64,000 nt of DNA from a virus. The stretch covers positions 30,110-94,109 of IMG/VR virus record IMGVR_UViG_3300037395_000062; one strand, written 5' to 3'. The translations under genes were made by a program, and so were the position numbers. Shown here piece by piece: positions 1 to 64,000 of the stretch. Position 1 is the stretch's first letter, and each line of letters starts with the position of its first letter. The notes below the pieces were generated by a model. That model worked only from the letters and a program-made list of their open reading frames with translations. It was not told the origin of the DNA and did not search any database.

Positions 1-1101
1 TTGCTCGACCGCCATCGTCATTATCGGCGCCATCTGCTGGAAGTACGTCTGCACACCGTCCGCGTTGCCGCCAACGAAACCGTAGCGTGCGGACTGGCCT
101 ATGGAATCCTCGACGTTCAATCCACTGAACGCGGGAAGAAACTTCGCGCCACCGATCGCTTTTATAAGGTCAGTGCTGTCGCCCACACTGCGCTGGGATA
201 TCCCGAAGTTGGATTGTATGCGTAACGCTTCCGTCGGACCCAATCCAAGCCGCTCCATCCATTCCGGAGGCTTGTAGCCATCGTACAGCGAATTCATCAG
301 CCCCTTGCCGCTGAATCCACCAGCACGGCCCATGGCATACGAATCGTATGTCAGGTTACGGTAGGGGGCGGCGTTTCCGAGCGCACTACCCTCCAGGCCT
401 CCGAGTCTCTGCGGTGCGAAGAACAGCTCCTCCGCCGCAGCTGCGGCCGTAGCCGCGCCGACGGCACCCGTCAGAAGCCTAGACGTGGATCCCAGACCGA
501 CGAATCCCGCACCAGGGATATGAAATCCACCGCCGCCACCCCCACCGCCGCCTGGACTACCGCCACCACCACCACCACCACCCCCACCAGGCGGCGGTGG
601 TGGTGGTTGGTTGCGCTGACGCTGCAGAAAGGCAGGCGGTGTCGGCCAGCCCTGCGGCGGCATGGGTATGCCTGCGACCGGCGCACCTCCGCCACCGCCT
701 GGACCACCACCACCTCCGAATCCTGGCCAGCCCTGCGAGAACGACGCGCCCGAAAGGCGAGCGCTGATCCGGTGATCGACGGAATCGATATCGCGCAGGA
801 ACCCGAGCACGGAACCGATCGGCGCGCCGGCGTTCGGTGTGCTCAACGCCCGGATGAAATCGCTCGCCACGCCGCTGCCGCTGCCGCTGCCGCCGAATCC
901 CGTTCCGGTGCCTCGCATCGATGCGGCGGCGACGCTGCTTGCGTTGGCGGCGTGCTGCATCTGCCAGGACGACATGAGCGAAGACGCGCCGCCCGCCGTC
1001 ACGCCGCCGACCGCGCCGGATTCGACGCCCTGAAGCTGGGCCAGGTTGAGCCCCGTCAGGTTCGCCGGCTGGGCCTGCCCTGACAGCCTGATCTCAACCA
1101 A
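1..1101 (-). CDS. Tail tape-measure-like protein, N-terminal part (runs off the left edge)
   Basis: I translated this frame by hand: it is open from TTG at 1101 (overlapping the TGA of the chaperone extension) to base 1. It is Gly/Pro-rich and sits directly after tube and chaperones, the canonical tape-measure position. Confidence 0.6.
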   Translation of the reverse strand, partial: MVEIRLSGQAQPANLTGLNLAQLQGVESGAVGGVTAGGASSLMSSWQMQHAANASSVAAASMRGTGTGFGGSGSGSGVASDFIRALSTPNAGAPIGSVLGFLRDIDSVDHRISARLSGASFSQGWPGFGGGGGPGGGGGAPVAGIPMPPQGWPTPPAFLQRQRNQPPPPPPGGGGGGGGGGSPGGGGGGGGGFHIPGAGFVGLGSTSRLLTGAVGAATAAAAAEELFFAPQRLGGLEGSALGNAAPYRNLTYDSYAMGRAGGFSGKGLMNSLYDGYKPPEWMERLGLGPTEALRIQSNFGISQRSVGDSTDLIKAIGGAKFLPAFSGLNVEDSIGQSARYGFVGGNADGVQTYFQQMAPIMTMAVEQ

Positions 1102-1486
1102 CCGGAACCGCCTTTCCGCCTTTGCTCAGCCCCATCACCATACCACCGGATTTGGCGTTCTTGCGTTTTTTGTACTCGTCCAGGCGCCGCTGCGCTGCCG
1201 TCGATCCGCGCTTCGCCAGCCATTCGCGCCGCGCATCACCGGTCAGCGAGTTGAACCACGCGGCCGACGATTCCGGGGACACCGCGTCCGTACCGAAACG
1301 CCTGAAGGTGAACCGTTCCGGTTCATCCTTCGCACCCATCTCCAAGATGAAGTCGATCTCGGCCGGCGTGTGCTCGGTCAGCGGCTTGCCGAACGGACCG
1401 CCCGCCGCGTGTGAGCCAAGGATCCTACTGGCTACCCACAGCTTGCTCGCCAATACGTGGCTTAGGGGGATCCCCTCTCTTTCGAA
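1094..1486 (-). CDS. Tail assembly chaperone, frameshift extension (gpGT-like)
   Basis: The +1 frame relative to 1425..1844 has no good start and becomes protein-like from FEREGIPLSHVLASKLW. The slippery TTT CGA is at 1487-1482. Confidence 0.7.
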   Translation of the reverse strand, partial: FEREGIPLSHVLASKLWVASRILGSHAAGGPFGKPLTEHTPAEIDFILEMGAKDEPERFTFRRFGTDAVSPESSAAWFNSLTGDARREWLAKRGSTAAQRRLDEYKKRKNAKSGGMVMGLSKGGKAVPVG

Positions 1487-1844
1487 ATCGGTCCACCTGC
1501 TTGTCGAACTCGGTGCGGATCCGCCAGACCGTGTCCTCGTACTCGAACGGGAACTGGGTGAAGTCCACGATCGGTTTTCCGTCCGGACCGGGAGAGAAAC
1601 ACCACGTCTGGTCGGACCGCACGAGGTACAGTTCGAGGATCGCGAAGCTCGTCGCCATCTCGACCGTCGTCCGGTCGACACCGAAATCGATCGGCAGTAC
1701 GCCGCCGCTCTGCGGGAACGCGCGCCGCCGCACGTCGGCCGCCTTGAATCCCAGTTCGATCAGGTATCTGATGGTGGGTTTCCGGAACGTGTACGTGCCT
1801 TCGTCGACGACGATATCGAACTCGGGAGACAGCGGATCGGCCAC
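1425..1844 (-). CDS. Tail assembly chaperone (gpG-like)
   Basis: 139 aa, between tube and tape measure, with ...DRFRK near the C-terminus at the slip site. Confidence 0.75.
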   Translation of the reverse strand: MADPLSPEFDIVVDEGTYTFRKPTIRYLIELGFKAADVRRRAFPQSGGVLPIDFGVDRTTVEMATSFAILELYLVRSDQTWCFSPGPDGKPIVDFTQFPFEYEDTVWRIRTEFDKQVDRFRKRGDPPKPRIGEQAVGSQ

Positions 1845-1894
1845 GGGTGAAACCTCGCGATGCTAACGTAACCGCAACTATGCCGCGTTCCGTG

Positions 1895-2425
1895 CTACCC
1901 AGTCAAGCCCAGGGTTCCTGCCGCGGTGCCGGCCGATGCGACGGCGGTCGCGATGCTCAGCGCATTCTCGCCGGTGTTGACGATACTTTCGCCGGCGCTG
2001 TTCAGCACGTTCATCGCCATGAACGAGTACGTGTCGCGTATCGGCGCGTTCGTCGGGATCGATTCGGCGAAGTTCTGGCACTTGGCGCCGACGTAGGTGA
2101 ACTTCACGGTGTTCGTCAGGCCGTCGTAGATATGGATATCGAACTGGTTTCCCGCGAGCAGGTAGCGGATGTCGTTGCCTCCCTGCAGGGCGTTCACCCC
2201 CTGCGTCGTCAGGGCGAAGGAATCGAGCGATATCTGCGGCGACACCCGCAACTGCTGCACCTCCTGCGGCAGCGCGGAACCGATCCCGTACAGCTGCTCC
2301 GCGCCGAACGGAAACTGGTGCCCGGACGTCTGGGCGAAGAACACGATCTGATCGCCAAGCCATATCTCGACCTGGTTGCCGTTCGCGACGTTGTTCGCGA
2401 CCTGCTGCGGATTGAAGCCTGGCAT
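1895..2425 (-). CDS. Tail tube protein
   Basis: Follows the sheath. The FGAEQLYGIGSALPQEVQQLR motif resembles SPO1/Twort-like tubes (GxYxIGSIMPQEHVYLR). Confidence 0.85.
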   Translation of the reverse strand: MPGFNPQQVANNVANGNQVEIWLGDQIVFFAQTSGHQFPFGAEQLYGIGSALPQEVQQLRVSPQISLDSFALTTQGVNALQGGNDIRYLLAGNQFDIHIYDGLTNTVKFTYVGAKCQNFAESIPTNAPIRDTYSFMAMNVLNSAGESIVNTGENALSIATAVASAGTAAGTLGLTG

Positions 2426-2435
2426 GTCCGGAATC

Positions 2436-4232
2436 CTACGAGCTTACGATCGAAAACGACAAAGGCTGCACGGACGAGTAGCAGGTGATGTAGCGGTTCT
2501 GGCCGACCAACTGCACGCTGACCGTGATCGACGCCAACTGCTGCGTGCCGCTGTAGTTCAACACCAGCGACGCCGTATTCCAGGCCGACAGCACGCCGTT
2601 GCTGGAGCCGCCCGTGTATATCAGCGAGTTCAACAGCGACTTCAGCGCGTTGAGTATGGCGGTCTCGGTGGCTGGGGTCGCTATCGTGCCGACGTACTGC
2701 CGCAGCACGCTGGTGACCGAATAGGCTAGCCAGTACCGGCACGCCACCTGCTGCGACGACGTGTTCTCGACGTTGTCGTCGACCTGCCAGCAGGTCATAT
2801 CCGACAGGATCGTCGGTGGCCCGTTCTGCTGCGTTGTCTGCCAGATCGCCATCACGCCGGCGTTCTGCAGCGTCTCCAACTGAGACGCGGTCAATTGCGC
2901 CCCGGCGTTCGCACCCTCTACCCCGTCTCCGTTCAATACCTTGTTGGTCAGCGGTTCGGCGACGATGTTGCCAGCCGCGATCGCCGCCGCGGCCGCGGCC
3001 ACGTACAGGCCACCGTAGAGTTGGCTCTGCCCCGTCTGCGTGTTCGTCGCGTAGATGCCGGGATAGGCGTAGGCCATCTGCAGCGAATCGAGGTTCGTCG
3101 CGTTGGTCACCGTCGTGGCGACGGTATCGCCGATCGACGATCCGGTGAATCCCCTGCGCCACATTCCGTAGGGCGGCCCCGAAGCGGTCTCGCAGTGCTG
3201 CGCCAGCAGCGCCTGCACCGCGATGGCGTTACTGTCGCAGAACACCGTCCAGGCCGGGACGGACAACGCCGCGATCAGCCCCGACGCATATCCACTGTTC
3301 ACCGGCGGCACGCCGGTGGCTCCGGTAAAGAACGTCGGCGATCCCGTCGCCGGCAACCCTGCGAACCCTACCGCCGCACCGGCACCCGATACGGCCGTCA
3401 CCAACGAAGACGCGAACTGATTGACCCAGAACACCAGGTCGTTCTGGAACGCCGTGGGATAGGTGTAAACAGTAGGAGTACCCGACGCGACGGCACCACC
3501 GCTATCGTCCATCAGGAGCGAGGGCAGTTGACCGCCCGTCGACGAAACCCCAACCGCGACCCAGTGGCCTGTCCCATTGATCGCTTCGATGAGCGATCCG
3601 ACTGTGGCGAAGCCACCGGAACCGATGAACAGATTAACGGTTTCGCCCGCAATCGGACTGTTCAGGTTCATCACGCCGCTGGCGGGATGAATGGCGTATG
3701 CAGCGCCTGAACTGGTGCCCGTGTAGCCGATACCGAACGGTATGCCTAGCCCGCTGCCGACCAACTGCACGCCCGCATAGTTGTCGGTTATCGTCAGGTC
3801 GCGACCGTTCGTGGATTGTCCTGCCGCGTAGCTGGTCTGGTACGTCAATTGGTTCGACGGTGGCCCGTAGAGCACCGACGTAAGCGTCGCGTAGACCGAA
3901 TTTCCGCCGGACGTGAGCAGTGCCGCGAACGACTGCGTGTTGCTGCTCACGTCGATGAAGGTGATCTGCTGCGCGCCGTTCAACTGCGGCGACGGGTTGG
4001 CGATGAACGGGATGTAGTTCGCCACCGGCGCCCCGCGCACGGCGGCGGCGAAATCGGTCGGACTCGCGTACGTGACCGGCACCTGCGGCTTGGGTCCCCA
4101 GCCATAACCGAGAACCAGCATGGGTGGCGTGACAGGAGGCGTGTTCGGCAGCGACGGCTGCACGTTGTCGGCATAGTATGCGCCCGGCAGTCCAATGAAG
4201 GTGCCAGCGAAAGTGATTCCCTGCTGCGGCAT
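2436..4232 (-). CDS. Tail sheath protein
   Basis: 598 aa with an N-terminal LPGAY motif and a C-terminal EPLTNK...LQNAGV sheath pattern; upstream of the tube. Confidence 0.88.
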   Translation of the reverse strand: MPQQGITFAGTFIGLPGAYYADNVQPSLPNTPPVTPPMLVLGYGWGPKPQVPVTYASPTDFAAAVRGAPVANYIPFIANPSPQLNGAQQITFIDVSSNTQSFAALLTSGGNSVYATLTSVLYGPPSNQLTYQTSYAAGQSTNGRDLTITDNYAGVQLVGSGLGIPFGIGYTGTSSGAAYAIHPASGVMNLNSPIAGETVNLFIGSGGFATVGSLIEAINGTGHWVAVGVSSTGGQLPSLLMDDSGGAVASGTPTVYTYPTAFQNDLVFWVNQFASSLVTAVSGAGAAVGFAGLPATGSPTFFTGATGVPPVNSGYASGLIAALSVPAWTVFCDSNAIAVQALLAQHCETASGPPYGMWRRGFTGSSIGDTVATTVTNATNLDSLQMAYAYPGIYATNTQTGQSQLYGGLYVAAAAAAIAAGNIVAEPLTNKVLNGDGVEGANAGAQLTASQLETLQNAGVMAIWQTTQQNGPPTILSDMTCWQVDDNVENTSSQQVACRYWLAYSVTSVLRQYVGTIATPATETAILNALKSLLNSLIYTGGSSNGVLSAWNTASLVLNYSGTQQLASITVSVQLVGQNRYITCYSSVQPLSFSIVSS

Positions 4233-4233
4233 C

Positions 4234-4554
4234 TTAGGTCACTCCAGGCATGCCGGGATACGCCGGTTGCGATCCGTACGCCGCGATCAGCGCGCTCCAC
4301 TCGGTCGGCGTGTGCTTCTCGCCTCCGTGGTTGATCTTCAGCAGCTTCAGCCATATCTCGTCGCCATGGCCGTACGTCACGGTCATCACGACGCGTCCCT
4401 TGAACGTGACGGGTGCGCCGTTGCGTAGCATCGGCACGCGACGCGGCCGCAAGGTGGCCGCGAACACGCCGAACGCGATCGGCAGTTCGGCCGGTGCCGA
4501 ATCCGGTACTGGCGCGGATCGCATCCCGTCGGGAGCGAGTGCATCCTCATCCAT
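4234..4554 (-). CDS. Hypothetical protein (virion operon)
   Basis: 106 aa, GGAGG RBS, abuts the sheath start. Confidence 0.65.
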   Translation of the reverse strand: MDEDALAPDGMRSAPVPDSAPAELPIAFGVFAATLRPRRVPMLRNGAPVTFKGRVVMTVTYGHGDEIWLKLLKINHGGEKHTPTEWSALIAAYGSQPAYPGMPGVT

Positions 4555-4609
4555 GCAGCGAAAAACCTCCGGCTCGACGCATAAAAATAGCCCCTAATCC
4601 AGGGACCAC

Positions 4610-5506
4610 CTATGCCGTCGTCGGTATCTGGATTTCGTCCACCACGTTGCCCCCGGACGACGAGACCGCCACGTTGATGTGCTCGATCAGGCCGAATCCG
4701 GTCAGCATCGTGACGCTGAAATCACCTTCCAAGGTCAGCATGGCGTCCGCCCAGTAAAAGCCAGGCGCCTGCCCGGTCCACTCGTCTCCGGTAGTTCCCG
4801 AGGTCGCCTGGAAGTCGTGCCTGATGTTCTGCGCGATGCGGCTGAACAGCACCGCCTTCAAGGCCCGAAACGCGATCAGGACCGTATCGCGGTAGAAGTC
4901 GCGCTCGTCCGCACTCGGACTGATCACGCTGATCCGCCATACCCGCCGGCTCCAGCCGGGCAAGGTCCACAGGTTCTGCGCATCGGGGTTCATCACGTCC
5001 TGCCCGATCGCCGTATCGCGATCCTGGAACAGCTCGAGATTGACGACGATGAACGGCATCGCGGCGAATCCGGCCGCTGGCATCTTCGTCGTCACCTGCA
5101 CGGGGCTTACCGTCACGCCGGATGGGCGCGGCGCGTTGTTCGTCGCGGCCTGCAGCAGGCGGATGATCAGCGTCGTCAACGCGTCCGGCACCGTGACGAT
5201 GAACCCGGCCGGCGTAACCGGCCCGATCTCCGTCGTACCCGTGGAATCGATCGCCTGCCATTCGTAGGGCAGCGTGGCATCCAGCGGTTCCGACGAGAAG
5301 GATGGTCCGTCGCCCACGTCGCACCAGTAAGGCAATGGCGGCCCCTGGTATATCTGGACGAAAGCGCCCCCCGATACCGAGCGCGACAGGGTCATGTCGA
5401 CCACGCCGGACGGCGGCGCGAAGTTCCCGTCGTCGGCGCCGTAGAAACCGAGCAGCACGCCGCCGCCCGTGGGAAGTGGCGTAAGGGTTACGGGCGGGCC
5501 GCTCAG
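4610..5506 (-). CDS. Tail terminator/completion-like protein
   Basis: Lies between neck genes and sheath. The frame extends upstream of 5458 to a CTG at 5506 preceded by GGGAGG. Confidence 0.6.
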   Translation of the reverse strand: MSGPPVTLTPLPTGGGVLLGFYGADDGNFAPPSGVVDMTLSRSVSGGAFVQIYQGPPLPYWCDVGDGPSFSSEPLDATLPYEWQAIDSTGTTEIGPVTPAGFIVTVPDALTTLIIRLLQAATNNAPRPSGVTVSPVQVTTKMPAAGFAAMPFIVVNLELFQDRDTAIGQDVMNPDAQNLWTLPGWSRRVWRISVISPSADERDFYRDTVLIAFRALKAVLFSRIAQNIRHDFQATSGTTGDEWTGQAPGFYWADAMLTLEGDFSVTMLTGFGLIEHINVAVSSSGGNVVDEIQIPTTA

Positions 5507-5507
5507 G

Positions 5508-6041
5508 TCAACCTCCCGTCGCCATGCGCCTGGCCATCGCGGCCAGGGTCAGCGCCGGCGAGTAGGCCGGCATCGGCGGAATGATCCAGGAATCCGGCGA
5601 CGAGTTGGGACCGAATGAGGCGAACTCACTGCCCGATCGTTGGCGCACTTCCGCCCACATAGACGGCCGCAGTCCGGGCGGTCCGGCACCGACCCGGCGC
5701 AGCGACGTACCTGGCGTGGTGCCGATCGGCCGGTGCATCGGGATGGCACGACCGGACAGCGCGCCGACGGTCTTCATGTCGAAGCTGCGATGTCCGGTCT
5801 CCAGAATCGCCGCCTCGGGTGCGACGCCCTCGTCGGCGACGATCGCCACCGTCGATTCGTCCACCTGCCGCAGACTCAGGCTACCCGCATATTTCCCGCT
5901 CGGGTAGTGGATTTTCTTGCCGTTCAGTGAGGTCTCGCCCAGCGCGAACGACAGCCACATCAGGAAGATCTCGACGCCGATCGCGCTCACGGCCTCCGGC
6001 GGGAGATTCGTCCGCACGACATAGGTGTAGCCTAGCGCCAT
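5508..6041 (-). CDS. Neck/tail-completion protein
   Basis: Contains SGKYAGSL...AAILETG..FDMK...WIIP, a pattern seen in Herelleviridae neck-region proteins. Likely start is MALGY. Confidence 0.6.
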   Translation of the reverse strand: MALGYTYVVRTNLPPEAVSAIGVEIFLMWLSFALGETSLNGKKIHYPSGKYAGSLSLRQVDESTVAIVADEGVAPEAAILETGHRSFDMKTVGALSGRAIPMHRPIGTTPGTSLRRVGAGPPGLRPSMWAEVRQRSGSEFASFGPNSSPDSWIIPPMPAYSPALTLAAMARRMATGG

Positions 6042-6150
6042 TTCGCTTGACTCCGACGCGCCAGCGCGGCATGTTTGCGGCACGGCTTCGGCCGCTCGCG
6101 TCCTCGGGCGCCTTGGAGGTGGCTTCGGCCACCCCCGGTTGATTTCATGT

Positions 6151-7029
6151 TCATGACCCAGCCACCGCGCGACCGACCATCGGCGTGAACGGCGATACCG
6201 TGCCCGCCAACTGCACGCTGCCGGGCGCCTGCGGCTGGATCCCGCGCTGCCTCGTCCAGAAGTCCAATGCCTGCAGCCGGAACCGCCTGGGCTCGGTCAC
6301 CGTGCCGCCGCCCAGCGGGCGAACGTGCGGCAAGCCGCCTGCGCCGCGGAACGCGACGTAGAACGGTGCGGCCTGAAACTCGACCATGTAGTTCGTGCCG
6401 GGCGGATAGCCGCCGATCGTCACCGTAGCACCCGACACGGCGTACTGCGCCACCTGATCGACGTCGCCTGTCGTCGGATCCCATACCGTCACCGCATCCT
6501 GCGGCGCCACGCGAAGGTTCTGCTGGAACGGCAGGTTCTCCTTCGTGCCTGATTGCAGCACCGCCGTGTACCGCGACTGCATGTCCACCGCGACGAAGCC
6601 GTCGTCGGTGCTTGCGTTCGTCCACGCATCCGTCGGCTGTCCCGGATCGTCCACCGCGAGGGTCGGGTTCATGAACGGAATCGTCATCGACGGCTCCGAG
6701 GTCTGGAACACGCCGTAAGATTCGTTCATCTTCACGCCGGGTTCGTCCGGCGTCGGGCTCATGTGCATGTATTCGATATACGCCCGGAACGGCATGGACG
6801 GCGCATCCCAGTAGACGCCCAATCCGAGGCACCTCGTGCAGCTACGCTGCGGGGCGCCGATCTGCGGCAGCCGTCCGTTCGCGCCGCCACCAGCGTAGAC
6901 GCACGGGCACCCGTGCGAGCGCATCCAGGAAACCCGCTGGCCGTGCGTCGCGATCAAGGCGTCGAAGTTCTGCGACGCCAGGCCCCTGGCGGTGCTGGTC
7001 AGCGCGGGAAACGGGATCACGGGGAGCAT
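6151..7029 (-). CDS. Head-closure/neck protein with CPC...CxxC motif
   Basis: WMRSHGCPCV...SCTRCLGLG matches SPO1/Twort-like neck proteins. Start MLPVIPF overlaps the upstream stop. Confidence 0.72.
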   Translation of the reverse strand: MLPVIPFPALTSTARGLASQNFDALIATHGQRVSWMRSHGCPCVYAGGGANGRLPQIGAPQRSCTRCLGLGVYWDAPSMPFRAYIEYMHMSPTPDEPGVKMNESYGVFQTSEPSMTIPFMNPTLAVDDPGQPTDAWTNASTDDGFVAVDMQSRYTAVLQSGTKENLPFQQNLRVAPQDAVTVWDPTTGDVDQVAQYAVSGATVTIGGYPPGTNYMVEFQAAPFYVAFRGAGGLPHVRPLGGGTVTEPRRFRLQALDFWTRQRGIQPQAPGSVQLAGTVSPFTPMVGRAVAGS

Positions 7030-8024
7030 CAGAGGATTCCCAGATGGACGCCACCCACCGCCGACTTGGCCCGCGTCGTCAGTTCCTTCGCCTGCTTCTC
7101 GAACTGCATGATCGCACCGGCGAACGCGCCGCGCGGGTCGAACTTCATCCGCTGCATCAGGCCGTCCGCCTGGATCGCGGTCTCCAGCGCGCCGTAGTTC
7201 ACCGACAGTTGCATCGACGACAGCGCGATCACCGCGGTGCGCGCCAGCACGAGCTGTAGCATGAAGTTCCAGTTCGCCTGGTAGTCGGCCGGCGTCAACC
7301 CTGCGGTGTACTGGAACCACATGCCGCCCGGCACGTTCTCGGCGAACCCCATGAACGCAAGCTGCATCGCGAACAGCGGCAGCATCTGCACCGACGTGGC
7401 AGGCACGAATCGCACCAGGCCGCGATCCTGGTCCTCCACCACCCAACTCTGGGGCATCCGGAAGTACTCGTTCAGCAGCGGGTAGATGAAGGCGACGTTC
7501 TTGGTGCCGTTGAGGTTGGCTGCGTTCACCACCCCGGCAGGATCGACGGTGTCGACGCCCTTGACCGGACGCCAGCGCAGCCGCTGGTAGAGCCACCCCT
7601 CGTCCCGTGCGCGGCTGAAGAAGAAGTCGTACGCCGCCTCGGAGAAATCGTAGTCGACGCCGAGTTGCTGGTAGTTGTACTTGGTCACCAATCCAAGCTG
7701 CAGCGTCTCGGCCAGGGTCTTGGTGGGCGGCGCCGCGATCCAGGTTTGGCACAGTTTGATGTTGGTGTCGTTCTCGATGTTGTCCTCGGCCATCCGGATC
7801 CAGCCGAGTACCGTCTGGTCAGGAATCGGCACCGGCGGGTTGCCGAACTGCTGCAGCGGGATCTGCACGTACTGGCGCACATCGTTCGGTTGCAGTCCGG
7901 TCTTGGTCTTGGCGCCAGACGAGTAGGTGTTCACCGTCGGCGCGACGCCGGATACGGACGTGTTCCAGTTCCACAGCGCCTTCGTCGGCACCGGAACGTA
8001 GGTCTGCGGCCCGGGGGACGACAT
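7029..8024 (-). CDS. Head-tail adaptor/head completion protein
   Basis: 331 aa downstream of the capsid, with a YDFF...QRLRWRPV...YTAG pattern. Confidence 0.68.
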   Translation of the reverse strand: MSSPGPQTYVPVPTKALWNWNTSVSGVAPTVNTYSSGAKTKTGLQPNDVRQYVQIPLQQFGNPPVPIPDQTVLGWIRMAEDNIENDTNIKLCQTWIAAPPTKTLAETLQLGLVTKYNYQQLGVDYDFSEAAYDFFFSRARDEGWLYQRLRWRPVKGVDTVDPAGVVNAANLNGTKNVAFIYPLLNEYFRMPQSWVVEDQDRGLVRFVPATSVQMLPLFAMQLAFMGFAENVPGGMWFQYTAGLTPADYQANWNFMLQLVLARTAVIALSSMQLSVNYGALETAIQADGLMQRMKFDPRGAFAGAIMQFEKQAKELTTRAKSAVGGVHLGIL

Positions 8025-8033
8025 TGCCTGCCC

Positions 8034-8417
8034 CTACCGTCGCTTGCCGTGCTGGTGCGGCTGATTCCGGGTCACCGTGTCCGCGACGCGACCCAGCGTC
8101 AGCCTGCCCTCGCTCAACACGGCCGGCTGCCGCGTCATGCCGTCCGTCCGTCCGGTCGCGTCCGTCGTGTGCACCGGCGGCAGCGGTGCCTCCGTCAAGG
8201 CCGTATTCGCGACCGGCGTCTCCCCGAACATGACCAGTCGCACCGAAGGAATCTCGCGCAGCCTGGATGCCTGGTCGGCGGTCAACGTATCGGTTTCGTA
8301 CCGCCCGACCGCGACGCTCTTGAACAGCACGCCGCTTATCTCGCCGCCAGCGCGGTGGCCTTGCCGCCACATCTTCCAGATCGCCGAGTGCTCGATCAGT
8401 CGCGCGATGAACGTCAT
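8034..8417 (-). CDS. Hypothetical protein
   Basis: 127 aa ORF with an RBS, in operon orientation. Confidence 0.6.
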   Translation of the reverse strand: MTFIARLIEHSAIWKMWRQGHRAGGEISGVLFKSVAVGRYETDTLTADQASRLREIPSVRLVMFGETPVANTALTEAPLPPVHTTDATGRTDGMTRQPAVLSEGRLTLGRVADTVTRNQPHQHGKRR

Positions 8418-8478
8418 GCTCCGGCCTTCCCGCCACTCCGCGCAGTCTACGCTGCTTTTTCTAGCGTAGCTAGGGAGT

Positions 8479-8754
8479 TTACGGGACGATCCCCGCCGCC
8501 TTCAACACGCCGGTCAGGTTCGCGTGCACCACCGCGATCTGCGCGGCCTGGGCAGCGGTGATGACGACCACGTCGGGTCCTGGCTGCATCGCGTCGATCG
8601 CCTGGCGCTGCGACTCGTTGAGCAGCGGCTCCCCGCTGCGAAAGGTTGGACCTGAAGGAGTGCCGCTCTGCGGCGCTGGTCCCGGCTCCAGGGTTGATCC
8701 CTGGTTGATCGGTCCGGTCCAGGGTTGCGGTGCCAATGAATTCATCTCCGACAT
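8479..8754 (-). CDS. Hypothetical protein
   Basis: AGGGAG RBS before ATG 8754 (MSEMNS). Confidence 0.55.
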   Translation of the reverse strand: MSEMNSLAPQPWTGPINQGSTLEPGPAPQSGTPSGPTFRSGEPLLNESQRQAIDAMQPGPDVVVITAAQAAQIAVVHANLTGVLKAAGIVP

Positions 8755-8861
8755 GGCACTCCCTGATTGCTGCTGTTCGATGCTCACGACGCGAATCTCC
8801 CTGGTTAACCTGGGTGCAACGTCACACATGGCTCCGGGTTGCGTCGAGCGTCGGAAACTAC

Positions 8862-9107
8862 CTAGATGTGCTTGACTCTCGTCCAAGCAGCATTACGCCG
8901 GCGCCCGATCGGCAGATGAGCATCGAGGTACATCTCGAACCACAGCCGACGCCGGAACGGCACCCGTGCCCAGCGCCGGCGGTACATGTCGACTCGCCTG
9001 CACTCGTGCGGCGCGAGACGGGCATGTCTCCAGCCGAACGGTCTAAAGAGCAATCGGTCTATCTTGGCGTCCGCCAAGCCTCGCCTGCGTTTCCTGGGGA
9101 TCAGCAT
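8862..9107 (-). CDS. Hypothetical Arg-rich protein
   Basis: 81 aa ORF filling the gap in operon orientation. Confidence 0.4.
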   Translation of the reverse strand: MLIPRKRRRGLADAKIDRLLFRPFGWRHARLAPHECRRVDMYRRRWARVPFRRRLWFEMYLDAHLPIGRRRNAAWTRVKHI

Positions 9108-9144
9108 TCGCGCAGATTACGTCGGTTCAACGGGTGTGGCAAGT

Positions 9145-10263
9145 TCAGGGAGCAAACTTCGTCCACTTACCCGGGTTGGTGTCGATCTCGTACGGACCGA
9201 ACACGCGGTAATCGCCGCGTATTTCGGCTACAGTCGGTTCGTTGAAGGTCACACGGTACATGTGCTCCGGTTCGATCGTAGCGCATTCCACAGGAACCAG
9301 CCCTATCGAAGCGCTGTCGACGAATATGTCTCCAAGCGGGCTCGAAAACACTCCATCGCCGAAGGCTGTGTGGAACACCACGATCGGTCTCTTGCCATCC
9401 AGATTGATGACGACAGCGTCGTTTTCAAACTGACTTGCAGGTACGATTACGTCGTCCCACGTCTTCGAATCGAACGCATAGCCAGGATCACCCATCCAGT
9501 ATTCACCGGAAGGTACGTTTATCTTTACTATTTTGGTCTCCTGTTTGTTTCGTTTTTTACCCATCTTAGCTGCGGATAGTTTAGCTCTGTGCTCCGCCGA
9601 TTTAGGTTTTCCGGTCAGCGCCGCTCGTATGGCAGCACGATGTTCTGGCGTCCGGACAGCACCAACTGCCAACGTACGAAGCCGCTCCGCTTCTTCTGGC
9701 GTGCACACTTTGGGATTTGCGGCCCAGCGACGAAGCGCTGCTTCTCGCATTTTTAGCTTTACATTTTCTGGATGCTTGCGACCGGTCTGGCCTCGAGCCA
9801 TCGCATCGCGCGATTCTTGCGAGGCTTTTCTGCCTGTCTGTCTGATTCGCATGGACTCTACCATATCTGGAGATAGTTTCCGCCCTGAATGGATTCGGCT
9901 TAACTCTGCCTTCCACTCTTCGGTGTGCCGGTAACCAAGCGCTCCGTCACCGCCATCGGTGAGATTATAACCTGCTGGTGAGCGAGTAACCAACTTTGCA
10001 ATAAGTTGGGTCTCCATGTCTGCCGCCTCTTTACGTGTCGTAAAAACAGCCACCAGTTCGACAGTGAACGCGTCAAATCCATATTTACGCATCGCTGCGT
10101 GCAACACCCACCCGCTACCTTTTCGAGCATCGCTAAGATGTTTTCCAAATCGTCTAGCGACAGTCATTGATGTGAACCCGACGTAGTTCTTGCCGCTCGC
10201 AGTGCACCGTATCAGGTACACGTTGAACACGTCGGAACCAGACTGTATGCTTTTCGCAGCCAT
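9145..10263 (-). CDS. Free-standing GIY-YIG homing endonuclease with NUMOD3 repeats, fused to an unrelated C-terminal domain
   Basis: VYLI...YVG...RFGKH...E..LI...GYNLTDGG catalytic domain, then several HxxExKxKxS NUMOD3 repeats, then GEYWMGDPGY...TAFGDG...VDSASIG. GC is lower than in the flanks. Confidence 0.88.
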   Translation of the reverse strand: MAAKSIQSGSDVFNVYLIRCTASGKNYVGFTSMTVARRFGKHLSDARKGSGWVLHAAMRKYGFDAFTVELVAVFTTRKEAADMETQLIAKLVTRSPAGYNLTDGGDGALGYRHTEEWKAELSRIHSGRKLSPDMVESMRIRQTGRKASQESRDAMARGQTGRKHPENVKLKMREAALRRWAANPKVCTPEEAERLRTLAVGAVRTPEHRAAIRAALTGKPKSAEHRAKLSAAKMGKKRNKQETKIVKINVPSGEYWMGDPGYAFDSKTWDDVIVPASQFENDAVVINLDGKRPIVVFHTAFGDGVFSSPLGDIFVDSASIGLVPVECATIEPEHMYRVTFNEPTVAEIRGDYRVFGPYEIDTNPGKWTKFAP

Positions 10264-10350
10264 ATCGGCAGCCCCTTACTGCTGTTGGTCAGAAACGGCG
10301 CTGCTCTTGCCGGAGCGGCGCCGCTTTCGTATCTAGCTTAATAGCTAGCT

Positions 10351-10399
10351 ATAGTCAACAAAAAAGCCCTGATACACTCAGGGCTTTTTTGTTGACTAT
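10351..10399. terminator. Bidirectional intrinsic terminator after the capsid gene
   Basis: Perfect 22-bp inverted repeat ATAGTCAACAAAAAAGCCCTGA-tacac-TCAGGGCTTTTTTGTTGACTAT. Confidence 0.85.
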
Positions 10400-10411
10400 T
10401 CTCTCAAAGCG

Positions 10412-12337
10412 TTAGTTGTTCGCGCCGAGCGGATTCCATGCAGGGTTATCGGGAACGAAGTTTCGAATCACCGCGTGCATTTTTGGGATTCTATTCCTTA
10501 TAGCCCCGATCGAAGCGACACACCACGGCATGTATAGGTTCGCGGCGAAGAGATTAATCCTAGTCAATGGGAGAAGATACCTATAATCTAAGGCCTCGTC
10601 CTCCGTACGCATGTCCAGCAAGTAGATCTCCTCGCTGCCCGGAAGTTGGTAATTGTAGTCGATGAAGTTGACCGTCCCCGTGCCGCTGGCCAGGATCGAG
10701 CCGACGTAGCGCACCGCAGTCGGCGAGTTGGACCCCGACGCGAAACCGCCTGCTCCGGTGCGGAACACGCGATATGCGTAGGCGTCGGCCGCAGCCGGGC
10801 CGCCGATCGCCACCACCGCGGCGCCGGACGTGGTGATCGCGGAACCGGCCAGCGCGTTCGACCATGCGAGGTTCGACTCGTTCATGTTGACGTCCGTCGA
10901 GGCCACCCCCCAGTGGTACGATGCCGTAGACCCGGTGTAGGGGGATCCCGCGCCGACGCCCCAGTTACTGCCCGCGTAGGCGGCGCCTGATGCGCTGGCG
11001 ATGACGCCGGACGGCGGCGTCGGATTGACGGTCGTGGTCGGCGTGGTGCCGTTCGAGCGCGGCTGCCCCTGGGCTGGCGTGTCGCGCGCGGTGATGATGA
11101 TATCGAGCGGGAACTGGATCGGACCCAGGCGGGTCCGCATACCCTGCAGATCGCCGTCCACCACGATACCGGCACGGTCCGAGAACTGGCTGTTCACCAG
11201 GTTGTTCAGCAGCGTGGTGACGAGCGACTGCAGCGAACCGTTGGTCGTCGGCGTCATGAAGGCGTGCGTGCTGCGGCCGAACTTGGTCCACGAGGCGATG
11301 TTGGCCGCCACCTCGTAGAGCATATTGTACAGCGCCTGGGCGGTGGACCAGCCCTGGCCCAGGTTCGCCGCGACGAACTGCTGGAAGTCGAACAGGTTGC
11401 CGCTCGGCGTGGTCGGGCCGACGCCGGCGAACTGGTTCGGGAAGATGTTCGGGTTGCCGTGGAAGCACATCCAGTCGGCGGTCTGCAGCACGGTGAGCGC
11501 CGAGTTGGCGTTCTCCTGCTCGTTGACGCTGACGAAGTTGTTCTGCGCCATCAACGCCAAGGTGACCGCGCGGCCGTCGAGCATCAGCTTCAGGTTGATC
11601 GACTGCAGGGTGTAGATACCCGCGTTCGTCGCCAGCGTGCCGGAGGATACGTTCGAGAACCCGCTGGTCGCCGAGCCCGGCAACGCACCGCCCGGATCGT
11701 CGATATAGGCGAAATAGTCGACCACCTGGTACGCCGGCGACTTCGGCAGCGACTGGTAGAAGGTGAAGCTGTCCGGCCGCACGGTGCCGCGCGCGAGCCG
11801 CGTGTCGAGCGACACATAGCCGAGCGACTGACCGCCGGTGATCTGGGTGAAGTTGGTCTGCGTGCCGACATCCAGCACGGCCTTGGCCATCGGATTGGCC
11901 TTGGCGAGTTCGACGGCGTCGATCTCCAGCAGGCGTCCGCGGCTGGAGTTCGGCTGGGCGCCCGGTGCGTTGGTCTGGTAGTAGCGCGGCGTGTCGCGCC
12001 AGACCCGGGCATACGCCTGCTCCGGTGCTGCCGCCTTGTGCAACGCCTCGCGTGCCTGCGCGCCGTCGAACATGATCGGCGTGCCGCCGCCGAGGCTGAT
12101 CGCCGCCGTGTTGCCCATCGCGAGTGCCGCGAACATCGGACGCAGCGGCTCCAGCGGGTTGCCGTGGCCCGGCAGCGAATTCTCGAATTGCTGCAAGGCC
12201 TGAAGCGAGGTGTGCTGAAGCACTTCGGTCGGCATGTCGGCCGACGCCATGTTCGGCCGAACGTAGTCGTAGTCGGGTCGGCGTCCCGTCGGCATCGGCG
12301 GCACGACGGCGGGTACGGACTGGATATGCTCAGACAT
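10412..12337 (-). CDS. Major capsid protein (Herelleviridae-like) with N-terminal extension and Ser/Thr-rich insertion
   Basis: 641 aa. GGQSLGYVSLD...FTFYQSLPKSPA resembles SPO1/Twort-type capsids. Follows protease and scaffold and ends at a strong terminator. Confidence 0.88.
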   Translation of the reverse strand: MSEHIQSVPAVVPPMPTGRRPDYDYVRPNMASADMPTEVLQHTSLQALQQFENSLPGHGNPLEPLRPMFAALAMGNTAAISLGGGTPIMFDGAQAREALHKAAAPEQAYARVWRDTPRYYQTNAPGAQPNSSRGRLLEIDAVELAKANPMAKAVLDVGTQTNFTQITGGQSLGYVSLDTRLARGTVRPDSFTFYQSLPKSPAYQVVDYFAYIDDPGGALPGSATSGFSNVSSGTLATNAGIYTLQSINLKLMLDGRAVTLALMAQNNFVSVNEQENANSALTVLQTADWMCFHGNPNIFPNQFAGVGPTTPSGNLFDFQQFVAANLGQGWSTAQALYNMLYEVAANIASWTKFGRSTHAFMTPTTNGSLQSLVTTLLNNLVNSQFSDRAGIVVDGDLQGMRTRLGPIQFPLDIIITARDTPAQGQPRSNGTTPTTTVNPTPPSGVIASASGAAYAGSNWGVGAGSPYTGSTASYHWGVASTDVNMNESNLAWSNALAGSAITTSGAAVVAIGGPAAADAYAYRVFRTGAGGFASGSNSPTAVRYVGSILASGTGTVNFIDYNYQLPGSEEIYLLDMRTEDEALDYRYLLPLTRINLFAANLYMPWCVASIGAIRNRIPKMHAVIRNFVPDNPAWNPLGANN

Positions 12338-12367
12338 GTCGGTTTCGGTCCTTCTCTATCCGTTCCG

Positions 12368-14593
12368 TTACGCCGCCCGGCGCAGGATTTCCTGCACAGG
12401 AGGCGCGCAGTTGGCGATCGCCGATTTCACGGCCGTATCCGGTAGTGCCATACGGATCGACGCGAGCGCGTCGATCCCCTTGTCGCGCTCGGCCATGCTG
12501 ATCTGGCCGGACGAGGCCAGCGCGTTCATCTGCGCCTCGGGTGCCGCCGCCAAATCCACACTGGACTTGAACAGCTCGGTCACAGGTGGGCGACCGCCGT
12601 CCTGCGGGTTGCGCGACTGGCCGCCGACCATCCGCATGACCTGCTGCACGTCGGCCTGCATCAACGCGTAGCCACTGAGCGACTTCTCGAGCGCGGATGC
12701 GATCTTCGCCAGGTCGGCCTGGCTTGCCGGCGAGGGCTGCACGACGACGGTACCGCCGTCGGGAGCCGCGTTGCCGACGGACTCGCCGTGCGACGGCCAC
12801 TTGTCCTGGTTCTTCGCCTTGGTCTCCTTCAGCGCCTTGGCGACGGTACCGAGCGACTTCTCGATCTTCGTCATGCTGGGCCCGACGCGGCCGCCGCGCA
12901 GGGACTTCGCGATCGCGGCGTGCGACCGTGCCTTCGCCATGCGGCGGCTTGCCTTCTTGTGGTGCCGGCGTCCCGCCGCGTGGCGGCCGTCCTCCATGGC
13001 ATCCTCGGACTCCATGGCCGCGACCTTGGCCAGCTTGACCAATCCCTTGGCAAGCAGCCGCTCCAGTGCGGCGGCCTTCTTCATCGCCTTCTTCTGGTCG
13101 TCGTCGGATTCGGACTCGGCGTCGTCCTCCTCGTCGAGTTCGTTAACGATCTCGATGTCGGTGCCGGAACCGCCTTCGGTCTGCTCGGCCTCATCGTCCT
13201 CGTCGGCATCCTCGCCTTCGTCGTCCTCGCCGGATTCGGATTCCTTGTCCGCAGTGCTTTCGGATTCGCCGGCCTTCTTCGCCTTGGACACCGCACGCAC
13301 GACCTCCGGAATCGCCTTGGCGAGTGCCGAGGCCACGGCGGCCGGAAGCGCCTTGGCGATCTCGGCCTTCAGCACGGCGGGATCGAACGTAAGCGCCGTC
13401 GGCGAGGGCTGCGTCTCCAACGCCTGCACCCGGCTCTGCATCGCCTGACCGAACGCCACCAGCGACTTCATGGCGCGCGCCTGCGTCATCAGCTTGCGGC
13501 CGAGATCCTCGGTGACTGCCTGCACGCCGCTCTGCCGCGTCGGACGCGAATACTCGCGCTCCATCGGTTCGGCGCCATGGCCGGATGCGTCCTGCGGCTT
13601 GCCGACGCCGACCTTGCCAGCCGGAACGGAGGATTCGGGACCGCCTGCACGGGTCGTCTCCAGACGGTCGTCCGGCGGTCCGTCGAACAGGTCCTCGACC
13701 TGACGGATGCGATCGTGGTCGTCGCCTTCCTCCAGCAGTGTGGTCGCCTTGCCGAGTTCCATGGACGCTTCCAGGGAGGCTTCCTTGATCATGTCGACGC
13801 GTTCCGCCGGGGTCATGCGCCCGAGCAGGGTCCCGAACGCCTTGATAAGGTAGCCGGCGCCGCGCGGCGTGACGGCGGTCTGTGCGATGGTCATGAACTC
13901 TCCCGAGCCTCCGGTCTTGCAGGTGCCGCAACTATGCGTCGGCGTACAGGCGCAGCCCAATGCCGAAACGACGGACGATTTCCCGACCGGCGACTTCGTA
14001 TCGCCGGTACGCAGCCAATCGACGAAACCGTCGAAATCCATGCGCCTTACCGAACCGATACGCTCCACGCCGCGCCCGTCAGAGAACGCCGCGATATAGG
14101 TGCGTCCGGCCTGCGCGCCGTCGCTGAAGCCCAGCATGCACTTGTGCTCGTCGAAACCGCCGTCGTCGGCATCGACCTGGTCGATCACGTACACCGGACA
14201 CGTGTGGATACGATGAGCCTCGGGGCCGACATAGACATCGACATGGTCGCCGTCGGCACCCTCGGTGCGCTTCACGTACCCGTAATGCGCGGGCATGCGT
14301 ACCGACCACGGCGTGCCGTCCGGCGCCGTGCCGCTGCGCATGCGGTCCAGCGGCGTCTCGATGGTGACCTCCAGGCCGGGATATCGCGTATCCATCCCGC
14401 GGTCCCACGACCCCAGGATCGCGTGCGTCATCTGATAGTTACCGGCCGCCGCCTGTCCCGGCGACGGGTCCCAGTTGCGCCGGACGGCGCGGTCTAGGTC
14501 GCCCGGCGCGATTACCTCGATCGGATTGTCGCGGTGACCTACGTGCAGTGATCGGGCAGCAGACCGAACTTCCGCTTCGGTAATCAGCGTCAT
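12368..14593 (-). CDS. Inorganic pyrophosphatase (InPase) domain fused to a scaffold-like acidic/helical protein
   Basis: GLEVTIETP..RSG...WSVRMPAHYGYVKRTEGADGDHVDVYVG...DEHKCMLGF is the phage InPase domain. The C-terminal part is Ala/Lys-rich with an acidic tract. Start MTLITEAE at 14593. Confidence 0.8.
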   Translation of the reverse strand: MTLITEAEVRSAARSLHVGHRDNPIEVIAPGDLDRAVRRNWDPSPGQAAAGNYQMTHAILGSWDRGMDTRYPGLEVTIETPLDRMRSGTAPDGTPWSVRMPAHYGYVKRTEGADGDHVDVYVGPEAHRIHTCPVYVIDQVDADDGGFDEHKCMLGFSDGAQAGRTYIAAFSDGRGVERIGSVRRMDFDGFVDWLRTGDTKSPVGKSSVVSALGCACTPTHSCGTCKTGGSGEFMTIAQTAVTPRGAGYLIKAFGTLLGRMTPAERVDMIKEASLEASMELGKATTLLEEGDDHDRIRQVEDLFDGPPDDRLETTRAGGPESSVPAGKVGVGKPQDASGHGAEPMEREYSRPTRQSGVQAVTEDLGRKLMTQARAMKSLVAFGQAMQSRVQALETQPSPTALTFDPAVLKAEIAKALPAAVASALAKAIPEVVRAVSKAKKAGESESTADKESESGEDDEGEDADEDDEAEQTEGGSGTDIEIVNELDEEDDAESESDDDQKKAMKKAAALERLLAKGLVKLAKVAAMESEDAMEDGRHAAGRRHHKKASRRMAKARSHAAIAKSLRGGRVGPSMTKIEKSLGTVAKALKETKAKNQDKWPSHGESVGNAAPDGGTVVVQPSPASQADLAKIASALEKSLSGYALMQADVQQVMRMVGGQSRNPQDGGRPPVTELFKSSVDLAAAPEAQMNALASSGQISMAERDKGIDALASIRMALPDTAVKSAIANCAPPVQEILRRAA

Positions 14594-15465
14594 TTCAGCA
14601 CGCCATCCTTGTTCCGGCCGAACGCCCGGTCGAACGCCTTCTGCATGTTCCGCCGGTGCATCACGGCGTGCGCCGCTATATCGGCCAGCCCCGCCGGGTA
14701 TTTCGCGCATTTCTCGAAGTGGCCTCGGTATCCGGTCAGCGACGGGAAGTCCTGCACCCGGCAGCCGAGGCAGTCCGACGCCGCGTACACGTCGTCCATC
14801 GTCTGCGGGACCGCCAGCAGCGCCGACATCGGCGGCCCTTCGATCGACTTCGCCAGTTCGGCGATGTAGGCCTTGGCCGACACTATCCGCGCCTCGCCCT
14901 TCAGCGCCGTGTTCTTCGGCGTGCGGGTGAATGCAAGCGATCTCCAGTCGATCGCCTTGATCACGAACCGCTTCGCCGCGACGCCTGCGGCGCACTCGCC
15001 ACGCGTGCAGTCGTCGAGGTCGATCGGGAAACCGTATATCGAGGCGTACCACAGCACGGGCGGATCCCGCCGCAGGCTGGCCCAGAACGCATCAGCGTGG
15101 CTTCGCGCGGGATCGTCCGTGCCATCGGCCGATCGGCTGATCTCCCCCTCCACGTAGGTTCGCCCGCCGGATGCGGCACGCACATCGAGCGGCCGGCCGA
15201 CGATATAGGACTCCGGATCGCGGATCGGCGGGACCATCCTGTGTCCGAGTTCGGATTTGTGATCCATGTCCAGGTGACCCGTGGCGACGAACGAAGCCGC
15301 ACTTCCCAGGAGTGCCGCCTGAAGCACCACGTCCCCATCCAGATCCTGCTCCTCGGTGCTAGCCTCGCATTCAACAATTCTACGTCCGGACGCCTCCGGC
15401 GCACGCGCCTTCACGAGCACGGGAATGCGCGCGACGATCGCGCGATCAAGCAGGTCGAGGTCCAT
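14590..15465 (-). CDS. Prohead maturation protease
   Basis: EASTEEQDLDGDVV...DMDH...IVGRP...ASIYG...LAFTRTPKN herpes/HK97-fold protease motifs. Confidence 0.82.
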   Translation of the reverse strand: MDLDLLDRAIVARIPVLVKARAPEASGRRIVECEASTEEQDLDGDVVLQAALLGSAASFVATGHLDMDHKSELGHRMVPPIRDPESYIVGRPLDVRAASGGRTYVEGEISRSADGTDDPARSHADAFWASLRRDPPVLWYASIYGFPIDLDDCTRGECAAGVAAKRFVIKAIDWRSLAFTRTPKNTALKGEARIVSAKAYIAELAKSIEGPPMSALLAVPQTMDDVYAASDCLGCRVQDFPSLTGYRGHFEKCAKYPAGLADIAAHAVMHRRNMQKAFDRAFGRNKDGVLK

Positions 15466-15653
15466 ACGGAAAACGGTTGCAGGAAACGCTCGAAACCCCT
15501 ATGCAGTGCGAGTGCCCGCCGCGCTCACCCCGACGGCGAAGGATGTGAAAATATCGGGGAAGTGAACAACGCCGCTTGGCAAAGTGCCCTGTCGCTATGA
15601 AAGTGGACGCACCAGATTAGCGGCAGGGGGCGAGTCCCTCAAAGGATGCGGCC

Positions 15654-15839
15654 GTGCAAGAGAAAGCGATCGTCTACTACGTCGTGGCGATGTTGGGTTG
15701 CCTGCTGATCGACCTGATCGTCGTCGTGGCCCGTGGACCGATCATGATCGACCCGATCCTGAAGCTGCTGCTGGTCGCGGTCTGCCTTATCGCCGTCGTG
15801 ATCGGCCTGGCCCGCCACGGCTGGCTGCTGTCGGGCTAG
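15654..15839 (+). CDS. Small two-TM membrane protein
   Basis: 61 aa, two hydrophobic stretches, on the opposite strand to the operon. Confidence 0.5.
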   Translation: MQEKAIVYYVVAMLGCLLIDLIVVVARGPIMIDPILKLLLVAVCLIAVVIGLARHGWLLSG

Positions 15840-16477
15840 GCTACCTCCATCGACAGGCTGGCGCAGACCCCGCCGATCTGCGACGACATGCCGCCGTACG
15901 GCGCGTCGCTCTCCCCGTCGCAGGGCGCGAACACGATCCCGGACACGACCGGCGACAGCGCCTTCTCCGCGAGACCCAGGAACTCGTCCACAGGCCGGCG
16001 CCCCAATTCGTAGGCGCACCAGTCCACCGTATATTTCGGCTTGCGCATCTCGGATTCCAGCCACGCCATCACCAGGCCGCCGTGGCGCGAATGGAAATTC
16101 GCGTGGAACGACATCTCGATCAGGAGGTCGCGCACGTTGGACGCCGCCACGAAGTTCAACTGGATCCGCCCGACGAACCGGCAGCGCGCGCAGGCGCACA
16201 CGCTCCACTTGTGTCCAGCCGGGACGAACCGCATGGCGTCCGTCAACTCCTCGCGGCGGCTGCGCCATTCGGAGCAGGTACCGCAGCCGCAGATCGCGCG
16301 GTCGGACATCGGATAGTGCCGCAGTGCATCCACCACCGGCGCAGCTTCGCGGTCCGGCAGCGCCACCGAGGCGTAGACGCCGAGCATCGAATCGAGCGCC
16401 TCGATCAGTCCGTGCAGCCTCGCGCGTCTGTGTGCGAGAGCGCGTACGCGAGGATCAAGCGACTGGATGCTGTGCAT
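15836..16477 (-). CDS. Hypothetical protein with Cys clusters
   Basis: 213 aa with CGCGTC and CACARC motifs. Confidence 0.55.
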   Translation of the reverse strand: MHSIQSLDPRVRALAHRRARLHGLIEALDSMLGVYASVALPDREAAPVVDALRHYPMSDRAICGCGTCSEWRSRREELTDAMRFVPAGHKWSVCACARCRFVGRIQLNFVAASNVRDLLIEMSFHANFHSRHGGLVMAWLESEMRKPKYTVDWCAYELGRRPVDEFLGLAEKALSPVVSGIVFAPCDGESDAPYGGMSSQIGGVCASLSMEVA

Positions 16478-16931
16478 TCACGGCCTTCGCCCCGTTCATC
16501 GCGATCAGTTGGTAGCGGCGATCGACCGCCGACACGCGGCCCACGATGTCGCTGCGTCTCCCCAGCGCCATGCGCATATCCTCCTTGCTCTTGGGTGGCA
16601 GGTCAGGTGCGCGGCCGTTGAACTCCGTAGCGATGTCTCCGGAACTGAGCGGTCCCTTCTCGATCAGTATGGCGACGATGATGTCCGTCATGCGATCGGA
16701 CTTCGCCTTCGGCGCCCTGGAAGGTTGGGCCGCGAACCGCACGCGTTGCTCCGCCTTGACGGGAGCCGGCGTATCGTCGACCGGAAGCGTGAAGTAGTGG
16801 TCGAAGAAAGCGTCCAGCTTCTCCACCTCCTTCGCATGGTGCATGCGGTCCAGCGCGGCCCGCCGGATCCGCACGTCCGGAGATCCGGCTGCGATCTCGA
16901 TGGGGTCCCGTATCCTGTTCGCGTCAGCCAT
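16455..16931 (-). CDS. Hypothetical protein, possible C-terminal winged helix
   Basis: IIVAILIEKGPLSSGDIATEF looks like a wHTH; abuts the GT stop. Confidence 0.55.
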   Translation of the reverse strand: MADANRIRDPIEIAAGSPDVRIRRAALDRMHHAKEVEKLDAFFDHYFTLPVDDTPAPVKAEQRVRFAAQPSRAPKAKSDRMTDIIVAILIEKGPLSSGDIATEFNGRAPDLPPKSKEDMRMALGRRSDIVGRVSAVDRRYQLIAMNGAKAVNAQHPVA

Positions 16932-16932
16932 G

Positions 16933-19900
16933 TCAATCAGCCGCCTCCTTCACGGGTAGCAAAGCCTCGTAAGCCTCGCGCCAGGACCGCAGGTCGACGA
17001 CCCCGAACCGTTCCGTGACGCGGTTGCGTTCGGAGACGCCGTCGATGTCCCACGGCGTCATCGTGGTCCCGTCGATCGGATCCATCTCGACGTCGAGCCC
17101 GGTACGGTAAAGGCACCGCAGCGCCTCCGCCGGTGCCGCGGCCCCCTGCGACCCGACGAGCGAACGCAGCACGACCCGGTCGATGCCGAGACGTCCGAGG
17201 TCCAACGCCAACCGATCCGGATCCCGGATGTCCCACTCCTTGGCGTTCGCCGGAATCGGCGCGGTCAGCCGCAGCGCGAATCCACTCATGTCGGCCGCGA
17301 ACACGGTCTCGCCGCCGTGCGCCAACGCGACGGCGCGCCCGGCCGGTCCAGGCAAGTCGTTGATCGTCAGCACCCGGCGCGCATCGGCGGCGGGGCGGCG
17401 TTCGTTCCAGGACAGCAGTTCGCGATGCAGGCCCGATATCGCCATCCCGCCCTGGGCAAGGCCGATCGCCAGGTCGGGATGCCAGTATGGATCGGGATCC
17501 TTCCACCGTTCGGCGAACCGCGCGTTGTCCTTCCGCAGCCTGGCGAAGTCGGCCTGCGCGTTGGCCGGATCGGTGCGGCTGGTGCCCTCCGGGTGCAGCA
17601 GTTCCGCGGTCATCTCGACGACGTTGCGCAATCCGCGCCGGCGCAGGCGCAGGCAGAAATCGGTGTCGCCGTAGTTCATCGGGAAGGCCTCGGCATCAAA
17701 CCCGCCGACCGCGTCGAATTTCACCCTGGATACCAACATGCAGGCGCCGGTCACGGCCTGCGCCTCGTGCGTCAGCGCGGCGAGCCATCCGTTGCCGGGA
17801 TTGCCGTGCGCCATGCCCTTGAACAGGTGTCCGGCGATTCCCTGGTGGGCGACGACGCCGACGTGCTGGACGACGCCCGCCGGATGCACCAGCTTGGCGC
17901 CGACCGCACCCACATCGGGACGCACCGCATGGCCCATCATCGCATCCAGCCAATTCGCGGCACCGACGCACACGTCGTCGTTCAGGAACAGCAGGTAGCT
18001 TCCCAACGCATGGTTACGGACGACGTCGTTGCAGAGCCGCGACCAGTCGAATACGCCGTCCTGCGCCTCCCACCGTACAACCCTGACACGTGGATCGGCG
18101 AGTGCGTTTGAGCCAAGCTCCGGCTCGGACAGCGGACCGTTCTGCACCACGATGATCTCGTAGTTCGGATAGGCGGTATGCTGGCGCACGGTGTTGACGC
18201 AAGGCTGGATCAGCCTGCCTTTACCGAGCGTCGGCACGATGATCGAGACGAGAGGGTGATCTTCCGGAAACGCTCGATTCCGCACCACCGACAGCGTGCC
18301 AGGCAGCGTCGGATTCGCGGTCACCGCGACGCCTGCCGCATAGAAGGATTCGATCGCCATCTGCCGTGCCAAGGTATACATCGCCACGTCCTCGGGCTCC
18401 GGTTCCCGCACCGTGGCGACGGTCTTCGGCAGGTGCCTGATAACCTGTTGCGGATGGCCGAAATGTTCAGCGGCATGCAGAAGGAAACCATACAAGTCTA
18501 CCCTGCTGCTAACCTGAGTCAGGTATCGCGTACGCACGGCGCATACCGGCGTGACGTAGTCGCGTGCCAGGAACAATTCGAGGTCGAAGTCCGGCTTCAG
18601 ATCCGGATATACGCCGCCTTTGCCATCGCCGATATCGTTGTCGGCATAGATGGCGCAAACAACATCGTCGGCGTCCGCGCACGCGGCGATAAGCGTCGCA
18701 AACCCGTTTTGTTTCCACGTCACTGAACCGTCCGTGAAGACTACCCAGTTCGAATCGACCGATTCGATGCCGACTCCGAACTCGCGCATCGAAACGAATT
18801 CCCATTCCGTGGATCGCGTCTTCGGTTCCGGCAGGTCTCCCTTCAGCATCGCCCACGAAGCGTAGTCGTGCCCGAATCCGGCAGTGCCAGGCTGCGGTCC
18901 GGCCCACTGCAACCGCAGGAACGCCAGTTCGATATCGGAGCGCTCGCGTTCGGTCAGCATCTCGCCGGCGATGCCGTTCTGTCCTAGGTAGCCGCGAAGG
19001 TGCATCCGCTGCACGCCACCCTGGGTCGGCGGCATCGACGGCACCACCGAGGCCGCGTACGCATCGGCCGCCTGCATGTTGCGGAATCCGCGTGCCGCGG
19101 CCCGCAGGCCCCACTCCATGATGGACTGTTCCTCGTTGCCGCCGCAGCCGTCAACGTCCGGCCAGCCGATCGCGGCTAGCGCGCGCGCCGACAGCAAGCT
19201 ACACGGACCCAACGGGGTGCCGACGATGAGCCTGCGGCCCGGCATATCCGCGCGCACGGCTGCCGCCATCGCCGCCGCGGTATCGGCCGATATCTGCGTC
19301 CAGGTATCGAGTCGCGGGAAGGCGTTCGGTCCGTCGCTGGCGAGCGGGATCGCCGACGCCACGTCGTCGGTTTGCGAAATCGCCGATCGCATCGACCGCC
19401 AACTGTCGTCGTCGAGCGCGGTGCCTGGACGCAGCCATAACACGTCGGCACCCGTTGGCGCCGCGCGACGGCAGGCCTCGATCAGCGACGACTTGCGGGG
19501 CGCATTGCGTACGCAGCGTGGCATGTCGCCCGCATCCAGCGGAAGCGATACGACCACGTCCTCTTCGCGCTTTCCGGCCCTGCCCACCTTCCACCGGATA
19601 TCCGTCGCGCGGTTTCCCGGCAGCCAAGCATCGAGCCGCGCGTCGATTCGCTTCTCGAGCGTGTGGTTCTTGCGCACCCAGGCGAGCAGCGCATCCGCGT
19701 TGACCTGCCGTTCGATCGACGGTGCGGCCATGAACGCCCGTATGGCCGCGATCCAATCCTGCGCGGTCTCGGCGTAGGCGAACACCGGCGGATCGCCGTC
19801 GGTATAGGACGTCGCGCGCTGGGCGATAACGCAAGCGCCGACCATGCCCCCCTCGATCAGCCGCAGGTTCGACTTGCATTCGTTGAACCGGTTGGACTCC

Positions 19901-20616
19901 AGCGGCGCCAGCACCAGGTCGAGATCGAGTTGCAGCATCTTCAACTGGTACTCGTGCGCCGGCACGCCGGGATGGAATTCGGTGCGAACCGGTGGGTTCT
20001 TTGGTTGGGTCCCGAAGAACACCCACTCGACATCCTCGCCAATCGCCTCCATCGCAGGGCGGATCAACTCGAGATCGCCGTCGTGGGATATGCCGCCCAC
20101 GAAGCCAATGCGTAGCCGTCCTTCGGAGCGCATGACGCGCGGCCGCAGCGCCATCGCGGGAATCGCGTTCGCCACCGTCCGCACGTCGACGCAACCCAAC
20201 TCGTCGCGGAACCACGCAGCCAACGGTTCGGTGGACGTCGTCACCCGGTCGCACAGTTTCGCCGCCCTGGCGATTCTGGCGGGTATTCCCGGTGGCATGA
20301 AACCGCGATGAAAACTCGCTTCGGGGATCTCGCCCAGGAAGTCGTCGAGTTCGTAGACCAGCAGCGCGTCCGGCAGCGCCTCGCGGATCGCGGTCATAGC
20401 GGCGACGTGGTTGTCCTCCATGTAGCGCTGGAACACGACGACGTCGGGTGCCGCCGCCACGATCATCTCCAACGGCCACATCGCGATGTCGAGCCTGCCC
20501 TCCGCATGCCCGCCGACGACCATCGACATCAGCGGTACGGCCATGCGGTGATATCCGCAGCCCTGCCGATCGCCTGCGAATCCAAGCACGAAAGGCGGTC
20601 TTACTCTCTCCGTCAC
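16933..20616 (-). CDS. Multidomain glycosyltransferase (GT4-like + degenerate GT2 + GT2), flagellin-glycosyltransferase-like
   Basis: N-terminus GCGYHRM..QR..VYELDD..APLESNRFNECKSNLRLIE; C-terminus PLVSIIVPT..FLNDD..VGAVGAKL..AVTGAC..GGFD..DTDFCLR. Confidence 0.9.
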   Translation of the reverse strand: MTERVRPPFVLGFAGDRQGCGYHRMAVPLMSMVVGGHAEGRLDIAMWPLEMIVAAAPDVVVFQRYMEDNHVAAMTAIREALPDALLVYELDDFLGEIPEASFHRGFMPPGIPARIARAAKLCDRVTTSTEPLAAWFRDELGCVDVRTVANAIPAMALRPRVMRSEGRLRIGFVGGISHDGDLELIRPAMEAIGEDVEWVFFGTQPKNPPVRTEFHPGVPAHEYQLKMLQLDLDLVLAPLESNRFNECKSNLRLIEGGMVGACVIAQRATSYTDGDPPVFAYAETAQDWIAAIRAFMAAPSIERQVNADALLAWVRKNHTLEKRIDARLDAWLPGNRATDIRWKVGRAGKREEDVVVSLPLDAGDMPRCVRNAPRKSSLIEACRRAAPTGADVLWLRPGTALDDDSWRSMRSAISQTDDVASAIPLASDGPNAFPRLDTWTQISADTAAAMAAAVRADMPGRRLIVGTPLGPCSLLSARALAAIGWPDVDGCGGNEEQSIMEWGLRAAARGFRNMQAADAYAASVVPSMPPTQGGVQRMHLRGYLGQNGIAGEMLTERERSDIELAFLRLQWAGPQPGTAGFGHDYASWAMLKGDLPEPKTRSTEWEFVSMREFGVGIESVDSNWVVFTDGSVTWKQNGFATLIAACADADDVVCAIYADNDIGDGKGGVYPDLKPDFDLELFLARDYVTPVCAVRTRYLTQVSSRVDLYGFLLHAAEHFGHPQQVIRHLPKTVATVREPEPEDVAMYTLARQMAIESFYAAGVAVTANPTLPGTLSVVRNRAFPEDHPLVSIIVPTLGKGRLIQPCVNTVRQHTAYPNYEIIVVQNGPLSEPELGSNALADPRVRVVRWEAQDGVFDWSRLCNDVVRNHALGSYLLFLNDDVCVGAANWLDAMMGHAVRPDVGAVGAKLVHPAGVVQHVGVVAHQGIAGHLFKGMAHGNPGNGWLAALTHEAQAVTGACMLVSRVKFDAVGGFDAEAFPMNYGDTDFCLRLRRRGLRNVVEMTAELLHPEGTSRTDPANAQADFARLRKDNARFAERWKDPDPYWHPDLAIGLAQGGMAISGLHRELLSWNERRPAADARRVLTINDLPGPAGRAVALAHGGETVFAADMSGFALRLTAPIPANAKEWDIRDPDRLALDLGRLGIDRVVLRSLVGSQGAAAPAEALRCLYRTGLDVEMDPIDGTTMTPWDIDGVSERNRVTERFGVVDLRSWREAYEALLPVKEAAD

Positions 20617-20957
20617 GCGAATTTCTCCCTGTACTTGACACCGAACTCCGCGACCGTATCGCGCACGACATCACCGAACATATCGCGCGGGATGCCGGAA
20701 TCCTTCTGGTAGCGCCACGTATCGTCGGTGACCTTGGCGGACGCCGACACCTGCGACAATGCGAATCCACCTTCAACCGCCACCCATGCGAAGTTCGGCC
20801 GTTGCGCCTTCGTCGCCGGGTCGTAGGCCCGGTCACACCGCGCGCAGAACAGTTGCGGCGAGCGCCTGTATTCGATCGGCTTTCGGCCGCAGCAGCGGCC
20901 ATCCGCGTCAAGCGTATGCGGCGGGTGCACCGCGAGAAGGGTCGCCTGGTCGATCAA
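20613..20957 (-). CDS. Hypothetical protein
   Basis: 114 aa, CCGRKP and CARC motifs, 4-bp overlaps on both sides. Confidence 0.6.
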   Translation of the reverse strand: MIDQATLLAVHPPHTLDADGRCCGRKPIEYRRSPQLFCARCDRAYDPATKAQRPNFAWVAVEGGFALSQVSASAKVTDDTWRYQKDSGIPRDMFGDVVRDTVAEFGVKYREKFA

Positions 20958-21442
20958 CCGGACGGTTCCATCCGCTTCAACCCGATCCTCGCCAGTTCAT
21001 CGTCGGAGACGAAGGCGAGCATGTTCGCCGCGAACTGCCGCGCCATCTCCGGCTGCATGGTGCGGAACGACCAGTCGATCGGCAGCAGCAGCAGATAGGC
21101 GTCCGGGTTCGCGGCGGATATCCTGTCCCGCAACGTCTTCACCGCCCGCATGTAATCCAGCGCCTCCGCCATGTCAGGCGGCTTCACCACCACAAAGGCG
21201 AGCCCACCGGCCGGGATCGAGGACACCTCCGTTATCGCTCCGGCCAGCGGATCGCCGATCGACAGCCGGCCCGCGCCTGCGATCACGGTGCCGCCCGTCA
21301 CGCCATGCCCGATCAGGACTTCCGACATGCGTTCGACCGTTTCCGCGACGGATATGAACCAGGGTTCGCCCTGCAGTTTCCGCATCTCCGGATCGAACTG
21401 CTCGATCGCGTCCTTGTCTCCGTCACCGTCGAAACAGGTCAT
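20954..21442 (-). CDS. Hypothetical protein
   Basis: 162 aa with ATGA overlaps. Confidence 0.6.
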   Translation of the reverse strand: MTCFDGDGDKDAIEQFDPEMRKLQGEPWFISVAETVERMSEVLIGHGVTGGTVIAGAGRLSIGDPLAGAITEVSSIPAGGLAFVVVKPPDMAEALDYMRAVKTLRDRISAANPDAYLLLLPIDWSFRTMQPEMARQFAANMLAFVSDDELARIGLKRMEPSG

Positions 21443-23181
21443 ACCGAAGCCTCCGCGCTCGCGGCCTCGGACGCCGAATCACGGCGAACGCCAGAACGAT
21501 GCCCGTGCGCCTGGGATTCCGCGGGGTCGGTCTTGCTCGGAAACGGCGCGCCAACCTTATCCGTATCCTTCGCCGAACCGCCTTCCGTCCCGCCGGTCTC
21601 GGCCGCGTGCATGAGTTCGAGCTGTTTCGTCGCCAGGGTTTGATACACGCCAGCCTTCGCTGGATCCTCCGGACACAACTCCATCAACTCCATAAGAGTC
21701 TTGTACTTCTTCGAAACGCCCTTGGTCAGCGCCGGTTGGTCCACCGCCGTGCGGCTTTCGCGCCACGTGCGCGCAAGCTTGCGCGCCTCGTACTCGCGCG
21801 CGTCCTGCTTCGGCGAAGCGCCGTTGAACCACAGCCGCAGTCGAGGCCAGTTCGGTGCGATCAAATAGTCGTTCATCCGGCTGGCGACGAAGCCGAGCAG
21901 CGGCGGCAGTCCAGGATCGTCGACCCCTGCGGTCTCTGTCGATTCGTTCGGAAGCGGGGCGTTGTCCTTGTGGTTGCCCGAGACGAACAGCCCGAGCCGG
22001 CGGGCGGGGAACTGGCTGATCGCCATGTACAGCCCGCCCATCAGATTCATGTGGTCCTTGTAGCGGAGGTCCTGCCCCTTCATATCCATGAAGTCGAGCA
22101 CGTCGACGTCCCCTTTTTCAGGAACGGACATCACGGGCAGACCCCATACCTTCGACTGCCCGCGCTTCATGTTGGTCCACTCGCGCATCAGCGCATCGAT
22201 CTGGGTCTGGTTCCAGAAGTCGCCCTTCAGCAGCAGCATGCCGTTCGGAATCGAGTTCCTGGTAAACGAATCTGCATTGAGATCGATCCCGCTCTGGAAC
22301 GCCTGGATCATCCGCACGCCGATCTCCAGTTCGGTGAACCCGTAACCCCATGCGGACGGATCAGTGCGTGGATTGCGGATGGCGAAGAACAGCTCGTCGC
22401 GGGTGAACGGCCGCACGGGGTTTCCCGTGTCGTCCACCATGGCGCAGAAGTACCGCGGGTCGTTGGCATAGCCCTTGCCTGGGATCGCGAGCCGAATGTT
22501 GCCCGCCGGCAGGTTGGCGAACGCCTTCACGTTGCCCAACCTAGTCATATCGGTCCAGACGGCCCAGCCGTCGTACGTGAAGGTATCGTCGACGAAGGTG
22601 CGCAGGAAGATGTCGAGGGGGTGCAGGTTGTGTGCGTCGCGTTCGCGGGCGTCGGAATAGCTGGATTCGCGGTTGCAGTTCCAGACGAAGCGCTGCGCGT
22701 CGCGGATGTCCTTCCTGTCCTGCTCGGTCGGTGTCTCGTCGCGGTCGCGCAGGCCGATCTCCCAGCCGGGCTCCCAGATCTGGTTCGACAGGCCAGAGTA
22801 GCGCGCGAGGTCGGCGACCCGGGAGCGGATGACGAGTTGGGGGACGATGTTCTCGCGCCGGATCTTCTGCAGGCTCTCGGGTGCGATCCCCGGCCACGGC
22901 AGCAGCCCCGCGTTGGCGGGATCCGGCATGAAACTCATGGTGGCGTACGAATAGGCCTGCGGCGGCACGCCGAGCGACTTCACCACCTCGGTGAGCGCGC
23001 CTTCCATATGCCGTGCCACGTCGCCGATGCTCGCGTGCAGGGCGTCGAGATAGGTCCTGGTGTTCAGCACGTGCACCGCGTATTCGGGGTTCGGCGTCGG
23101 CAACCTGGCGCCTTCGATATGGTCCGGCAGCAATGCGTTGATGTCGAACGGCCCGGACGGTGGTGCGGTGAGGGTCAGCAT
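21439..23181 (-). CDS. Portal protein
   Basis: FLRTFVDDTFTYD...FTRDELFFAIRNPRTD..GYGFTELE..F..NSIPNGML is typical of Herelleviridae-like portals. Confidence 0.88.
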   Translation of the reverse strand: MLTLTAPPSGPFDINALLPDHIEGARLPTPNPEYAVHVLNTRTYLDALHASIGDVARHMEGALTEVVKSLGVPPQAYSYATMSFMPDPANAGLLPWPGIAPESLQKIRRENIVPQLVIRSRVADLARYSGLSNQIWEPGWEIGLRDRDETPTEQDRKDIRDAQRFVWNCNRESSYSDARERDAHNLHPLDIFLRTFVDDTFTYDGWAVWTDMTRLGNVKAFANLPAGNIRLAIPGKGYANDPRYFCAMVDDTGNPVRPFTRDELFFAIRNPRTDPSAWGYGFTELEIGVRMIQAFQSGIDLNADSFTRNSIPNGMLLLKGDFWNQTQIDALMREWTNMKRGQSKVWGLPVMSVPEKGDVDVLDFMDMKGQDLRYKDHMNLMGGLYMAISQFPARRLGLFVSGNHKDNAPLPNESTETAGVDDPGLPPLLGFVASRMNDYLIAPNWPRLRLWFNGASPKQDAREYEARKLARTWRESRTAVDQPALTKGVSKKYKTLMELMELCPEDPAKAGVYQTLATKQLELMHAAETGGTEGGSAKDTDKVGAPFPSKTDPAESQAHGHRSGVRRDSASEAASAEASV

Positions 23182-23325
23182 GGCGCTACCATCGCTAGAG
23201 CGACCATTGTAGATACAATCCAACGGCTAGAAAAATGGCGAATATAACTACGCCAACCGTAAGACCACCTAAGATTCCCCGAAGGAAGTTTCCATTGCCC
23301 GCATGGTGTTTGCGCCGTGGAACCA

Positions 23326-24015
23326 TCAGCATCCGATCATGTCCTCCAGCCTGCCGTAGCGTTTCTCGACCTCTGCGACGAAGCGTTCGGCATCGGAGAA
23401 GGCGGCCTTTACCTGATCGTCGCTCCGCGATTCCGCGTTAGCGAACAGCAGCGCGGCCATGGCAACAACCGCGATATCCCGCGGTTTAGGTTCAGGCATC
23501 AGAGTTGCCTCTGTTTGCGGTATCAGCGCTGGTTGTTCCAGCTTTTGACGTCCGCCTCCATGGCAACCCGCAGACCCTGCTTGGTCAACGATTGCCATCC
23601 GTTCGTACGGAAGGCCAATCCCTTGTCGACCAATTCGTCGCGTCCAGACTTCGCTATCAGGTTGCCGTCCCAGACTGGCCCCGTGACGAAGAACTGCATC
23701 ATCACTTCCTTGGCCGCACCCGACAACCCATCGAACACAGCCTGGATCGAATGCAACAGTATCGCGGTTGGAATCACGGCACGTACCGTTTCGTGCCTCC
23801 ATTAAGTTTGAGAGCCAGTCACCCTCGAACCATGTTGTTGCGCCATCCTTACGTCGCTTTATGTCAATCTGGCTGCGAGGATGAAGCTCACCCAGCAAGT
23901 CCCTGCCGTCAACATGCGAAAATGTCTGCGTAACCATCTCGTCAAATCGACGCGCTTTTTCTTCCTGGGATAGCTCCAGGAACGATTCGGCGCTCAGTTT
24001 CTGGATGTCATACAC
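23326..24015 (-). CDS. Cluster of short hypothetical ORFs (229-aa frame with internal ATG at 23499, plus overlapping 84-aa ORF 23523..23777)
   Basis: Gene boundaries are ambiguous; probably 2-3 small genes. Confidence 0.4.
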   Translation of the reverse strand: MYDIQKLSAESFLELSQEEKARRFDEMVTQTFSHVDGRDLLGELHPRSQIDIKRRKDGATTWFEGDWLSNLMEARNGTCRDSNRDTVAFDPGCVRWVVGCGQGSDDAVLRHGASLGRQPDSEVWTRRIGRQGIGLPYERMAIVDQAGSAGCHGGGRQKLEQPALIPQTEATLMPEPKPRDIAVVAMAALLFANAESRSDDQVKAAFSDAERFVAEVEKRYGRLEDMIGC

Positions 24016-25141
24016 AAACCGTCTCCTTGACGAAATACGCCTTGCCCTGCGCGGTCAGTTCGATCCGGCCGCCCAGCGCGTCGTCGACCGCCTTGCGCAC
24101 CCCCGCGGTAGCGTCGTAGTCGTCGAACAGCATGGTTCCGCCCTCGACGAGAAGCGGCATGAAGCGCTCGATCACCGCCGCCGCGCAGCGATACTGGTCG
24201 CAGTCGACATGCACGAAGGCGACCGGCCCGAAGGATTCCGGCATCGTCGCAGGGAACACCCCGGCATGGTATTCCGCATCCGGCACTGCCGTGCGGACGG
24301 CGTCGAGCGAGACATCGGCGAAATCGCCGATACCGTGAACGTCATCCTCGACATCACGCTCCGGAATACCCTCGAACGTATCGAACAGGTGCAGCCTGCA
24401 GCCGCGCGTCTTCGCCAACCTGGACAAATGCCAGGCCGTGCCGCCCTTGTAGACACCCACCTCGACGAAGTCACCTTTCGGCGCGGACTTCGCAAGCCGC
24501 AGCAGCGTAGCGAGGGTGTCCGCGCCGAGCAGCGTCGGCGGCGCCACATCCAATGGCGTCATCACCGCATACCCCTCGTGCCGGTAGTCGAAACTCACGG
24601 CATGCGTGGCGCCCAGGATATCGGCGAAGAACCCGGCGTCGCGCCGGCGCGGCAGCAGATGCCGGATCCCGGCCGGGGCGTTGCCGTGCCCGAAGGCGCC
24701 GTCGAGCCAAATGCGCAGGTCGTCGGCGATCACTACATCGCGACAGCCGCGCAGCCCGGAGAGGATCGAAAGTTCGCGGCTCAACGGCAGGCGCCGCGCC
24801 GGATCGGTCTCCGCGCCGTAGCCCTTCAACCCGTAGTCGGCACCGGGGAAGTGCGCGTCGAGCCAGAACAGGATCGGCTCCTCCCGCGGGATCAGGTCGC
24901 AGACCACCGAGAGGAACGTCTCGCTGTCCACGCGATGCACGGTTATCCTGGAATCCGATTCGAACGCCTTCGACGCGGCATCGGCCAGCGACGGCTCCAC
25001 CTCGCAGGAGCACAGCGTGCGGAACATGAACCGCGCGGCATGGGCAAGCGACTCGCCGCGACCGGTGCCGGTCTCGACAAAGTGCAGCAGACCGTACTTC
25101 GCGATCAGCGCGCCGAGGTCGAATTGGGTCAGGCTACCCAC
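24008..25141 (-). CDS. Double methyltransferase: SAM-MTase-like domain + TylF/MycF sugar O-methyltransferase
   Basis: N-terminus FVETGTGRG..FWLDAHF..ADD; C-terminus GDFVEVGVYKGG..LFDTFEG..HVDCDQY..GGTMLFDDY. Confidence 0.85.
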   Translation of the reverse strand: MGSLTQFDLGALIAKYGLLHFVETGTGRGESLAHAARFMFRTLCSCEVEPSLADAASKAFESDSRITVHRVDSETFLSVVCDLIPREEPILFWLDAHFPGADYGLKGYGAETDPARRLPLSRELSILSGLRGCRDVVIADDLRIWLDGAFGHGNAPAGIRHLLPRRRDAGFFADILGATHAVSFDYRHEGYAVMTPLDVAPPTLLGADTLATLLRLAKSAPKGDFVEVGVYKGGTAWHLSRLAKTRGCRLHLFDTFEGIPERDVEDDVHGIGDFADVSLDAVRTAVPDAEYHAGVFPATMPESFGPVAFVHVDCDQYRCAAAVIERFMPLLVEGGTMLFDDYDATAGVRKAVDDALGGRIELTAQGKAYFVKETVCV

Positions 25142-25787
25142 CTATACGGCCCCAAAACGCGTCCAGATGCACCGCAAGCAGTTCCCGGATCGTTTCCTCG
25201 GGAAGTGCTGCAATCACGTCCATCCAGGACTTGCAGTCCTTCCAGTTCTCATTGACGCCAAGGTCGACGATTTTCGCTTTTCGCATCGCAACATACGCCG
25301 CCGAAAAATCGCCGTCCGGATCAGACGACCTGTCGATAGCCTTGAAAAGCTTGGCTTGACTAGCCGGAAGATACGCCATAGTACGCCCAAACAGCGGCGT
25401 CGCCGCACGTGTCTCCGGGCAATCCCCCCATTGCGCGGAGACGACGTACTCGACAACCGACAAGCATGGCGACGCCAAGTCACGCGGCATCGAATGCAAG
25501 TTGATGTCAAGGTCGAGCAGCGGTAACGTACCGTCCTCTGCGGGCGGCGGGATATCCGGAGATTCGACGATAACCTCGAAATACGGTGCGTCATGCATGT
25601 CGCACGGAATCGACGAAGGTGCCTGAAAACCGATGATGCGAGTCATGCGAGGCAGCGCAGTCAACCCCTGCTCGAACAGCGTTCGCATCACCCGAATGCG
25701 GCCGCGTCGACGGTCCGCGACGAGCCCATATCGCTCCTCGTCCTGGATACGTTGACGTTCGCTCCATCCAGTCATGTCGGTCGGCAT
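25134..25787 (-). CDS. Hypothetical protein
   Basis: 217 aa with an RBS, overlapping the next gene. Confidence 0.55.
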   Translation of the reverse strand: MPTDMTGWSERQRIQDEERYGLVADRRRGRIRVMRTLFEQGLTALPRMTRIIGFQAPSSIPCDMHDAPYFEVIVESPDIPPPAEDGTLPLLDLDINLHSMPRDLASPCLSVVEYVVSAQWGDCPETRAATPLFGRTMAYLPASQAKLFKAIDRSSDPDGDFSAAYVAMRKAKIVDLGVNENWKDCKSWMDVIAALPEETIRELLAVHLDAFWGRIGG

Positions 25788-25805
25788 CGCGGCTACACCC
25801 CTTGT

Positions 25806-25958
25806 TCAGGTTATCGCTGAAGGACAGGCTTCGCGCAACTCTCGTCGCCGCTCGTCTTCGACAAGCATGTCCTCACGCATGAGCCGTTCGGCCTTCGCCG
25901 CGTCGGCCTCGGACGGCGTACCCGTCAGCCACCGCCGCATCGCTTCCAGCCACGCCAT
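25806..25958 (-). CDS. Small hypothetical protein (MAWLEAMRRWL...)
   Basis: 50 aa, GGAGGAGG RBS; translated by hand. Confidence 0.5.
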   Translation of the reverse strand: MAWLEAMRRWLTGTPSEADAAKAERLMREDMLVEDERRRELREACPSAIT

Positions 25959-26039
25959 CGCCGTACGCCTCCTCCGTGCTCACGCGGACGCTAGCAATGC
26001 CGTAAATTCCATGCAAGCCTAGAATATTCACGGTACGCG

Positions 26040-27968
26040 TCAGTTCGTCCCGACGGACGCTCCCCAGCGGGTCCAATCGGCGCAGCCGTCCATCGCCGAT
26101 ACGATCCTGCCGTGTTTCTCGCAACGTTCGGCATTGTCCCTGACCGCGTAGCTGCCGCAAGGTGCCCCGCACATGCCCTCGAACGGCGAGACGACCATCC
26201 CGGGGTTCGTCACCTGCTCGGCGATCCCGCGGAACGCATCCATCGTCGCCTGGTTCGGGTTCTCCTGTCCGAACGGCACGGCCGGCGCCAAGTGCTCCGT
26301 GCCGGACACGCCGGGGACGTAAGCCACCTGCCGCGAACGGACGATCGCACGGGTCACCAGATGCACCAGCGTGTCGAACTCGTCGGCCGCGCGCGAGCCG
26401 CCGGTGAACGCGGTCACCCGTTCCATGAACCCGACCTGGGTATCGCCGTGCGGACCGTGAAGCCACGGAGCGCCCTGCGGCACGAGTATCCGGCCCATGC
26501 GCGCCCAGCCCTGCACGCTGGCGGCCCCGCCGGGAATCGGAAGACCGCCGCCCTTCTGCACCATCACGGGATTGACCGCGCGCTCGAGCTTGCCCTGCTC
26601 CACCTTCTGCCCGACGATCGGGATCTGCGTGCCGCGGAAGGTCTGCAGCAGGCTGACACCCGATTGCTTCTCCTCGACGATGACCCGCCGCGGATGCCAC
26701 ACGCCATGCCGGGTCCGCAGCGCCATGGCCAGGCCGCGGAAGTCGAGGTCCCGGACCATCAGATCGAGCAGCCATACGTCGTAGTGGAAGTCGCACTCGC
26801 CCACCAGATCGGAATCCTCGCCGCGGTGCCACGACCGGCACGGCACCATCAGCCCGGTCAGCGCGGCGGTCAGGCTGGTGGACTGCGGCTGCCCGAGCGC
26901 CGTATCCCACGCCTCCTCGATCTCGGCGTTCGGAAACGACGCGACCCAGGAACGGATCGCCGGTGACTGGATGCCATCGGACATGTCGGCGGGCGGGGCG
27001 TAGACCCTGAAGTCGCCCTCGTTAAACACGCCTTCCCCGCCGCCGGTCATGTCGCCGTCGTAGTTGACCGCCGCGACGCGAGGCTGCCGGCGCTTGATCG
27101 TCAGGTACTCGCGGCGCTTGGACGGGCTGCCGGGCCAGTAGAACCCGGCGCCGGTCGTATCGATCGCCGCGTAGTAGGCGCGGTACCTGACGTAAGGCGA
27201 GCGCGGATCCTGCACCGGATCCGGCTCCAGTGTCTCGGTGTAGACGCATTCAAGGCCGTGCGGCACCAGCACGTCGTACCAGAGCCGCCGCTGTCCAGGA
27301 CGGGTCGCCGGCAGTTCCAGCACCACCCAGTCGCCGTTTTTCTTCCATTCCTGGTATAGATCGTCCTCCGCCCACCAGCGGCCGGCCGCGATGGTGCGGC
27401 AGCCACGCGGGTCCGCGCGTCCCATGATGGTGTCGTAGTAGGTCTGCTTGACCTGTGCCCTGCTTTCCGGGGTCGAGGCGTTCTCGCGGTCGTGCAGATC
27501 GTCGAGGATGCGCAGGCGGCAGTGCAGCCCGGTCAACGCCTTGCTGGACACGCCCACGGCCTTGTACGACGCGTCGGGATCGGACGGCGCGTGCCCGGTG
27601 ACGAACAGCCCGCGCTGGATGCTCCACCCCTGGTCGGGATCGGGACGCACTGCCGGAAACAGCTCGTGGAAACCCTTGTCGTGCTGCACGATCTGCATGA
27701 CGGTGGACATGAAGCCCTGCGGTAGCGCCTCGCCAGCGGAGATCGCCAACGTGGTCAGCGTCGGGTCGTGACCAAGTTCCCAACTTGCGTAGACCGTGCT
27801 CAGCAGGGTCGACTTGCCCGTGCCAGGCCCGGCAAGATACAGCAGGTTCTCGATCCTGCCGTCCTCCAGCCCAGCTACCAGAGGGTAGTGGTGCGGTGCC
27901 AAGCTAAAGCCGCGCGCCTTGAACAGCATCGAATAGTAGGCGGCCAGGCCGATCCTGCGTTCAGACAT
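26040..27968 (-). CDS. terL: Terminase large subunit
   Basis: Walker A GPGTGKST, LTGLHC..ILDD, GRWWAEDDL, nuclease AWDTA..VEEKQSG..DEFDTL. Confidence 0.9.
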   Translation of the reverse strand: MSERRIGLAAYYSMLFKARGFSLAPHHYPLVAGLEDGRIENLLYLAGPGTGKSTLLSTVYASWELGHDPTLTTLAISAGEALPQGFMSTVMQIVQHDKGFHELFPAVRPDPDQGWSIQRGLFVTGHAPSDPDASYKAVGVSSKALTGLHCRLRILDDLHDRENASTPESRAQVKQTYYDTIMGRADPRGCRTIAAGRWWAEDDLYQEWKKNGDWVVLELPATRPGQRRLWYDVLVPHGLECVYTETLEPDPVQDPRSPYVRYRAYYAAIDTTGAGFYWPGSPSKRREYLTIKRRQPRVAAVNYDGDMTGGGEGVFNEGDFRVYAPPADMSDGIQSPAIRSWVASFPNAEIEEAWDTALGQPQSTSLTAALTGLMVPCRSWHRGEDSDLVGECDFHYDVWLLDLMVRDLDFRGLAMALRTRHGVWHPRRVIVEEKQSGVSLLQTFRGTQIPIVGQKVEQGKLERAVNPVMVQKGGGLPIPGGAASVQGWARMGRILVPQGAPWLHGPHGDTQVGFMERVTAFTGGSRAADEFDTLVHLVTRAIVRSRQVAYVPGVSGTEHLAPAVPFGQENPNQATMDAFRGIAEQVTNPGMVVSPFEGMCGAPCGSYAVRDNAERCEKHGRIVSAMDGCADWTRWGASVGTN

Positions 27969-28158
27969 GCTTCTCCCGCCAATAATCCACCGGCGTGAAA
28001 CTCCACCCCTTACCGGTCGCGTAAGTGTGCAACCGTTCCGGCGTCCAGCCTATTGAATAGCCCAGGATAGGTGCCGTACGGCAGATGATACCGTCGGTTG
28101 CTACGACGCCTGCGTTAAAATGCGGCGCATCGACCTCGTAAAGCGCCTTAACCGTCAC
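27961..28158 (-). CDS. Hypothetical phage protein
   Basis: 65 aa APHFNAGVV...APILGY. Confidence 0.6.
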   Translation of the reverse strand: MTVKALYEVDAPHFNAGVVATDGIICRTAPILGYSIGWTPERLHTYATGKGWSFTPVDYWREKHV

Positions 28159-29029
28159 TTCGCGAACCGAACACAGGTGCGAGATCGATCACGCCTTCCG
28201 GCAGATCGGCCTTGCCGACCGGCTTGCGCTCGCGACCTTCGCCTTTGAACTTGTTCGCCTCGTCGGCCAGCCGGCGCGCCTCCCTGCCGGAGGTGCCGTG
28301 CTCCCTGGCGATGCCGGGATCGTTCGCCTCTGCGTTGAACAGTTTCCGCTGCTTCTCGGTGTATGGCATCTCAACCTCCTCCGTCCCGCCGGTCGAACGT
28401 ATACCATTGCGGACCCAGCGAAAAGCCGGGTTTCCGCTTCTGTACCTGCTGCCTGTCGGCACTCGATTCCAACCATGCAGCGCCATGTATCGTGCTGCAT
28501 CATCCGGTCCACAAATCCAGTGCTCCCAGCGCTGTATCCATGCCGAACCATTACGTATGAGGTCGCGCGATTCAGTGGCTCCGTTAGCGTAACGGCTAGT
28601 CCTGCGGCCTCCGCAATCAACCATTACCGGAACCTTGTGGCGTTCCGTCTTCGTCCATCCGGAACATTCGTAGACATAGCCTGTATGTCCCTGGCTTTCG
28701 TCGGAGAATGTCACCAGCACGGGCCAACGTGTCCTGTCGATCAGGTTGCGCATCTGAAAACGTAGGGGTTTCGATACGTGTTTCAGCCTACGTCTGTGTT
28801 TCGGTACTGCAACCATTCGCAACAAGGCCAGAACGCCCGCCGGCTGTTGTTCGCACACGCTCTTTGCGGCCCCTGGAGGAGGCGGTTGCCATGCGTAGGC
28901 GGCGACGGGAACCTCATCCTCGAAAACGGCGAACGCATAGACCTTAACACCTCCGGCCGAACCGTATGAGTGGAATTGCGCGCACATATCGCGAACCACA
29001 TCGAGTGAGCAAGGTCGTATATCGAACAC
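28148..29029 (-). CDS. Mom-like (GNAT-fold) DNA-modification protein reading through into a small downstream gene (own ATG at 28369)
   Basis: FHSY..LALLRM..VTFSDESQGHTGYVYECSGW matches the Mom-family SxAD..GHxGxIY..xNW motif. Confidence 0.72.
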   Translation of the reverse strand: MFDIRPCSLDVVRDMCAQFHSYGSAGGVKVYAFAVFEDEVPVAAYAWQPPPPGAAKSVCEQQPAGVLALLRMVAVPKHRRRLKHVSKPLRFQMRNLIDRTRWPVLVTFSDESQGHTGYVYECSGWTKTERHKVPVMVDCGGRRTSRYANGATESRDLIRNGSAWIQRWEHWICGPDDAARYMALHGWNRVPTGSRYRSGNPAFRWVRNGIRSTGGTEEVEMPYTEKQRKLFNAEANDPGIAREHGTSGREARRLADEANKFKGEGRERKPVGKADLPEGVIDLAPVFGSRSDG

Positions 29030-29050
29030 TCAACCTCCTCCGTCCCGCCG
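28370..29050. repeat. 22-bp perfect direct repeat flanking the mom-like gene
   Basis: CTCAACCTCCTCCGTCCCGCCG at 28370-28391 and 29029-29050. Confidence 0.95.
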
Positions 29051-29274
29051 ATCGAGCATACCGAAGGACGCGAGCAGAAGCCACACCGCGCACACCTCGG
29101 TAGCGGATAGGCCCAGGATGACCAGCGCGAACGTCACGATCACGGGCCTGGCACCGTCAGGCTCAACGCCCAGAACAGTCCCAGAAGCCCGGCGATCAGC
29201 ACGACGACGGCGCCGATCGGGCGGCCGAACGCCCAGGCGACGAGGAAGAACAGGATGAAAACGGCGATTCCCAT
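29030..29274 (-). CDS. Two small hydrophobic ORFs (29140..29274, 44 aa; 29030..29143, 37 aa)
   Basis: Hand translation gives MGIAVFILFFLVAW... and VIVTFALVILGL..., joined by a GTGA overlap. Confidence 0.5.
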
Positions 29275-29275
29275 G

Positions 29276-29545
29276 TCAGGATCGCCGATGAAACGCTGCT
29301 GCGTTCATCAACGCCGTAATGCGTGCGGCTTCGATCTTCGCCTCATCGAGCGTGTCGAACTCGGTCACGCAGCGTGCATCCGTCGCGGCCAACCTGACGT
29401 ACGGCCTGGGCGTCACGGTATCGGATTGGCACGCCGCGACGGACACGATATGGCCGGTGTTCAGCCAGCATCCGCTCGTCACTTCGACGGACACGGTATG
29501 GCCGGTGTTCAGCCAGCGCCCACTCGTCACTTCGATCATCGTCAT
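29276..29545 (-). CDS. Hypothetical protein with internal 48-bp tandem duplication (29440-29535)
   Basis: EVTSGxWLNTGHxVSV occurs twice; TTGACA promoter at 29602-29597 upstream. Confidence 0.6.
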   Translation of the reverse strand: MTMIEVTSGRWLNTGHTVSVEVTSGCWLNTGHIVSVAACQSDTVTPRPYVRLAATDARCVTEFDTLDEAKIEAARITALMNAAAFHRRS

Positions 29546-29757
29546 TCACATGTTTTCCTTGACGGCTAATCAGACGTTATACGCAACAGTTGTAAATGTC
29601 AACATAATACGCGACTTATACCGTAAATTTTGGTTCGGGGGTAGGCCGGTGCTCCAGGAGACAAAAACCACTCAGCCCCACCTACCCCCTCCATCGACCG
29701 CGGGTAAAACCGGCCAGGTGTGGCGACCGACGGGCCGCCTACCACCCTCCGGAAGGG

Positions 29758-30048
29758 TCAGGCCCTCGCCAGGCGCGGCCACACCGCTACCGCCTTGATC
29801 GGCTTGTAGCGCGCCGTGACGCATCCCGACACGTTCAACCGACCGAGGCGAGCGAACCATAGGCCACCCACCTTGCGGCACTGTGCAGGCTTGCCATGCT
29901 TGGCGAGCGACCAGCTGACGAACACGCGACCCACCTTGAGGAAACGCACACCTCCAACCTTGCGGTATGAGGTGACGAATGCGTCATCGAACACGGTGTG
30001 CACCGCAGTCAGGACCAATAGGATATCGGAAATAGTGAAAGCGGACAT
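29758..30048 (-). CDS. Hypothetical early protein with duplicated RKVGG motif
   Basis: Starts at the ATG of the minus-strand promoter/RBS cassette. Confidence 0.6.
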   Translation of the reverse strand: MSAFTISDILLVLTAVHTVFDDAFVTSYRKVGGVRFLKVGRVFVSWSLAKHGKPAQCRKVGGLWFARLGRLNVSGCVTARYKPIKAVAVWPRLARA

Positions 30049-30108
30049 TGGGGTTACTCCGTTCGGTTGCGATGACACCTATATAGCGTCGCTATGCAAT
30101 GCTGTCAA
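30046..30108 (-). promoter_or_regulatory. Sigma70-type early promoter + RBS cassette
   Basis: TTGACA-17-TATATA ggtgtcatcgcaacc..ggagtaacc..ATG. Confidence 0.85.
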
Positions 30109-30139
30109 CGATAAATCGTCGCCACGCACAACAAAAACC

Positions 30140-30261
30140 TAACCCGTTGATTCTAAAACATGCGAACAATCAATAGTTGTAATTTCAACCGTAAGTAGAA
30201 CGCATAATGGCGATTATGTTAAGTAATCAACAATTGCAAATGCCGCAATATCAACGGGTTA
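30140..30261. promoter_or_regulatory. Pair of inverted IHF-consensus boxes flanking the dif-like site
   Basis: TAACCCGTTGATT (30140-30152) and TATCAACGGGTTA (30249-30261) both fit WATCAANNNNTTR. Confidence 0.6.
30197..30224 (+). other. dif-like XerC/XerD recombination site
   Basis: AGAACGCATAA-TGGCGA-TTATGTTAAGT compared with E. coli dif GGTGCGCATAA-TGTATA-TTATGTTAAAT. Confidence 0.78.
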
Positions 30262-30302
30262 CGAAAAACGTGAATCCGACTAGGAAAACTTGCGATTGCC
30301 TG

Positions 30303-30358
30303 TTGACATGGCGCTAGTGCGACGCTACATAGGTGTCATCGCAACCGGAGTAACCGAC
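30303..30358 (+). promoter_or_regulatory. Early promoter + RBS cassette
   Basis: TTGACA-17-TACATA ggtgtcatcgcaaccggagtaaccgac ATG. Confidence 0.85.
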
Positions 30359-30724
30359 ATGCCTATATACCGCGTAACCGACAGGGTTCGTAACGTCATT
30401 ACGCAAGGCGAAGGCCTCCGGCCGGTGCTGCGTTTCGCACGCAAATACCCGGTCGAGATTATCCGCGTCGACGTATCGGTTGAACAACCCGAGATGTACG
30501 CGGTGACGTTCTACTTCGATCCGGAAGGCCGGCGAGGTTACGAATGCATGGTGCGATTCGCGGATTGGCGCGTGCTGCTCGATTGGCTGCTCGCTCGCCG
30601 CAGCTGGACCGCACTGCACCGTATCCGCTTCGCGCATCGCGGCACGTACGAACTGGCGCTGCAGGATAAGCGCACCGCTCGCCTAGTCGCAAAGGGTATC
30701 ACGATCGCAGGACCTGCAATCTGA
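30359..30724 (+). CDS. Hypothetical early protein
   Basis: ATG at the end of a cassette. Confidence 0.7.
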   Translation: MPIYRVTDRVRNVITQGEGLRPVLRFARKYPVEIIRVDVSVEQPEMYAVTFYFDPEGRRGYECMVRFADWRVLLDWLLARRSWTALHRIRFAHRGTYELALQDKRTARLVAKGITIAGPAI

Positions 30725-30727
30725 CTG

Positions 30728-30783
30728 TTGACAAACACATATAGCGATGCTGTTGTGCCGCTATAGCAACCGGAGTAGCCGAC
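30728..30783 (+). promoter_or_regulatory. Early promoter + RBS cassette
   Basis: TTGACA aacacatatagcgatgc ... gcaaccggagtagccgac ATG. Confidence 0.75.
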
Positions 30784-31140
30784 ATGAACGCGTGGATATA
30801 TCAATCTGCATTGCTGTGTGACGATTGCGCACGCGATAAGCGAATCAAACTCAACCGTGAGTTAGTCACACTCGCGGACCGTGACGGCAATTCAGACATG
30901 GCGCCACAAGGCCCTTACGCAAACGGAGGTGGTGAGGCAGATTGCCCGCAATCGTGCGACCTGTGCGGCACGTTCCTGGAAAACCCACTTACCGACGACG
31001 GAATCGAATACGTAAAAGAGTGCATTCGCAATGGGCATACGCTGCACGCGTCGGGCCGAAAACTACTGTGCATATGGTCGAATCCAGTCGTTAAGGAATG
31101 GTCAGATTTCTACGAAATACAAGCCGGCGAGACTGATTAG
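30784..31140 (+). CDS. Hypothetical early protein (CxxC pairs)
   Basis: CDDC and CDLCG; LENPLTDDG. Confidence 0.7.
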   Translation: MNAWIYQSALLCDDCARDKRIKLNRELVTLADRDGNSDMAPQGPYANGGGEADCPQSCDLCGTFLENPLTDDGIEYVKECIRNGHTLHASGRKLLCIWSNPVVKEWSDFYEIQAGETD

Positions 31141-31144
31141 ATAT

Positions 31145-31200
31145 TTGACAAACACATATAGCGACGCCACGTAGCCGCTATCGCAACCGGAGTAACCGAC
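31145..31200 (+). promoter_or_regulatory. Early promoter + RBS cassette
   Basis: TTGACA aacacatatagcgacgc ... gcaaccggagtaaccgac ATG. Confidence 0.75.
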
Positions 31201-31467
31201 ATGACCGTAACCTTGATGGACAACATGATCGTCCAAGCCATCACCACCAAATATATCGGACCGAGCAACACGCGTTCCGGCCGGATCAAGGCCAGCGCTG
31301 CAGCGGGATCGGTCACCATCCCATATCCAAGTCAGCACGGCATGGAGCGTGCGCACGCCACGGCCGCTCTCGCCCTGTGCGAAAAACTGGGCTGGTCAGG
31401 CACGCTCGCCCAAGGTGGCATGCCTAGCGATTCCGGCTACGCCTTCGTATTCACTGGTAGGTGCTAA
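31201..31467 (+). CDS. Conserved small phage early protein
   Basis: QAITTKYIGPSNTRSGRIKA...H..AA..L..KLGW...GYAFVF. Confidence 0.7.
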   Translation: MTVTLMDNMIVQAITTKYIGPSNTRSGRIKASAAAGSVTIPYPSQHGMERAHATAALALCEKLGWSGTLAQGGMPSDSGYAFVFTGRC

Positions 31468-31472
31468 GCGCT

Positions 31473-31861
31473 ATGGCTCATGATTCACCAGACAGCGACT
31501 TCCCGTCTCTGTTGCAGGACGTCAACGCCAACTTAAGCGACGCTATCGACGCATGGGAGAAAGGCGACATGTCGGATGCACTAAGGCTTGTTCGCAATGC
31601 GCTGCACGACGTGCGCAATGCGATTGACGATATCGAATTAAGTGAAGGCGAAACACCATGACACAAGATTCAACCGGCCGCGTCTATCGCACGTTCACGC
31701 GTCGCGCCAAAAACTGGGAACAGTTCGCCACCGCCCGCAAGCACGCGATCGATCGCAATCTGACGTTGGACGAGGCACGTCGCGCGTGCACCGCATTCAA
31801 CGATCATCGCACCGAAGCACAGGTCCGCGACGGCACCAAAATGGAGTTCGAACACCAATGA
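31473..31861 (+). CDS. Two small hypothetical ORFs (31473..31661; 31658..31861)
   Basis: Coupled by ATGA overlaps. Confidence 0.55.
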
Positions 31862-32241
31862 CACCGCGACAGATCGCCACCGGGCAGGCCATGCGCGCCC
31901 GCGGCACCTCGGATGCCGCCATCGGCCAGCGCTTCGGCGTGACGCGCCAGCACGTACACGCCAAGCTGGGGCCACGGCCGGCGCTACGCAAGGTGCCTGA
32001 CCCACCACGCAACGGCGTGACACCGGAGGCGTTCGGTGCCGCCGTGAAGGCCTGGCGCGTCAACCGAAACCTGTCACAGAACGCAGCTGCGAAGCTGTTG
32101 CGGGTGGCCGGTCCGTCTGTATCGTTTTGGGAGCAAGGGCGGAACGGCTGCAGCCTGGCAGCCTCGATGCTGCTGCTGATGCGGTCGCTCGATGCGGTCG
32201 AGGGAATCGAATCGCCGCGCGAAATCATGGTTGACACTTAG
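31858..32241 (+). CDS. Double HTH transcriptional regulator (C-terminal XRE-type)
   Basis: SDAAIGQRFGVTRQHV and LSQNAAAKLLRVAGPSVSFWEQG. Confidence 0.75.
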   Translation: MTPRQIATGQAMRARGTSDAAIGQRFGVTRQHVHAKLGPRPALRKVPDPPRNGVTPEAFGAAVKAWRVNRNLSQNAAAKLLRVAGPSVSFWEQGRNGCSLAASMLLLMRSLDAVEGIESPREIMVDT

Positions 32242-32286
32242 CTGTAGCGTCGCTATATAATAGTCAGTGCAACAGGAGTAGCACAT
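32231..32286 (+). promoter_or_regulatory. Early promoter + RBS cassette
   Basis: TTGACA-17-TATATA ... gcaacaggagtagcacat ATG. Confidence 0.85.
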
Positions 32287-32583
32287 ATGCCTTACGTTCA
32301 AGTCTGGCGCGATGGTTCCGCGCAATGCCAGGTGAAAGACCTAAAACTTGGTCAGAGAATCGACCTCGAGAACGATGTGTTCGCGGACCCGAACGGTTAT
32401 GTCGATCCTGGAAACGGCGAGATAGCGTTTCAGTGCGAGTTCCAGGAAGTGCTGCAGATCGAAATCGAATCACCGGACTGCACGTTGATCGGTTATTCGG
32501 GAGGCGCATGTGGTTTTCCGCCTGACCACTGGCTTTGCGTCGACGGCGAACAAACCGGCGAACCTGAAGATATCGGGGAGTAG
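32287..32583 (+). CDS. Hypothetical early protein
   Basis: 98 aa after a cassette. Confidence 0.65.
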   Translation: MPYVQVWRDGSAQCQVKDLKLGQRIDLENDVFADPNGYVDPGNGEIAFQCEFQEVLQIEIESPDCTLIGYSGGACGFPPDHWLCVDGEQTGEPEDIGE

Positions 32584-32591
32584 ATAGTTAC

Positions 32592-32954
32592 ATGCGAAAC
32601 AAAATCGTAATACCTGTTCCGATTAAGCCGGAACCGTTGATATCTCTGGAGATACACAAGCGTATGGACACGATGGGCCTTGAAGTCATGTCCTACTTTA
32701 ATCGCACCACCGGCCTGGACGGTGAAGGCCGCACTTACTGGATCCCGGAACACATCGCGGGTGCCGATGGTGCGTTTATACTTTGGCGCTACGCCACCGA
32801 CCCAAAGAACAACTACAAACTTGACGGATGGTTCCCGCAAATCGGACCACACATCCATGGCGGCTTCCACAGTTCGATCACGTCAGCGCTAGCCTGGATA
32901 CAGCGTGCCCGCGACGTACGCGACGGCAAGGTAAAGGATTTTCGCGGCGTTTGA
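32592..32954 (+). CDS. Hypothetical protein
   Basis: 120 aa, GGGGAG RBS. Confidence 0.6.
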   Translation: MRNKIVIPVPIKPEPLISLEIHKRMDTMGLEVMSYFNRTTGLDGEGRTYWIPEHIAGADGAFILWRYATDPKNNYKLDGWFPQIGPHIHGGFHSSITSALAWIQRARDVRDGKVKDFRGV

Positions 32955-33994
32955 CAACTATTTCACTTGACGTGCATATGCCATGACGCTATACAGACCA
33001 AGCCAACCCGGAAACAGGAGTCCCGACGATGAAATATGAACTGACTGCCGAGACGAAGGTCGTCTTCGGAATCACCCTGAAGCGCATTCGCGCACTGATC
33101 GATATAGGCATATCGGTTAAAGCTGGCGACCTCGGCGGGTATATCGAGAAAGAAAGCAACCTCGACGCCAGTGTGTCCGGCAACACGTGGGTGTTCGGCA
33201 ACGCCAGTGTGTCCGGCAACGCCAGTGTGTCCGGCGACGCCAGTGTGTCCGGCGACGCCCGTGTGTTCGGCGACGCCCGTGTGTTCGGCGACGCCAGTGT
33301 GTCCAGCAACGCCAGTGTGTTCGGCAACGCCAGTGTGTCCGGCGACGCCCGTGTGTTCGGCAACGCCAGTGTGTCCGGCGACGCCCGTGTGTTCGGCGAC
33401 GCCAGTGTGTCCGGCAACGCCAGTGTGTCCGGCAACGCCAGTGTGTTCGGCAACGCCAGTGTGTCCGGCGACGCCCGTGTGTTCGGCAACGCCAGTGTGT
33501 GCGGGAACGACCGTGTGTCCGGCAACGCCAGTGTGTCCGGCGACGCCCGTGTGTTCGGCAACGCCAGTGTGTTCGGCGACGCCAGTGTGTCCGGCGACGC
33601 CAGTGTGTCCGGCAACACGTGGGTGTTCGGCAACGCCCGTGTGTTCGGCAACGCCAGTGTGTTCGGCGACGCCAGTGTGTCCGGCGACGCCAGTGTTGAC
33701 GCTTTTAATATCATCGCGACACGCTCAGACGGATACACATTTGGGATATGGAAACAGACGAATGGTGCGCCGCCGAGGATCACAGCCGGTTGCCGGAATT
33801 TCACCATCACTGAGGCGCGCGCTCATTGGTCTGCGACCCGCGGCGGAACTCGACTCGGCGACGAAAGCCTGACGCTGATCAACCACCTTGAACATATGGC
33901 GAAAATCGCAAAATGGATTGACTAGCGACAACTATTTCATTTGACATGCATATGTTATGATGCTATACAGACCAAGCCAACCCGGAAACAGGAG
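32953..33994 (+). repeat. 68-bp direct repeat (promoter+RBS) flanking the beta-helix gene
   Basis: 32953-33020 and 33927-33994, 5 mismatches; each contains TTGAC-17-TATACA and AGGAG. Confidence 0.92.
33029..33925 (+). CDS. Hexapeptide-repeat (left-handed beta-helix) phage protein
   Basis: MKYELT..LKRIRAL..GDLGGYIEKESNL followed by about 29 G[ND]A[SR]V[SF] units (18-bp repeats, 33179-33700), then ITAGCR. Confidence 0.85.
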   Translation: MKYELTAETKVVFGITLKRIRALIDIGISVKAGDLGGYIEKESNLDASVSGNTWVFGNASVSGNASVSGDASVSGDARVFGDARVFGDASVSSNASVFGNASVSGDARVFGNASVSGDARVFGDASVSGNASVSGNASVFGNASVSGDARVFGNASVCGNDRVSGNASVSGDARVFGNASVFGDASVSGDASVSGNTWVFGNARVFGNASVFGDASVSGDASVDAFNIIATRSDGYTFGIWKQTNGAPPRITAGCRNFTITEARAHWSATRGGTRLGDESLTLINHLEHMAKIAKWID

Positions 33995-34000
33995 ACTGAC

Positions 34001-34396
34001 ATGCCTCTCGACGGCACATCCCAGAACATCGGCGCGATCGTCCGCATCAGCCCAGCGCAATGGCTCGGCATCGTGCGCGACTACGCGGCCGCCAAGGCAC
34101 TGAAGAAAGCCCGCGAGGCCGACGCGCGCAGCGCCGACACGCAATGCAAGTCGCTGCGCTCGCAGTTGTTCAAGGCACTGTCCGGTGCGCCGTCCGCCAT
34201 CTGCGGCAACTACGTGCTGACCATGAAGCAGACGGCGCCGTCCCAGGCATCCCTGACGCTCGCCAACGGCGTGAAGGTGCCGTGGTCCGAGGTGTCGGCC
34301 GTGATCGTCGGAAAGCAGCGTGTCCCGGCGAGCGAGATCGCCTCGATCTACGGCGGCCGGGCCGGCTCGGAGGACATCGAAGTCGCCGGCGGCTGA
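34001..34396 (+). CDS. Hypothetical early protein
   Basis: ATG at the end of a cassette; strongly biased codons. Confidence 0.7.
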   Translation: MPLDGTSQNIGAIVRISPAQWLGIVRDYAAAKALKKAREADARSADTQCKSLRSQLFKALSGAPSAICGNYVLTMKQTAPSQASLTLANGVKVPWSEVSAVIVGKQRVPASEIASIYGGRAGSEDIEVAGG

Positions 34397-34412
34397 TCCG
34401 ATCGCCACGTCT

Positions 34413-34433
34413 GCCAGGGCTCGCCCTGGCTTT
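34413..34433 (+). terminator. Putative intrinsic terminator
   Basis: GCCAGGG-CTCG-CCCTGGC-TTT. Confidence 0.5.
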
Positions 34434-34469
34434 CGTGACTGCCAGAAACGAACGTAAGGATATGTCGAT

Positions 34470-34880
34470 ATGAGTATATATAAAAGCACCACCATCCATC
34501 TCGGCCGCAAAAGCAACATGCTTCGCGTTGAAGCACCGGGATGCATCGTCAATATCAGTGCCAGATTGACTGACAGTGAAGGACGCCAGGTCGTACGCGT
34601 CGAAGTCAGTGCCGCTGGCGACCGCTACATAGGCGATCCGCAGTGGTGGCTGGAAGGTGAGGCTGGCAACTGGGGACGCGCACTGCGCGTCGTCCAGACC
34701 GACACGCCCACGCTGACTATGCATCCGTTGAATACTGTCGAATGCCTCGAGATCGCCGATCTGCTGAACAATCTGGTGAACTGGCATGCCAATCTTGGCG
34801 GCGACACGGATGCGCCATGCTGGGACGAAGCGCGACGACTACGCGATACGCTACGCGCCTTCATGCCTGCAACCGCGTAG
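34470..34880 (+). CDS. Hypothetical protein
   Basis: 136 aa LRVEAPGCIVNI... Confidence 0.6.
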   Translation: MSIYKSTTIHLGRKSNMLRVEAPGCIVNISARLTDSEGRQVVRVEVSAAGDRYIGDPQWWLEGEAGNWGRALRVVQTDTPTLTMHPLNTVECLEIADLLNNLVNWHANLGGDTDAPCWDEARRLRDTLRAFMPATA

Positions 34881-34917
34881 CGGAACGCTTCACACGAAAC
34901 CCAAAGGAACCGTCACT

Positions 34918-35235
34918 ATGACCCTCGACAAGAGCCAGATCACCCTGCTGTGCGACGCGATGCTTGGATACCGTTCGCTCGGCGTCGACTCGGAAGGCAG
35001 CGAGATCACCGCACCGGAGGCACCGGCGCTGACGGTAGCCGTCAAGGCGCTACTGGGCGACCTGACGCCGCTGCACGCCGCCGACGTGTCCCGCAAGCCC
35101 TACACGTCGTCTGGAGCCCGCGCCGCCGCCTTCGCGGACCTGTTGCGGACCCTGGCGGACGGAATCAGCCCGCGCGTCGATGTGAAAGCTGATGACGATC
35201 TCAGAAACCGTGAACGACGCGGCGTAACCGCGTAG
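34918..35235 (+). CDS. Hypothetical protein flanked by a 23-bp direct repeat
   Basis: AAAGGA RBS; AACCGCGTAGCGGAACGCTTCAC at 34871-34893 and 35226-35248. Confidence 0.6.
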   Translation: MTLDKSQITLLCDAMLGYRSLGVDSEGSEITAPEAPALTVAVKALLGDLTPLHAADVSRKPYTSSGARAAAFADLLRTLADGISPRVDVKADDDLRNRERRGVTA

Positions 35236-35271
35236 CGGAACGCTTCACGTGAAACACGATTGGAATCACAC

Positions 35272-35935
35272 ATGAAACTCGACAAGATCACCCCAAACGT
35301 GACGGGCTGGAGCGTCATACCGGACCTGAACGCTATCCGCAAAGAATGCAAGGCACGTCTCGGTCAACAGGCAGGCAATACCGCGGCGGACTCGCTTCGC
35401 GTCGATGGGTGGAAAGTAGCCCATGACATGCGCCTCGACGGACTGTCCGATGGTTTCGTATGCGAGCGTAAGAACCCGGACGGCTCGGTGGCATCGGTGT
35501 GCTGGACCGCCAGTATGATACGCTCCATGTACCCGCCGGTGAAACCGTGAACGACGCGGCGCGACTGATGCGACGGCAGATCCTCGCGAACGGCACGACG
35601 GTATTCTCGGTCCGCCAGGCCTCCGTCACGCCGTGGGTCGAGGTCTGCCGCGCCGCACCAAACAACCCATGGCAGCACGCCGATCTCGACCGCACCCAGA
35701 AGGCCTTCGAGACACCGCTGGTGCGGGATATCTTTTTCGATATTCTGGAGGAAACGACATGACTGACAAGACAGAGATACCCGCAAGAGGGATTCCTGCC
35801 CTATACGGCACCGGCAAGCCCGATCCACTCGAACGCATCGCGGTGGCGTTGGAGCGTATCGCGGATACGTCCATCGTGATCGGCGATATGATCGTCGAAG
35901 AGTTACGCCGAATCGCCGATCTCACGAAGAAGTGA
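35272..35935 (+). CDS. Three small coupled hypothetical ORFs (35272..35550; 35547..35762; 35759..35935)
   Basis: GTGA/ATGA overlaps. Confidence 0.55.
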
Positions 35936-35952
35936 TATATCCGACACCAGCC

Positions 35953-36002
35953 AAAGCAGCGGATGCGGCTTCGCGCCTGTTCGAGGCCGCATCCGCTGCT
36001 TT
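35953..36002. terminator. Bidirectional terminator between convergent units
   Basis: AAAGCAGCGGATGCGGCTTCG / CGAGGCCGCATCCGCTGCTTT, a 21-bp stem. Confidence 0.75.
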
Positions 36003-36031
36003 CAGGCCGGTTCGAGAAGATAAAAACCGGT

Positions 36032-36517
36032 CTAGACGGCCGTATCCAGCGTGATCCCGACCAGCGTCTCGTCGCCGTCCATCTCGCTGAACGCCTCCGC
36101 CTCCGCCATGCCCCTGATGTCCGCCGGCCAGTCGCGGAACGGCACCTTACGCCGCACCAGGTCGTCGAGCCGCTGGTACATCTCCGAGGCCGAACGCGCC
36201 GCGTCGATCGTCTCGCCGACCGTTCCGCCCGCCAAACTCCTCACTTCCGGGTCAATCGTCTCGCCCGCGTTGAACCACGGCGCCGGAACGCCGCGCGCGG
36301 TCTGCACCACGAACTTTATGCACTCCAGCCGCAGGGCATGGGCTATCTCCGCGGAGAACGCCAGGTCGCGCGCCAAAGTGACCAACTCCTCCTCGTACAT
36401 CTGCGCGCGAAATTGGGACTTGTTGATCCCTGGCAATGCGTTGTACCTGACGAGCCGGTCCCGCATCCGGTCCAACATCTGCTCGGGAGACATCCTTGCC
36501 GTCGATCGACGTCCCAT
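36032..36517 (-). CDS. Hypothetical helical protein (terminase small subunit candidate, unproven)
   Basis: 161 aa; no terS is evident next to terL. Confidence 0.5.
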   Translation of the reverse strand: MGRRSTARMSPEQMLDRMRDRLVRYNALPGINKSQFRAQMYEEELVTLARDLAFSAEIAHALRLECIKFVVQTARGVPAPWFNAGETIDPEVRSLAGGTVGETIDAARSASEMYQRLDDLVRRKVPFRDWPADIRGMAEAEAFSEMDGDETLVGITLDTAV

Positions 36518-36547
36518 TCGCAGAAAAACCTTTACAAACTTGAGACT

Positions 36548-36838
36548 ATGTCTCAGAAAATAATACAGGACCCTGTAGGCAACGATCCCTGGCTGAACAG
36601 CCGCAAGGCGTCACGCTACATCGGCACGTGCGCTAATACCATGGCTCAGTGGAGAGAGCGCGATATCGGGCCGCCCTACGTCAAGCTGCCGAGCGGTACG
36701 GTAAGCTATCGGCTCTCCGATCTCAATGCTTTCATGCTGAAGCGGTTGCACCAAACGACGCGTCTGCCTGCGCTGAGCAGTGGGCAGATACCCGTGCTGA
36801 GACACGGAAGCCAAGCCGGCAGACGGGAAGCCTCCTAG
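36548..36838 (+). CDS. MerR/AlpA/excisionase-type HTH protein
   Basis: WLNSRKASRYIG..NTMAQWR..GPPYVK..V.YRLSDL. Confidence 0.78.
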   Translation: MSQKIIQDPVGNDPWLNSRKASRYIGTCANTMAQWRERDIGPPYVKLPSGTVSYRLSDLNAFMLKRLHQTTRLPALSSGQIPVLRHGSQAGRREAS

Positions 36839-37597
36839 TCAGGTCCCTGGCGTCGGCGCCACGGTGCCAGCCGCCGCCGTCCCCGTGCCGTGCCGGTGCG
36901 TCTGCAGCCCAACCTGATCGCCGGTACCAGCGCCCGCCACCACCACGCCCGTCACCTCCCATCCCGCTGCCGTCAGCGTGGCCGTGGCGCCGCCCGCCAC
37001 CGCGAGCGTCAGGGTCTGCCCCGCCGGCACCGTGAACGTAGCACTCCCCGCCGCAGTGACCGCCAGCGAAAACCCGTTGGCCAGCGTCACCGCCAAGGGC
37101 ATCGCTCCGGGCGGTGAGGGGTTGCGCTGCGGCGCGGTGAACGTCGACGCCACTCGCTGCCCGTCCGGCTGCACGATGTGCCTGGTGGGTGCCGGCAGCG
37201 CCGTGCCCAGCAGCAGGCGGGAACCGTCCGCGAATACCTCGGCGACCGTGCCGTCCGGGCCGCGCCACGACCACCCCCCATCATAGTGCGCCGCGTAGTC
37301 GACGTTCCCCTGCCCCGGCGTCATCGTCGAGGCGTCGGGCTGCGCCGGCTCCTGGGCGCCTAGCCACCGGCCGGTGCGGTCGTCCCCCCGGGTGAACGCC
37401 ACGAGCCCGCGCGTGCCGGGCTGCGGCAGGGGTGGACGCCGTCCCCGCACCGCGTCGCGGGGGCCGTGCGTCAGGACATCGACCGGGATGTAGGGGATCT
37501 GCCCGCCGAACAGGTCGATCGTCACGATGAGCCGGTACTGGTCCGGCACTTGGGCGGTGACCGTGGCGTCGCACAGTGATGGTAGGTTCCTGCTCAT
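36839..37597 (-). CDS. Baseplate central spike (gpV/gp5-like)
   Basis: OB-fold-like N-terminus (LPQPGTRGLVAF..W), beta-rich repeats, and a C-terminal LQTHRH HxH metal-binding tip. Confidence 0.72.
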   Translation of the reverse strand: MSRNLPSLCDATVTAQVPDQYRLIVTIDLFGGQIPYIPVDVLTHGPRDAVRGRRPPLPQPGTRGLVAFTRGDDRTGRWLGAQEPAQPDASTMTPGQGNVDYAAHYDGGWSWRGPDGTVAEVFADGSRLLLGTALPAPTRHIVQPDGQRVASTFTAPQRNPSPPGAMPLAVTLANGFSLAVTAAGSATFTVPAGQTLTLAVAGGATATLTAAGWEVTGVVVAGAGTGDQVGLQTHRHGTGTAAAGTVAPTPGT

Positions 37598-37669
37598 GGT
37601 CGCGAGCCTACCGCCGTCCACGCCGCCGCGCAACACATCCCTGCGCGAACCCCAGGAGGGGGGCAAATC

Positions 37670-37865
37670 TCTGCAACCCTAGGGATGCAGGGGAGCAGGG
37701 GCAAAAGGGGATGAATCCTACCAAGGAATCCGCAAGTGTCACGTTACGCATATGTTACATGTGTTTATAACAATCATTACACATACATAATATTGACAGT
37801 TTGAAAGTGCCGGGATGTAAAATGCCCCTTTTGCCCCTGCACCCCTGCATCCCTATGGTTGCAGA
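37670..37865. repeat. 41-bp inverted repeat around a 114-bp AT-rich spacer (origin candidate)
   Basis: 37670-37710 versus 37825-37865, 2 mismatches; just past the primase 3' end. Confidence 0.9.
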
Positions 37866-37981
37866 ATACAACTTAAAGTTGATATTCGCCATATTACTAA
37901 GCAACAAACAATGAAATACACGCGCTCCGAGCGAAACGCATGATTCAACCTACGATAGAAATACTTTTTAAGATTCGACGG

Positions 37982-40720
37982 TCAGGTGACCAGGCGGAGA
38001 TCCGGTCTGACGCGGGTGACCTGCCACAGCATGGTCTTGGTGCGGTCGGCCCCGCCGTTGACGAATCGCATGCCGCCTACGACGCGTCCCGCGTTGGCCG
38101 TCAGCCATCGTCCGAGCTTGGCGGAATCGACTGCGCCGCGCACGCCACCCGCGCGCAGCATGGCATCCATGAAGGATGAACGGTTGACCGCTTCCTCCGC
38201 CGCGCCGTCCGCGACCGCCGCAAGCGCACCCATGCCTGCCGCCCCCGACAGCGTCACGTCGACCGCCTCCTTGACCGTGCAGGTCTTGTCGGTCCCGAAA
38301 CGGGATACCCATCCCGACAGCATGTCGCGCAGCAGCCGCAGATCCGGGTCGTCGCGCCGCGCCCTCTCCATCGCCTCGCCCGGGTCGTCGTAGCCGAGCC
38401 AGACCATGGCGCCCCGGACGTGCCGGCTCCACTCCTCGTAGGATCCGATCGGCGGCAGTCCGCGAGCCCCCGGGAACCCGGCCGCCGCGTGCGCGGCCAG
38501 CACGGTGAGTGCCGCCGCCACGTAAGGGCCGCGGTCCGCCTCGACCGTGCGCACCGGATCGAACGTGAACGTCCGCGTCTCGGGGCGCTCCACGGCCGCG
38601 TCCAGGCGGCAGGGCAGGGTGCGCCTGACCAGGTCGCCGCTGAGTCGCAATCCGTTGCCGTTGGCCGCGAACAGCGCTCGGCTTTCGATCTCGATGATCG
38701 CCGAGGAACCGAGCAGCCGTAGCCTTATCGTGTCGCGCTCCACGGCCTGGTTGAGCACGTCGGAGCGGATCGTGCCGTTGACGTTGTCGATCGACACTAT
38801 GGGGTAGCCTGCCGCGATCAGTCCGACGAGGCGCTTGTCGAACTCCTCCGGTGAATCCCCGACCGATGCGGCCGGCGCCCGCCGTCCGGTGGCGATCGCG
38901 GAAGCCAGGTCGATGAGGTGCGACTTGCCGCTGCCGGCGTCGGTCGCCGATACCGCGAAGATCGGCGCGAGCGGTACGCTGCCGCGGCATACCGCCGTCA
39001 GCAGTAGCGCCAGGCCGACCGATCTGTCTTCCTGGGCCACGAACGGAAATCCCGCGAGCAATCCGTCGAGAAGTGCCGCTCCCAGGACTGCATCCGAGCG
39101 GACCGCGGGCCGCTCGTTCCAGCCGTCCGGCATCCGTAGCCCGTCGTCGGCGATTCGGTGCAGCCAGGTGCCGCGGTCGAATCCGGCGCCGGACGCGATG
39201 CTGCCGTCCTCCCTCATGACCGGGGTGGATACCACGCCGACGACGGACGGGAACGCCCTGGGCGCGGGACGCTCCAGCAGCACGGCGACCACTTCGGTGG
39301 GTGGATCGCAAGCCACCAGCCTCTTCGCCCTGGCATCCCACCGGCACCAGTCGGCGCACCGCGACAGCAAGTCCCGGAGCGCCGCCGGGCCGAGCGTCTG
39401 CAGCCCGACCGCGATGGCGTTGGCGCCTCCGCGCGTGCGCACGGTATGCGCCGTCGGCGTCACCAGCGAACCGCCGCGCACGTAGACCGGCACGCCCGCG
39501 GCAAGCAGGGCCTGCTCCGCCATGTCGGCGGTCTCCGCGAGGTGCCCGGCCTTCACCTGTATGACCGGCCGCCCGTCCGGGTTGGAACGCCGTCCGCAAT
39601 CGGCACGCATGAACCCGTCCGACGCACCGATCGGTCTGGGATCGATCGACGACAGTCCCGCCACGGTCGGCAGCGCATCCATCGTCACCTCCTCCGGACC
39701 GGTCGGTGCGCGTTCCCATGCGCGCTGCCACTGCCGTCCGCCGGATGCGCCGAGGTTCTCGGACATCCACTCCGCGGTCATGGGATGTGTCGACAGCGCG
39801 GAGCGGGCCTCGTCTTCGTCGACGCCGGACCGCTTCAGCAGCATGGCGAGCCGGAACGCGACAGCCGAGCGCGATCGGTCGACGCCCAGCCCCGACGTGT
39901 CGCCTGACCACAGTTGCGCCAGCGCCGGGTCGCGCGACAGTGCGTCCGTTATCGATGCGCTTGACGTGCCGGTGTTTCCGTTGGATATCGCGGGTCGGGA
40001 CTCGCTGAAGGCCCCCGCGCCGGCCGCCGCATCCGTTGTCGTCTCCCCGGCGATAGCGGGTGCGGCGGCTTCGATTCCGGTCAGCATCGGCGGCACCTCG
40101 CGCGCCATCGCAGCGAACCGGCCCGCATTCATGAATCCGAGCGTCATGCGTTCCGGGTACAGCGCCTCGCCGGTCACCGCGAAGAACCGGCGCTCGACGT
40201 ATATCTCCATCCCCGGGGCGTGCCGGACGGTGGATCCGTCTGCGTTGCGTCTCTTCCATTGCCGTCCCGTGCCGGACGCCTGCATGCCGAGTGCCGTCCT
40301 GATCGCCCCCAGGTCGGCGGTCGGATAGCAGGCGAACTGCTTGATCCCCGTTCCGCTGGGCGACATCTCGGTAAAACCGGGACACAGGGACATCCCGGCC
40401 AGCGCCCATGCCTCGATGCCGCCTGCGCCGATGCAGGAATCGTAGTCGATGCCGGCGAGCGACCAGCCGTTGCCCAGGTCGCCGAGGTATATCCCGACCC
40501 CGCCCGTGCCCAGCGGCCTCTCCAGCGATCCCGCCGCCGCCGTCGCCTCGGCGAACGTCAGCCATGAGTTCGGGTTGTCCGCCTGGGACTTGATTCCCGG
40601 TGCGCGGTAGGGGATCTTGGTGGGACGCTTGCGGTCGGATGGTTGTTCGGTCTGCCATGCGGTCCACCGCCGGAGGCCGTGTAGCGCGGACAGCGGCGGC
40701 AGGATCGGGTCGTCCGTCAT
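37982..40720 (-). CDS. PrimPol (NrS-1-like) primase-helicase
   Basis: WTAW..KIPY..GVGIYL..GIDYD..EMSPSGTG..EIY..RFFAVTG, plus a C-terminal P-loop GSGKS..SIDN..ANGN. Confidence 0.85.
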   Translation of the reverse strand: MTDDPILPPLSALHGLRRWTAWQTEQPSDRKRPTKIPYRAPGIKSQADNPNSWLTFAEATAAAGSLERPLGTGGVGIYLGDLGNGWSLAGIDYDSCIGAGGIEAWALAGMSLCPGFTEMSPSGTGIKQFACYPTADLGAIRTALGMQASGTGRQWKRRNADGSTVRHAPGMEIYVERRFFAVTGEALYPERMTLGFMNAGRFAAMAREVPPMLTGIEAAAPAIAGETTTDAAAGAGAFSESRPAISNGNTGTSSASITDALSRDPALAQLWSGDTSGLGVDRSRSAVAFRLAMLLKRSGVDEDEARSALSTHPMTAEWMSENLGASGGRQWQRAWERAPTGPEEVTMDALPTVAGLSSIDPRPIGASDGFMRADCGRRSNPDGRPVIQVKAGHLAETADMAEQALLAAGVPVYVRGGSLVTPTAHTVRTRGGANAIAVGLQTLGPAALRDLLSRCADWCRWDARAKRLVACDPPTEVVAVLLERPAPRAFPSVVGVVSTPVMREDGSIASGAGFDRGTWLHRIADDGLRMPDGWNERPAVRSDAVLGAALLDGLLAGFPFVAQEDRSVGLALLLTAVCRGSVPLAPIFAVSATDAGSGKSHLIDLASAIATGRRAPAASVGDSPEEFDKRLVGLIAAGYPIVSIDNVNGTIRSDVLNQAVERDTIRLRLLGSSAIIEIESRALFAANGNGLRLSGDLVRRTLPCRLDAAVERPETRTFTFDPVRTVEADRGPYVAAALTVLAAHAAAGFPGARGLPPIGSYEEWSRHVRGAMVWLGYDDPGEAMERARRDDPDLRLLRDMLSGWVSRFGTDKTCTVKEAVDVTLSGAAGMGALAAVADGAAEEAVNRSSFMDAMLRAGGVRGAVDSAKLGRWLTANAGRVVGGMRFVNGGADRTKTMLWQVTRVRPDLRLVT

Positions 40721-41934
40721 GGGCGGCACTCCATGAACGCCTTGATCACTTCGACGGCGACCTGTGGCACGATGGCGTTGCCGAATCCGCGCCATACCCC
40801 TACACGGCTGATCAACGTTTTGTCGTCTTGAAGCGTGGTTGAGGCTTGTCCGAGGGCGCGAGCCAAAGCCACTCTTCCGGAAACCCCATCAACCAGCAGG
40901 GGAATGCCGGGTTTGGCGCGCCGCGTTTTGCCGTCGTGGCAGGCGATGCGCTCCGCGCCGGACCAGAAGCCGTCGCCTGCATCTGTTCGTTCAGGGGTCT
41001 CGCGTTCCTGTCGTGCGTCGCTTGACTGGCCTTCCCCGAGCGGCCGTCCCGTGCCGTGGGTGTCGCCCATGCCGCGACCGGTTGCGCTTTCATCATGACG
41101 GCCAGGGACGTAATCGCTGTTCGGTTCGCATGCGACCCATCTCGCTCGCCCATGCGCTGCTTCATCGCAAGATGGGCTTCCACTGACTTGTTGTCCTCCG
41201 ATGCGCATGGCGTCGGCCAACTCGCGATTGCCACCATGGCGTCGTTCAGGTTGCTGCGGGGGCCATTCAGGGATTGGGCACCCTTGAACCGTTCCGGCAT
41301 ACCTTGCCGATGATCCGATTCCTTCGGCGTTGGCCAACTCGTCGAAATCATCTGCGTAGCCAAGCCGTCCCCGCTGTATTTCGACGCGCCCTTGCGATTG
41401 TAGTTCCCGTGCAGCGTTGGTGTCGTCCACGCCGATCCACCATAGCCTGTCTCGCCGCTGCGGTGCGTCGACGGCACAAGATGGGACAACGGCCGCCCGG
41501 AAGGCGTATCCTTCACCTTCCATGTCAGATCGAACTCCGTCGAGCCAATGCGTGCCAGCCGCTCGCGCAACCTGCTCTCCCATGACGACAGCGGGCCGCC
41601 GGGCACGGACGAGGCGAAACATGTGGGGCCATAGGTGCCTTGGATCGTCTCGGCCACGTTTTTTGCCTGCGATGCTTTCGCCTTGGCAGGGACACGAGCC
41701 TGTCCAGACCTCGCGCTCGTCGGGCCATCCGGCGCATCGCAGTGCCCACGGCCATCCCGCGATTCCGGCGAAGAAATGGCACTGCCGGTATCCTCGCAGG
41801 TCGTCCGGCTGTACGTCGGCGATGCTTCGGTCATCCACGTCCCCATCCATGATCATCGCCGCACCGATCAGGTTCCTGATCCATTGCGCGGCGAACGGAT
41901 CGTTTTCGTTGTAGTACGCGCGTGGTACCGTCAT
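40717..41934 (-). CDS. C5-cytosine DNA methyltransferase, alpha polypeptide
   Basis: FFAGIAG (motif I), GSCPCQ (IV), GEQV (VI), APQRRDRL (VIII), GFGNAIVPQ (X). Confidence 0.88.
   Translation of the reverse strand: MTVPRAYYNENDPFAAQWIRNLIGAAMIMDGDVDDRSIADVQPDDLRGYRQCHFFAGIAGWPWALRCAGWPDEREVWTGSCPCQGESIAGKKRGRDDPRHLWPHMFRLVRARRPAVVMGEQVARAAGTHWLDGVRSDMEGEGYAFRAAVVPSCAVDAPQRRDRLWWIGVDDTNAARELQSQGRVEIQRGRLGYADDFDELANAEGIGSSARYAGTVQGCPIPEWPPQQPERRHGGNRELADAMRIGGQQVSGSPSCDEAAHGRARWVACEPNSDYVPGRHDESATGRGMGDTHGTGRPLGEGQSSDARQERETPERTDAGDGFWSGAERIACHDGKTRRAKPGIPLLVDGVSGRVALARALGQASTTLQDDKTLISRVGVWRGFGNAIVPQVAVEVIKAFMECRP
40812..41846 (-). CDS. Overlapping alternative-frame polypeptide (beta subunit) with four W-x-T-P repeats and a motif-IX-like end
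   Basis: WTTPT, WPTPK, WPTPC and WATPT repeats, ending NPAFPCWLMGFPEEW. The start is uncertain. Confidence 0.7.
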   Translation of the reverse strand: MGTWMTEASPTYSRTTCEDTGSAISSPESRDGRGHCDAPDGPTSARSGQARVPAKAKASQAKNVAETIQGTYGPTCFASSVPGGPLSSWESRLRERLARIGSTEFDLTWKVKDTPSGRPLSHLVPSTHRSGETGYGGSAWTTPTLHGNYNRKGASKYSGDGLATQMISTSWPTPKESDHRQGMPERFKGAQSLNGPRSNLNDAMVAIASWPTPCASEDNKSVEAHLAMKQRMGERDGSHANRTAITSLAVMMKAQPVAAWATPTARDGRSGKASQATHDRNARPLNEQMQATASGPARSASPATTAKRGAPNPAFPCWLMGFPEEWLWLAPSDKPQPRFKTTKR

Positions 41935-41939
41935 CGTCT

Positions 41940-42383
41940 CTACAGCCCCAGTTCGGCGCGCAGGCCGGGCCGAGCGACCTCCGCGGCGTCGATCAGCGAC
42001 ATCAGGGCGGCGTGCTGGCGAGGCAGCAGCCGAAGCGTCACCCGAGCCTCCGGTGGCAGCGCGTGCAGCAGCATGTAGCGCCCGATCCGGATCGAACGGA
42101 TGACGGCGATACTGCCGGTCGACCGCAGTGCGCGGCGCAGATTACATATCTGCACGTCGACTGATTCCGGGCTGGTGGGATGGATGCGCACCTTGCACGC
42201 CTCGTGCAGCGCGTCCTTACGTATCGCCTCGCCGGAGCGGAGCATCAGGATGCGCAACAGTTTCGTCTCGGCGGGACTCAGCTTCGCCCAGTCGCGCGGA
42301 CCCGTCACGATGCGATCGGCGACGTTCAGCGTGAGATCGGCGGTGGCGACGGTCGCCGTCTCCTCGATCGGAAGGAGGTTCAC
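41940..42383 (-). CDS. Stand-alone OmpR-type winged helix, CtrA-like DNA-binding domain
   Basis: DLTLN..LSPAETKLLRILMLRSG..VDVQICNLRRAL..IRSIRIGRY; no receiver domain. Confidence 0.75.
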   Translation of the reverse strand: MNLLPIEETATVATADLTLNVADRIVTGPRDWAKLSPAETKLLRILMLRSGEAIRKDALHEACKVRIHPTSPESVDVQICNLRRALRSTGSIAVIRSIRIGRYMLLHALPPEARVTLRLLPRQHAALMSLIDAAEVARPGLRAELGL

Positions 42384-42568
42384 CGCGGCACCGCCGGTGC
42401 GGCGTCGCCTCCGTTCGGCTCGGGTTCGGTATCAAGCGGGACCGTGATGCGCAGCGCCACGTCGCCGGGGCCTACGTAGGACTTCAGTGCCTCCGTTATC
42501 CGCCCGCGCAGCCATGCGGCCACGGCGTCGGTATCGTCCGGTTGGTCGTTCGTTCCTGGGATCGTCAT
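42380..42568 (-). CDS. Hypothetical protein
   Basis: MTIPGTND..., coupled to the wHTH gene. Confidence 0.45.
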   Translation of the reverse strand: MTIPGTNDQPDDTDAVAAWLRGRITEALKSYVGPGDVALRITVPLDTEPEPNGGDAAPAVPR

Positions 42569-42810
42569 CTTGGCGCCGCCTCGCACGTCTTGACGCGTAG
42601 GCAGGGGACGGCTACCTGTGGTGCCGGGCCCCAACGTCGGACCGCCACCGCTTGGTGCCCTTCCACCGAATGCCGCCGCATCGGGTTGAGCGAAGGGGCT
42701 GGGACCGCCGTTCCGGCCCCTTCGCATGAAGGCGGCGAACATCGCTCTCCGCCCGCGCATCTGTCAATAGCGCCGGTCCGACCGTTTCTGTTTTCGCGCG
42801 TGTCGATTTT

Positions 42811-42823
42811 TGTTGCTTCGTTG
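42811..42823. promoter_or_regulatory. 13-bp motif TGTTGCTTCGTTG (also at 46367, 49242, 58835)
   Basis: Four identical intergenic copies overlapping promoter-like elements. Confidence 0.75.
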
Positions 42824-42854
42824 TCAAACGCGCTATATACTGGACGCCGTGAGG

Positions 42855-43312
42855 ATGGAGAAACAAAGCATGCCGCAGAGGGACCTGTCGTCGCTGGATC
42901 GGATCAATGCGGCACTCGCCGATCCGCTGAACGCGCTCGACGGCGATAACGTCACGGTGTCTGGCAGCGACCTGGCCGACGTGGTGACCCGCTTTGATGC
43001 GATCGCGAAGGCGCTGGGTGATGTGGCGAGCCCGTCGTTCCGGGGGGTGCCCGAGATGCGGCGGATCGCACGGGATGCGCTGATGGCGAACGTCAGGATG
43101 TACGGAAGCTTCAATGGGGAGCGGGTTTGATGGGCGACGTTAGATTTCGGCGCACGGTGACGACTACCACGCGAACCGTGATCGGCTACACGCAGGAGGA
43201 AGTCGAAGCCATCGTGCTGGCGCACGCCGTGCGTGAACACCCTGCTTTCATGTGTGGCGGCAGACACGACGCCTGCCGCCCTATAACCGCCTACTGGCTA
43301 TCCGGAAATTAG
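42855..43312 (+). CDS. Two small hypothetical ORFs (42855..43130; 43127..43312)
   Basis: Downstream of a divergent promoter region; overlap coupling. Confidence 0.5.
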
Positions 43313-43472
43313 TGTGGAATGGTCATGCGGAAACTTTCGCCTGCTCGCCTACGGGTTGTATCTTTGGCTGGCCGAACTGGCTCGTGGCGGCCTCAATCCG
43401 CTTGCGAGCGATGTCCAAGTAGCTAGGGGCGATCTCGATGCCGATGAAGAACTGCCGCTCTGAGGAGAATTC

Positions 43473-44723
43473 ATGAAAATCACCAGCATCACGCCAGAGC
43501 AAGCCGCGCGCTTTGGCGAATGGTCCAAGAAATGGATCGACATCGGACTATCCACGGAGCCAGCCGATTTTGATCGGGCAACCGGAGCCGCTCTCAAAGC
43601 ATACAAGCTGGCGAATCTTGATCGGCCGATGGTGATTCTGCGTATGGGTTCGCCCTATGCAGCTACGCTCGGTGGCGCGATGGCATGGGCTGTGCTGCGC
43701 GCGTCGACTGATAAGGTCCGGTCGCAGGTCGCGTCGCAGGTCCGGTCGCAGGTCGAGTCGCAGGTCGCGTCGCAGGTCCGGTCGCAGGTCGAGTCGCAGG
43801 TCGGGTCGCAGGTCGCGTCGCAGGTCGCGTCGCAGGTCCGGTCGCAGGTCGAGTCGCAGGTCGGGTCGCAGGTCGCGTCGCAGGTCGCGTCGCAGGTCGC
43901 GTCGCAGGTCGCGTCGCAGGTCCGGTCGCAGGTCTGGTCGCAGGTCGGGTCGCAGGTCCGGTCGCAGGTCGCGTCGCAGGTCGAGTCGCAGGTCCGGTCG
44001 CAGGTCCGGTCGCAGGTCGGGTCGCAGGTCTGGTCGCAGGTCGGGTCGCAGGTCGAGTCGCAGGTCTGGTCGCAGGTCGCGTCGCAGGTGGCAGTCAACA
44101 ACGATCGGGGAGGCGCTTTGTGGTCCGGATGGTGTGCCTATGTGTCGTTCTTCCGCGATGTCATGGGTTGGCGTGACAACGTTCTGGATCGGTTTGAAAT
44201 AGACGAAGCGCTCGCACAGTCCTGTGGATGGGTGTGGTGGCACGAAAATGTCTTGGCGATTTCGGATCGACCGCTAGAAATCCACCGCGATAGGGAGGGC
44301 CAGCTGCATTCGCTTGTGGGTCCGTCGATCAAGTATCGCGATGGGTGGGCTCTGTATCACTCGCACGGCACCGCAATACCGGCCGAATGGATTGAGCAGA
44401 AGGGCACACTTACCCCCGAGATCGCCCTAACGGCGGTCAACGGAGAGCAGCGGCGAGCGGCGTGTGAAATCCTGGGTTGGGATGCCATCCTACGCGAGCT
44501 GGGGGCCAAGACGATCGATCTTGACCCGGACCCCGAAATAGGCGTGCTGCTTGAGGTCGAGTTACCCGACATCGGTCGGGAAAGGTTCCTACGTGTTCGA
44601 TGCGGGACGGGGCGGCAGTTCGCAATACCGGTGCCTCCAACCACAAAGACCGCGTTGGAGGGAAACGCCTGGATATACGATATCCCGGTGAATTTGTTGC
44701 AACAGAAGGAATTTCGGACATGA
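43473..44723 (+). CDS. DUF6745-like protein with 31 SQVx repeats
   Basis: W...[10 protein letters not shown], then the 12-bp array 43722-44093, then CGWVWW..SDRP..LH..GPSI.Y.DGW..NGEQRR. Confidence 0.8.
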
Positions 44724-45061
44724 AAACGGTAACGACGCGACCCGCGTTTCAGGGCGAATTGATGATCCGGCGCATCGCGGTTCTGCCATCGTCGGCCAAG
44801 CTGACTGACCCGACCAAGGGACATCACATCGTGGCGCATAGCGAAAGCGGACACCACCATGTGGTCGATGCTGATCTGGCGCAGCGGTTCATTGACGATA
44901 CCAACGCATTCATCAGCTACTTGTCGGTGGCCGACAAAGCGACCATCGAGCACCTTCGCTCCTACGACACGCACGAAACGCTGGAGCTTGACGCCGGCGT
45001 CTACGAGGTTCGGCTGGCTCGCGAATATACCGCCGAGGGGTTTCGCCCGTCCACTGACTGA
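44720..45061 (+). CDS. His-rich partner protein of DUF6745
   Basis: FQGELMI..AHSESGHHH..H..HET..GVYEVR.AREY. Confidence 0.75.
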   Translation: MKTVTTRPAFQGELMIRRIAVLPSSAKLTDPTKGHHIVAHSESGHHHVVDADLAQRFIDDTNAFISYLSVADKATIEHLRSYDTHETLELDAGVYEVRLAREYTAEGFRPSTD

Positions 45062-45109
45062 TGATGAGGTGGCGCTGGAAACGGCGCCATTTCCTTTGGA
45101 GGAACCACC

Positions 45110-45879
45110 ATGCAAGACCCCCTAATCGGCATCGCCGCCGACCTGAAACGCCTCGCCAACGCTGCGGAGGACATCAGCGCCGACTTGGCCACGATTGCGC
45201 GCCATCTGCGCCAGACGGAGGCGGCAAGCCGGTCTGCGAGATCGATTGCGGATCGTACGAAGGCAATCGGTTTTCCTGTTCCGTTAGTTGCATTACGGAG
45301 ATGGTCGATGATCAGCCGCAGGAGTGATTCCATGGGTGGATCGTGCAAGAGGGAGGTATCGCGATGACGGTGGAACCTGACGTAAAGGCATTGGAGGCTG
45401 CGTTTATTGCGCTGTTCTCCTGGGTCATGAAAGGAGAGGCGTGTCGGCCTGGAAAGGAGTGGCGTCGTAGTGGGTGGGAGGCGGACGTCATGCCCCAATC
45501 ACCGGCGGGACCGTTCAATACGATTTATAATCGAAATCTAGGCATTTATGTGTATTTACGCCCCGAACGCGAGGGTTTCGGCATCATGAAGCGGATCGAT
45601 ATCCGCAATGGTACGCCGGAGGCGTTTCTGCGTGCGGTCGAGGTTACGTTAGGAAGCGTCGAGGTGAAGGAAAAGGGCGAGCTTACTCCGACGTTCGACT
45701 TGCGGTGGCTGCGAAGTAATGATCTCGAGAAACCTGTTCTTCAACAGCGGTTCACGATGCAGGACGGGCACCCGATCGCCTTCGCGATCTCGTCCCAGTG
45801 CGGGTGGGTCGGAAGTGCCGCCATGGCTGCGCGGGCTTCATCACCTGCCGTTCCGTTGAGCGGCACCATGCGCGGCTGA
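45110..45879 (+). CDS. Two hypothetical ORFs (45110..45367; 45364..45879)
   Basis: GGAGG RBSs; the second overlaps a convergent ORF. Confidence 0.45.
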
Positions 45880-46261
45880 TGCGTGACGCGGCGGCGCTTC
45901 GCGAGGCACCATCCGTCCGGAATCGGCGTTACCAGCACGAGCGCTGTGCAGTTGTCGTCCAGGCTTGAGAATATTCCGGGCGATCCGAGTGAGGAGGCGA
46001 AGTCCCATGCGGCCTTCCGCGCAGCCATCCATCGGTTTCTCCAGTCGCGGCAGATCGACAGGATGGGGTCCGCCTCGACCAACAGGTACAGCGAATCGGT
46101 CATGTACGCACCTCACGGACAAACGCTTCAAGGTCTTCCAAGGACAGGTCGTGCGCTTCCAGCATGGTGGCCAGCTTGCCGCGCCGGATGTGACTGTTCA
46201 GTTGTATCTGTTCCGCCTCCTGTTCGGCGGCAATATTCCGTTGGCGTTTACGCTCATCCAT
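45741..46261 (-). CDS. Two hypothetical ORFs (46100..46261; 45741..46103)
   Basis: ATGA coupling; downstream of a minus-strand TTGACA near 46383. Confidence 0.5.
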
Positions 46262-46422
46262 GGCTCTGCAGTTGTGTGGATACTCGCACGACTGTGCTAT
46301 TCCGCACCGTTTGCGGACGCACAATAGACCACCCTTCCCTTTTATCGCTCGCATCGTCCGTAATCCTGTTGCTTCGTTGTCAACATACTTATAGTTGGAT
46401 GCGAACGCAAGCCCGAAAACGG

Positions 46423-46451
46423 AAAAGGGCCAGAGGATAATCCTCTGGCCC
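46423..46451 (-). terminator. Intrinsic terminator after the MTase operon
   Basis: GGGCCAGAGGA-TTA-TCCTCTGGCCC-TTTT on the minus strand. Confidence 0.75.
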
Positions 46452-46519
46452 CTGCACCCCGTGACGTGGCTGGGCTGTCTCCCGCGCCGGGCTACCTCGC
46501 TATCGTTTGCATCCGCTCT

Positions 46520-47650
46520 CTACCTCGCTATCGTTTGCATCCGTTCCCGGCCGCTCTCGGCGTGCATGGTTTCCTTCTCTATGCAGACCGAATCGAATCC
46601 CTCCAGGTAGGCTGCCTCCGCCAAGGTGCAGCTTCCGGCGAAGGGGTCGAGCACCATGCCGCCTCGAGGCGTGATCAGTCTTGCGAGGTGCCGTAGAAGC
46701 GATATCGGCTTGGTGGTGGGATGCGCCTTGACGTGCTCCATGTTATCCCGGCCGTGCGCGTGCTCGCGCCCCTCGGTCGCGCGGAAATGCGTCGAACACT
46801 CCTCGCAGAAACACATCCGTTCCGCCTTGGTCGCCTTGGGGCAGTAGACCATGCTGCGTTCGGCTTCGGTGAACGCGCACTGGGTGAAGAACCGCGCGGC
46901 CGATCCAGTGTCGAATCGGCGCTGTCCCGGCTTTGCGGCGAAGTTTGTCGACCCCTTGTTCGCGTAGCGGCGTTCGGCGGAGGCTTCGCCCTGCCTATGC
47001 CGCATGGCGCCGTATACCTTGTTGTTCTTCGGTGCGCCGTCGCTGCGTGCGTCGGCCAATTGTCCCGGCGCGTCGGGAAGGCAGCCGACGACCTCCTCGC
47101 TGCCGTCCAGGATAAGGTTCCCTGGCCAGCCGCCCCGTACCCCCTCGCCGCGCGGCACCCGGCAGGCGTCGATGTTGAGATTGCGCACCGGGCCTGGCAT
47201 GCGCGCCAGGATGATGGGTTCGACGCATGGCTTCAGTCTCGACTGACGCAGCACGAGACCCTGCGAATAGACCCAGAGAATTGTGTCCTCGATCTCGAAG
47301 CCGGCCGCGTCGATCGCGGCGGCGAGCCTCCACCATGTCCTGGCGCCCCCGAACGCACACAGCCGCGCGCCGGGCTCCATCGCGGCGGCTACCGCCTTCC
47401 ACGTCTCCGGACGGAACGCGATATCCCCTGCGTCCGTGGGGCTGCCCATGAAGCCGCGCGACAGCCGTCCGGCGGCACCGTCCCTGCCGTGCACGGCGGG
47501 TGCCGCGTTCGCCGAGCCGAACCGTTTCTGGATGCTCGCGAGATGGTAAGGTGGATCCGTCACAACCGCGCTTGCCCGGAATCCAGATCTGACCGCGCCG
47601 GGCAGCCATTCCGTGCAGTCGGCGTTGACGATATCGAAGCAGGCCGTCAT
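46520..47650 (-). CDS. Amino DNA methyltransferase (beta class, DPPY)
   Basis: VTDPPY..GFEIED..HPTTKP..LDPFAGS. Confidence 0.9.
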   Translation of the reverse strand: MTACFDIVNADCTEWLPGAVRSGFRASAVVTDPPYHLASIQKRFGSANAAPAVHGRDGAAGRLSRGFMGSPTDAGDIAFRPETWKAVAAAMEPGARLCAFGGARTWWRLAAAIDAAGFEIEDTILWVYSQGLVLRQSRLKPCVEPIILARMPGPVRNLNIDACRVPRGEGVRGGWPGNLILDGSEEVVGCLPDAPGQLADARSDGAPKNNKVYGAMRHRQGEASAERRYANKGSTNFAAKPGQRRFDTGSAARFFTQCAFTEAERSMVYCPKATKAERMCFCEECSTHFRATEGREHAHGRDNMEHVKAHPTTKPISLLRHLARLITPRGGMVLDPFAGSCTLAEAAYLEGFDSVCIEKETMHAESGRERMQTIAR

Positions 47651-49011
47651 CCGATCGCCGCGTCACACATTGCGAACGGCAGCCGGACGCCGTCGGTGTC
47701 GAGACACTTCGCCGCGGCGTCCGCCAACCGGTACCGCGACATGCGCAGGTAGTCCGCGTTCAGATCGATGCCCACGGCATCGATCCCGAGCCGGGAGGCA
47801 CACAAAGCGGTTGTCCCGGCGCCGGAGAACGGGTCCAGCGCCAGGGGTGCCGCGATGCCCGCGTCGCATTTGCAGTCCGGCAACCATCCGACTGTGACCT
47901 TGCGCGCCATTCCAGCGAGGATTCGCGCCTTGGTGGCCGAGGCATCCTGCGCTCCGGCTGCGTTTCCGCCGTCGCGCGAGATGCCGGTATAGCTGCCCGA
48001 TGCGTCCGCGCCGCATGCGGCAAGCCATGCGGGATCGGCGGCCTTCTTCTCGACGATCCGCCTGAACGGCGTGGCGCATCTCACGCAGCAGCCGCCGGAC
48101 GGCACCGAGGCGCGCAGGCAGCGCGAGACCAGCCGCGTCGGGAACACCGCGAAGTGGGACAGCCAGCGGTCGTTCGCGCCGCACGCGCAGATGCGTTTGG
48201 CGTCGGCGTCGCGCGGCAGGCGGCGGTACGCGGCGCCGGCGTAGTAGGTGTCGCAGGCGAGGCAAAGCTGCGATTCGAACGGCTCCGGGTTGATGTCCCA
48301 GACCGATCGCGCGTTGCGGCTACCTCCGACTTGCGTCCACTGTTCGTCGCTGCCGCGCGCACCGTTCGCGTCGGTGTAGGTTACCCTTGCGTCACGCTTG
48401 AATCCGTTGCCGCTCGGGTGATCCGATTGGGCTGCTTCCTCGATCGCGACCGGGTCGTGGTAGTAGGTTGGCGACTTGGTGAGGTGGAATACGTATTCGT
48501 GCTGGATCGTGCAACGGTCGGTGACGCTTTCCGGCATGCACGAGGATTTTCGCCAGACGATCGCCTCGCGCAGGTACCAACCATCCGCGCGCAGCGTGAA
48601 CGCGGTCAGCCACGGGATGCCGATCAGGTCCTTTGATTTCAAACCGGTAATGTTTTTCAGGCGGCCTATACTGGTATTTCCGTGTAGACTTTTTACGTGC
48701 TTTCCTCCTGTCGATCCACCCCATTTCGTGTCGTTGGCATAGCTATCGCCCAGCACCAGCCACAGCGAGCCGTCCGGCCGCAGCGTCCGGCGCACCTCGC
48801 GGAATACGTCGCGCAACCGCGCCGCGTATCCGTCGGGCGTTGTCTCATGGCCGATCTCGGCGCCGCCGTACCGCCTGAGCCCGAAATAGGGAGGTGAGGT
48901 GACGCAGGCATGGAAGGTGTCGGGCGGGATGTCGCGCAGCCGCGTCTCGGCGTCCCCATGCAGCAAGGCGATCGACGAGGGCTTTAGCGGCGCGACGGTA
49001 GAATCCAGCAT
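47647..49011 (-). CDS. Amino DNA methyltransferase (beta class, SPPY, likely N4-C)
   Basis: VTSPPYFGLR..LGDSY..KDLIGIPW..MPESVTDR..HFAVFP..LDPFSGAGTT; Cys-rich insert. Confidence 0.9.
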   Translation of the reverse strand: MLDSTVAPLKPSSIALLHGDAETRLRDIPPDTFHACVTSPPYFGLRRYGGAEIGHETTPDGYAARLRDVFREVRRTLRPDGSLWLVLGDSYANDTKWGGSTGGKHVKSLHGNTSIGRLKNITGLKSKDLIGIPWLTAFTLRADGWYLREAIVWRKSSCMPESVTDRCTIQHEYVFHLTKSPTYYHDPVAIEEAAQSDHPSGNGFKRDARVTYTDANGARGSDEQWTQVGGSRNARSVWDINPEPFESQLCLACDTYYAGAAYRRLPRDADAKRICACGANDRWLSHFAVFPTRLVSRCLRASVPSGGCCVRCATPFRRIVEKKAADPAWLAACGADASGSYTGISRDGGNAAGAQDASATKARILAGMARKVTVGWLPDCKCDAGIAAPLALDPFSGAGTTALCASRLGIDAVGIDLNADYLRMSRYRLADAAAKCLDTDGVRLPFAMCDAAIG

Positions 49012-49232
49012 CACTCGAAGTCCAGTCCACGTTCCTCGGCAATCCACTCGGCGCAGACGATGTCGGTATCGCCTACATCCAGCGCGTCGCCGTCGGTGCA
49101 GGCCGAGCGCGGCAGCCACGTAAGCGGTGCCGCGGCGGCGGACAAGCCAGGCATGTCCTTGGCGATACCTACGGCTTTCTCGCTGGTGCGGCGGACGACG
49201 TATCCGTCCAACGTGACGTAGGCCCTGGCCAT
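49011..49232 (-). CDS. Small conserved phage protein
   Basis: TSEKAV..WLPRS..W.AEERGL. Confidence 0.65.
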   Translation of the reverse strand: MARAYVTLDGYVVRRTSEKAVGIAKDMPGLSAAAAPLTWLPRSACTDGDALDVGDTDIVCAEWIAEERGLDFE

Positions 49233-49299
49233 TCGATTTCCTGTTGCTTCGTTGCTGATGCCATGCTAGGCAGGTTTCCGTGATGACGCAACCGAAAAC

Positions 49300-49563
49300 A
49301 TGACCCTCGACGAATGGATCTCCGCCCAGCCCGGCTACGGGTCGAGGGGAAGCCCGGCGGCGCGGGACGGAAGCATGTGCAGCGCCGAGTTCGCTACCTT
49401 CATCGGCGATCCGGAACTCGGGATACCCACGCGGCAGGCGGTGGACCTGTGGCGAAAACGTCGACGCAAGCCGTCGCCGGATTGGCTGCGGCAGATCATA
49501 ATCCGTACTGACGGTGCGGTGACGGAGGCGGAAATGGAAACGATCGAGGGGAGGGATGCGTGA
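49300..49563 (+). CDS. Cro-like DNA-binding protein
   Basis: MTLDEW..TRQAVDLW..RRKP..I..T.GAVT. Confidence 0.6.
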   Translation: MTLDEWISAQPGYGSRGSPAARDGSMCSAEFATFIGDPELGIPTRQAVDLWRKRRRKPSPDWLRQIIIRTDGAVTEAEMETIEGRDA

Positions 49564-49841
49564 CGGAATCCGAATGGCTGAAGTTCACGGACGAGAAGGG
49601 CGGAACGCTGCTGTTCGGCGCCTCATCCGGGGCGATTATCGAGGTGTCGCCGCGCAAGCCGAGCATGCTGCGTATCCTCTCGGCGAACAACCTTTACCGC
49701 GACGTGCACGGGTCGATCGAGGTCCTGGCGCTGACGCTCGACGCGACTGTCGTCGAGTCGACACTGCCCGTAGGCGAGGAGCGCGTGAGGAAGGTATCCC
49801 CCGAAGACAGCCTACACCTTAAAGGTACGACCGGATCGTGA
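49560..49841 (+). CDS. Hypothetical protein
   Basis: GTGA coupling on both sides. Confidence 0.6.
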   Translation: MTESEWLKFTDEKGGTLLFGASSGAIIEVSPRKPSMLRILSANNLYRDVHGSIEVLALTLDATVVESTLPVGEERVRKVSPEDSLHLKGTTGS

Positions 49842-50383
49842 CCGTAGACCTCATCGTCGCCATCGATCCCGGCGCCACCGGCGCGATCGCGTTCCTCGAC
49901 ACCACGGGCAACCTGCTCGGCGTCGAGGACATCCCGGTGGACCGGATATCGGTCGGCAAACACTCCCGCTCGCGGGTGGCGATACCGAAGCTGCTGGCGC
50001 TGCTCGGCCAGGCCCGCGGCGCCTACGGCGTGATCGAGCAGCCGACCTACCGGCCGATGACGCGTCCCAACGCGCAGACCGGCGTGCCGGAGACCGCGGC
50101 GATGGGCGTGGCCGGCGCGGGGGCCTTCGGCGAGACCTACGGCTGCCTGATCACCGCCTGTGTCGCCTGCGGGCTGTCGTTGGACGAGGTGCGTCCCGGA
50201 GTCTGGGGCAAGGCGATCGGGCTGAAGGGCGGCAAGGACGACGCGCGGCGGATGGCGGGAAACCTGTTTCCCGGACTCTCATCGCTATTCGCCCGGGTGA
50301 AGGACCACAACCGCGCCGAGGCGGCGCTGATCGGGTTTTGGAAGGCGCGCGTCCTGCGCGGTACCGACAGGAAGGCTGCGTGA
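49838..50383 (+). CDS. RuvC-like Holliday junction resolvase
   Basis: AIDPGATGA..IEQ..FG..YG..P.VW..KDD..AEAALI. Confidence 0.85.
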   Translation: MTVDLIVAIDPGATGAIAFLDTTGNLLGVEDIPVDRISVGKHSRSRVAIPKLLALLGQARGAYGVIEQPTYRPMTRPNAQTGVPETAAMGVAGAGAFGETYGCLITACVACGLSLDEVRPGVWGKAIGLKGGKDDARRMAGNLFPGLSSLFARVKDHNRAEAALIGFWKARVLRGTDRKAA

Positions 50384-50652
50384 CAATATGCGATTGCGAG
50401 CTAGGACATAACGGTATCGGTTTAGTTATCCGTGAGTGCGATTGCGAGGATCGCAAGGCAGCGCAACGAGTCAAGGATTGCGGATACGCATGCTCGGCGT
50501 TCCCGAACTGCGGCTGCACGGTCGAGGCGCTATCGCCTCCTCCTGGCATCTGCGCCTGTGGCGACCCGGTAGAGCCTGGATTTCTGACATGCCTGTCCTG
50601 CTGGTCGGAGCACCATAAGGATGAACAACCGCTAATGCCATGGGAGACATGA
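50380..50652 (+). CDS. Cys-rich hypothetical protein
   Basis: GTGA coupled; many Cys pairs. Confidence 0.45.
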   Translation: MTICDCELGHNGIGLVIRECDCEDRKAAQRVKDCGYACSAFPNCGCTVEALSPPPGICACGDPVEPGFLTCLSCWSEHHKDEQPLMPWET

Positions 50653-51272
50653 AGATGTCGAATGAAACCAAATCGCTGTGGGTGCAGACCTTCTCTGGGT
50701 TGGCGTTCGACCTGCTGTCACCGACGATTGAGCAGGTGCGGCTCGTCGACATCGCACACAGCCTGTCGCGGCTGAACCGGTTCTGTGGCGCCACGAAGGG
50801 AACCTACGGTTGGTCGGTGGCGCAGCACAGCATGCTGGTGGAGAGCCTGCTGCCACCTTACGTCGATCCCATCCTGCGGCTGCACGTCATGCTGCACGAC
50901 GCCCATGAGGCATATATCGGCGATATCACAACACCAGTGCGTCGTGCGATCCGGTATTACGCTGGGGATAGCGACCCGCTCTATTACCTCGAATCCATGA
51001 TCGATAGCGTCGTATGGCGCGCTTTTGCTTTGGATCCGCCGACCGAAGCACAGAGGGATGCGATCAAACATGTCGACGCACTGGCTCTGAAGGTAGAGCG
51101 TTTCGCTTTGCTGGAACCGGAGCCGCGCGACTGGGGGATTCCCGATCCTGGCGAACCGCCGACCGATTTCGATACGATCTTAACACTACCACGACATCCC
51201 GGTTCCGCTAAGCAGGCATTCATCGCCCGTTTTCTCGATTTGATCGATATGCGCCACGGCACAGCCGCTTGA
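50649..51272 (+). CDS. HD-domain 5'-deoxynucleotidase (YfbR/YfdR-like)
   Basis: DIAHSLS..RF.G..SVAQHS..LHDAHEAYIGDI. Confidence 0.88.
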   Translation: MKMSNETKSLWVQTFSGLAFDLLSPTIEQVRLVDIAHSLSRLNRFCGATKGTYGWSVAQHSMLVESLLPPYVDPILRLHVMLHDAHEAYIGDITTPVRRAIRYYAGDSDPLYYLESMIDSVVWRAFALDPPTEAQRDAIKHVDALALKVERFALLEPEPRDWGIPDPGEPPTDFDTILTLPRHPGSAKQAFIARFLDLIDMRHGTAA

Positions 51273-51338
51273 CCGACTCGGTATCCTAACGGTCAGATCA
51301 TATCACACTCATCGAACCCGTATCGGAGACTTCGCGTA

Positions 51339-53564
51339 ATGGACGACGAACCCCGCACGCTGCCCGAGTTCACCGTGTCACCAGGCATGGCCAGGGCGGT
51401 CTTCGACAACAAGTATTCGAGGCCCAAACCGGACGGGTCGATGCAGACCTGGGCGGAGCGGGTGCGCGAGGTGGTGGCGGGCAACTTCCTGCTCGACCCC
51501 CGCGGCATCCGCGACGTGGCGCCGGAGTTCCAGCGCACCACGGAGTTGGCCGTGGCGGGAATCATGCCGTTCAGCGGACGGCATCTGCAGCACGGCGACG
51601 CGACGCAGCCCGACAAGATTATGGAACTTTTTACCAATTGCGCTACCGCGATGTTTTCGTTCATGTCGTTTCGCCTCGCCCTGCGTGGTGCCGGTGTGGG
51701 GCGTGACTACAGCGGCGAATCCTGTCGCGTTGACTGGGAAGAGATGCCGCAGATCAGGCTGGTGCTCGATTCTGCGCATCCTGATTTCAGGTCCACCGAA
51801 TTCGAAGGCTCGCTGGAATCGCTGCGCGACGCGCGGCACAAATACGATTCGGAATCCGAGCAGGTGCGCTGGTTCAAGGTCGGCGATTCACGCGAGGGCT
51901 GGGCGAAGATCGTCGAGATCCTGGAGACCGCGGCGTGGCAACGCAAGCATGCGGACAAGCTGTTCGTGTTTGACTGTTCGGACGTGCGACCGAAAGGCAG
52001 TCCCATCCACGGCCTGCAGATGCGTCCGGCATCGGGTCCGGTGCCGTTGATGAACGCGTTGCTGAAGGTGCAGAGCCTGCGCGGAGCGGGTATGAAGCCG
52101 TGGAAGCAGGCGCTGTTTGTCGATCACTATCTTGCCGAATGCGTCGTCGGCGGAGGGGCCCGACGTGTCGCTAGGATGGCGACGAAGTACTGGCGAGACC
52201 GCGATGTCATCGAGTTCATCGACGTGAAACGCGGAGGTTTCCTTTGGTCGGCGAACAATTCGATTCTGGTGGACAAGGCGTTCTGGGAGCAAGCTGCCGA
52301 CCCTAAGCCATCCCATGCGCGACGCGTATTCGAGGCTGCCGCCGGCGCAGCCTATTGGGATAAGACGGGAGAGCCGGGTTTTATCAACGCGGACATGCTG
52401 AACCAGAATCGCGAAGGCATGGACGGCATAACCGGCGAGACGCTGATAGACCGTAAAGTCTATGTCGATCTCCATCCGCGTACGGTGGACATGATCGGCA
52501 ACGTGCTGTCGCACGTAAACAGTTCTGAATACGCATTTATTGTCAACCCATGCTCGGAAATTTCATTGGCGAAGTACGGCGGGTACTGCGTGGTCGGCGA
52601 CGTGTGTCTTGCCTATGTTAAAAACCTGGACGACGCGCTAGACGCCGTCCGTCAGATGGCGAAGTTCCTGGTGCGCGTCAATCTCATGAAATCGGAGTAC
52701 TCGGCGGAAGTTCGCAGGACGAATCGGATTGGCGTGTCGCTGACCGGGCTGCACGAGTTCGCGTGGCGCAAGTTCGGGCTGACGTTCGACAATATGATAG
52801 AGTTTAACGATACCGGCTTGAAATCGACGTCTGCGGATTTCTGGACGTTCATCGACTCCATGCGGATTGCCGCAGAGGACGCGGCGGCCAAGTTTTCCGC
52901 GATCGTCGGACTTCCGGCACCACATACCGTCACTACGGTGAAACCTTCCGGCACTATCGGCAAGGTGATGAACTGCACCGAAGGCGTTCACCTTCCTGCC
53001 TTGGCGCACTATCTGCGTTGGGTGCAGTATAAGATAGAGGATCCGGACCTTGCCGTGCTGCGGTCGCGCGGCTATCCCGTCAAGGACATATCGCACCGGT
53101 ATTCCGGTCATTTCGCGGTCGGCTTTCCTACTCGCCAACCGATCGTAGACATGATGGGAAGCTTTATCGTTACCTCCGACGAAACAACACCGGAAGAACA
53201 GTTTCGCTGGCTTGCGCTGCTAGAGAGGTTCTGGCTCGGACCGGATGGCCGGAACAACAACATCAGCTACACGTTGAAATACAGTTCCGCTAACGTTACG
53301 TTTCAAGGTTTCATGGATATGCTGCTGGAATGGCAACCCAAGGTGCGCTGCTGCGCGGTGATGCCGCAGGACGACTGGCGGACTTCGGAGAAGGTGTACG
53401 GTTACGTACCGGAGCAGCCGATCACCGCCGAGGAGTATGCCGACCTGATGTCGCGGATCGCGCCGGTGGAGCGCGAGGGATACGACGAACAGGCCTTGCT
53501 TTGCGAGGGCGGTGTGTGCCCGGTCGAACCTGACGTCAGGAAAACGTCGCCGACCGAAAAATAA
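51339..53564 (+). CDS. nrdJ: Class II (B12-dependent) ribonucleotide reductase
   Basis: GRHL..TNC..G.GVG..DSREGW..VRPKG..ASGP..GGARR.A..NNS..GEPG..NPCSEI..RIGV..TTVKPSGT; no beta-subunit gene nearby. Confidence 0.88.
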   Translation: MDDEPRTLPEFTVSPGMARAVFDNKYSRPKPDGSMQTWAERVREVVAGNFLLDPRGIRDVAPEFQRTTELAVAGIMPFSGRHLQHGDATQPDKIMELFTNCATAMFSFMSFRLALRGAGVGRDYSGESCRVDWEEMPQIRLVLDSAHPDFRSTEFEGSLESLRDARHKYDSESEQVRWFKVGDSREGWAKIVEILETAAWQRKHADKLFVFDCSDVRPKGSPIHGLQMRPASGPVPLMNALLKVQSLRGAGMKPWKQALFVDHYLAECVVGGGARRVARMATKYWRDRDVIEFIDVKRGGFLWSANNSILVDKAFWEQAADPKPSHARRVFEAAAGAAYWDKTGEPGFINADMLNQNREGMDGITGETLIDRKVYVDLHPRTVDMIGNVLSHVNSSEYAFIVNPCSEISLAKYGGYCVVGDVCLAYVKNLDDALDAVRQMAKFLVRVNLMKSEYSAEVRRTNRIGVSLTGLHEFAWRKFGLTFDNMIEFNDTGLKSTSADFWTFIDSMRIAAEDAAAKFSAIVGLPAPHTVTTVKPSGTIGKVMNCTEGVHLPALAHYLRWVQYKIEDPDLAVLRSRGYPVKDISHRYSGHFAVGFPTRQPIVDMMGSFIVTSDETTPEEQFRWLALLERFWLGPDGRNNNISYTLKYSSANVTFQGFMDMLLEWQPKVRCCAVMPQDDWRTSEKVYGYVPEQPITAEEYADLMSRIAPVEREGYDEQALLCEGGVCPVEPDVRKTSPTEK

Positions 53565-53577
53565 CTACAGAACTGCT

Positions 53578-54927
53578 GTGACCGCGATCGACTACAAGCA
53601 CCAGGATATTGGGGCGGCGTTCCTAGCGGAGCGCCGCTTCGCGTTGCTGGCCGACGAGCCTGGACTGGGAAAGACCCGGGAATGCGTCATGGCTGCGGAT
53701 CTCGCCCGCATCGATCGCATCCTCGTCGTGTGTCCCGGCGTCGTACGCCGCCACTGGGAATCGGAGTTCCTGCAGTGGCAGACGATAGATCGGCCGGTCT
53801 CGGTGGAGGAGGGTTTTCTTGACGCGTCGCCCAGCCGTTATGGGGTCACCGTCGTTTCCCATGCGACGCTGAGCGACGCCGCCCAAAGGAAGACCAAAAC
53901 CGCGCGCGTGGGCTCGATTACCCGACTTTTCGAGGGTGCGCCTTACGACCTGATCGTCGTCGACGAGTCCGCCGAGTTCCGGCATTACCAGGCGGCCCGC
54001 ACGAGGACGCTGCTGGGTCCCGACGGCCTGGCGTCCCGCTCGGCGCGGACCTGGCTGTTGTCCGGCACGCCGGTGGTGAACTCCGCGGCCGACCTGTACC
54101 CGTTGGCCTACGGTTCGCGGTTGACGGACCTGTCGTGGCTCGACTTCTGCACCCATTATTGCGACATGCGAAACGACCCGTTCAAGGGGTTGAAGCCGGC
54201 CGGGATCCGCAACGCGGCGGAACTCGCGGCGGGGTTGCGTCCGCACGTGCTGCGCCGCACGATCGAGTCGCTCGGTATTCCGATGCCGCCGCTGGACGTC
54301 GCGCGTGCCCAGATCGATACGAACCAGGCGGAGGTGACCCGGATCATGTCCGATCTGTCCGGATGGACGCCGGATCAGTTGACGACGGCGCTAGACAACG
54401 GCGACGAGTTGCGCGACGCCGCGATGTCGCGGGTGCGCCGGGCGCTTGGGGGTGCCAAGGCCGTGGCCGCGGCGGAGCACGTGGTGGCCATACTGCGGAG
54501 CGGTGAGGGACCCGTCGTGGCGTTCTTCCACCACACGGACACAAGGATCGCGATGCACGCCGCGCTCGCGCACATGGGGTTCGTCTGTTCGTGGATCGAC
54601 GGTGACGTATCGTCGGCGCAACTGCGTGCTGCACGGGAGTGGTTCCAGGGCGGCAGGATCGACGTGCTGCTGGTGCAGACCCAGTGCGGCGGACAGGGGC
54701 TGACCCTGACCCGAGCGCATCGTTCGGTGGTGGTCGAACTGCCGTGGACGGCGGCGGCGCTGTTCCAGGCGGTCAAGCGCATACACCGGATCGGCCAGAC
54801 GCTGGCGTGCAGGGTCGAGCTTCTGGTGTCGCCCAGGTGCTGGCTGGACGAGGTGCTGGCCTCCGTGGTGGCCAGGAAGGAGCGGGCGAGCGACGAACTG
54901 ATGCGTCTGCTCACTTCGTCAACATAA
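53578..54927 (+). CDS. SNF2-family helicase
   Basis: LADEPGLGKT, VDES, LSGTP, GQGLTL, QAVKRIHRIGQ. Confidence 0.88.
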   Translation: MTAIDYKHQDIGAAFLAERRFALLADEPGLGKTRECVMAADLARIDRILVVCPGVVRRHWESEFLQWQTIDRPVSVEEGFLDASPSRYGVTVVSHATLSDAAQRKTKTARVGSITRLFEGAPYDLIVVDESAEFRHYQAARTRTLLGPDGLASRSARTWLLSGTPVVNSAADLYPLAYGSRLTDLSWLDFCTHYCDMRNDPFKGLKPAGIRNAAELAAGLRPHVLRRTIESLGIPMPPLDVARAQIDTNQAEVTRIMSDLSGWTPDQLTTALDNGDELRDAAMSRVRRALGGAKAVAAAEHVVAILRSGEGPVVAFFHHTDTRIAMHAALAHMGFVCSWIDGDVSSAQLRAAREWFQGGRIDVLLVQTQCGGQGLTLTRAHRSVVVELPWTAAALFQAVKRIHRIGQTLACRVELLVSPRCWLDEVLASVVARKERASDELMRLLTSST

Positions 54928-55008
54928 ATACAACAATTTCATCTTGCGCTATAACTGGCGTCCCGTTATGGTCCGGCTTCGCCTTTCGCAACCGAAGGAA
55001 TCCCCGAA

Positions 55009-55782
55009 ATGAGACTGTCGCTCGACCTGAACCTTAAGAACGACTTCGATCCCGCCGACTTCGCCGCGTTCATGGCGCTGGCGCGCAGCCTGGATGCCGG
55101 ACTGCCTGCCACGACGACCTGGACAGAAAACGGTGACTTGGCGCATACCGTGAGCGAATTTTCGAGGCGATCCGCAAGCGGTGAAAAGGGTCTGGGGATT
55201 GATCCGATCGGCGGCTACCGGAACTCGGTCGACATCGGCGAACATGCGCAGGGCGACGATGATACGAACAATACCAATGATGTCGCCGATGCGGCGAAGG
55301 CGAGCAGGAAGAAGCCCGGAGGTCGCAAGGCTAGCGCCACCGCCGAGCAGCAGGCCGAGGCGTTGACGCAGGCAGCGAAGGCCGAAGCAGAACAGCAGCC
55401 GGCGCCGATCTCCGGTTTCGCCCTGCCGCCGGGCGTCGCCCTGCCGCCGGGCGTCGCCCGCGACACGCCACCGACCGCTTTATCGGCGCTGCCCGGTGCC
55501 GCACAGGCTGAGCCCCAGGCCGCGATGCCGAAGGCCGGACCAGCCGCGCCGCTCGCCGCCGGCGAGGTGATGCGCCTGGAGGACTTTAAGGCCGGATACG
55601 CGGCCGTGCAGACGCAGGCGATGAAGATTGGCAAACCCAGTGCCTACCCGTTCAACGTCTCCAAGGCCGAGACGTGGCCCGACGGTTCGCCGAAGCCGTT
55701 CAAGACGATGGTGGTCGACCAGGTTCCTCCCGAACTGCGGCAGGTGTTCCTGGACTACTGCCAGCTTGCGCTGAACATGTAG
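55009..55782 (+). CDS. Hypothetical Ala/Pro-rich protein (usual neighbour of DUF2800)
   Basis: 257 aa, AAGGA RBS. Confidence 0.65.
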   Translation: MRLSLDLNLKNDFDPADFAAFMALARSLDAGLPATTTWTENGDLAHTVSEFSRRSASGEKGLGIDPIGGYRNSVDIGEHAQGDDDTNNTNDVADAAKASRKKPGGRKASATAEQQAEALTQAAKAEAEQQPAPISGFALPPGVALPPGVARDTPPTALSALPGAAQAEPQAAMPKAGPAAPLAAGEVMRLEDFKAGYAAVQTQAMKIGKPSAYPFNVSKAETWPDGSPKPFKTMVVDQVPPELRQVFLDYCQLALNM

Positions 55783-55796
55783 CCTGGGGTTCGTCC

Positions 55797-55950
55797 ATGT
55801 CGAAGCGCCGTATTCCGATCAAGGCCGCGAGGGACATCGCCGAGCGGTTCGGCTACGATCAGGTGGTGATCGTGGCACGTAAGATCGGGAAGGGTGGCGG
55901 CGAGCACGTCACCACCCCGAGCGCATCGCCAGTTTCAAGGATATTGAATC
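55797..55950 (+). pseudogene. Apparent truncated small phage gene
   Basis: MSKRRIPIKAARDIAERFGYDQVVIVAR..EHVTT then runs out of frame into the next gene with no stop. Confidence 0.4.
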
Positions 55951-57315
55951 ATGACACCCACCCAGCATGCGCTGTTGAAGGAATTGATCGCGCTATCCGG
56001 CGGGGACGCGCTGTTCCGTCCGTCCTCGGCCGACCGGCTGATCGGCTGTCCCGGAAGCATCGTCCTGAACGCCCGGCTGCCGAAGGTGAAGAAGCGCTCG
56101 ACCGCCGCCCAGCGCGAGGGCACCGCCGCGCACAAGGTGGCCGAGGATGCGCTGAACGGAGTCCGCCAGCCGGACGAGTGGACCGACCGGATGGTGCGGA
56201 TCGATTCCGAGGGGATGGAAGGCGAGTTCGTCACCGAGGAGATGACCGAAGGGGTACAGATATACCTCGACACCATCGCCTCGCGCGAGGAGCCCGGCAC
56301 CGAACGGTTCGTCGAACGGAAACTGTCGCTGGCGCCGCTCGATCCGACTGATCCCATGCTGGCGGAGAACCGCGGTACCGGCGACTGCGTGATCGTCAAC
56401 CGCAGGCTGCGCAAGCTGACGATCGTCGACCTGAAGTTCGGCAAGGGCGTGATGGTCAAGGGCGACAGTCCTCAGCTCAAGGACTACGCGCTGATGGCGC
56501 TGGTCTCGATCGGCATGGACGGCGGCTGGAGCGAGGTGGAGACGATCGTCGTGCAGCCCCGCGCGCAGGGCAACTCCGAGAAGGTGAAGCCGGTCTCGTT
56601 CGAGCCGATGGATCTCCTGGGCAGCTTCGTCGGCGAGTTGGCTGGAGCGATGGAATCCGCACTCGATCCGAACGCGCCGCTGCGCATCGGCTCGCACTGC
56701 AAGTGGTGCGACGCCAAGGACGTCTGTCCGGCGCAGCGCGACGTGAACTTCAACATCGCCAGGGACGCCTTCGCGCGTTCGCCGATTCTTTCCGCGTCGT
56801 CCGCCGCGCTGCCGCCGTCCGGCCTGCTGATCGGTACCGTCGACCATCCGCGTCCACAGGCACCTCCCGGGGTGTCCGTGCTTCCCTCCGTGCTGTCGTT
56901 CGATCCCGGCGAACTGGCGACGATACTCGACCGCATCAACCTATACTACGATGCGTTCACCGCCGCGGTGAAGCACCGCGTCGCGCAGTTGATCCAGGCT
57001 GGGGTTACCGTCCCCGGCTGGGTCATGGAGTCCAGGACAGGAAACCGGCGCTGGATCGACGAGAAGACAGCGATCGACGTCCTGCACAGGGAAGGCGGGG
57101 TGAAGATGACCGACATCTACACCGACCCGAAGCTACGCTCGCCGGCGCAGATCGAGAAGAAGTTGGTAAAGGACCGGAAGCACGTGCTCGACGCGCTGGT
57201 GGAGTGTCCGGCCGGCGAACCTACCCTGATCCGCGCGAGCGCATCGAAGGCGTCGGCACCGGAATTGGTCGTCGGCAGGCTGGGGCCGATTGCGCAGGGA
57301 GGTACATCGGCGTAG
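55951..57315 (+). CDS. DUF2800 Cas4-like PD-(D/E)xK exonuclease
   Basis: PSSA.R...CPGS..EGT.AH..GTGD..DLKFGKG..QL..Y..IVQPR..HCKWC..SPAQIEK. Confidence 0.85.
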   Translation: MTPTQHALLKELIALSGGDALFRPSSADRLIGCPGSIVLNARLPKVKKRSTAAQREGTAAHKVAEDALNGVRQPDEWTDRMVRIDSEGMEGEFVTEEMTEGVQIYLDTIASREEPGTERFVERKLSLAPLDPTDPMLAENRGTGDCVIVNRRLRKLTIVDLKFGKGVMVKGDSPQLKDYALMALVSIGMDGGWSEVETIVVQPRAQGNSEKVKPVSFEPMDLLGSFVGELAGAMESALDPNAPLRIGSHCKWCDAKDVCPAQRDVNFNIARDAFARSPILSASSAALPPSGLLIGTVDHPRPQAPPGVSVLPSVLSFDPGELATILDRINLYYDAFTAAVKHRVAQLIQAGVTVPGWVMESRTGNRRWIDEKTAIDVLHREGGVKMTDIYTDPKLRSPAQIEKKLVKDRKHVLDALVECPAGEPTLIRASASKASAPELVVGRLGPIAQGGTSA

Positions 57316-57342
57316 AAAGGCTCGCCGCCTTACGGCAACGCT

Positions 57343-57396
57343 ACGAAACACACGAAACACACGAAACACACGAAACACACGAAACACACGAAACAC
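57343..57396 (+). repeat. Intergenic tandem repeat (ACGAAACAC)x6
   Basis: Six perfect copies ending at the AGGA RBS of the SSB gene. Confidence 0.95.
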
Positions 57397-57411
57397 AGGA
57401 ATCCTACGCAC

Positions 57412-58362
57412 ATGTCAGCAGCAACCGCGTTTCAGATCGATCCGTACCTCGCCGCGCAGTTCATGCCTGCGAACGACCTCACCAATATCGACCGTGAATG
57501 GCACTCCTTGGATATCGTCACGCCGATCGGGCGGTTCGCCAATATCCACGTCGACGCGCCGTTCGCGATCCCGACCAAGTCCAACAGGCCGAGTCCGTTG
57601 AAGTATTCGGCGCAGCTTCTGATGGCGCCGGGGACCCAGGACAAGCCGATCGTCGCGGACATCTACCGCGCGATCGTCGCGATCGCGTCGTCGAAGTTTC
57701 CGCCGATGCAGCGTCCCGATCCGTCGAACCCGGCGCAACTCATCACCGTCACGGCCGAGCAGCGGCTGCGCATGGACGAGAAGGTCGGCGGTCTTCACTA
57801 CCCGCTTCGATCAGGCGATGACATGTACATGACCGATCCGCAGAAGTTCGGGCTGTGGCGAGGCCTGTTCTTCATCAACGCCAGCATGTGGCCGCAGACC
57901 AAGGCGGGCGCGGTGAAGCAGCCGGTCTGCATGGACGAGAACGGCAGCGTCGTGACCAGGGAAGGCAAGCCGGCCTCGACGCTGTTCTATCCCGGCTGCT
58001 ATGGCCGTATGCTGGTGACGGTGAAAGCCTACTCCAACGAGGGCAACGGCGTCACCTTCGACCTGCGCGGCGTGCAGTTCGCCCGACATGGCGAGCGGAT
58101 GGCGACCTTCAATACCGGTGACTTCACCCGCAACGCGTTCGAGAAGGCGGGCGCCATCTCCGGCGATATCGGACAGCCGCCGAGCGGCTGGGCTCCGGGT
58201 TCCGGTCCGCATACCGCGACTCCGGGATCCGTTCCGCCTGGAGCGGCGCCGGCCGGCGTGCCGTATGGTTTCGCCGCACCTCCGGCCGGTGCACCCGCCG
58301 GGTTCGCCGCACCGCAGCCTTCCGCGCAACCCCCGGGTGGGGCCCGCCCTCCCGGGGTCTGA
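57412..58362 (+). CDS. Single-stranded DNA-binding protein (DUF2815/gp2.5-like)
   Basis: KYSAQLL..PLRSGD..FINAS..FYPGCYGR..AY..GV.F.L..VQF..GER; sits between DUF2800 and PolA. Confidence 0.8.
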   Translation: MSAATAFQIDPYLAAQFMPANDLTNIDREWHSLDIVTPIGRFANIHVDAPFAIPTKSNRPSPLKYSAQLLMAPGTQDKPIVADIYRAIVAIASSKFPPMQRPDPSNPAQLITVTAEQRLRMDEKVGGLHYPLRSGDDMYMTDPQKFGLWRGLFFINASMWPQTKAGAVKQPVCMDENGSVVTREGKPASTLFYPGCYGRMLVTVKAYSNEGNGVTFDLRGVQFARHGERMATFNTGDFTRNAFEKAGAISGDIGQPPSGWAPGSGPHTATPGSVPPGAAPAGVPYGFAAPPAGAPAGFAAPQPSAQPPGGARPPGV

Positions 58363-58829
58363 TCTGGGCCGCCACTGGCCACAGGCCGGATAAGCTTGGC
58401 GGATACGATGGCGGCACGCTGGAGCGACTTGTCGATCTGGCGTGCCGTTTCCTCGTCGAGGTCGGACCAAAACACGTGATATCCGGCATGGCGCTAGGGT
58501 GGGATACCGCCGTCGCGTTGGCGGCCATCCGCTGCGGAATTCCATTCACGGCGGCGATCCCGTTCGAGGGTCAGGAACTGCGGTGGCCGGAGGAATCGCA
58601 GCGCGTGTACCGGTACATGCGAACCCAGGCGAATGGCGAGACCGTCGTCGCATTCGGCGGATACTCCGCTCGTGCGATGCAGGCAAGGAACGAGTGGATG
58701 GTCGACCGATGCGATGCCGTGGTCGCGCTGTGGTCGGGCGATGTCGGCGGCACGGCGAATTGCGTCCGGTACGCGGGCCAGGTCGGTAGACCGGTGACGA
58801 ACCTGTGGGAGCGTTGGATTTTCGCTTGA
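58359..58829 (+). CDS. SLOG/YspA-family protein
   Basis: ATGHRPDKLGGY..ISGMALGWD..PFEGQ..W..RNEWMVD..GGTANCV. The N-terminal motif requires a CTG start at 58359. Confidence 0.82.
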   Translation: MIWAATGHRPDKLGGYDGGTLERLVDLACRFLVEVGPKHVISGMALGWDTAVALAAIRCGIPFTAAIPFEGQELRWPEESQRVYRYMRTQANGETVVAFGGYSARAMQARNEWMVDRCDAVVALWSGDVGGTANCVRYAGQVGRPVTNLWERWIFA

Positions 58830-58853
58830 CGTTCTGTTGCTTCGTTGTAGAAT
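58826..58853 (+). promoter_or_regulatory. Sigma70-like promoter with the 13-bp motif in its spacer
   Basis: TTGACG-ttcTGTTGCTTCGTTG-TAGAAT. Confidence 0.65.
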
Positions 58854-58876
58854 AGCGTTTGTATGGAGGCCGCAAC

Positions 58877-59740
58877 ATGACCATCTCCGCCAAGATCATC
58901 GCCGATTCCGTTTCTCCGGACGGAAAGCGACTCACGACCGTTCAGACCCGCTATCCGAAGTTCATCCACGGCGAGGTGATGACGCACCGGGCGTTCTCCC
59001 GCAACGCCTCCTCGTCCCGGGCGATCCCGGTCGCCCGGTTGATCCAGGACGTGATTGACGATCCGATCGAGCCGTCGTTCTGGGGGAAGAACCAACCCGG
59101 GATGCAGGCGGCGGAGGAGCTTACGGGAGAATACTTGAATATGGCGAAAGCATACTGGAATATCGTAAGAAGTATGTCTATTTCGAGCGCACGATATCTT
59201 ACAATTTATGGCACCCACAAGCAGATCGTCAACCGTATCCTCGAACCCTACTGCCACATCAACACGCTGATCTCGGCAACCGAGTGGGACAACTTCTTCG
59301 AACTGCGCTGTCATCCCGCCGCGCAGCCCGAGATGCGGATGCTGGCCGAGGCGATCCGCGACGCGCGGGCGGCGTCGACGCCGAAGCTGCTTCGGCTGGG
59401 TGAATGGCACCTTCCGTATTTCGATCCAGAGGCCGACAGAGAGGCGTTGTTCGACGCTAACCTCGGCGGTGATCTGTTTGACTGGATGATCCGACTCTCC
59501 GTCGCCCGCTGCGCGCGGGTCTCCTACCTGACCCAAGAGGGCGCCGTCCCAACGACCGAAGCGGACCTCGCGCTTTACGACCGGCTCGTCGGATCGGTGC
59601 CGTTGCACGCCTCGCCGGCCGAGCACCAGGCGACACCGGACAGGAAATGGGAGTTGGGTTGGGAAGCGCCCGAACTTCACGGTAACTTCGTCGGGTGGGT
59701 TCAGCGCCGGAAGCAGATCGAACAGCGGATCGCGAAATGA
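58877..59740 (+). CDS. thyX: Flavin-dependent thymidylate synthase (phage Thy1 type)
   Basis: EVMTHRAFSRNASSSRAIP..HKQIVNRILEP..NFFELR..SVARCARVSY..HASPAEH. Confidence 0.88.
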   Translation: MTISAKIIADSVSPDGKRLTTVQTRYPKFIHGEVMTHRAFSRNASSSRAIPVARLIQDVIDDPIEPSFWGKNQPGMQAAEELTGEYLNMAKAYWNIVRSMSISSARYLTIYGTHKQIVNRILEPYCHINTLISATEWDNFFELRCHPAAQPEMRMLAEAIRDARAASTPKLLRLGEWHLPYFDPEADREALFDANLGGDLFDWMIRLSVARCARVSYLTQEGAVPTTEADLALYDRLVGSVPLHASPAEHQATPDRKWELGWEAPELHGNFVGWVQRRKQIEQRIAK

Positions 59741-60054
59741 CATTTGAGCGCGGCTCGATCGTCGCCGAGAAGCGCGGCGTATTTTACTCCGAGACGCTGG
59801 GCGTCGTGGACCGGATAGCGGCCGGAAAGCTGTTCGTTCGATTCGGCGAGGTGGATATCAACACCTTCTCCGCTGCGACCGGCATCTCGTGCAACAAATT
59901 CCGCCTGCGTTCCGGTTGGCGTATCGTTCCGCTCGACGCTACGGTGCGGCTGGATATGATCGCGACCGGGTTCGCCTTCGGTCCGTGCACGCGACCGAAG
60001 CTGGAGCGAATGGAATCCATCGCGCGGTCGTTACGCGAAAGCGTAATGGCGTGA
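59737..60054 (+). CDS. Hypothetical protein
   Basis: ATGA coupled. Confidence 0.5.
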   Translation: MTFERGSIVAEKRGVFYSETLGVVDRIAAGKLFVRFGEVDINTFSAATGISCNKFRLRSGWRIVPLDATVRLDMIATGFAFGPCTRPKLERMESIARSLRESVMA

Positions 60055-60187
60055 GCGATCCCGGTGCGCATGATCCAGGCGGATGCGGCCCCGTCGTGGA
60101 TGACGACGCATGGATGGAAGCGTTTGCAAAGGAGACTAAGGAGCGAAACGCACTTAAAATTCTCGCGGATACGTGGAACGCCGACTG

Positions 60188-62521
60188 ATGCGTCCGAACA
60201 GCTTCGACGCCGAGACCTCCGCGTTCGTTCCGATCCAGCTCGGCGCCGATCGTTACACCGCTGATCCACGCACGCGCTGCCTGATGTTCGCGTGGCACGA
60301 GGTCGGCTCCTCGGAGAAACCCAGGCTGTGGCGCGAGGGCGATCCGGTCCCGTATGCGATCAAGGGACACGTCGCCAACGGTGGATCGTTCGCTGGATGG
60401 AACGTAATCGGGTTCGATAGGCTCGTGTACAGCCGCATCCTGGTGGCGAAACACGGATTCCCGCCGATCGACGACGACTGCTGGCGCGACTCCATGCACC
60501 TCGCGGCCGCCGCGAACCTGCCCAGGAGCCTCGACGGCTGCGCCCGGGCGGTCGGCGTCGCGCACGATGCCTCGCTGAAGGACCAGAACCGCCTGCGCCG
60601 GATCACCGACGCCAACCGCACCGCGATTCCGGCACCGGTCGCCGAGATCCTGGACTACGCGGATGAGCGCGAAGGGTTTCTTCGGGCGTGGGTGAGGGAA
60701 AACTTGGGAAAGCCGATTAACGGGAGCATGTCATCGGGCGACCTTTACGCGTGGATAAGTCACCGTACGGAATGGAGATACGATGCCAAGCTTGTGGATG
60801 ATCTCCGCTGGCTGGCCGATCGCTGCGTGCAGGACGTATCTATGGAGGAGGGGGTGCTGCTCCGGTTGCCACCATGGCCCGTCATGCAGCCGTGGCTGGC
60901 GATGCCCTCGATCGACCGGCGGATCAATGACCGCGGCGTGATGATCGACCTGCCACTGGTGAAGGGGCTGGCGCGCGCAGCTGCGATCGAGACCGCGCGG
61001 TTGGACGTCGAGATCGCCAAGCTGACCGACGGCGAGGTGCCGAAAACCACGAACGTCGAATCGCTTAAGGCATGGCTCGTGGGGCGCGGCGTGGAACTTC
61101 CGTCGACCGCGAAGGAGGTTGTAGAGGATGATGGTGACGAACTGGACGAAGAGGACGACGCTGCTGAAGCGGCAGTGGTGAGAAAGACCGGCCGCAAGTC
61201 GCCGTGGTTTCTACGAAAAAGCGATATCGCCGACTTGCTGGCGCGTACCGATGTGCCGGAGAGCTGCCGTATGGCATTGATGGCGCGGGCCGAGGCGGCT
61301 AAGGCGTCTACCGGCAAACTGCGCGCGATGATCGCCATGGCGGACGATCACTGGCGACTGCGGGGTATCCTGCTGATGGGTGGCGCACAGCAGACGATGC
61401 GGTGGTCTTCGGTGAAGGTTCAACTGCACAACACGCTGCGTGACGTGTTCGCCAATCACGATGACATAGCCGACACCAACGGCTTGAACGCCAAGACCGA
61501 TGCCGTCGAGGTTAAGCGTTTGGCCGACACCGCGCTCGCCACCGCGATCGAGGTCGGGCGCACCGGCGATTCCGATCTGATGCGCTGCATGTACGAAACA
61601 ATGCGCCGCGACGCCCAGGGACGATCTTACCGGTCTGGGGTGATAAGCTGGGTATCGCGGATGGTTCGCCGCACGATTTGCGCGCCGGCTGGCAGCTTGC
61701 TGCTCAACGGTGACTGGGCTCAGGTGGAGGCGCGTATAACCGTGTGGCTGTCCCAGCAACTCGACATGCTAAGTGCTTTCGCGTCCGGCGACGACGTATA
61801 CCGTATCGCCGCCGCGGGCATATTTGGACTACCGCCGGAGCAGATCACGAAATTCATGCGTCAGACCGGCAAAGTTTCGATTCTTGCCCTGGGATTCGGA
61901 GGTGCGGAAGGTGCGCTGGTAGCCATGGCGCAGAACTACGGAATCCTTATGAATAGGATTGAAGCGGCGCCGATCGTCAAGGCATGGCGCGAGGCCAACG
62001 CACAGACGCGAAAATACTGGTACGCGACCGACGACGCAGCCGCCTGGGCGGTGCAGTATCCAGGCCGCGAGTTTGCAGTGCCGCCGCTTGGCCTTGTGTC
62101 CTACTCTATGCAAGGTGACTGCCTGTGTTGCCGTCTACCGTCTGGACGTTTGCTGCGCTACTGGCAGCCGCGATTGACCCAGGAATATTGGGGTAACGGT
62201 CGCCCGAAGGACAGGTTGAGCCTAAGCGCGCTAGCGATTAAAGGGCGGGCTGTATTCCGCCGTTCCGTCTACCACACTATCTTGGTGGAGAACCAGGTGC
62301 AGGCAATTGCTGCGGATTTGTTGGCCGAAGCGCTGTTGAACGCAGACGCTGCTGGTATTCCTATTGGCCTGCACGTACACGATAATCTTGCCGGTGAGGT
62401 GCTGGAGACAGACGTGATGCGCAAACTGTCGCTATTCGAGCGGTGTATGCTTGACATGCGGCCGTGGACATCGGGCTTACCGATCGCGGTCGAGGCGGAA
62501 GCGAACGCGCGGTTTGGGTAG
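60188..62521 (+). CDS. polA: Family A DNA polymerase
   Basis: Exonuclease motifs FDAET and N..FD; polymerase motifs DWAQVEAR, RQTGK..LALGFG, ENQVQAIAAD, HVHD. Confidence 0.92.
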   Translation: MRPNSFDAETSAFVPIQLGADRYTADPRTRCLMFAWHEVGSSEKPRLWREGDPVPYAIKGHVANGGSFAGWNVIGFDRLVYSRILVAKHGFPPIDDDCWRDSMHLAAAANLPRSLDGCARAVGVAHDASLKDQNRLRRITDANRTAIPAPVAEILDYADEREGFLRAWVRENLGKPINGSMSSGDLYAWISHRTEWRYDAKLVDDLRWLADRCVQDVSMEEGVLLRLPPWPVMQPWLAMPSIDRRINDRGVMIDLPLVKGLARAAAIETARLDVEIAKLTDGEVPKTTNVESLKAWLVGRGVELPSTAKEVVEDDGDELDEEDDAAEAAVVRKTGRKSPWFLRKSDIADLLARTDVPESCRMALMARAEAAKASTGKLRAMIAMADDHWRLRGILLMGGAQQTMRWSSVKVQLHNTLRDVFANHDDIADTNGLNAKTDAVEVKRLADTALATAIEVGRTGDSDLMRCMYETMRRDAQGRSYRSGVISWVSRMVRRTICAPAGSLLLNGDWAQVEARITVWLSQQLDMLSAFASGDDVYRIAAAGIFGLPPEQITKFMRQTGKVSILALGFGGAEGALVAMAQNYGILMNRIEAAPIVKAWREANAQTRKYWYATDDAAAWAVQYPGREFAVPPLGLVSYSMQGDCLCCRLPSGRLLRYWQPRLTQEYWGNGRPKDRLSLSALAIKGRAVFRRSVYHTILVENQVQAIAADLLAEALLNADAAGIPIGLHVHDNLAGEVLETDVMRKLSLFERCMLDMRPWTSGLPIAVEAEANARFG

Positions 62522-62638
62522 AAAGAAACGGCCCGTGATATTCAGCAGCACGCACATAGACAACGAAAGCAGCAGGGACAGCATGCGAAAGCAGGGACGA
62601 ATCGAAAGCGGCGTGTACGTGCGCTACGAGGTGACGCC

Positions 62639-63487
62639 GTGAGAATCCTTATCCGGCGCACGGGTGCGCTGGGTGACGTCATCCTGGCGACGCCGGTGGT
62701 GCGGCAACTGCGGGTCTGGAATCCAGATGCCGATATCGCTGTGCAGACCGCCTGCCCCGACGTGTTCCGCGATTCGCCGCACCGGCTGACGATGCTTCGA
62801 CCGGGACCGTTGCCCTACCCATGGACCGAGGAAGGCGGCGTCTACCGCACGATCGACCTCGATCTGGCTTACGAGAGGAGGCCGTTGATGCACGTCGTCG
62901 AGGCCTATATGGCCGAGGCGTTCGGTGATCCCGGCAACCCGGGCGACCGCAGGCAGGAACTGTTCTACCGGAGACCGCGGAACTGGCCGAGCAACTCGAG
63001 GATCGTCGCCATCCACGCGGCCAAGGCCGGATGGCGCAACCGCACGCTGCCGGAGGGGACGTGGAAGGCGGTCGCCGCCGGCGTCAAGGCGGCTGGGTTT
63101 ACGCCCCTTCTCGTCGGCACGATGCGCGACGCGCTGCCCCAGTCCGGGATATCCGCGTTCCACTCCGGCGACCTGCTGGTGCAGACCGGCGTTATATCGC
63201 GGTGCGCGTGCTTCGTCGGATCCGATTCGGCGCTGCTGCACGCGGCGGGCGCCACCGACGTGCCGATCGTCGGGGTGTTCACCTGCGTACCGCCTGAACT
63301 TCGCATGCCGCAGCGAGGTCCCGGATTTCGCGCGGGGACGGTCGTGCCGGACCTATCCTGCGTCGGTTGCCATGTCCGCCGACCGACGCCGGCCACGTTC
63401 GAATCCTGCGAGCGCGGGGACGTGGCGTGCGTCGGTGCGGTCGATCCGCATGCCGTTGTCGAAGCGATTCTCAGGCTGACAGCCTGA
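62639..63487 (+). CDS. GT9 (heptosyltransferase-like) glycosyltransferase
   Basis: GALGDVILATP..VGSDSALLHAAGA..VGVF..C.GC..C. Confidence 0.88.
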   Translation: MRILIRRTGALGDVILATPVVRQLRVWNPDADIAVQTACPDVFRDSPHRLTMLRPGPLPYPWTEEGGVYRTIDLDLAYERRPLMHVVEAYMAEAFGDPGNPGDRRQELFYRRPRNWPSNSRIVAIHAAKAGWRNRTLPEGTWKAVAAGVKAAGFTPLLVGTMRDALPQSGISAFHSGDLLVQTGVISRCACFVGSDSALLHAAGATDVPIVGVFTCVPPELRMPQRGPGFRAGTVVPDLSCVGCHVRRPTPATFESCERGDVACVGAVDPHAVVEAILRLTA

Positions 63488-63555
63488 ATCGAAAACATTC
63501 TGGTGTTGCCGTCATATTACGGGTGCTCGAAAAACTGATTGACTGGAGGCAGCAA

Positions 63556-63834
63556 GTGCAGTGCAAGGATATTCCGGAGTTGCCGATCCTGCGCTTTCTG
63601 GCCGGCCCGTACGATGGCTGGGCTACTCCTGGTTGCGGTACGTGGTTCAACCATGATCCGATACCGCAGAACTGCGTGCTCCGTGCTATGCCGGAAGGAG
63701 TGCCGGAAAAATTGGCGCTTGCGAAGATGCGTCAGATGATCCGGAAGAGGGTCATCGATGGGTGCGGCTGTGGATGTCGAGGTGATTTCAGATTGAACGA
63801 GAAGTCCCGTGCTATTTTGGTCGCTACAAAATAA
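63556..63834 (+). CDS. Conserved phage hypothetical protein
   Basis: MQCKDIP..PILRFL..PEKL.LAKM..DGCGCGCRGDF; GGAGG RBS. Confidence 0.7.
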   Translation: MQCKDIPELPILRFLAGPYDGWATPGCGTWFNHDPIPQNCVLRAMPEGVPEKLALAKMRQMIRKRVIDGCGCGCRGDFRLNEKSRAILVATK

Positions 63835-64000
63835 AAGAGGAACCTAACGCGGACGCGCCGTTTAGTGCAAAGAGACCCTTTTTGATCATCTCATCGGTCA
63901 CCTCGATTTCCGCTTCATCCGCCGCCCTGTCACGCAACTCGGTCTCTGTCATGGCGCCCTCTCGTCTGTCAAGCACTGTTCAATTTCAAAATGCGTCACT

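Follow-up and report, generated by a model that had tools for sequence, protein, structure and literature searches.

A putative virion-glycosylation gene set, centred on a relative of flagellin glycosyltransferases, in the head operon of an uncultured tailed phage

Introduction

Virus-encoded enzymes have, to our knowledge, been demonstrated to glycosylate the virion in two groups only: giant algal viruses and the mycobacteriophages, in which the modification influences antibody recognition. For phages of Gram-negative hosts, our literature searches yielded no described case, in agreement with an earlier note on the DNA studied here, which knew of none for a proteobacterial myovirus. Virion glycosylation has been described for the mycobacteriophages Che8, Corndog and Myrna (Freeman et al., 2023, as summarised in PMC12363180); the genes for the soluble glycosyltransferases (GTs) of these systems adjoin structural genes, and the enzymes are believed to act on capsid and tail subunits. 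In the chlorovirus PBCV-1, A064R and A061L together furnish the capsid protein with a terminal rhamnose that is O-methylated twice (PMC9614988). A064R comprises two rhamnosyltransferase domains and a 2-O-methyltransferase, and A061L is a 3-O-methyltransferase; this viral machinery is cytoplasmic and multi-domain.

Related chemistry is found on bacterial flagella. Fgt1 and Fgt2 of the Pseudomonas syringae group are flagellin glycosyltransferases, of which Fgt1 places rhamnose on serine (PMC3927599), and relatives lie beside flagellin in Stutzerimonas, Chitinimonas, Dyella and Stellaceae. These are soluble, multi-domain proteins of about 1200 residues, and the flagellin glycans built by enzymes of this type contain rhamnose and O-methylated sugars. 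Enzymes of the TylF family (TylF, MycF, NovP, CalS11 and SpnH) tailor the deoxysugars of antibiotics. Family GT9 includes the heptosyltransferases WaaC and WaaF. TibC, an autotransporter heptosyltransferase, carries an iron finger of four cysteines (Cys339, 342, 358 and 370; PMC4358343). Phage-encoded GTs are classically DNA-modifying (touched on in PMC12619734).

In this study, we analysed a 64,000-nucleotide stretch (the window) of the 94 kb genome of an uncultured tailed phage. The host is probably Gram-negative, and the clade to which the phage belongs has no cultured member. The earlier note had proposed a virion-glycosylation system inside the head operon, and every open reading frame (ORF) that it named was recovered in the window at the coordinates it gave. 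Homology, predicted folds, a conserved position in the head module, soluble enzymes and the lack of other obvious targets lead us to regard it as slightly favoured, on balance, that the phage O-glycosylates its own virion proteins late in infection, the glycan being methylated, drawn from the host and probably of the rhamnose type.

Results and discussion

The late head operon

The genes under study are arranged in the window as follows.

26040..27968, (-) strand: large terminase (phrog_38, E 6e-46); the late operon with the methyltransferase and GT genes begins here
24008..25141, (-) strand: tandem methyltransferase, 377 aa, with an N half (aa 1-198) and a C half (aa 199-377)
21439..23223, (-) strand: portal (phrog_15361, E 1e-19), syntenic in relatives; upstream edge of the GT slot
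20613..21442, (-) strand: ORFs of 162 and 114 aa that couple the portal gene to the GT gene by 4-nt overlaps
16933..20616, (-) strand: large soluble multi-domain GT, 1227 aa (ORF and translation), core gene
15836..16931, (-) strand: two ORFs, 158 and 213 aa, between GT and protease, with no family match
14590..15465, (-) strand: prohead protease (weak phrog_1028); downstream edge of the GT slot
10412..12337, (-) strand: major capsid protein, 641 aa (phrog_752, E 2e-30), candidate acceptor only
2436-4232: sheath

Overlaps of 4 nt chain the portal gene, g20954, g20613 and the large GT gene, whose GTG start lies within a GTGA overlap with the upstream ORF and is preceded by the ribosome-binding site GGGAGA, while the methyltransferase ORF overlaps each of its neighbours by 8 nt. 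No sigma-70-like promoter was found between 12000 and 29500 of the window, and terminator-like sites in the same interval show no excess over the shuffled expectation. The large GT and methyltransferase genes are thus predicted to belong to a long co-oriented late operon, and their coupling to late genes is as the earlier note had described it. Searches of Pfam and PHROG gave no family match for g20954 or g20613, the first of which is kept in three relatives (L001-L003). The 213-aa ORF downstream of the GT contains nine cysteines and is kept across the clade, and the protease shares 36-69% identity with those of all relatives.

Domain architecture of the large glycosyltransferase

The large GT comprises five regions.

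19618..20595, (-) strand: N-terminal GT-B domain, aa 8-333, with GCGYHR, YELDD and FNECKSNL
18817..19596, (-) strand: conserved region, aa 341-600, no Pfam or PHROG match
18262..18756, (-) strand: accessory block, aa 621-785, ahead of GT2 as in Fgt1/Fgt2-type enzymes (alignment to a P. cichorii protein and a neighbouring 970-aa GT)
17404..18255, (-) strand: GT2 (GT-A) catalytic domain, aa 788-1071, with LNDD at aa 878-881
16936..17379, (-) strand: C-terminal domain, aa 1080-1227, conserved in alignment A1 and found in relatives by its own HMM

The N-terminal domain carries its motifs at aa 19-24 (GCGYHR), 88-92 (YELDD) and 244-251 (FNECKSNL) and matches phrog_7162 over aa 16-322 (E 1e-29). Its AlphaFold model (pLDDT 94) adopts a GT-B/GT4-like fold resembling BshA, MshA and PglA, and residues D91, D92, H178, K248 and S249 are invariant (alignment A2). 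The GT2 domain is recognized by PF00535 (E 4e-10, aa 788-1005) and also by PF13641, gives profile matches to chondroitin synthase, GalT1 and SpsA, and retains D880 and D984 without exception (alignment A1). For aa 341-600, profile comparison with the GT2 domain yielded no significant match; in two shorter relatives (L173 and L176) a recognizable GT2 domain occupies the equivalent position. The C-terminal domain matches nothing in Pfam or PHROG, resembles none of the other domains of the protein and has no counterpart in the Fgt1-type proteins compared. The 'triple-domain GT between portal and protease' of the earlier note therefore stands in its length and position but goes beyond what can be recognized, namely two catalytic domains, GT-B and GT2, together with an accessory block homologous to that of Fgt1.

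About 60 full-length homologues with 30-67% identity were found, many of them on contigs of about 100 kb, and conservation extends over the whole length of the protein (alignment A1). Its fixed position among assembly genes, and the conservation of aa 340-600 and 1080-1227 with no enzymatic assignment, would suit a mainly structural or morphogenetic role, such as that of a scaffold-like assembly factor with catalysis as a secondary property. Against this, both GT domains keep their nucleotide-sugar and catalytic-type residues without exception in sequences with as little as 28% identity, and tailoring enzymes co-occur with the large GT, so that we consider a primarily structural function very unlikely.

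Kinship with flagellin-island glycosyltransferases

BLASTP aligns aa 8-333 of the large GT with aa 866-1191 of a GT from a P. cichorii flagellar cluster at 36% identity (E 3e-52). Over aa 406-858, this P. cichorii protein also aligns with aa 621-1071 of the phage enzyme (26% identity, E 6e-35), and the neighbouring 970-aa GT matches that phage block at 24% identity (E 8e-30). The P. cichorii gene follows FlgK and a 530-aa ORF in the flgL position, with a flagellin-like ORF about 4.5 kb downstream in the same locus, and this position matches that of fgt1/fgt2 (PMC3927599). A scan for the shared FNxCKSNLR-type motif returned at least 596 cellular loci; flagellin lies within 8 kb in 67 of 80 cellular loci with the motif, mostly directly downstream. 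A quick maximum-likelihood tree places the N-domains of the phage large GTs together with cellular flagellin-island domains, and a branch with 98% SH-aLRT support divides this cluster from stand-alone phage GTs.

The large GT is, by sequence, a permuted relative of the Fgt1-type flagellin O-glycosyltransferases, with which it shares the GT-B domain bearing FNxCKSNLR, the accessory-plus-GT2 block, solubility and size. The earlier note's link to flagellin-island GTs in swapped domain order, and the phylogenetic comparison that it called for, are borne out alike by BLASTP, gene neighbourhoods and the tree. However, the GT-B domain comes first in the phage enzyme and last in the Fgt1 type (GT2 ... 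GT2 ... GT-B; Glyco_trans_1_2 at 1096-1175 of the P. cichorii protein), and relative to the P. cichorii protein the phage enzyme is missing the first GT2 domain and carries an additional domain at its C terminus. Homology to the mycobacteriophage enzymes is of a different order: BLASTP with Che8 gp108-110 gave nothing below E 0.06, and gp109 gave only a generic GT2 profile match (E 4e-6). The GT-B family of the N-domain also occurs in phAPEC8-like coliphages, where four GT genes stand in a row between the endolysin and primase/helicase genes, so that a protein target does not follow from the fold by itself.

Fgt1-type genes lie beside flagellin, whereas the phage gene lies in a head operon, and a search of the whole 94 kb genome gave no flagellin-like ORF at E <= 10; the acceptor must therefore differ or come from the host. 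The cellular relatives act on flagellin, and the large GT might be packaged in the head, or otherwise modify proteins of the host, flagellin or a receptor among them. Genes directly behind the portal gene often encode minor head or ejected proteins, and the same operon encodes a 741-aa InPase-domain protein, with PHROG relatives including 'minor head protein' and 'DarB-like antirestriction', that is probably packaged cargo; a gene in the GT slot need not, therefore, act on the virion. However, Pfam and PHROG reveal no capsid-targeting domain in the large GT, MuF-like or otherwise, none of the approximately 60 homologues is fused to a head protein, and modification of flagellin late in the lytic cycle offers no evident benefit. 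A host-protein target is, in our judgement, quite improbable.

Conservation of the glycosyltransferase slot

Among 19 phages retrieved from IMG/VR with the capsid protein as seed, 18 carry a related GT in the portal-protease slot, at capsid identities as low as 45%, and all loci retrieved with the GT as seed have it in this same slot; the fused forms range from 950 to 1350 aa. The large GT therefore qualifies as a core gene of the head module.

This fixed position also bears on the possibility that the glycan is not linked to protein but is a lipid-carrier polymer or part of the host envelope (LPS, capsule or EPS), where it would block superinfection or the sticking of virions to debris, and where the methyltransferases would act as chain terminators, as in ABC-transporter-dependent O-antigen synthesis. 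The strongest matches of the GT2 block outside the clade are large multi-domain proteins annotated as 'O-antigen biosynthesis' or 'rhamnan synthesis F', many of them fused to methyltransferase domains; a multi-domain GT-plus-methyltransferase architecture is characteristic of polymerising O-antigen enzymes, and the phage relies on host sugar nucleotides. On the other hand, a gene for surface conversion should occur sporadically and be expressed early or in lysogeny, not sit in the head operon in 18 of 19 relatives; the proteins that match in both blocks are flagellin-island enzymes and not members of O-antigen clusters, and neither membrane segments nor transmembrane or export components were found. 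We regard such a non-protein glycan as unlikely.

The tandem methyltransferase

The earlier note had described a SAM-methyltransferase/TylF fusion coupled by overlap between terminase and portal, and the predicted model (pLDDT 94) indeed contains two class-I methyltransferase folds. The C half matches Pfam TylF (PF05711) at aa 220-354 with 53.3 bits against a cut-off of 23, and its relatives by sequence are MycF, NovP and CalS11. Its nearest structures are CalS11 (Z 20.8), SpnH (19.1) and MeT1 (17.4), ahead of generic catechol-type O-methyltransferases at about 16. HVDCDQY at aa 311-317 is a candidate for a metal-binding Asp motif (DxDxY-type). The C half is thus predicted, from sequence and model, to be a TylF/CalS11-type sugar O-methyltransferase, the closest structures being rhamnose and mannose O-methyltransferases, which favours the sugar-methylating role that the note had assigned to TylF. 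The N half belongs to a family that has no Pfam model and finds its structural match in 3ntv (Z 14.7). The two halves are separate genes in relatives.

Whereas the known TylF-family enzymes act on antibiotic deoxysugars, the phage domain is fused to a second methyltransferase domain and lies in a late operon. In its two-step logic the tandem protein resembles the chlorovirus pair; the chlorovirus is, however, a eukaryotic giant virus with an N-linked glycan and unrelated sequences, and the likeness is drawn with no claim of homology.

The GT9-family enzyme and its linkage to the methyltransferases

A third enzyme is encoded on the opposite strand.

62639..63487, (+) strand: short GT9-family GT, 282 aa, accessory (PF01075, 25.8 bits against a cut-off of 22)

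The enzyme that the earlier note had placed here is present, and its assignment to GT9, weak from the single sequence, becomes firm with a family profile (A5), which matches the structures 3tov and 1psw at E ~1e-10; an orthologue scores 52.9 bits. The profile is closer to WaaF-type heptosyltransferases (E 1e-10) than to TibC (E 1.6e-3). The phage family has four invariant cysteines (C241, C244, C257 and C264) past the C-lobe, which might correspond to those of the TibC iron finger, although the profile alignment ends before that region. The N-terminal beta-barrel of TibC/AAH (about 97 aa) is absent from the phage enzyme, which starts at the N-lobe motif, aligning to WaaF residue 2, and is much shorter than the GT9 heptosyltransferases and TibC. 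No transmembrane segment was predicted in the large GT, the methyltransferase ORF or the GT9 enzyme.

The GT9 gene was found in four of five related genomes. Four relatives (G001-G004) have both the GT9 gene and a methyltransferase half, and the complete genome G005 keeps the large GT and is missing both. In relatives the GT9 and methyltransferase genes lie beside or inside the terminase gene, and in two loci (L007 and L013) they adjoin each other. The GT9 gene is thus genuinely linked to the gene set, and the methyltransferases and the GT9 enzyme are variable accessories outside the conserved core.

In the present genome the GT9 gene follows the DNA polymerase gene, a position that, with the classical role of phage GTs in DNA modification, raises the possibility that these enzymes glycosylate DNA bases against restriction. 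The phage encodes three DNA methyltransferases, one of them a C5 enzyme, and in locus L073 a stand-alone relative of the N-domain adjoins a DNA methyltransferase. However, the complete genome contains neither a thymidylate-synthase-type hydroxymethylase nor a TET/JBP dioxygenase, and ThyX is present; a hydroxymethyl-pyrimidine acceptor is therefore not evident. Moreover, the large GT lies in the late head operon, outside the replication module, and its specific relatives are protein glycosyltransferases. DNA as the target is extremely unlikely.

The capsid as a candidate acceptor

We know of no sequon for flagellin-type glycosylation that could be searched for. The Ser/Thr-rich capsid and sheath domains that the earlier note had proposed as sites are candidates only. 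The S/T-rich capsid insert is an insertion domain that is not specific to phages with the GT, as it occurs as well in the Pseudomonas phage Dolphis, which lacks the enzyme (alignment A3). The P/T-rich linker NGTTPTTTVNPTPPSG (capsid aa 429-444, window 11006-11053), which lies ahead of the insertion domain, is the sole clade-specific part in the same alignment.

Proposed glycosylation of the virion

With a giant flagellin-type enzyme and sugar-methylating helpers among its head-assembly genes, the phage probably coats its own virion with sugars; what follows on the acceptor, on the sugars involved, on the sequence of steps and on the benefit is inferred. The 1227-aa enzyme would be translated from a long late transcript that also carries the portal, protease and capsid genes. 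Like its flagellin-island relatives, it would place a first sugar onto Ser/Thr hydroxyls of a folded, surface-exposed protein, a step assigned to the GT-B domain by analogy with Fgt1, and the GT2 domain may then lengthen the chain. Donor sugars would come from the host, as no sugar-nucleotide genes were found in the phage genome. For the sugar itself, our best guess would be a deoxyhexose of the rhamnose type: rhamnose is what Fgt1 transfers, and the methyltransferases nearest in structure have rhamnose or mannose as their substrate. The accessory set would tailor the glycan in this phage and in most of its relatives, the GT9-family enzyme adding a further sugar and the two methyltransferase domains O-methylating sugar hydroxyls, which might cap the glycan as the earlier note had proposed. 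Head and/or tail subunits would thereby acquire a coat of glycans, laid down in the cytoplasm late in infection and altering surface chemistry, for example by shielding, stabilization or reduced sticking.

Such a system would resemble that of the mycobacteriophages in its soluble enzymes encoded beside structural genes, but it is predicted from genes, the hosts differ, and it relies on a single giant fused enzyme in the portal-protease slot, not specifically related to theirs, together with methyltransferases. If correct, it extends virion glycosylation to phages of (probably) Gram-negative hosts, through a distinct enzyme lineage recruited from bacterial flagellin glycosylation and fixed in the head module of a whole environmental clade, and defines a concrete gene set of one core enzyme and exchangeable tailoring enzymes. 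The large enzyme would represent a new scaffold for protein O-glycosylation, and a coat of glycans could influence how stable and how immunogenic the phage is, how it adsorbs and how host defences recognize it. A more far-reaching version, which we rate as rather doubtful, is that glycosylation is a built-in morphogenetic step for a clade of 90-110 kb Gram-negative phages, in which the flagellin-type O-glycosyltransferase, docked via its unique C-terminal domain, modifies subunits of the capsid or tail as the particle assembles, the methylated deoxyhexose glycan being needed for stability or survival. If stand-alone relatives were to act likewise, sugar-coated virions would be common in nature and no peculiarity of actinobacteriophages.

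Stand-alone relatives of this kind are found beside terminase and head genes in many smaller phages.

Late gene block

The source record, a single IMG/VR virus of 94,109 bp of which the window spans bases 30110-94109, is linear, 100% complete according to CheckV and has a G+C content of 63%. Its late block occupies the minus strand from ~28000 down to 1900 with all genes co-oriented, and the right arm, on the plus strand, is a replication module encoding ribonucleotide reductase, an SNF2 helicase, a DUF2800 protein, SSB, ThyX and DNA polymerase A, the last of which is followed by a GT9-like gene (62639-63487, plus). Genes for a DUF6745 protein, two N6/N4 DNA methyltransferases and a C5 DNA methyltransferase are found mid-window (43473-44723, plus; 46520-49119, minus; 41413-41715, minus).

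Features of the late block (window coordinates)
26040-27968, minus, large terminase
25134-25787, minus, 217-aa ORF
24008-25141, minus, methyltransferase ORF
21439-23223, minus, portal
20613-21442, minus, two small ORFs (portal-to-GT gap)
16933-20616, minus, 1227-aa glycosyltransferase (large GT)
15836-16931, minus, two ORFs (GT-to-protease gap)
14590-15465, minus, prohead protease
12368-14593, minus, 741-aa InPase-domain protein
10412-12337, minus, capsid protein
2436-4232, minus, sheath
1895-2425, minus, tube

The ORF at 23326-24015 (minus) was not counted as a gene because its GC3 is low and the relatives carry no homologue. A GIY-YIG/NUMOD3 homing-endonuclease gene (9145-10263, minus; PF01541, E = 3e-10) lies in a patch of lower G+C directly downstream of the capsid gene.

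The earlier note based its proposal of a virion O-glycosylation and glycan O-methylation system on ORFs, motifs and family assignments that were all present as described, and the overlap coupling of the GT with late genes was confirmed: successive overlaps of 4 nt connect portal, g20954, g20613 and the GT, whose GTG start codon lies within GTGA and is preceded by the ribosome-binding site GGGAGA. Within 12000-29500 no sigma-70-like promoter was detected and terminator-like hairpins did not exceed the shuffled expectation. The large-GT gene is probably co-transcribed with those of the phage's own self-assembling surface proteins.

The 741-aa protein in the protease-capsid interval, whose start ATG overlaps the stop codon of the protease, contains an InPase domain (PF18823, E = 4e-39). 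Because 'minor head protein' and 'DarB-like antirestriction' are among its PHROG relatives, it is probably a packaged cargo protein of the 'polyvalent' type. The presence of such a protein in the same operon would accord with the large GT itself being packaged or directed at the host, an alternative that we regard as quite unlikely.

Domain organization of the large glycosyltransferase

The N-terminal 330 residues adopt a GT-B/GT4-like fold in the predicted model (pLDDT 94), and residues 788-1071 form a GT2 domain, the only part of the protein matched in a sequence search of the PDB. The fold search with the N-terminal GT-B domain (N-domain) returned generic GT-B/GT4 enzymes and no protein-specific GT. 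The enzyme had been described as a triple-domain GT; however, residues 340-600 are not called a third GT domain here, since profile comparison of the GT2 domain with residues 340-600, 601-785 (a slice spanning the accessory block) and 1061-1227 (spanning the C-terminal domain) gave no significant similarity. Internal duplication was likewise rejected, the pairs 340-600 and 601-785, 1061-1227 and 340-600, and 1061-1227 and the N-domain also being non-significant. Two regions, residues 340-600 and 1080-1227, carry no family assignment.

About 60 full-length homologues (30-67% identity) were collected, nearly all metagenomic and many on contigs of ~100 kb; among 50,697 phage records, megablast and tblastn revealed no close cultured relative, only generic GT2 matches. 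The protein is conserved from end to end, both catalytic domains contain invariant residues (acidic, His and Lys), and its catalytic positions are under purifying selection. This invariance argues against a purely structural role, which is very improbable. No membrane-spanning segment was found in the large GT, the methyltransferase ORF or the GT9 enzyme.

Relationship to flagellin-island glycosyltransferases

A motif scan of genome contigs, queried with the alignment of large-GT homologues and limited to one genome per species, identified at least 596 cellular loci sharing the motif; 80 of these loci were fetched, and 67 have flagellin encoded no more than 8 kb away, in most cases immediately downstream. 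In P. cichorii, FlgK is followed by a 530-aa ORF in the flgL position, two GTs (the first of 1192 aa, the second of 970 aa) and a FabH-like gene; a flagellin-like ORF lies ~1.3 kb beyond these. Published work on the fgt1/fgt2 flagellin glycosylation island describes the same layout; there, Fgt1 places rhamnose on six serines and the glycan bears O-methylated sugars (PMC3927599). Residues 8-333 of the phage enzyme align with residues 866-1191 of the P. cichorii 1192-aa GT (36% identity, E = 3e-52, BLASTP), and residues 621-1071 with residues 406-858 (26% identity, E = 6e-35). From this two-block alignment the large GT consists of flagellin-island GT modules in permuted order, as the earlier note had held from motifs. 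The phylogeny that it suggested, a quick maximum-likelihood tree of N-domains, groups the phage large-GT domains with the cellular flagellin-island domains, and a branch with 98% SH-aLRT support sets stand-alone phage GTs apart from both.

The specific relatives of the large GT work in the cytoplasm, where they attach O-linked sugars to a surface protein that is folded and self-assembling and has yet to be exported. Judged by sequence, the phage enzyme would work like the Fgt1-type flagellin glycosyltransferases and share descent with them from the same stock, but it departs from their defining features in domain order and flagellar linkage.

The head module and its accessory genes

All GT-seeded loci show the order terminase, portal, GT, protease, capsid. 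A viral search with the single capsid protein retrieved near relatives only and was repeated with the capsid-protein alignment, independently of the GT, yielding 19 loci; a GT with the large-GT N-domain, always in a fused protein of 950-1350 aa, lies between portal and protease in 18 of them, down to ~45% capsid identity. The remaining locus (L177) is a fragment (52% complete) whose upstream region is arranged differently. Synthesis of a non-protein glycan, which the O-antigen-type relatives of the GT2 block suggest, sits poorly with this fixed position in the head operon and with the two-block homology to a flagellin-island GT, and we consider it unlikely.

The methyltransferase ORF (377 aa) comprises two class-I methyltransferase domains in the predicted model (pLDDT 94). 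The closest structure to the C half (residues 198-377) is CalS11, a TDP-rhamnose 3'-O-methyltransferase (Z = 20.8), followed by the rhamnosyl 4'-O-methyltransferase SpnH (Z = 19.1) and MeT1, which acts on methylmannose polysaccharide (Z = 17.4); the structures matching the N half are generic O-methyltransferases and RNA methyltransferases (Z ~13-15). In relatives the two halves are separate genes. The N half (residues 1-198; 24548-25141, minus) belongs to a widespread stand-alone family of ~207 aa that has no Pfam model and is elsewhere fused to Methyltransf_11/23/25, to TylF and once to a GT1 domain.

Four related phage genomes (G001-G004) each carry the GT9 gene and at least one methyltransferase half, and a fifth, complete and terminally repeated (G005), has neither and keeps the large GT. 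The large GT is a core head gene, and the methyltransferase and GT9 genes are variable accessories. Four cysteines that follow the C-lobe are invariant in the GT9 family and are reminiscent of, and possibly equivalent to, the iron finger that TibC, a protein heptosyltransferase, carries (PMC4358343); the family is nearer to WaaF-type enzymes than to TibC.

In loci L007 and L013 the GT9 and methyltransferase genes adjoin between two pieces of the terminase gene. The large-terminase gene, a single ORF in the window, is in two pieces at L007:128-7786, L008:5216-7796, L011:3242-8175 and L013:2275-6962, and also in L014, L173 and L175. The pieces cover approximately residues 7-247 and 255-640, with the break at about residues 247-275, and the intervening 0.9-6 kb holds a GT9-like gene, usually on the opposite strand (the same strand in L011). 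The first ~53 residues are encoded separately as well in L001, L006 and L014. The break may reflect a split gene, an intron or a mobile cassette.

Proposed function and candidate acceptors

The complete genome contains no flagellin gene. It also lacks sugar-nucleotide genes (epimerase/dehydratase, nucleotidyltransferase), so sugar donors must come from the host, and a ThyA-type hydroxymethylase and TET/JBP, so that there is no evident DNA acceptor. With no substrate pathway, glycosylation of DNA is extremely improbable. Together with these absences, the kinship with flagellin GTs, probable late co-transcription, solubility, purifying selection and sugar O-methyltransferases favour O-glycosylation of virion proteins. 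We give slightly better than even chances to a scheme in which virion proteins would be O-glycosylated late in infection with a probably rhamnose-type, partly methylated glycan; its sugars, the division of labour between the domains and the acceptor are what we infer.

The capsid insertion domain, put forward earlier as a candidate acceptor, was rejected as a GT-specific acceptor because it aligns with the capsid protein of Pseudomonas phage Dolphis, which has no such GT; the protein that Dolphis encodes in the portal-protease slot, gp6, shows no relationship to the large GT. Weak candidates for acceptor sites are a P/T-rich linker at residues 429-444 of the capsid protein, which is specific to the clade, the A/S/T/G-rich C-terminal tail of the tube protein and a P/S/T-rich stretch in g8479.

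Comparison with other viral systems

Mycobacteriophage virion glycosylation (PMC12363180) follows a logic similar to that predicted here, but its enzymes are unlike the large GT. Functionally, the nearest parallel to a GT accompanied by two methyltransferase activities is the chlorovirus pair A064R/A061L, through which the capsid glycan acquires a terminal rhamnose that is di-O-methylated (PMC9614988). Literature searches turned up no description of such a system for phages that infect Gram-negative bacteria.

Many small uncultured phages encode stand-alone N-domain GTs next to terminase and methyltransferase genes. One forms a fusion with a class-I methyltransferase, and its neighbours are a GtrB-like GT2 and a DNA methyltransferase (L073:7372-10984); another has a methyltransferase gene on one side and the large-terminase gene on the other (L024:8303-12183; ~40 near-identical loci). 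Escherichia phage phAPEC8 has four consecutive GT genes (L187:4705-7852) between endolysin and primase/helicase genes, at least one in the same GT-B family (two tblastn matches in the record), and such a row occurs in more than 100 related coliphage records; because these GTs sit beside a primase/helicase gene, the GT-B fold alone does not fix the target. In Streptomyces phage KimJongPhill, L186:1199-5975 is annotated as nucleotide-sugar epimerase, methyltransferase, GT and RNase E, then terminase, portal and capsid; its GT belongs to the same GT-B family as the N-domain, and the region resembles a compact virion-glycosylation cassette, a candidate from an actinophage that is in culture.
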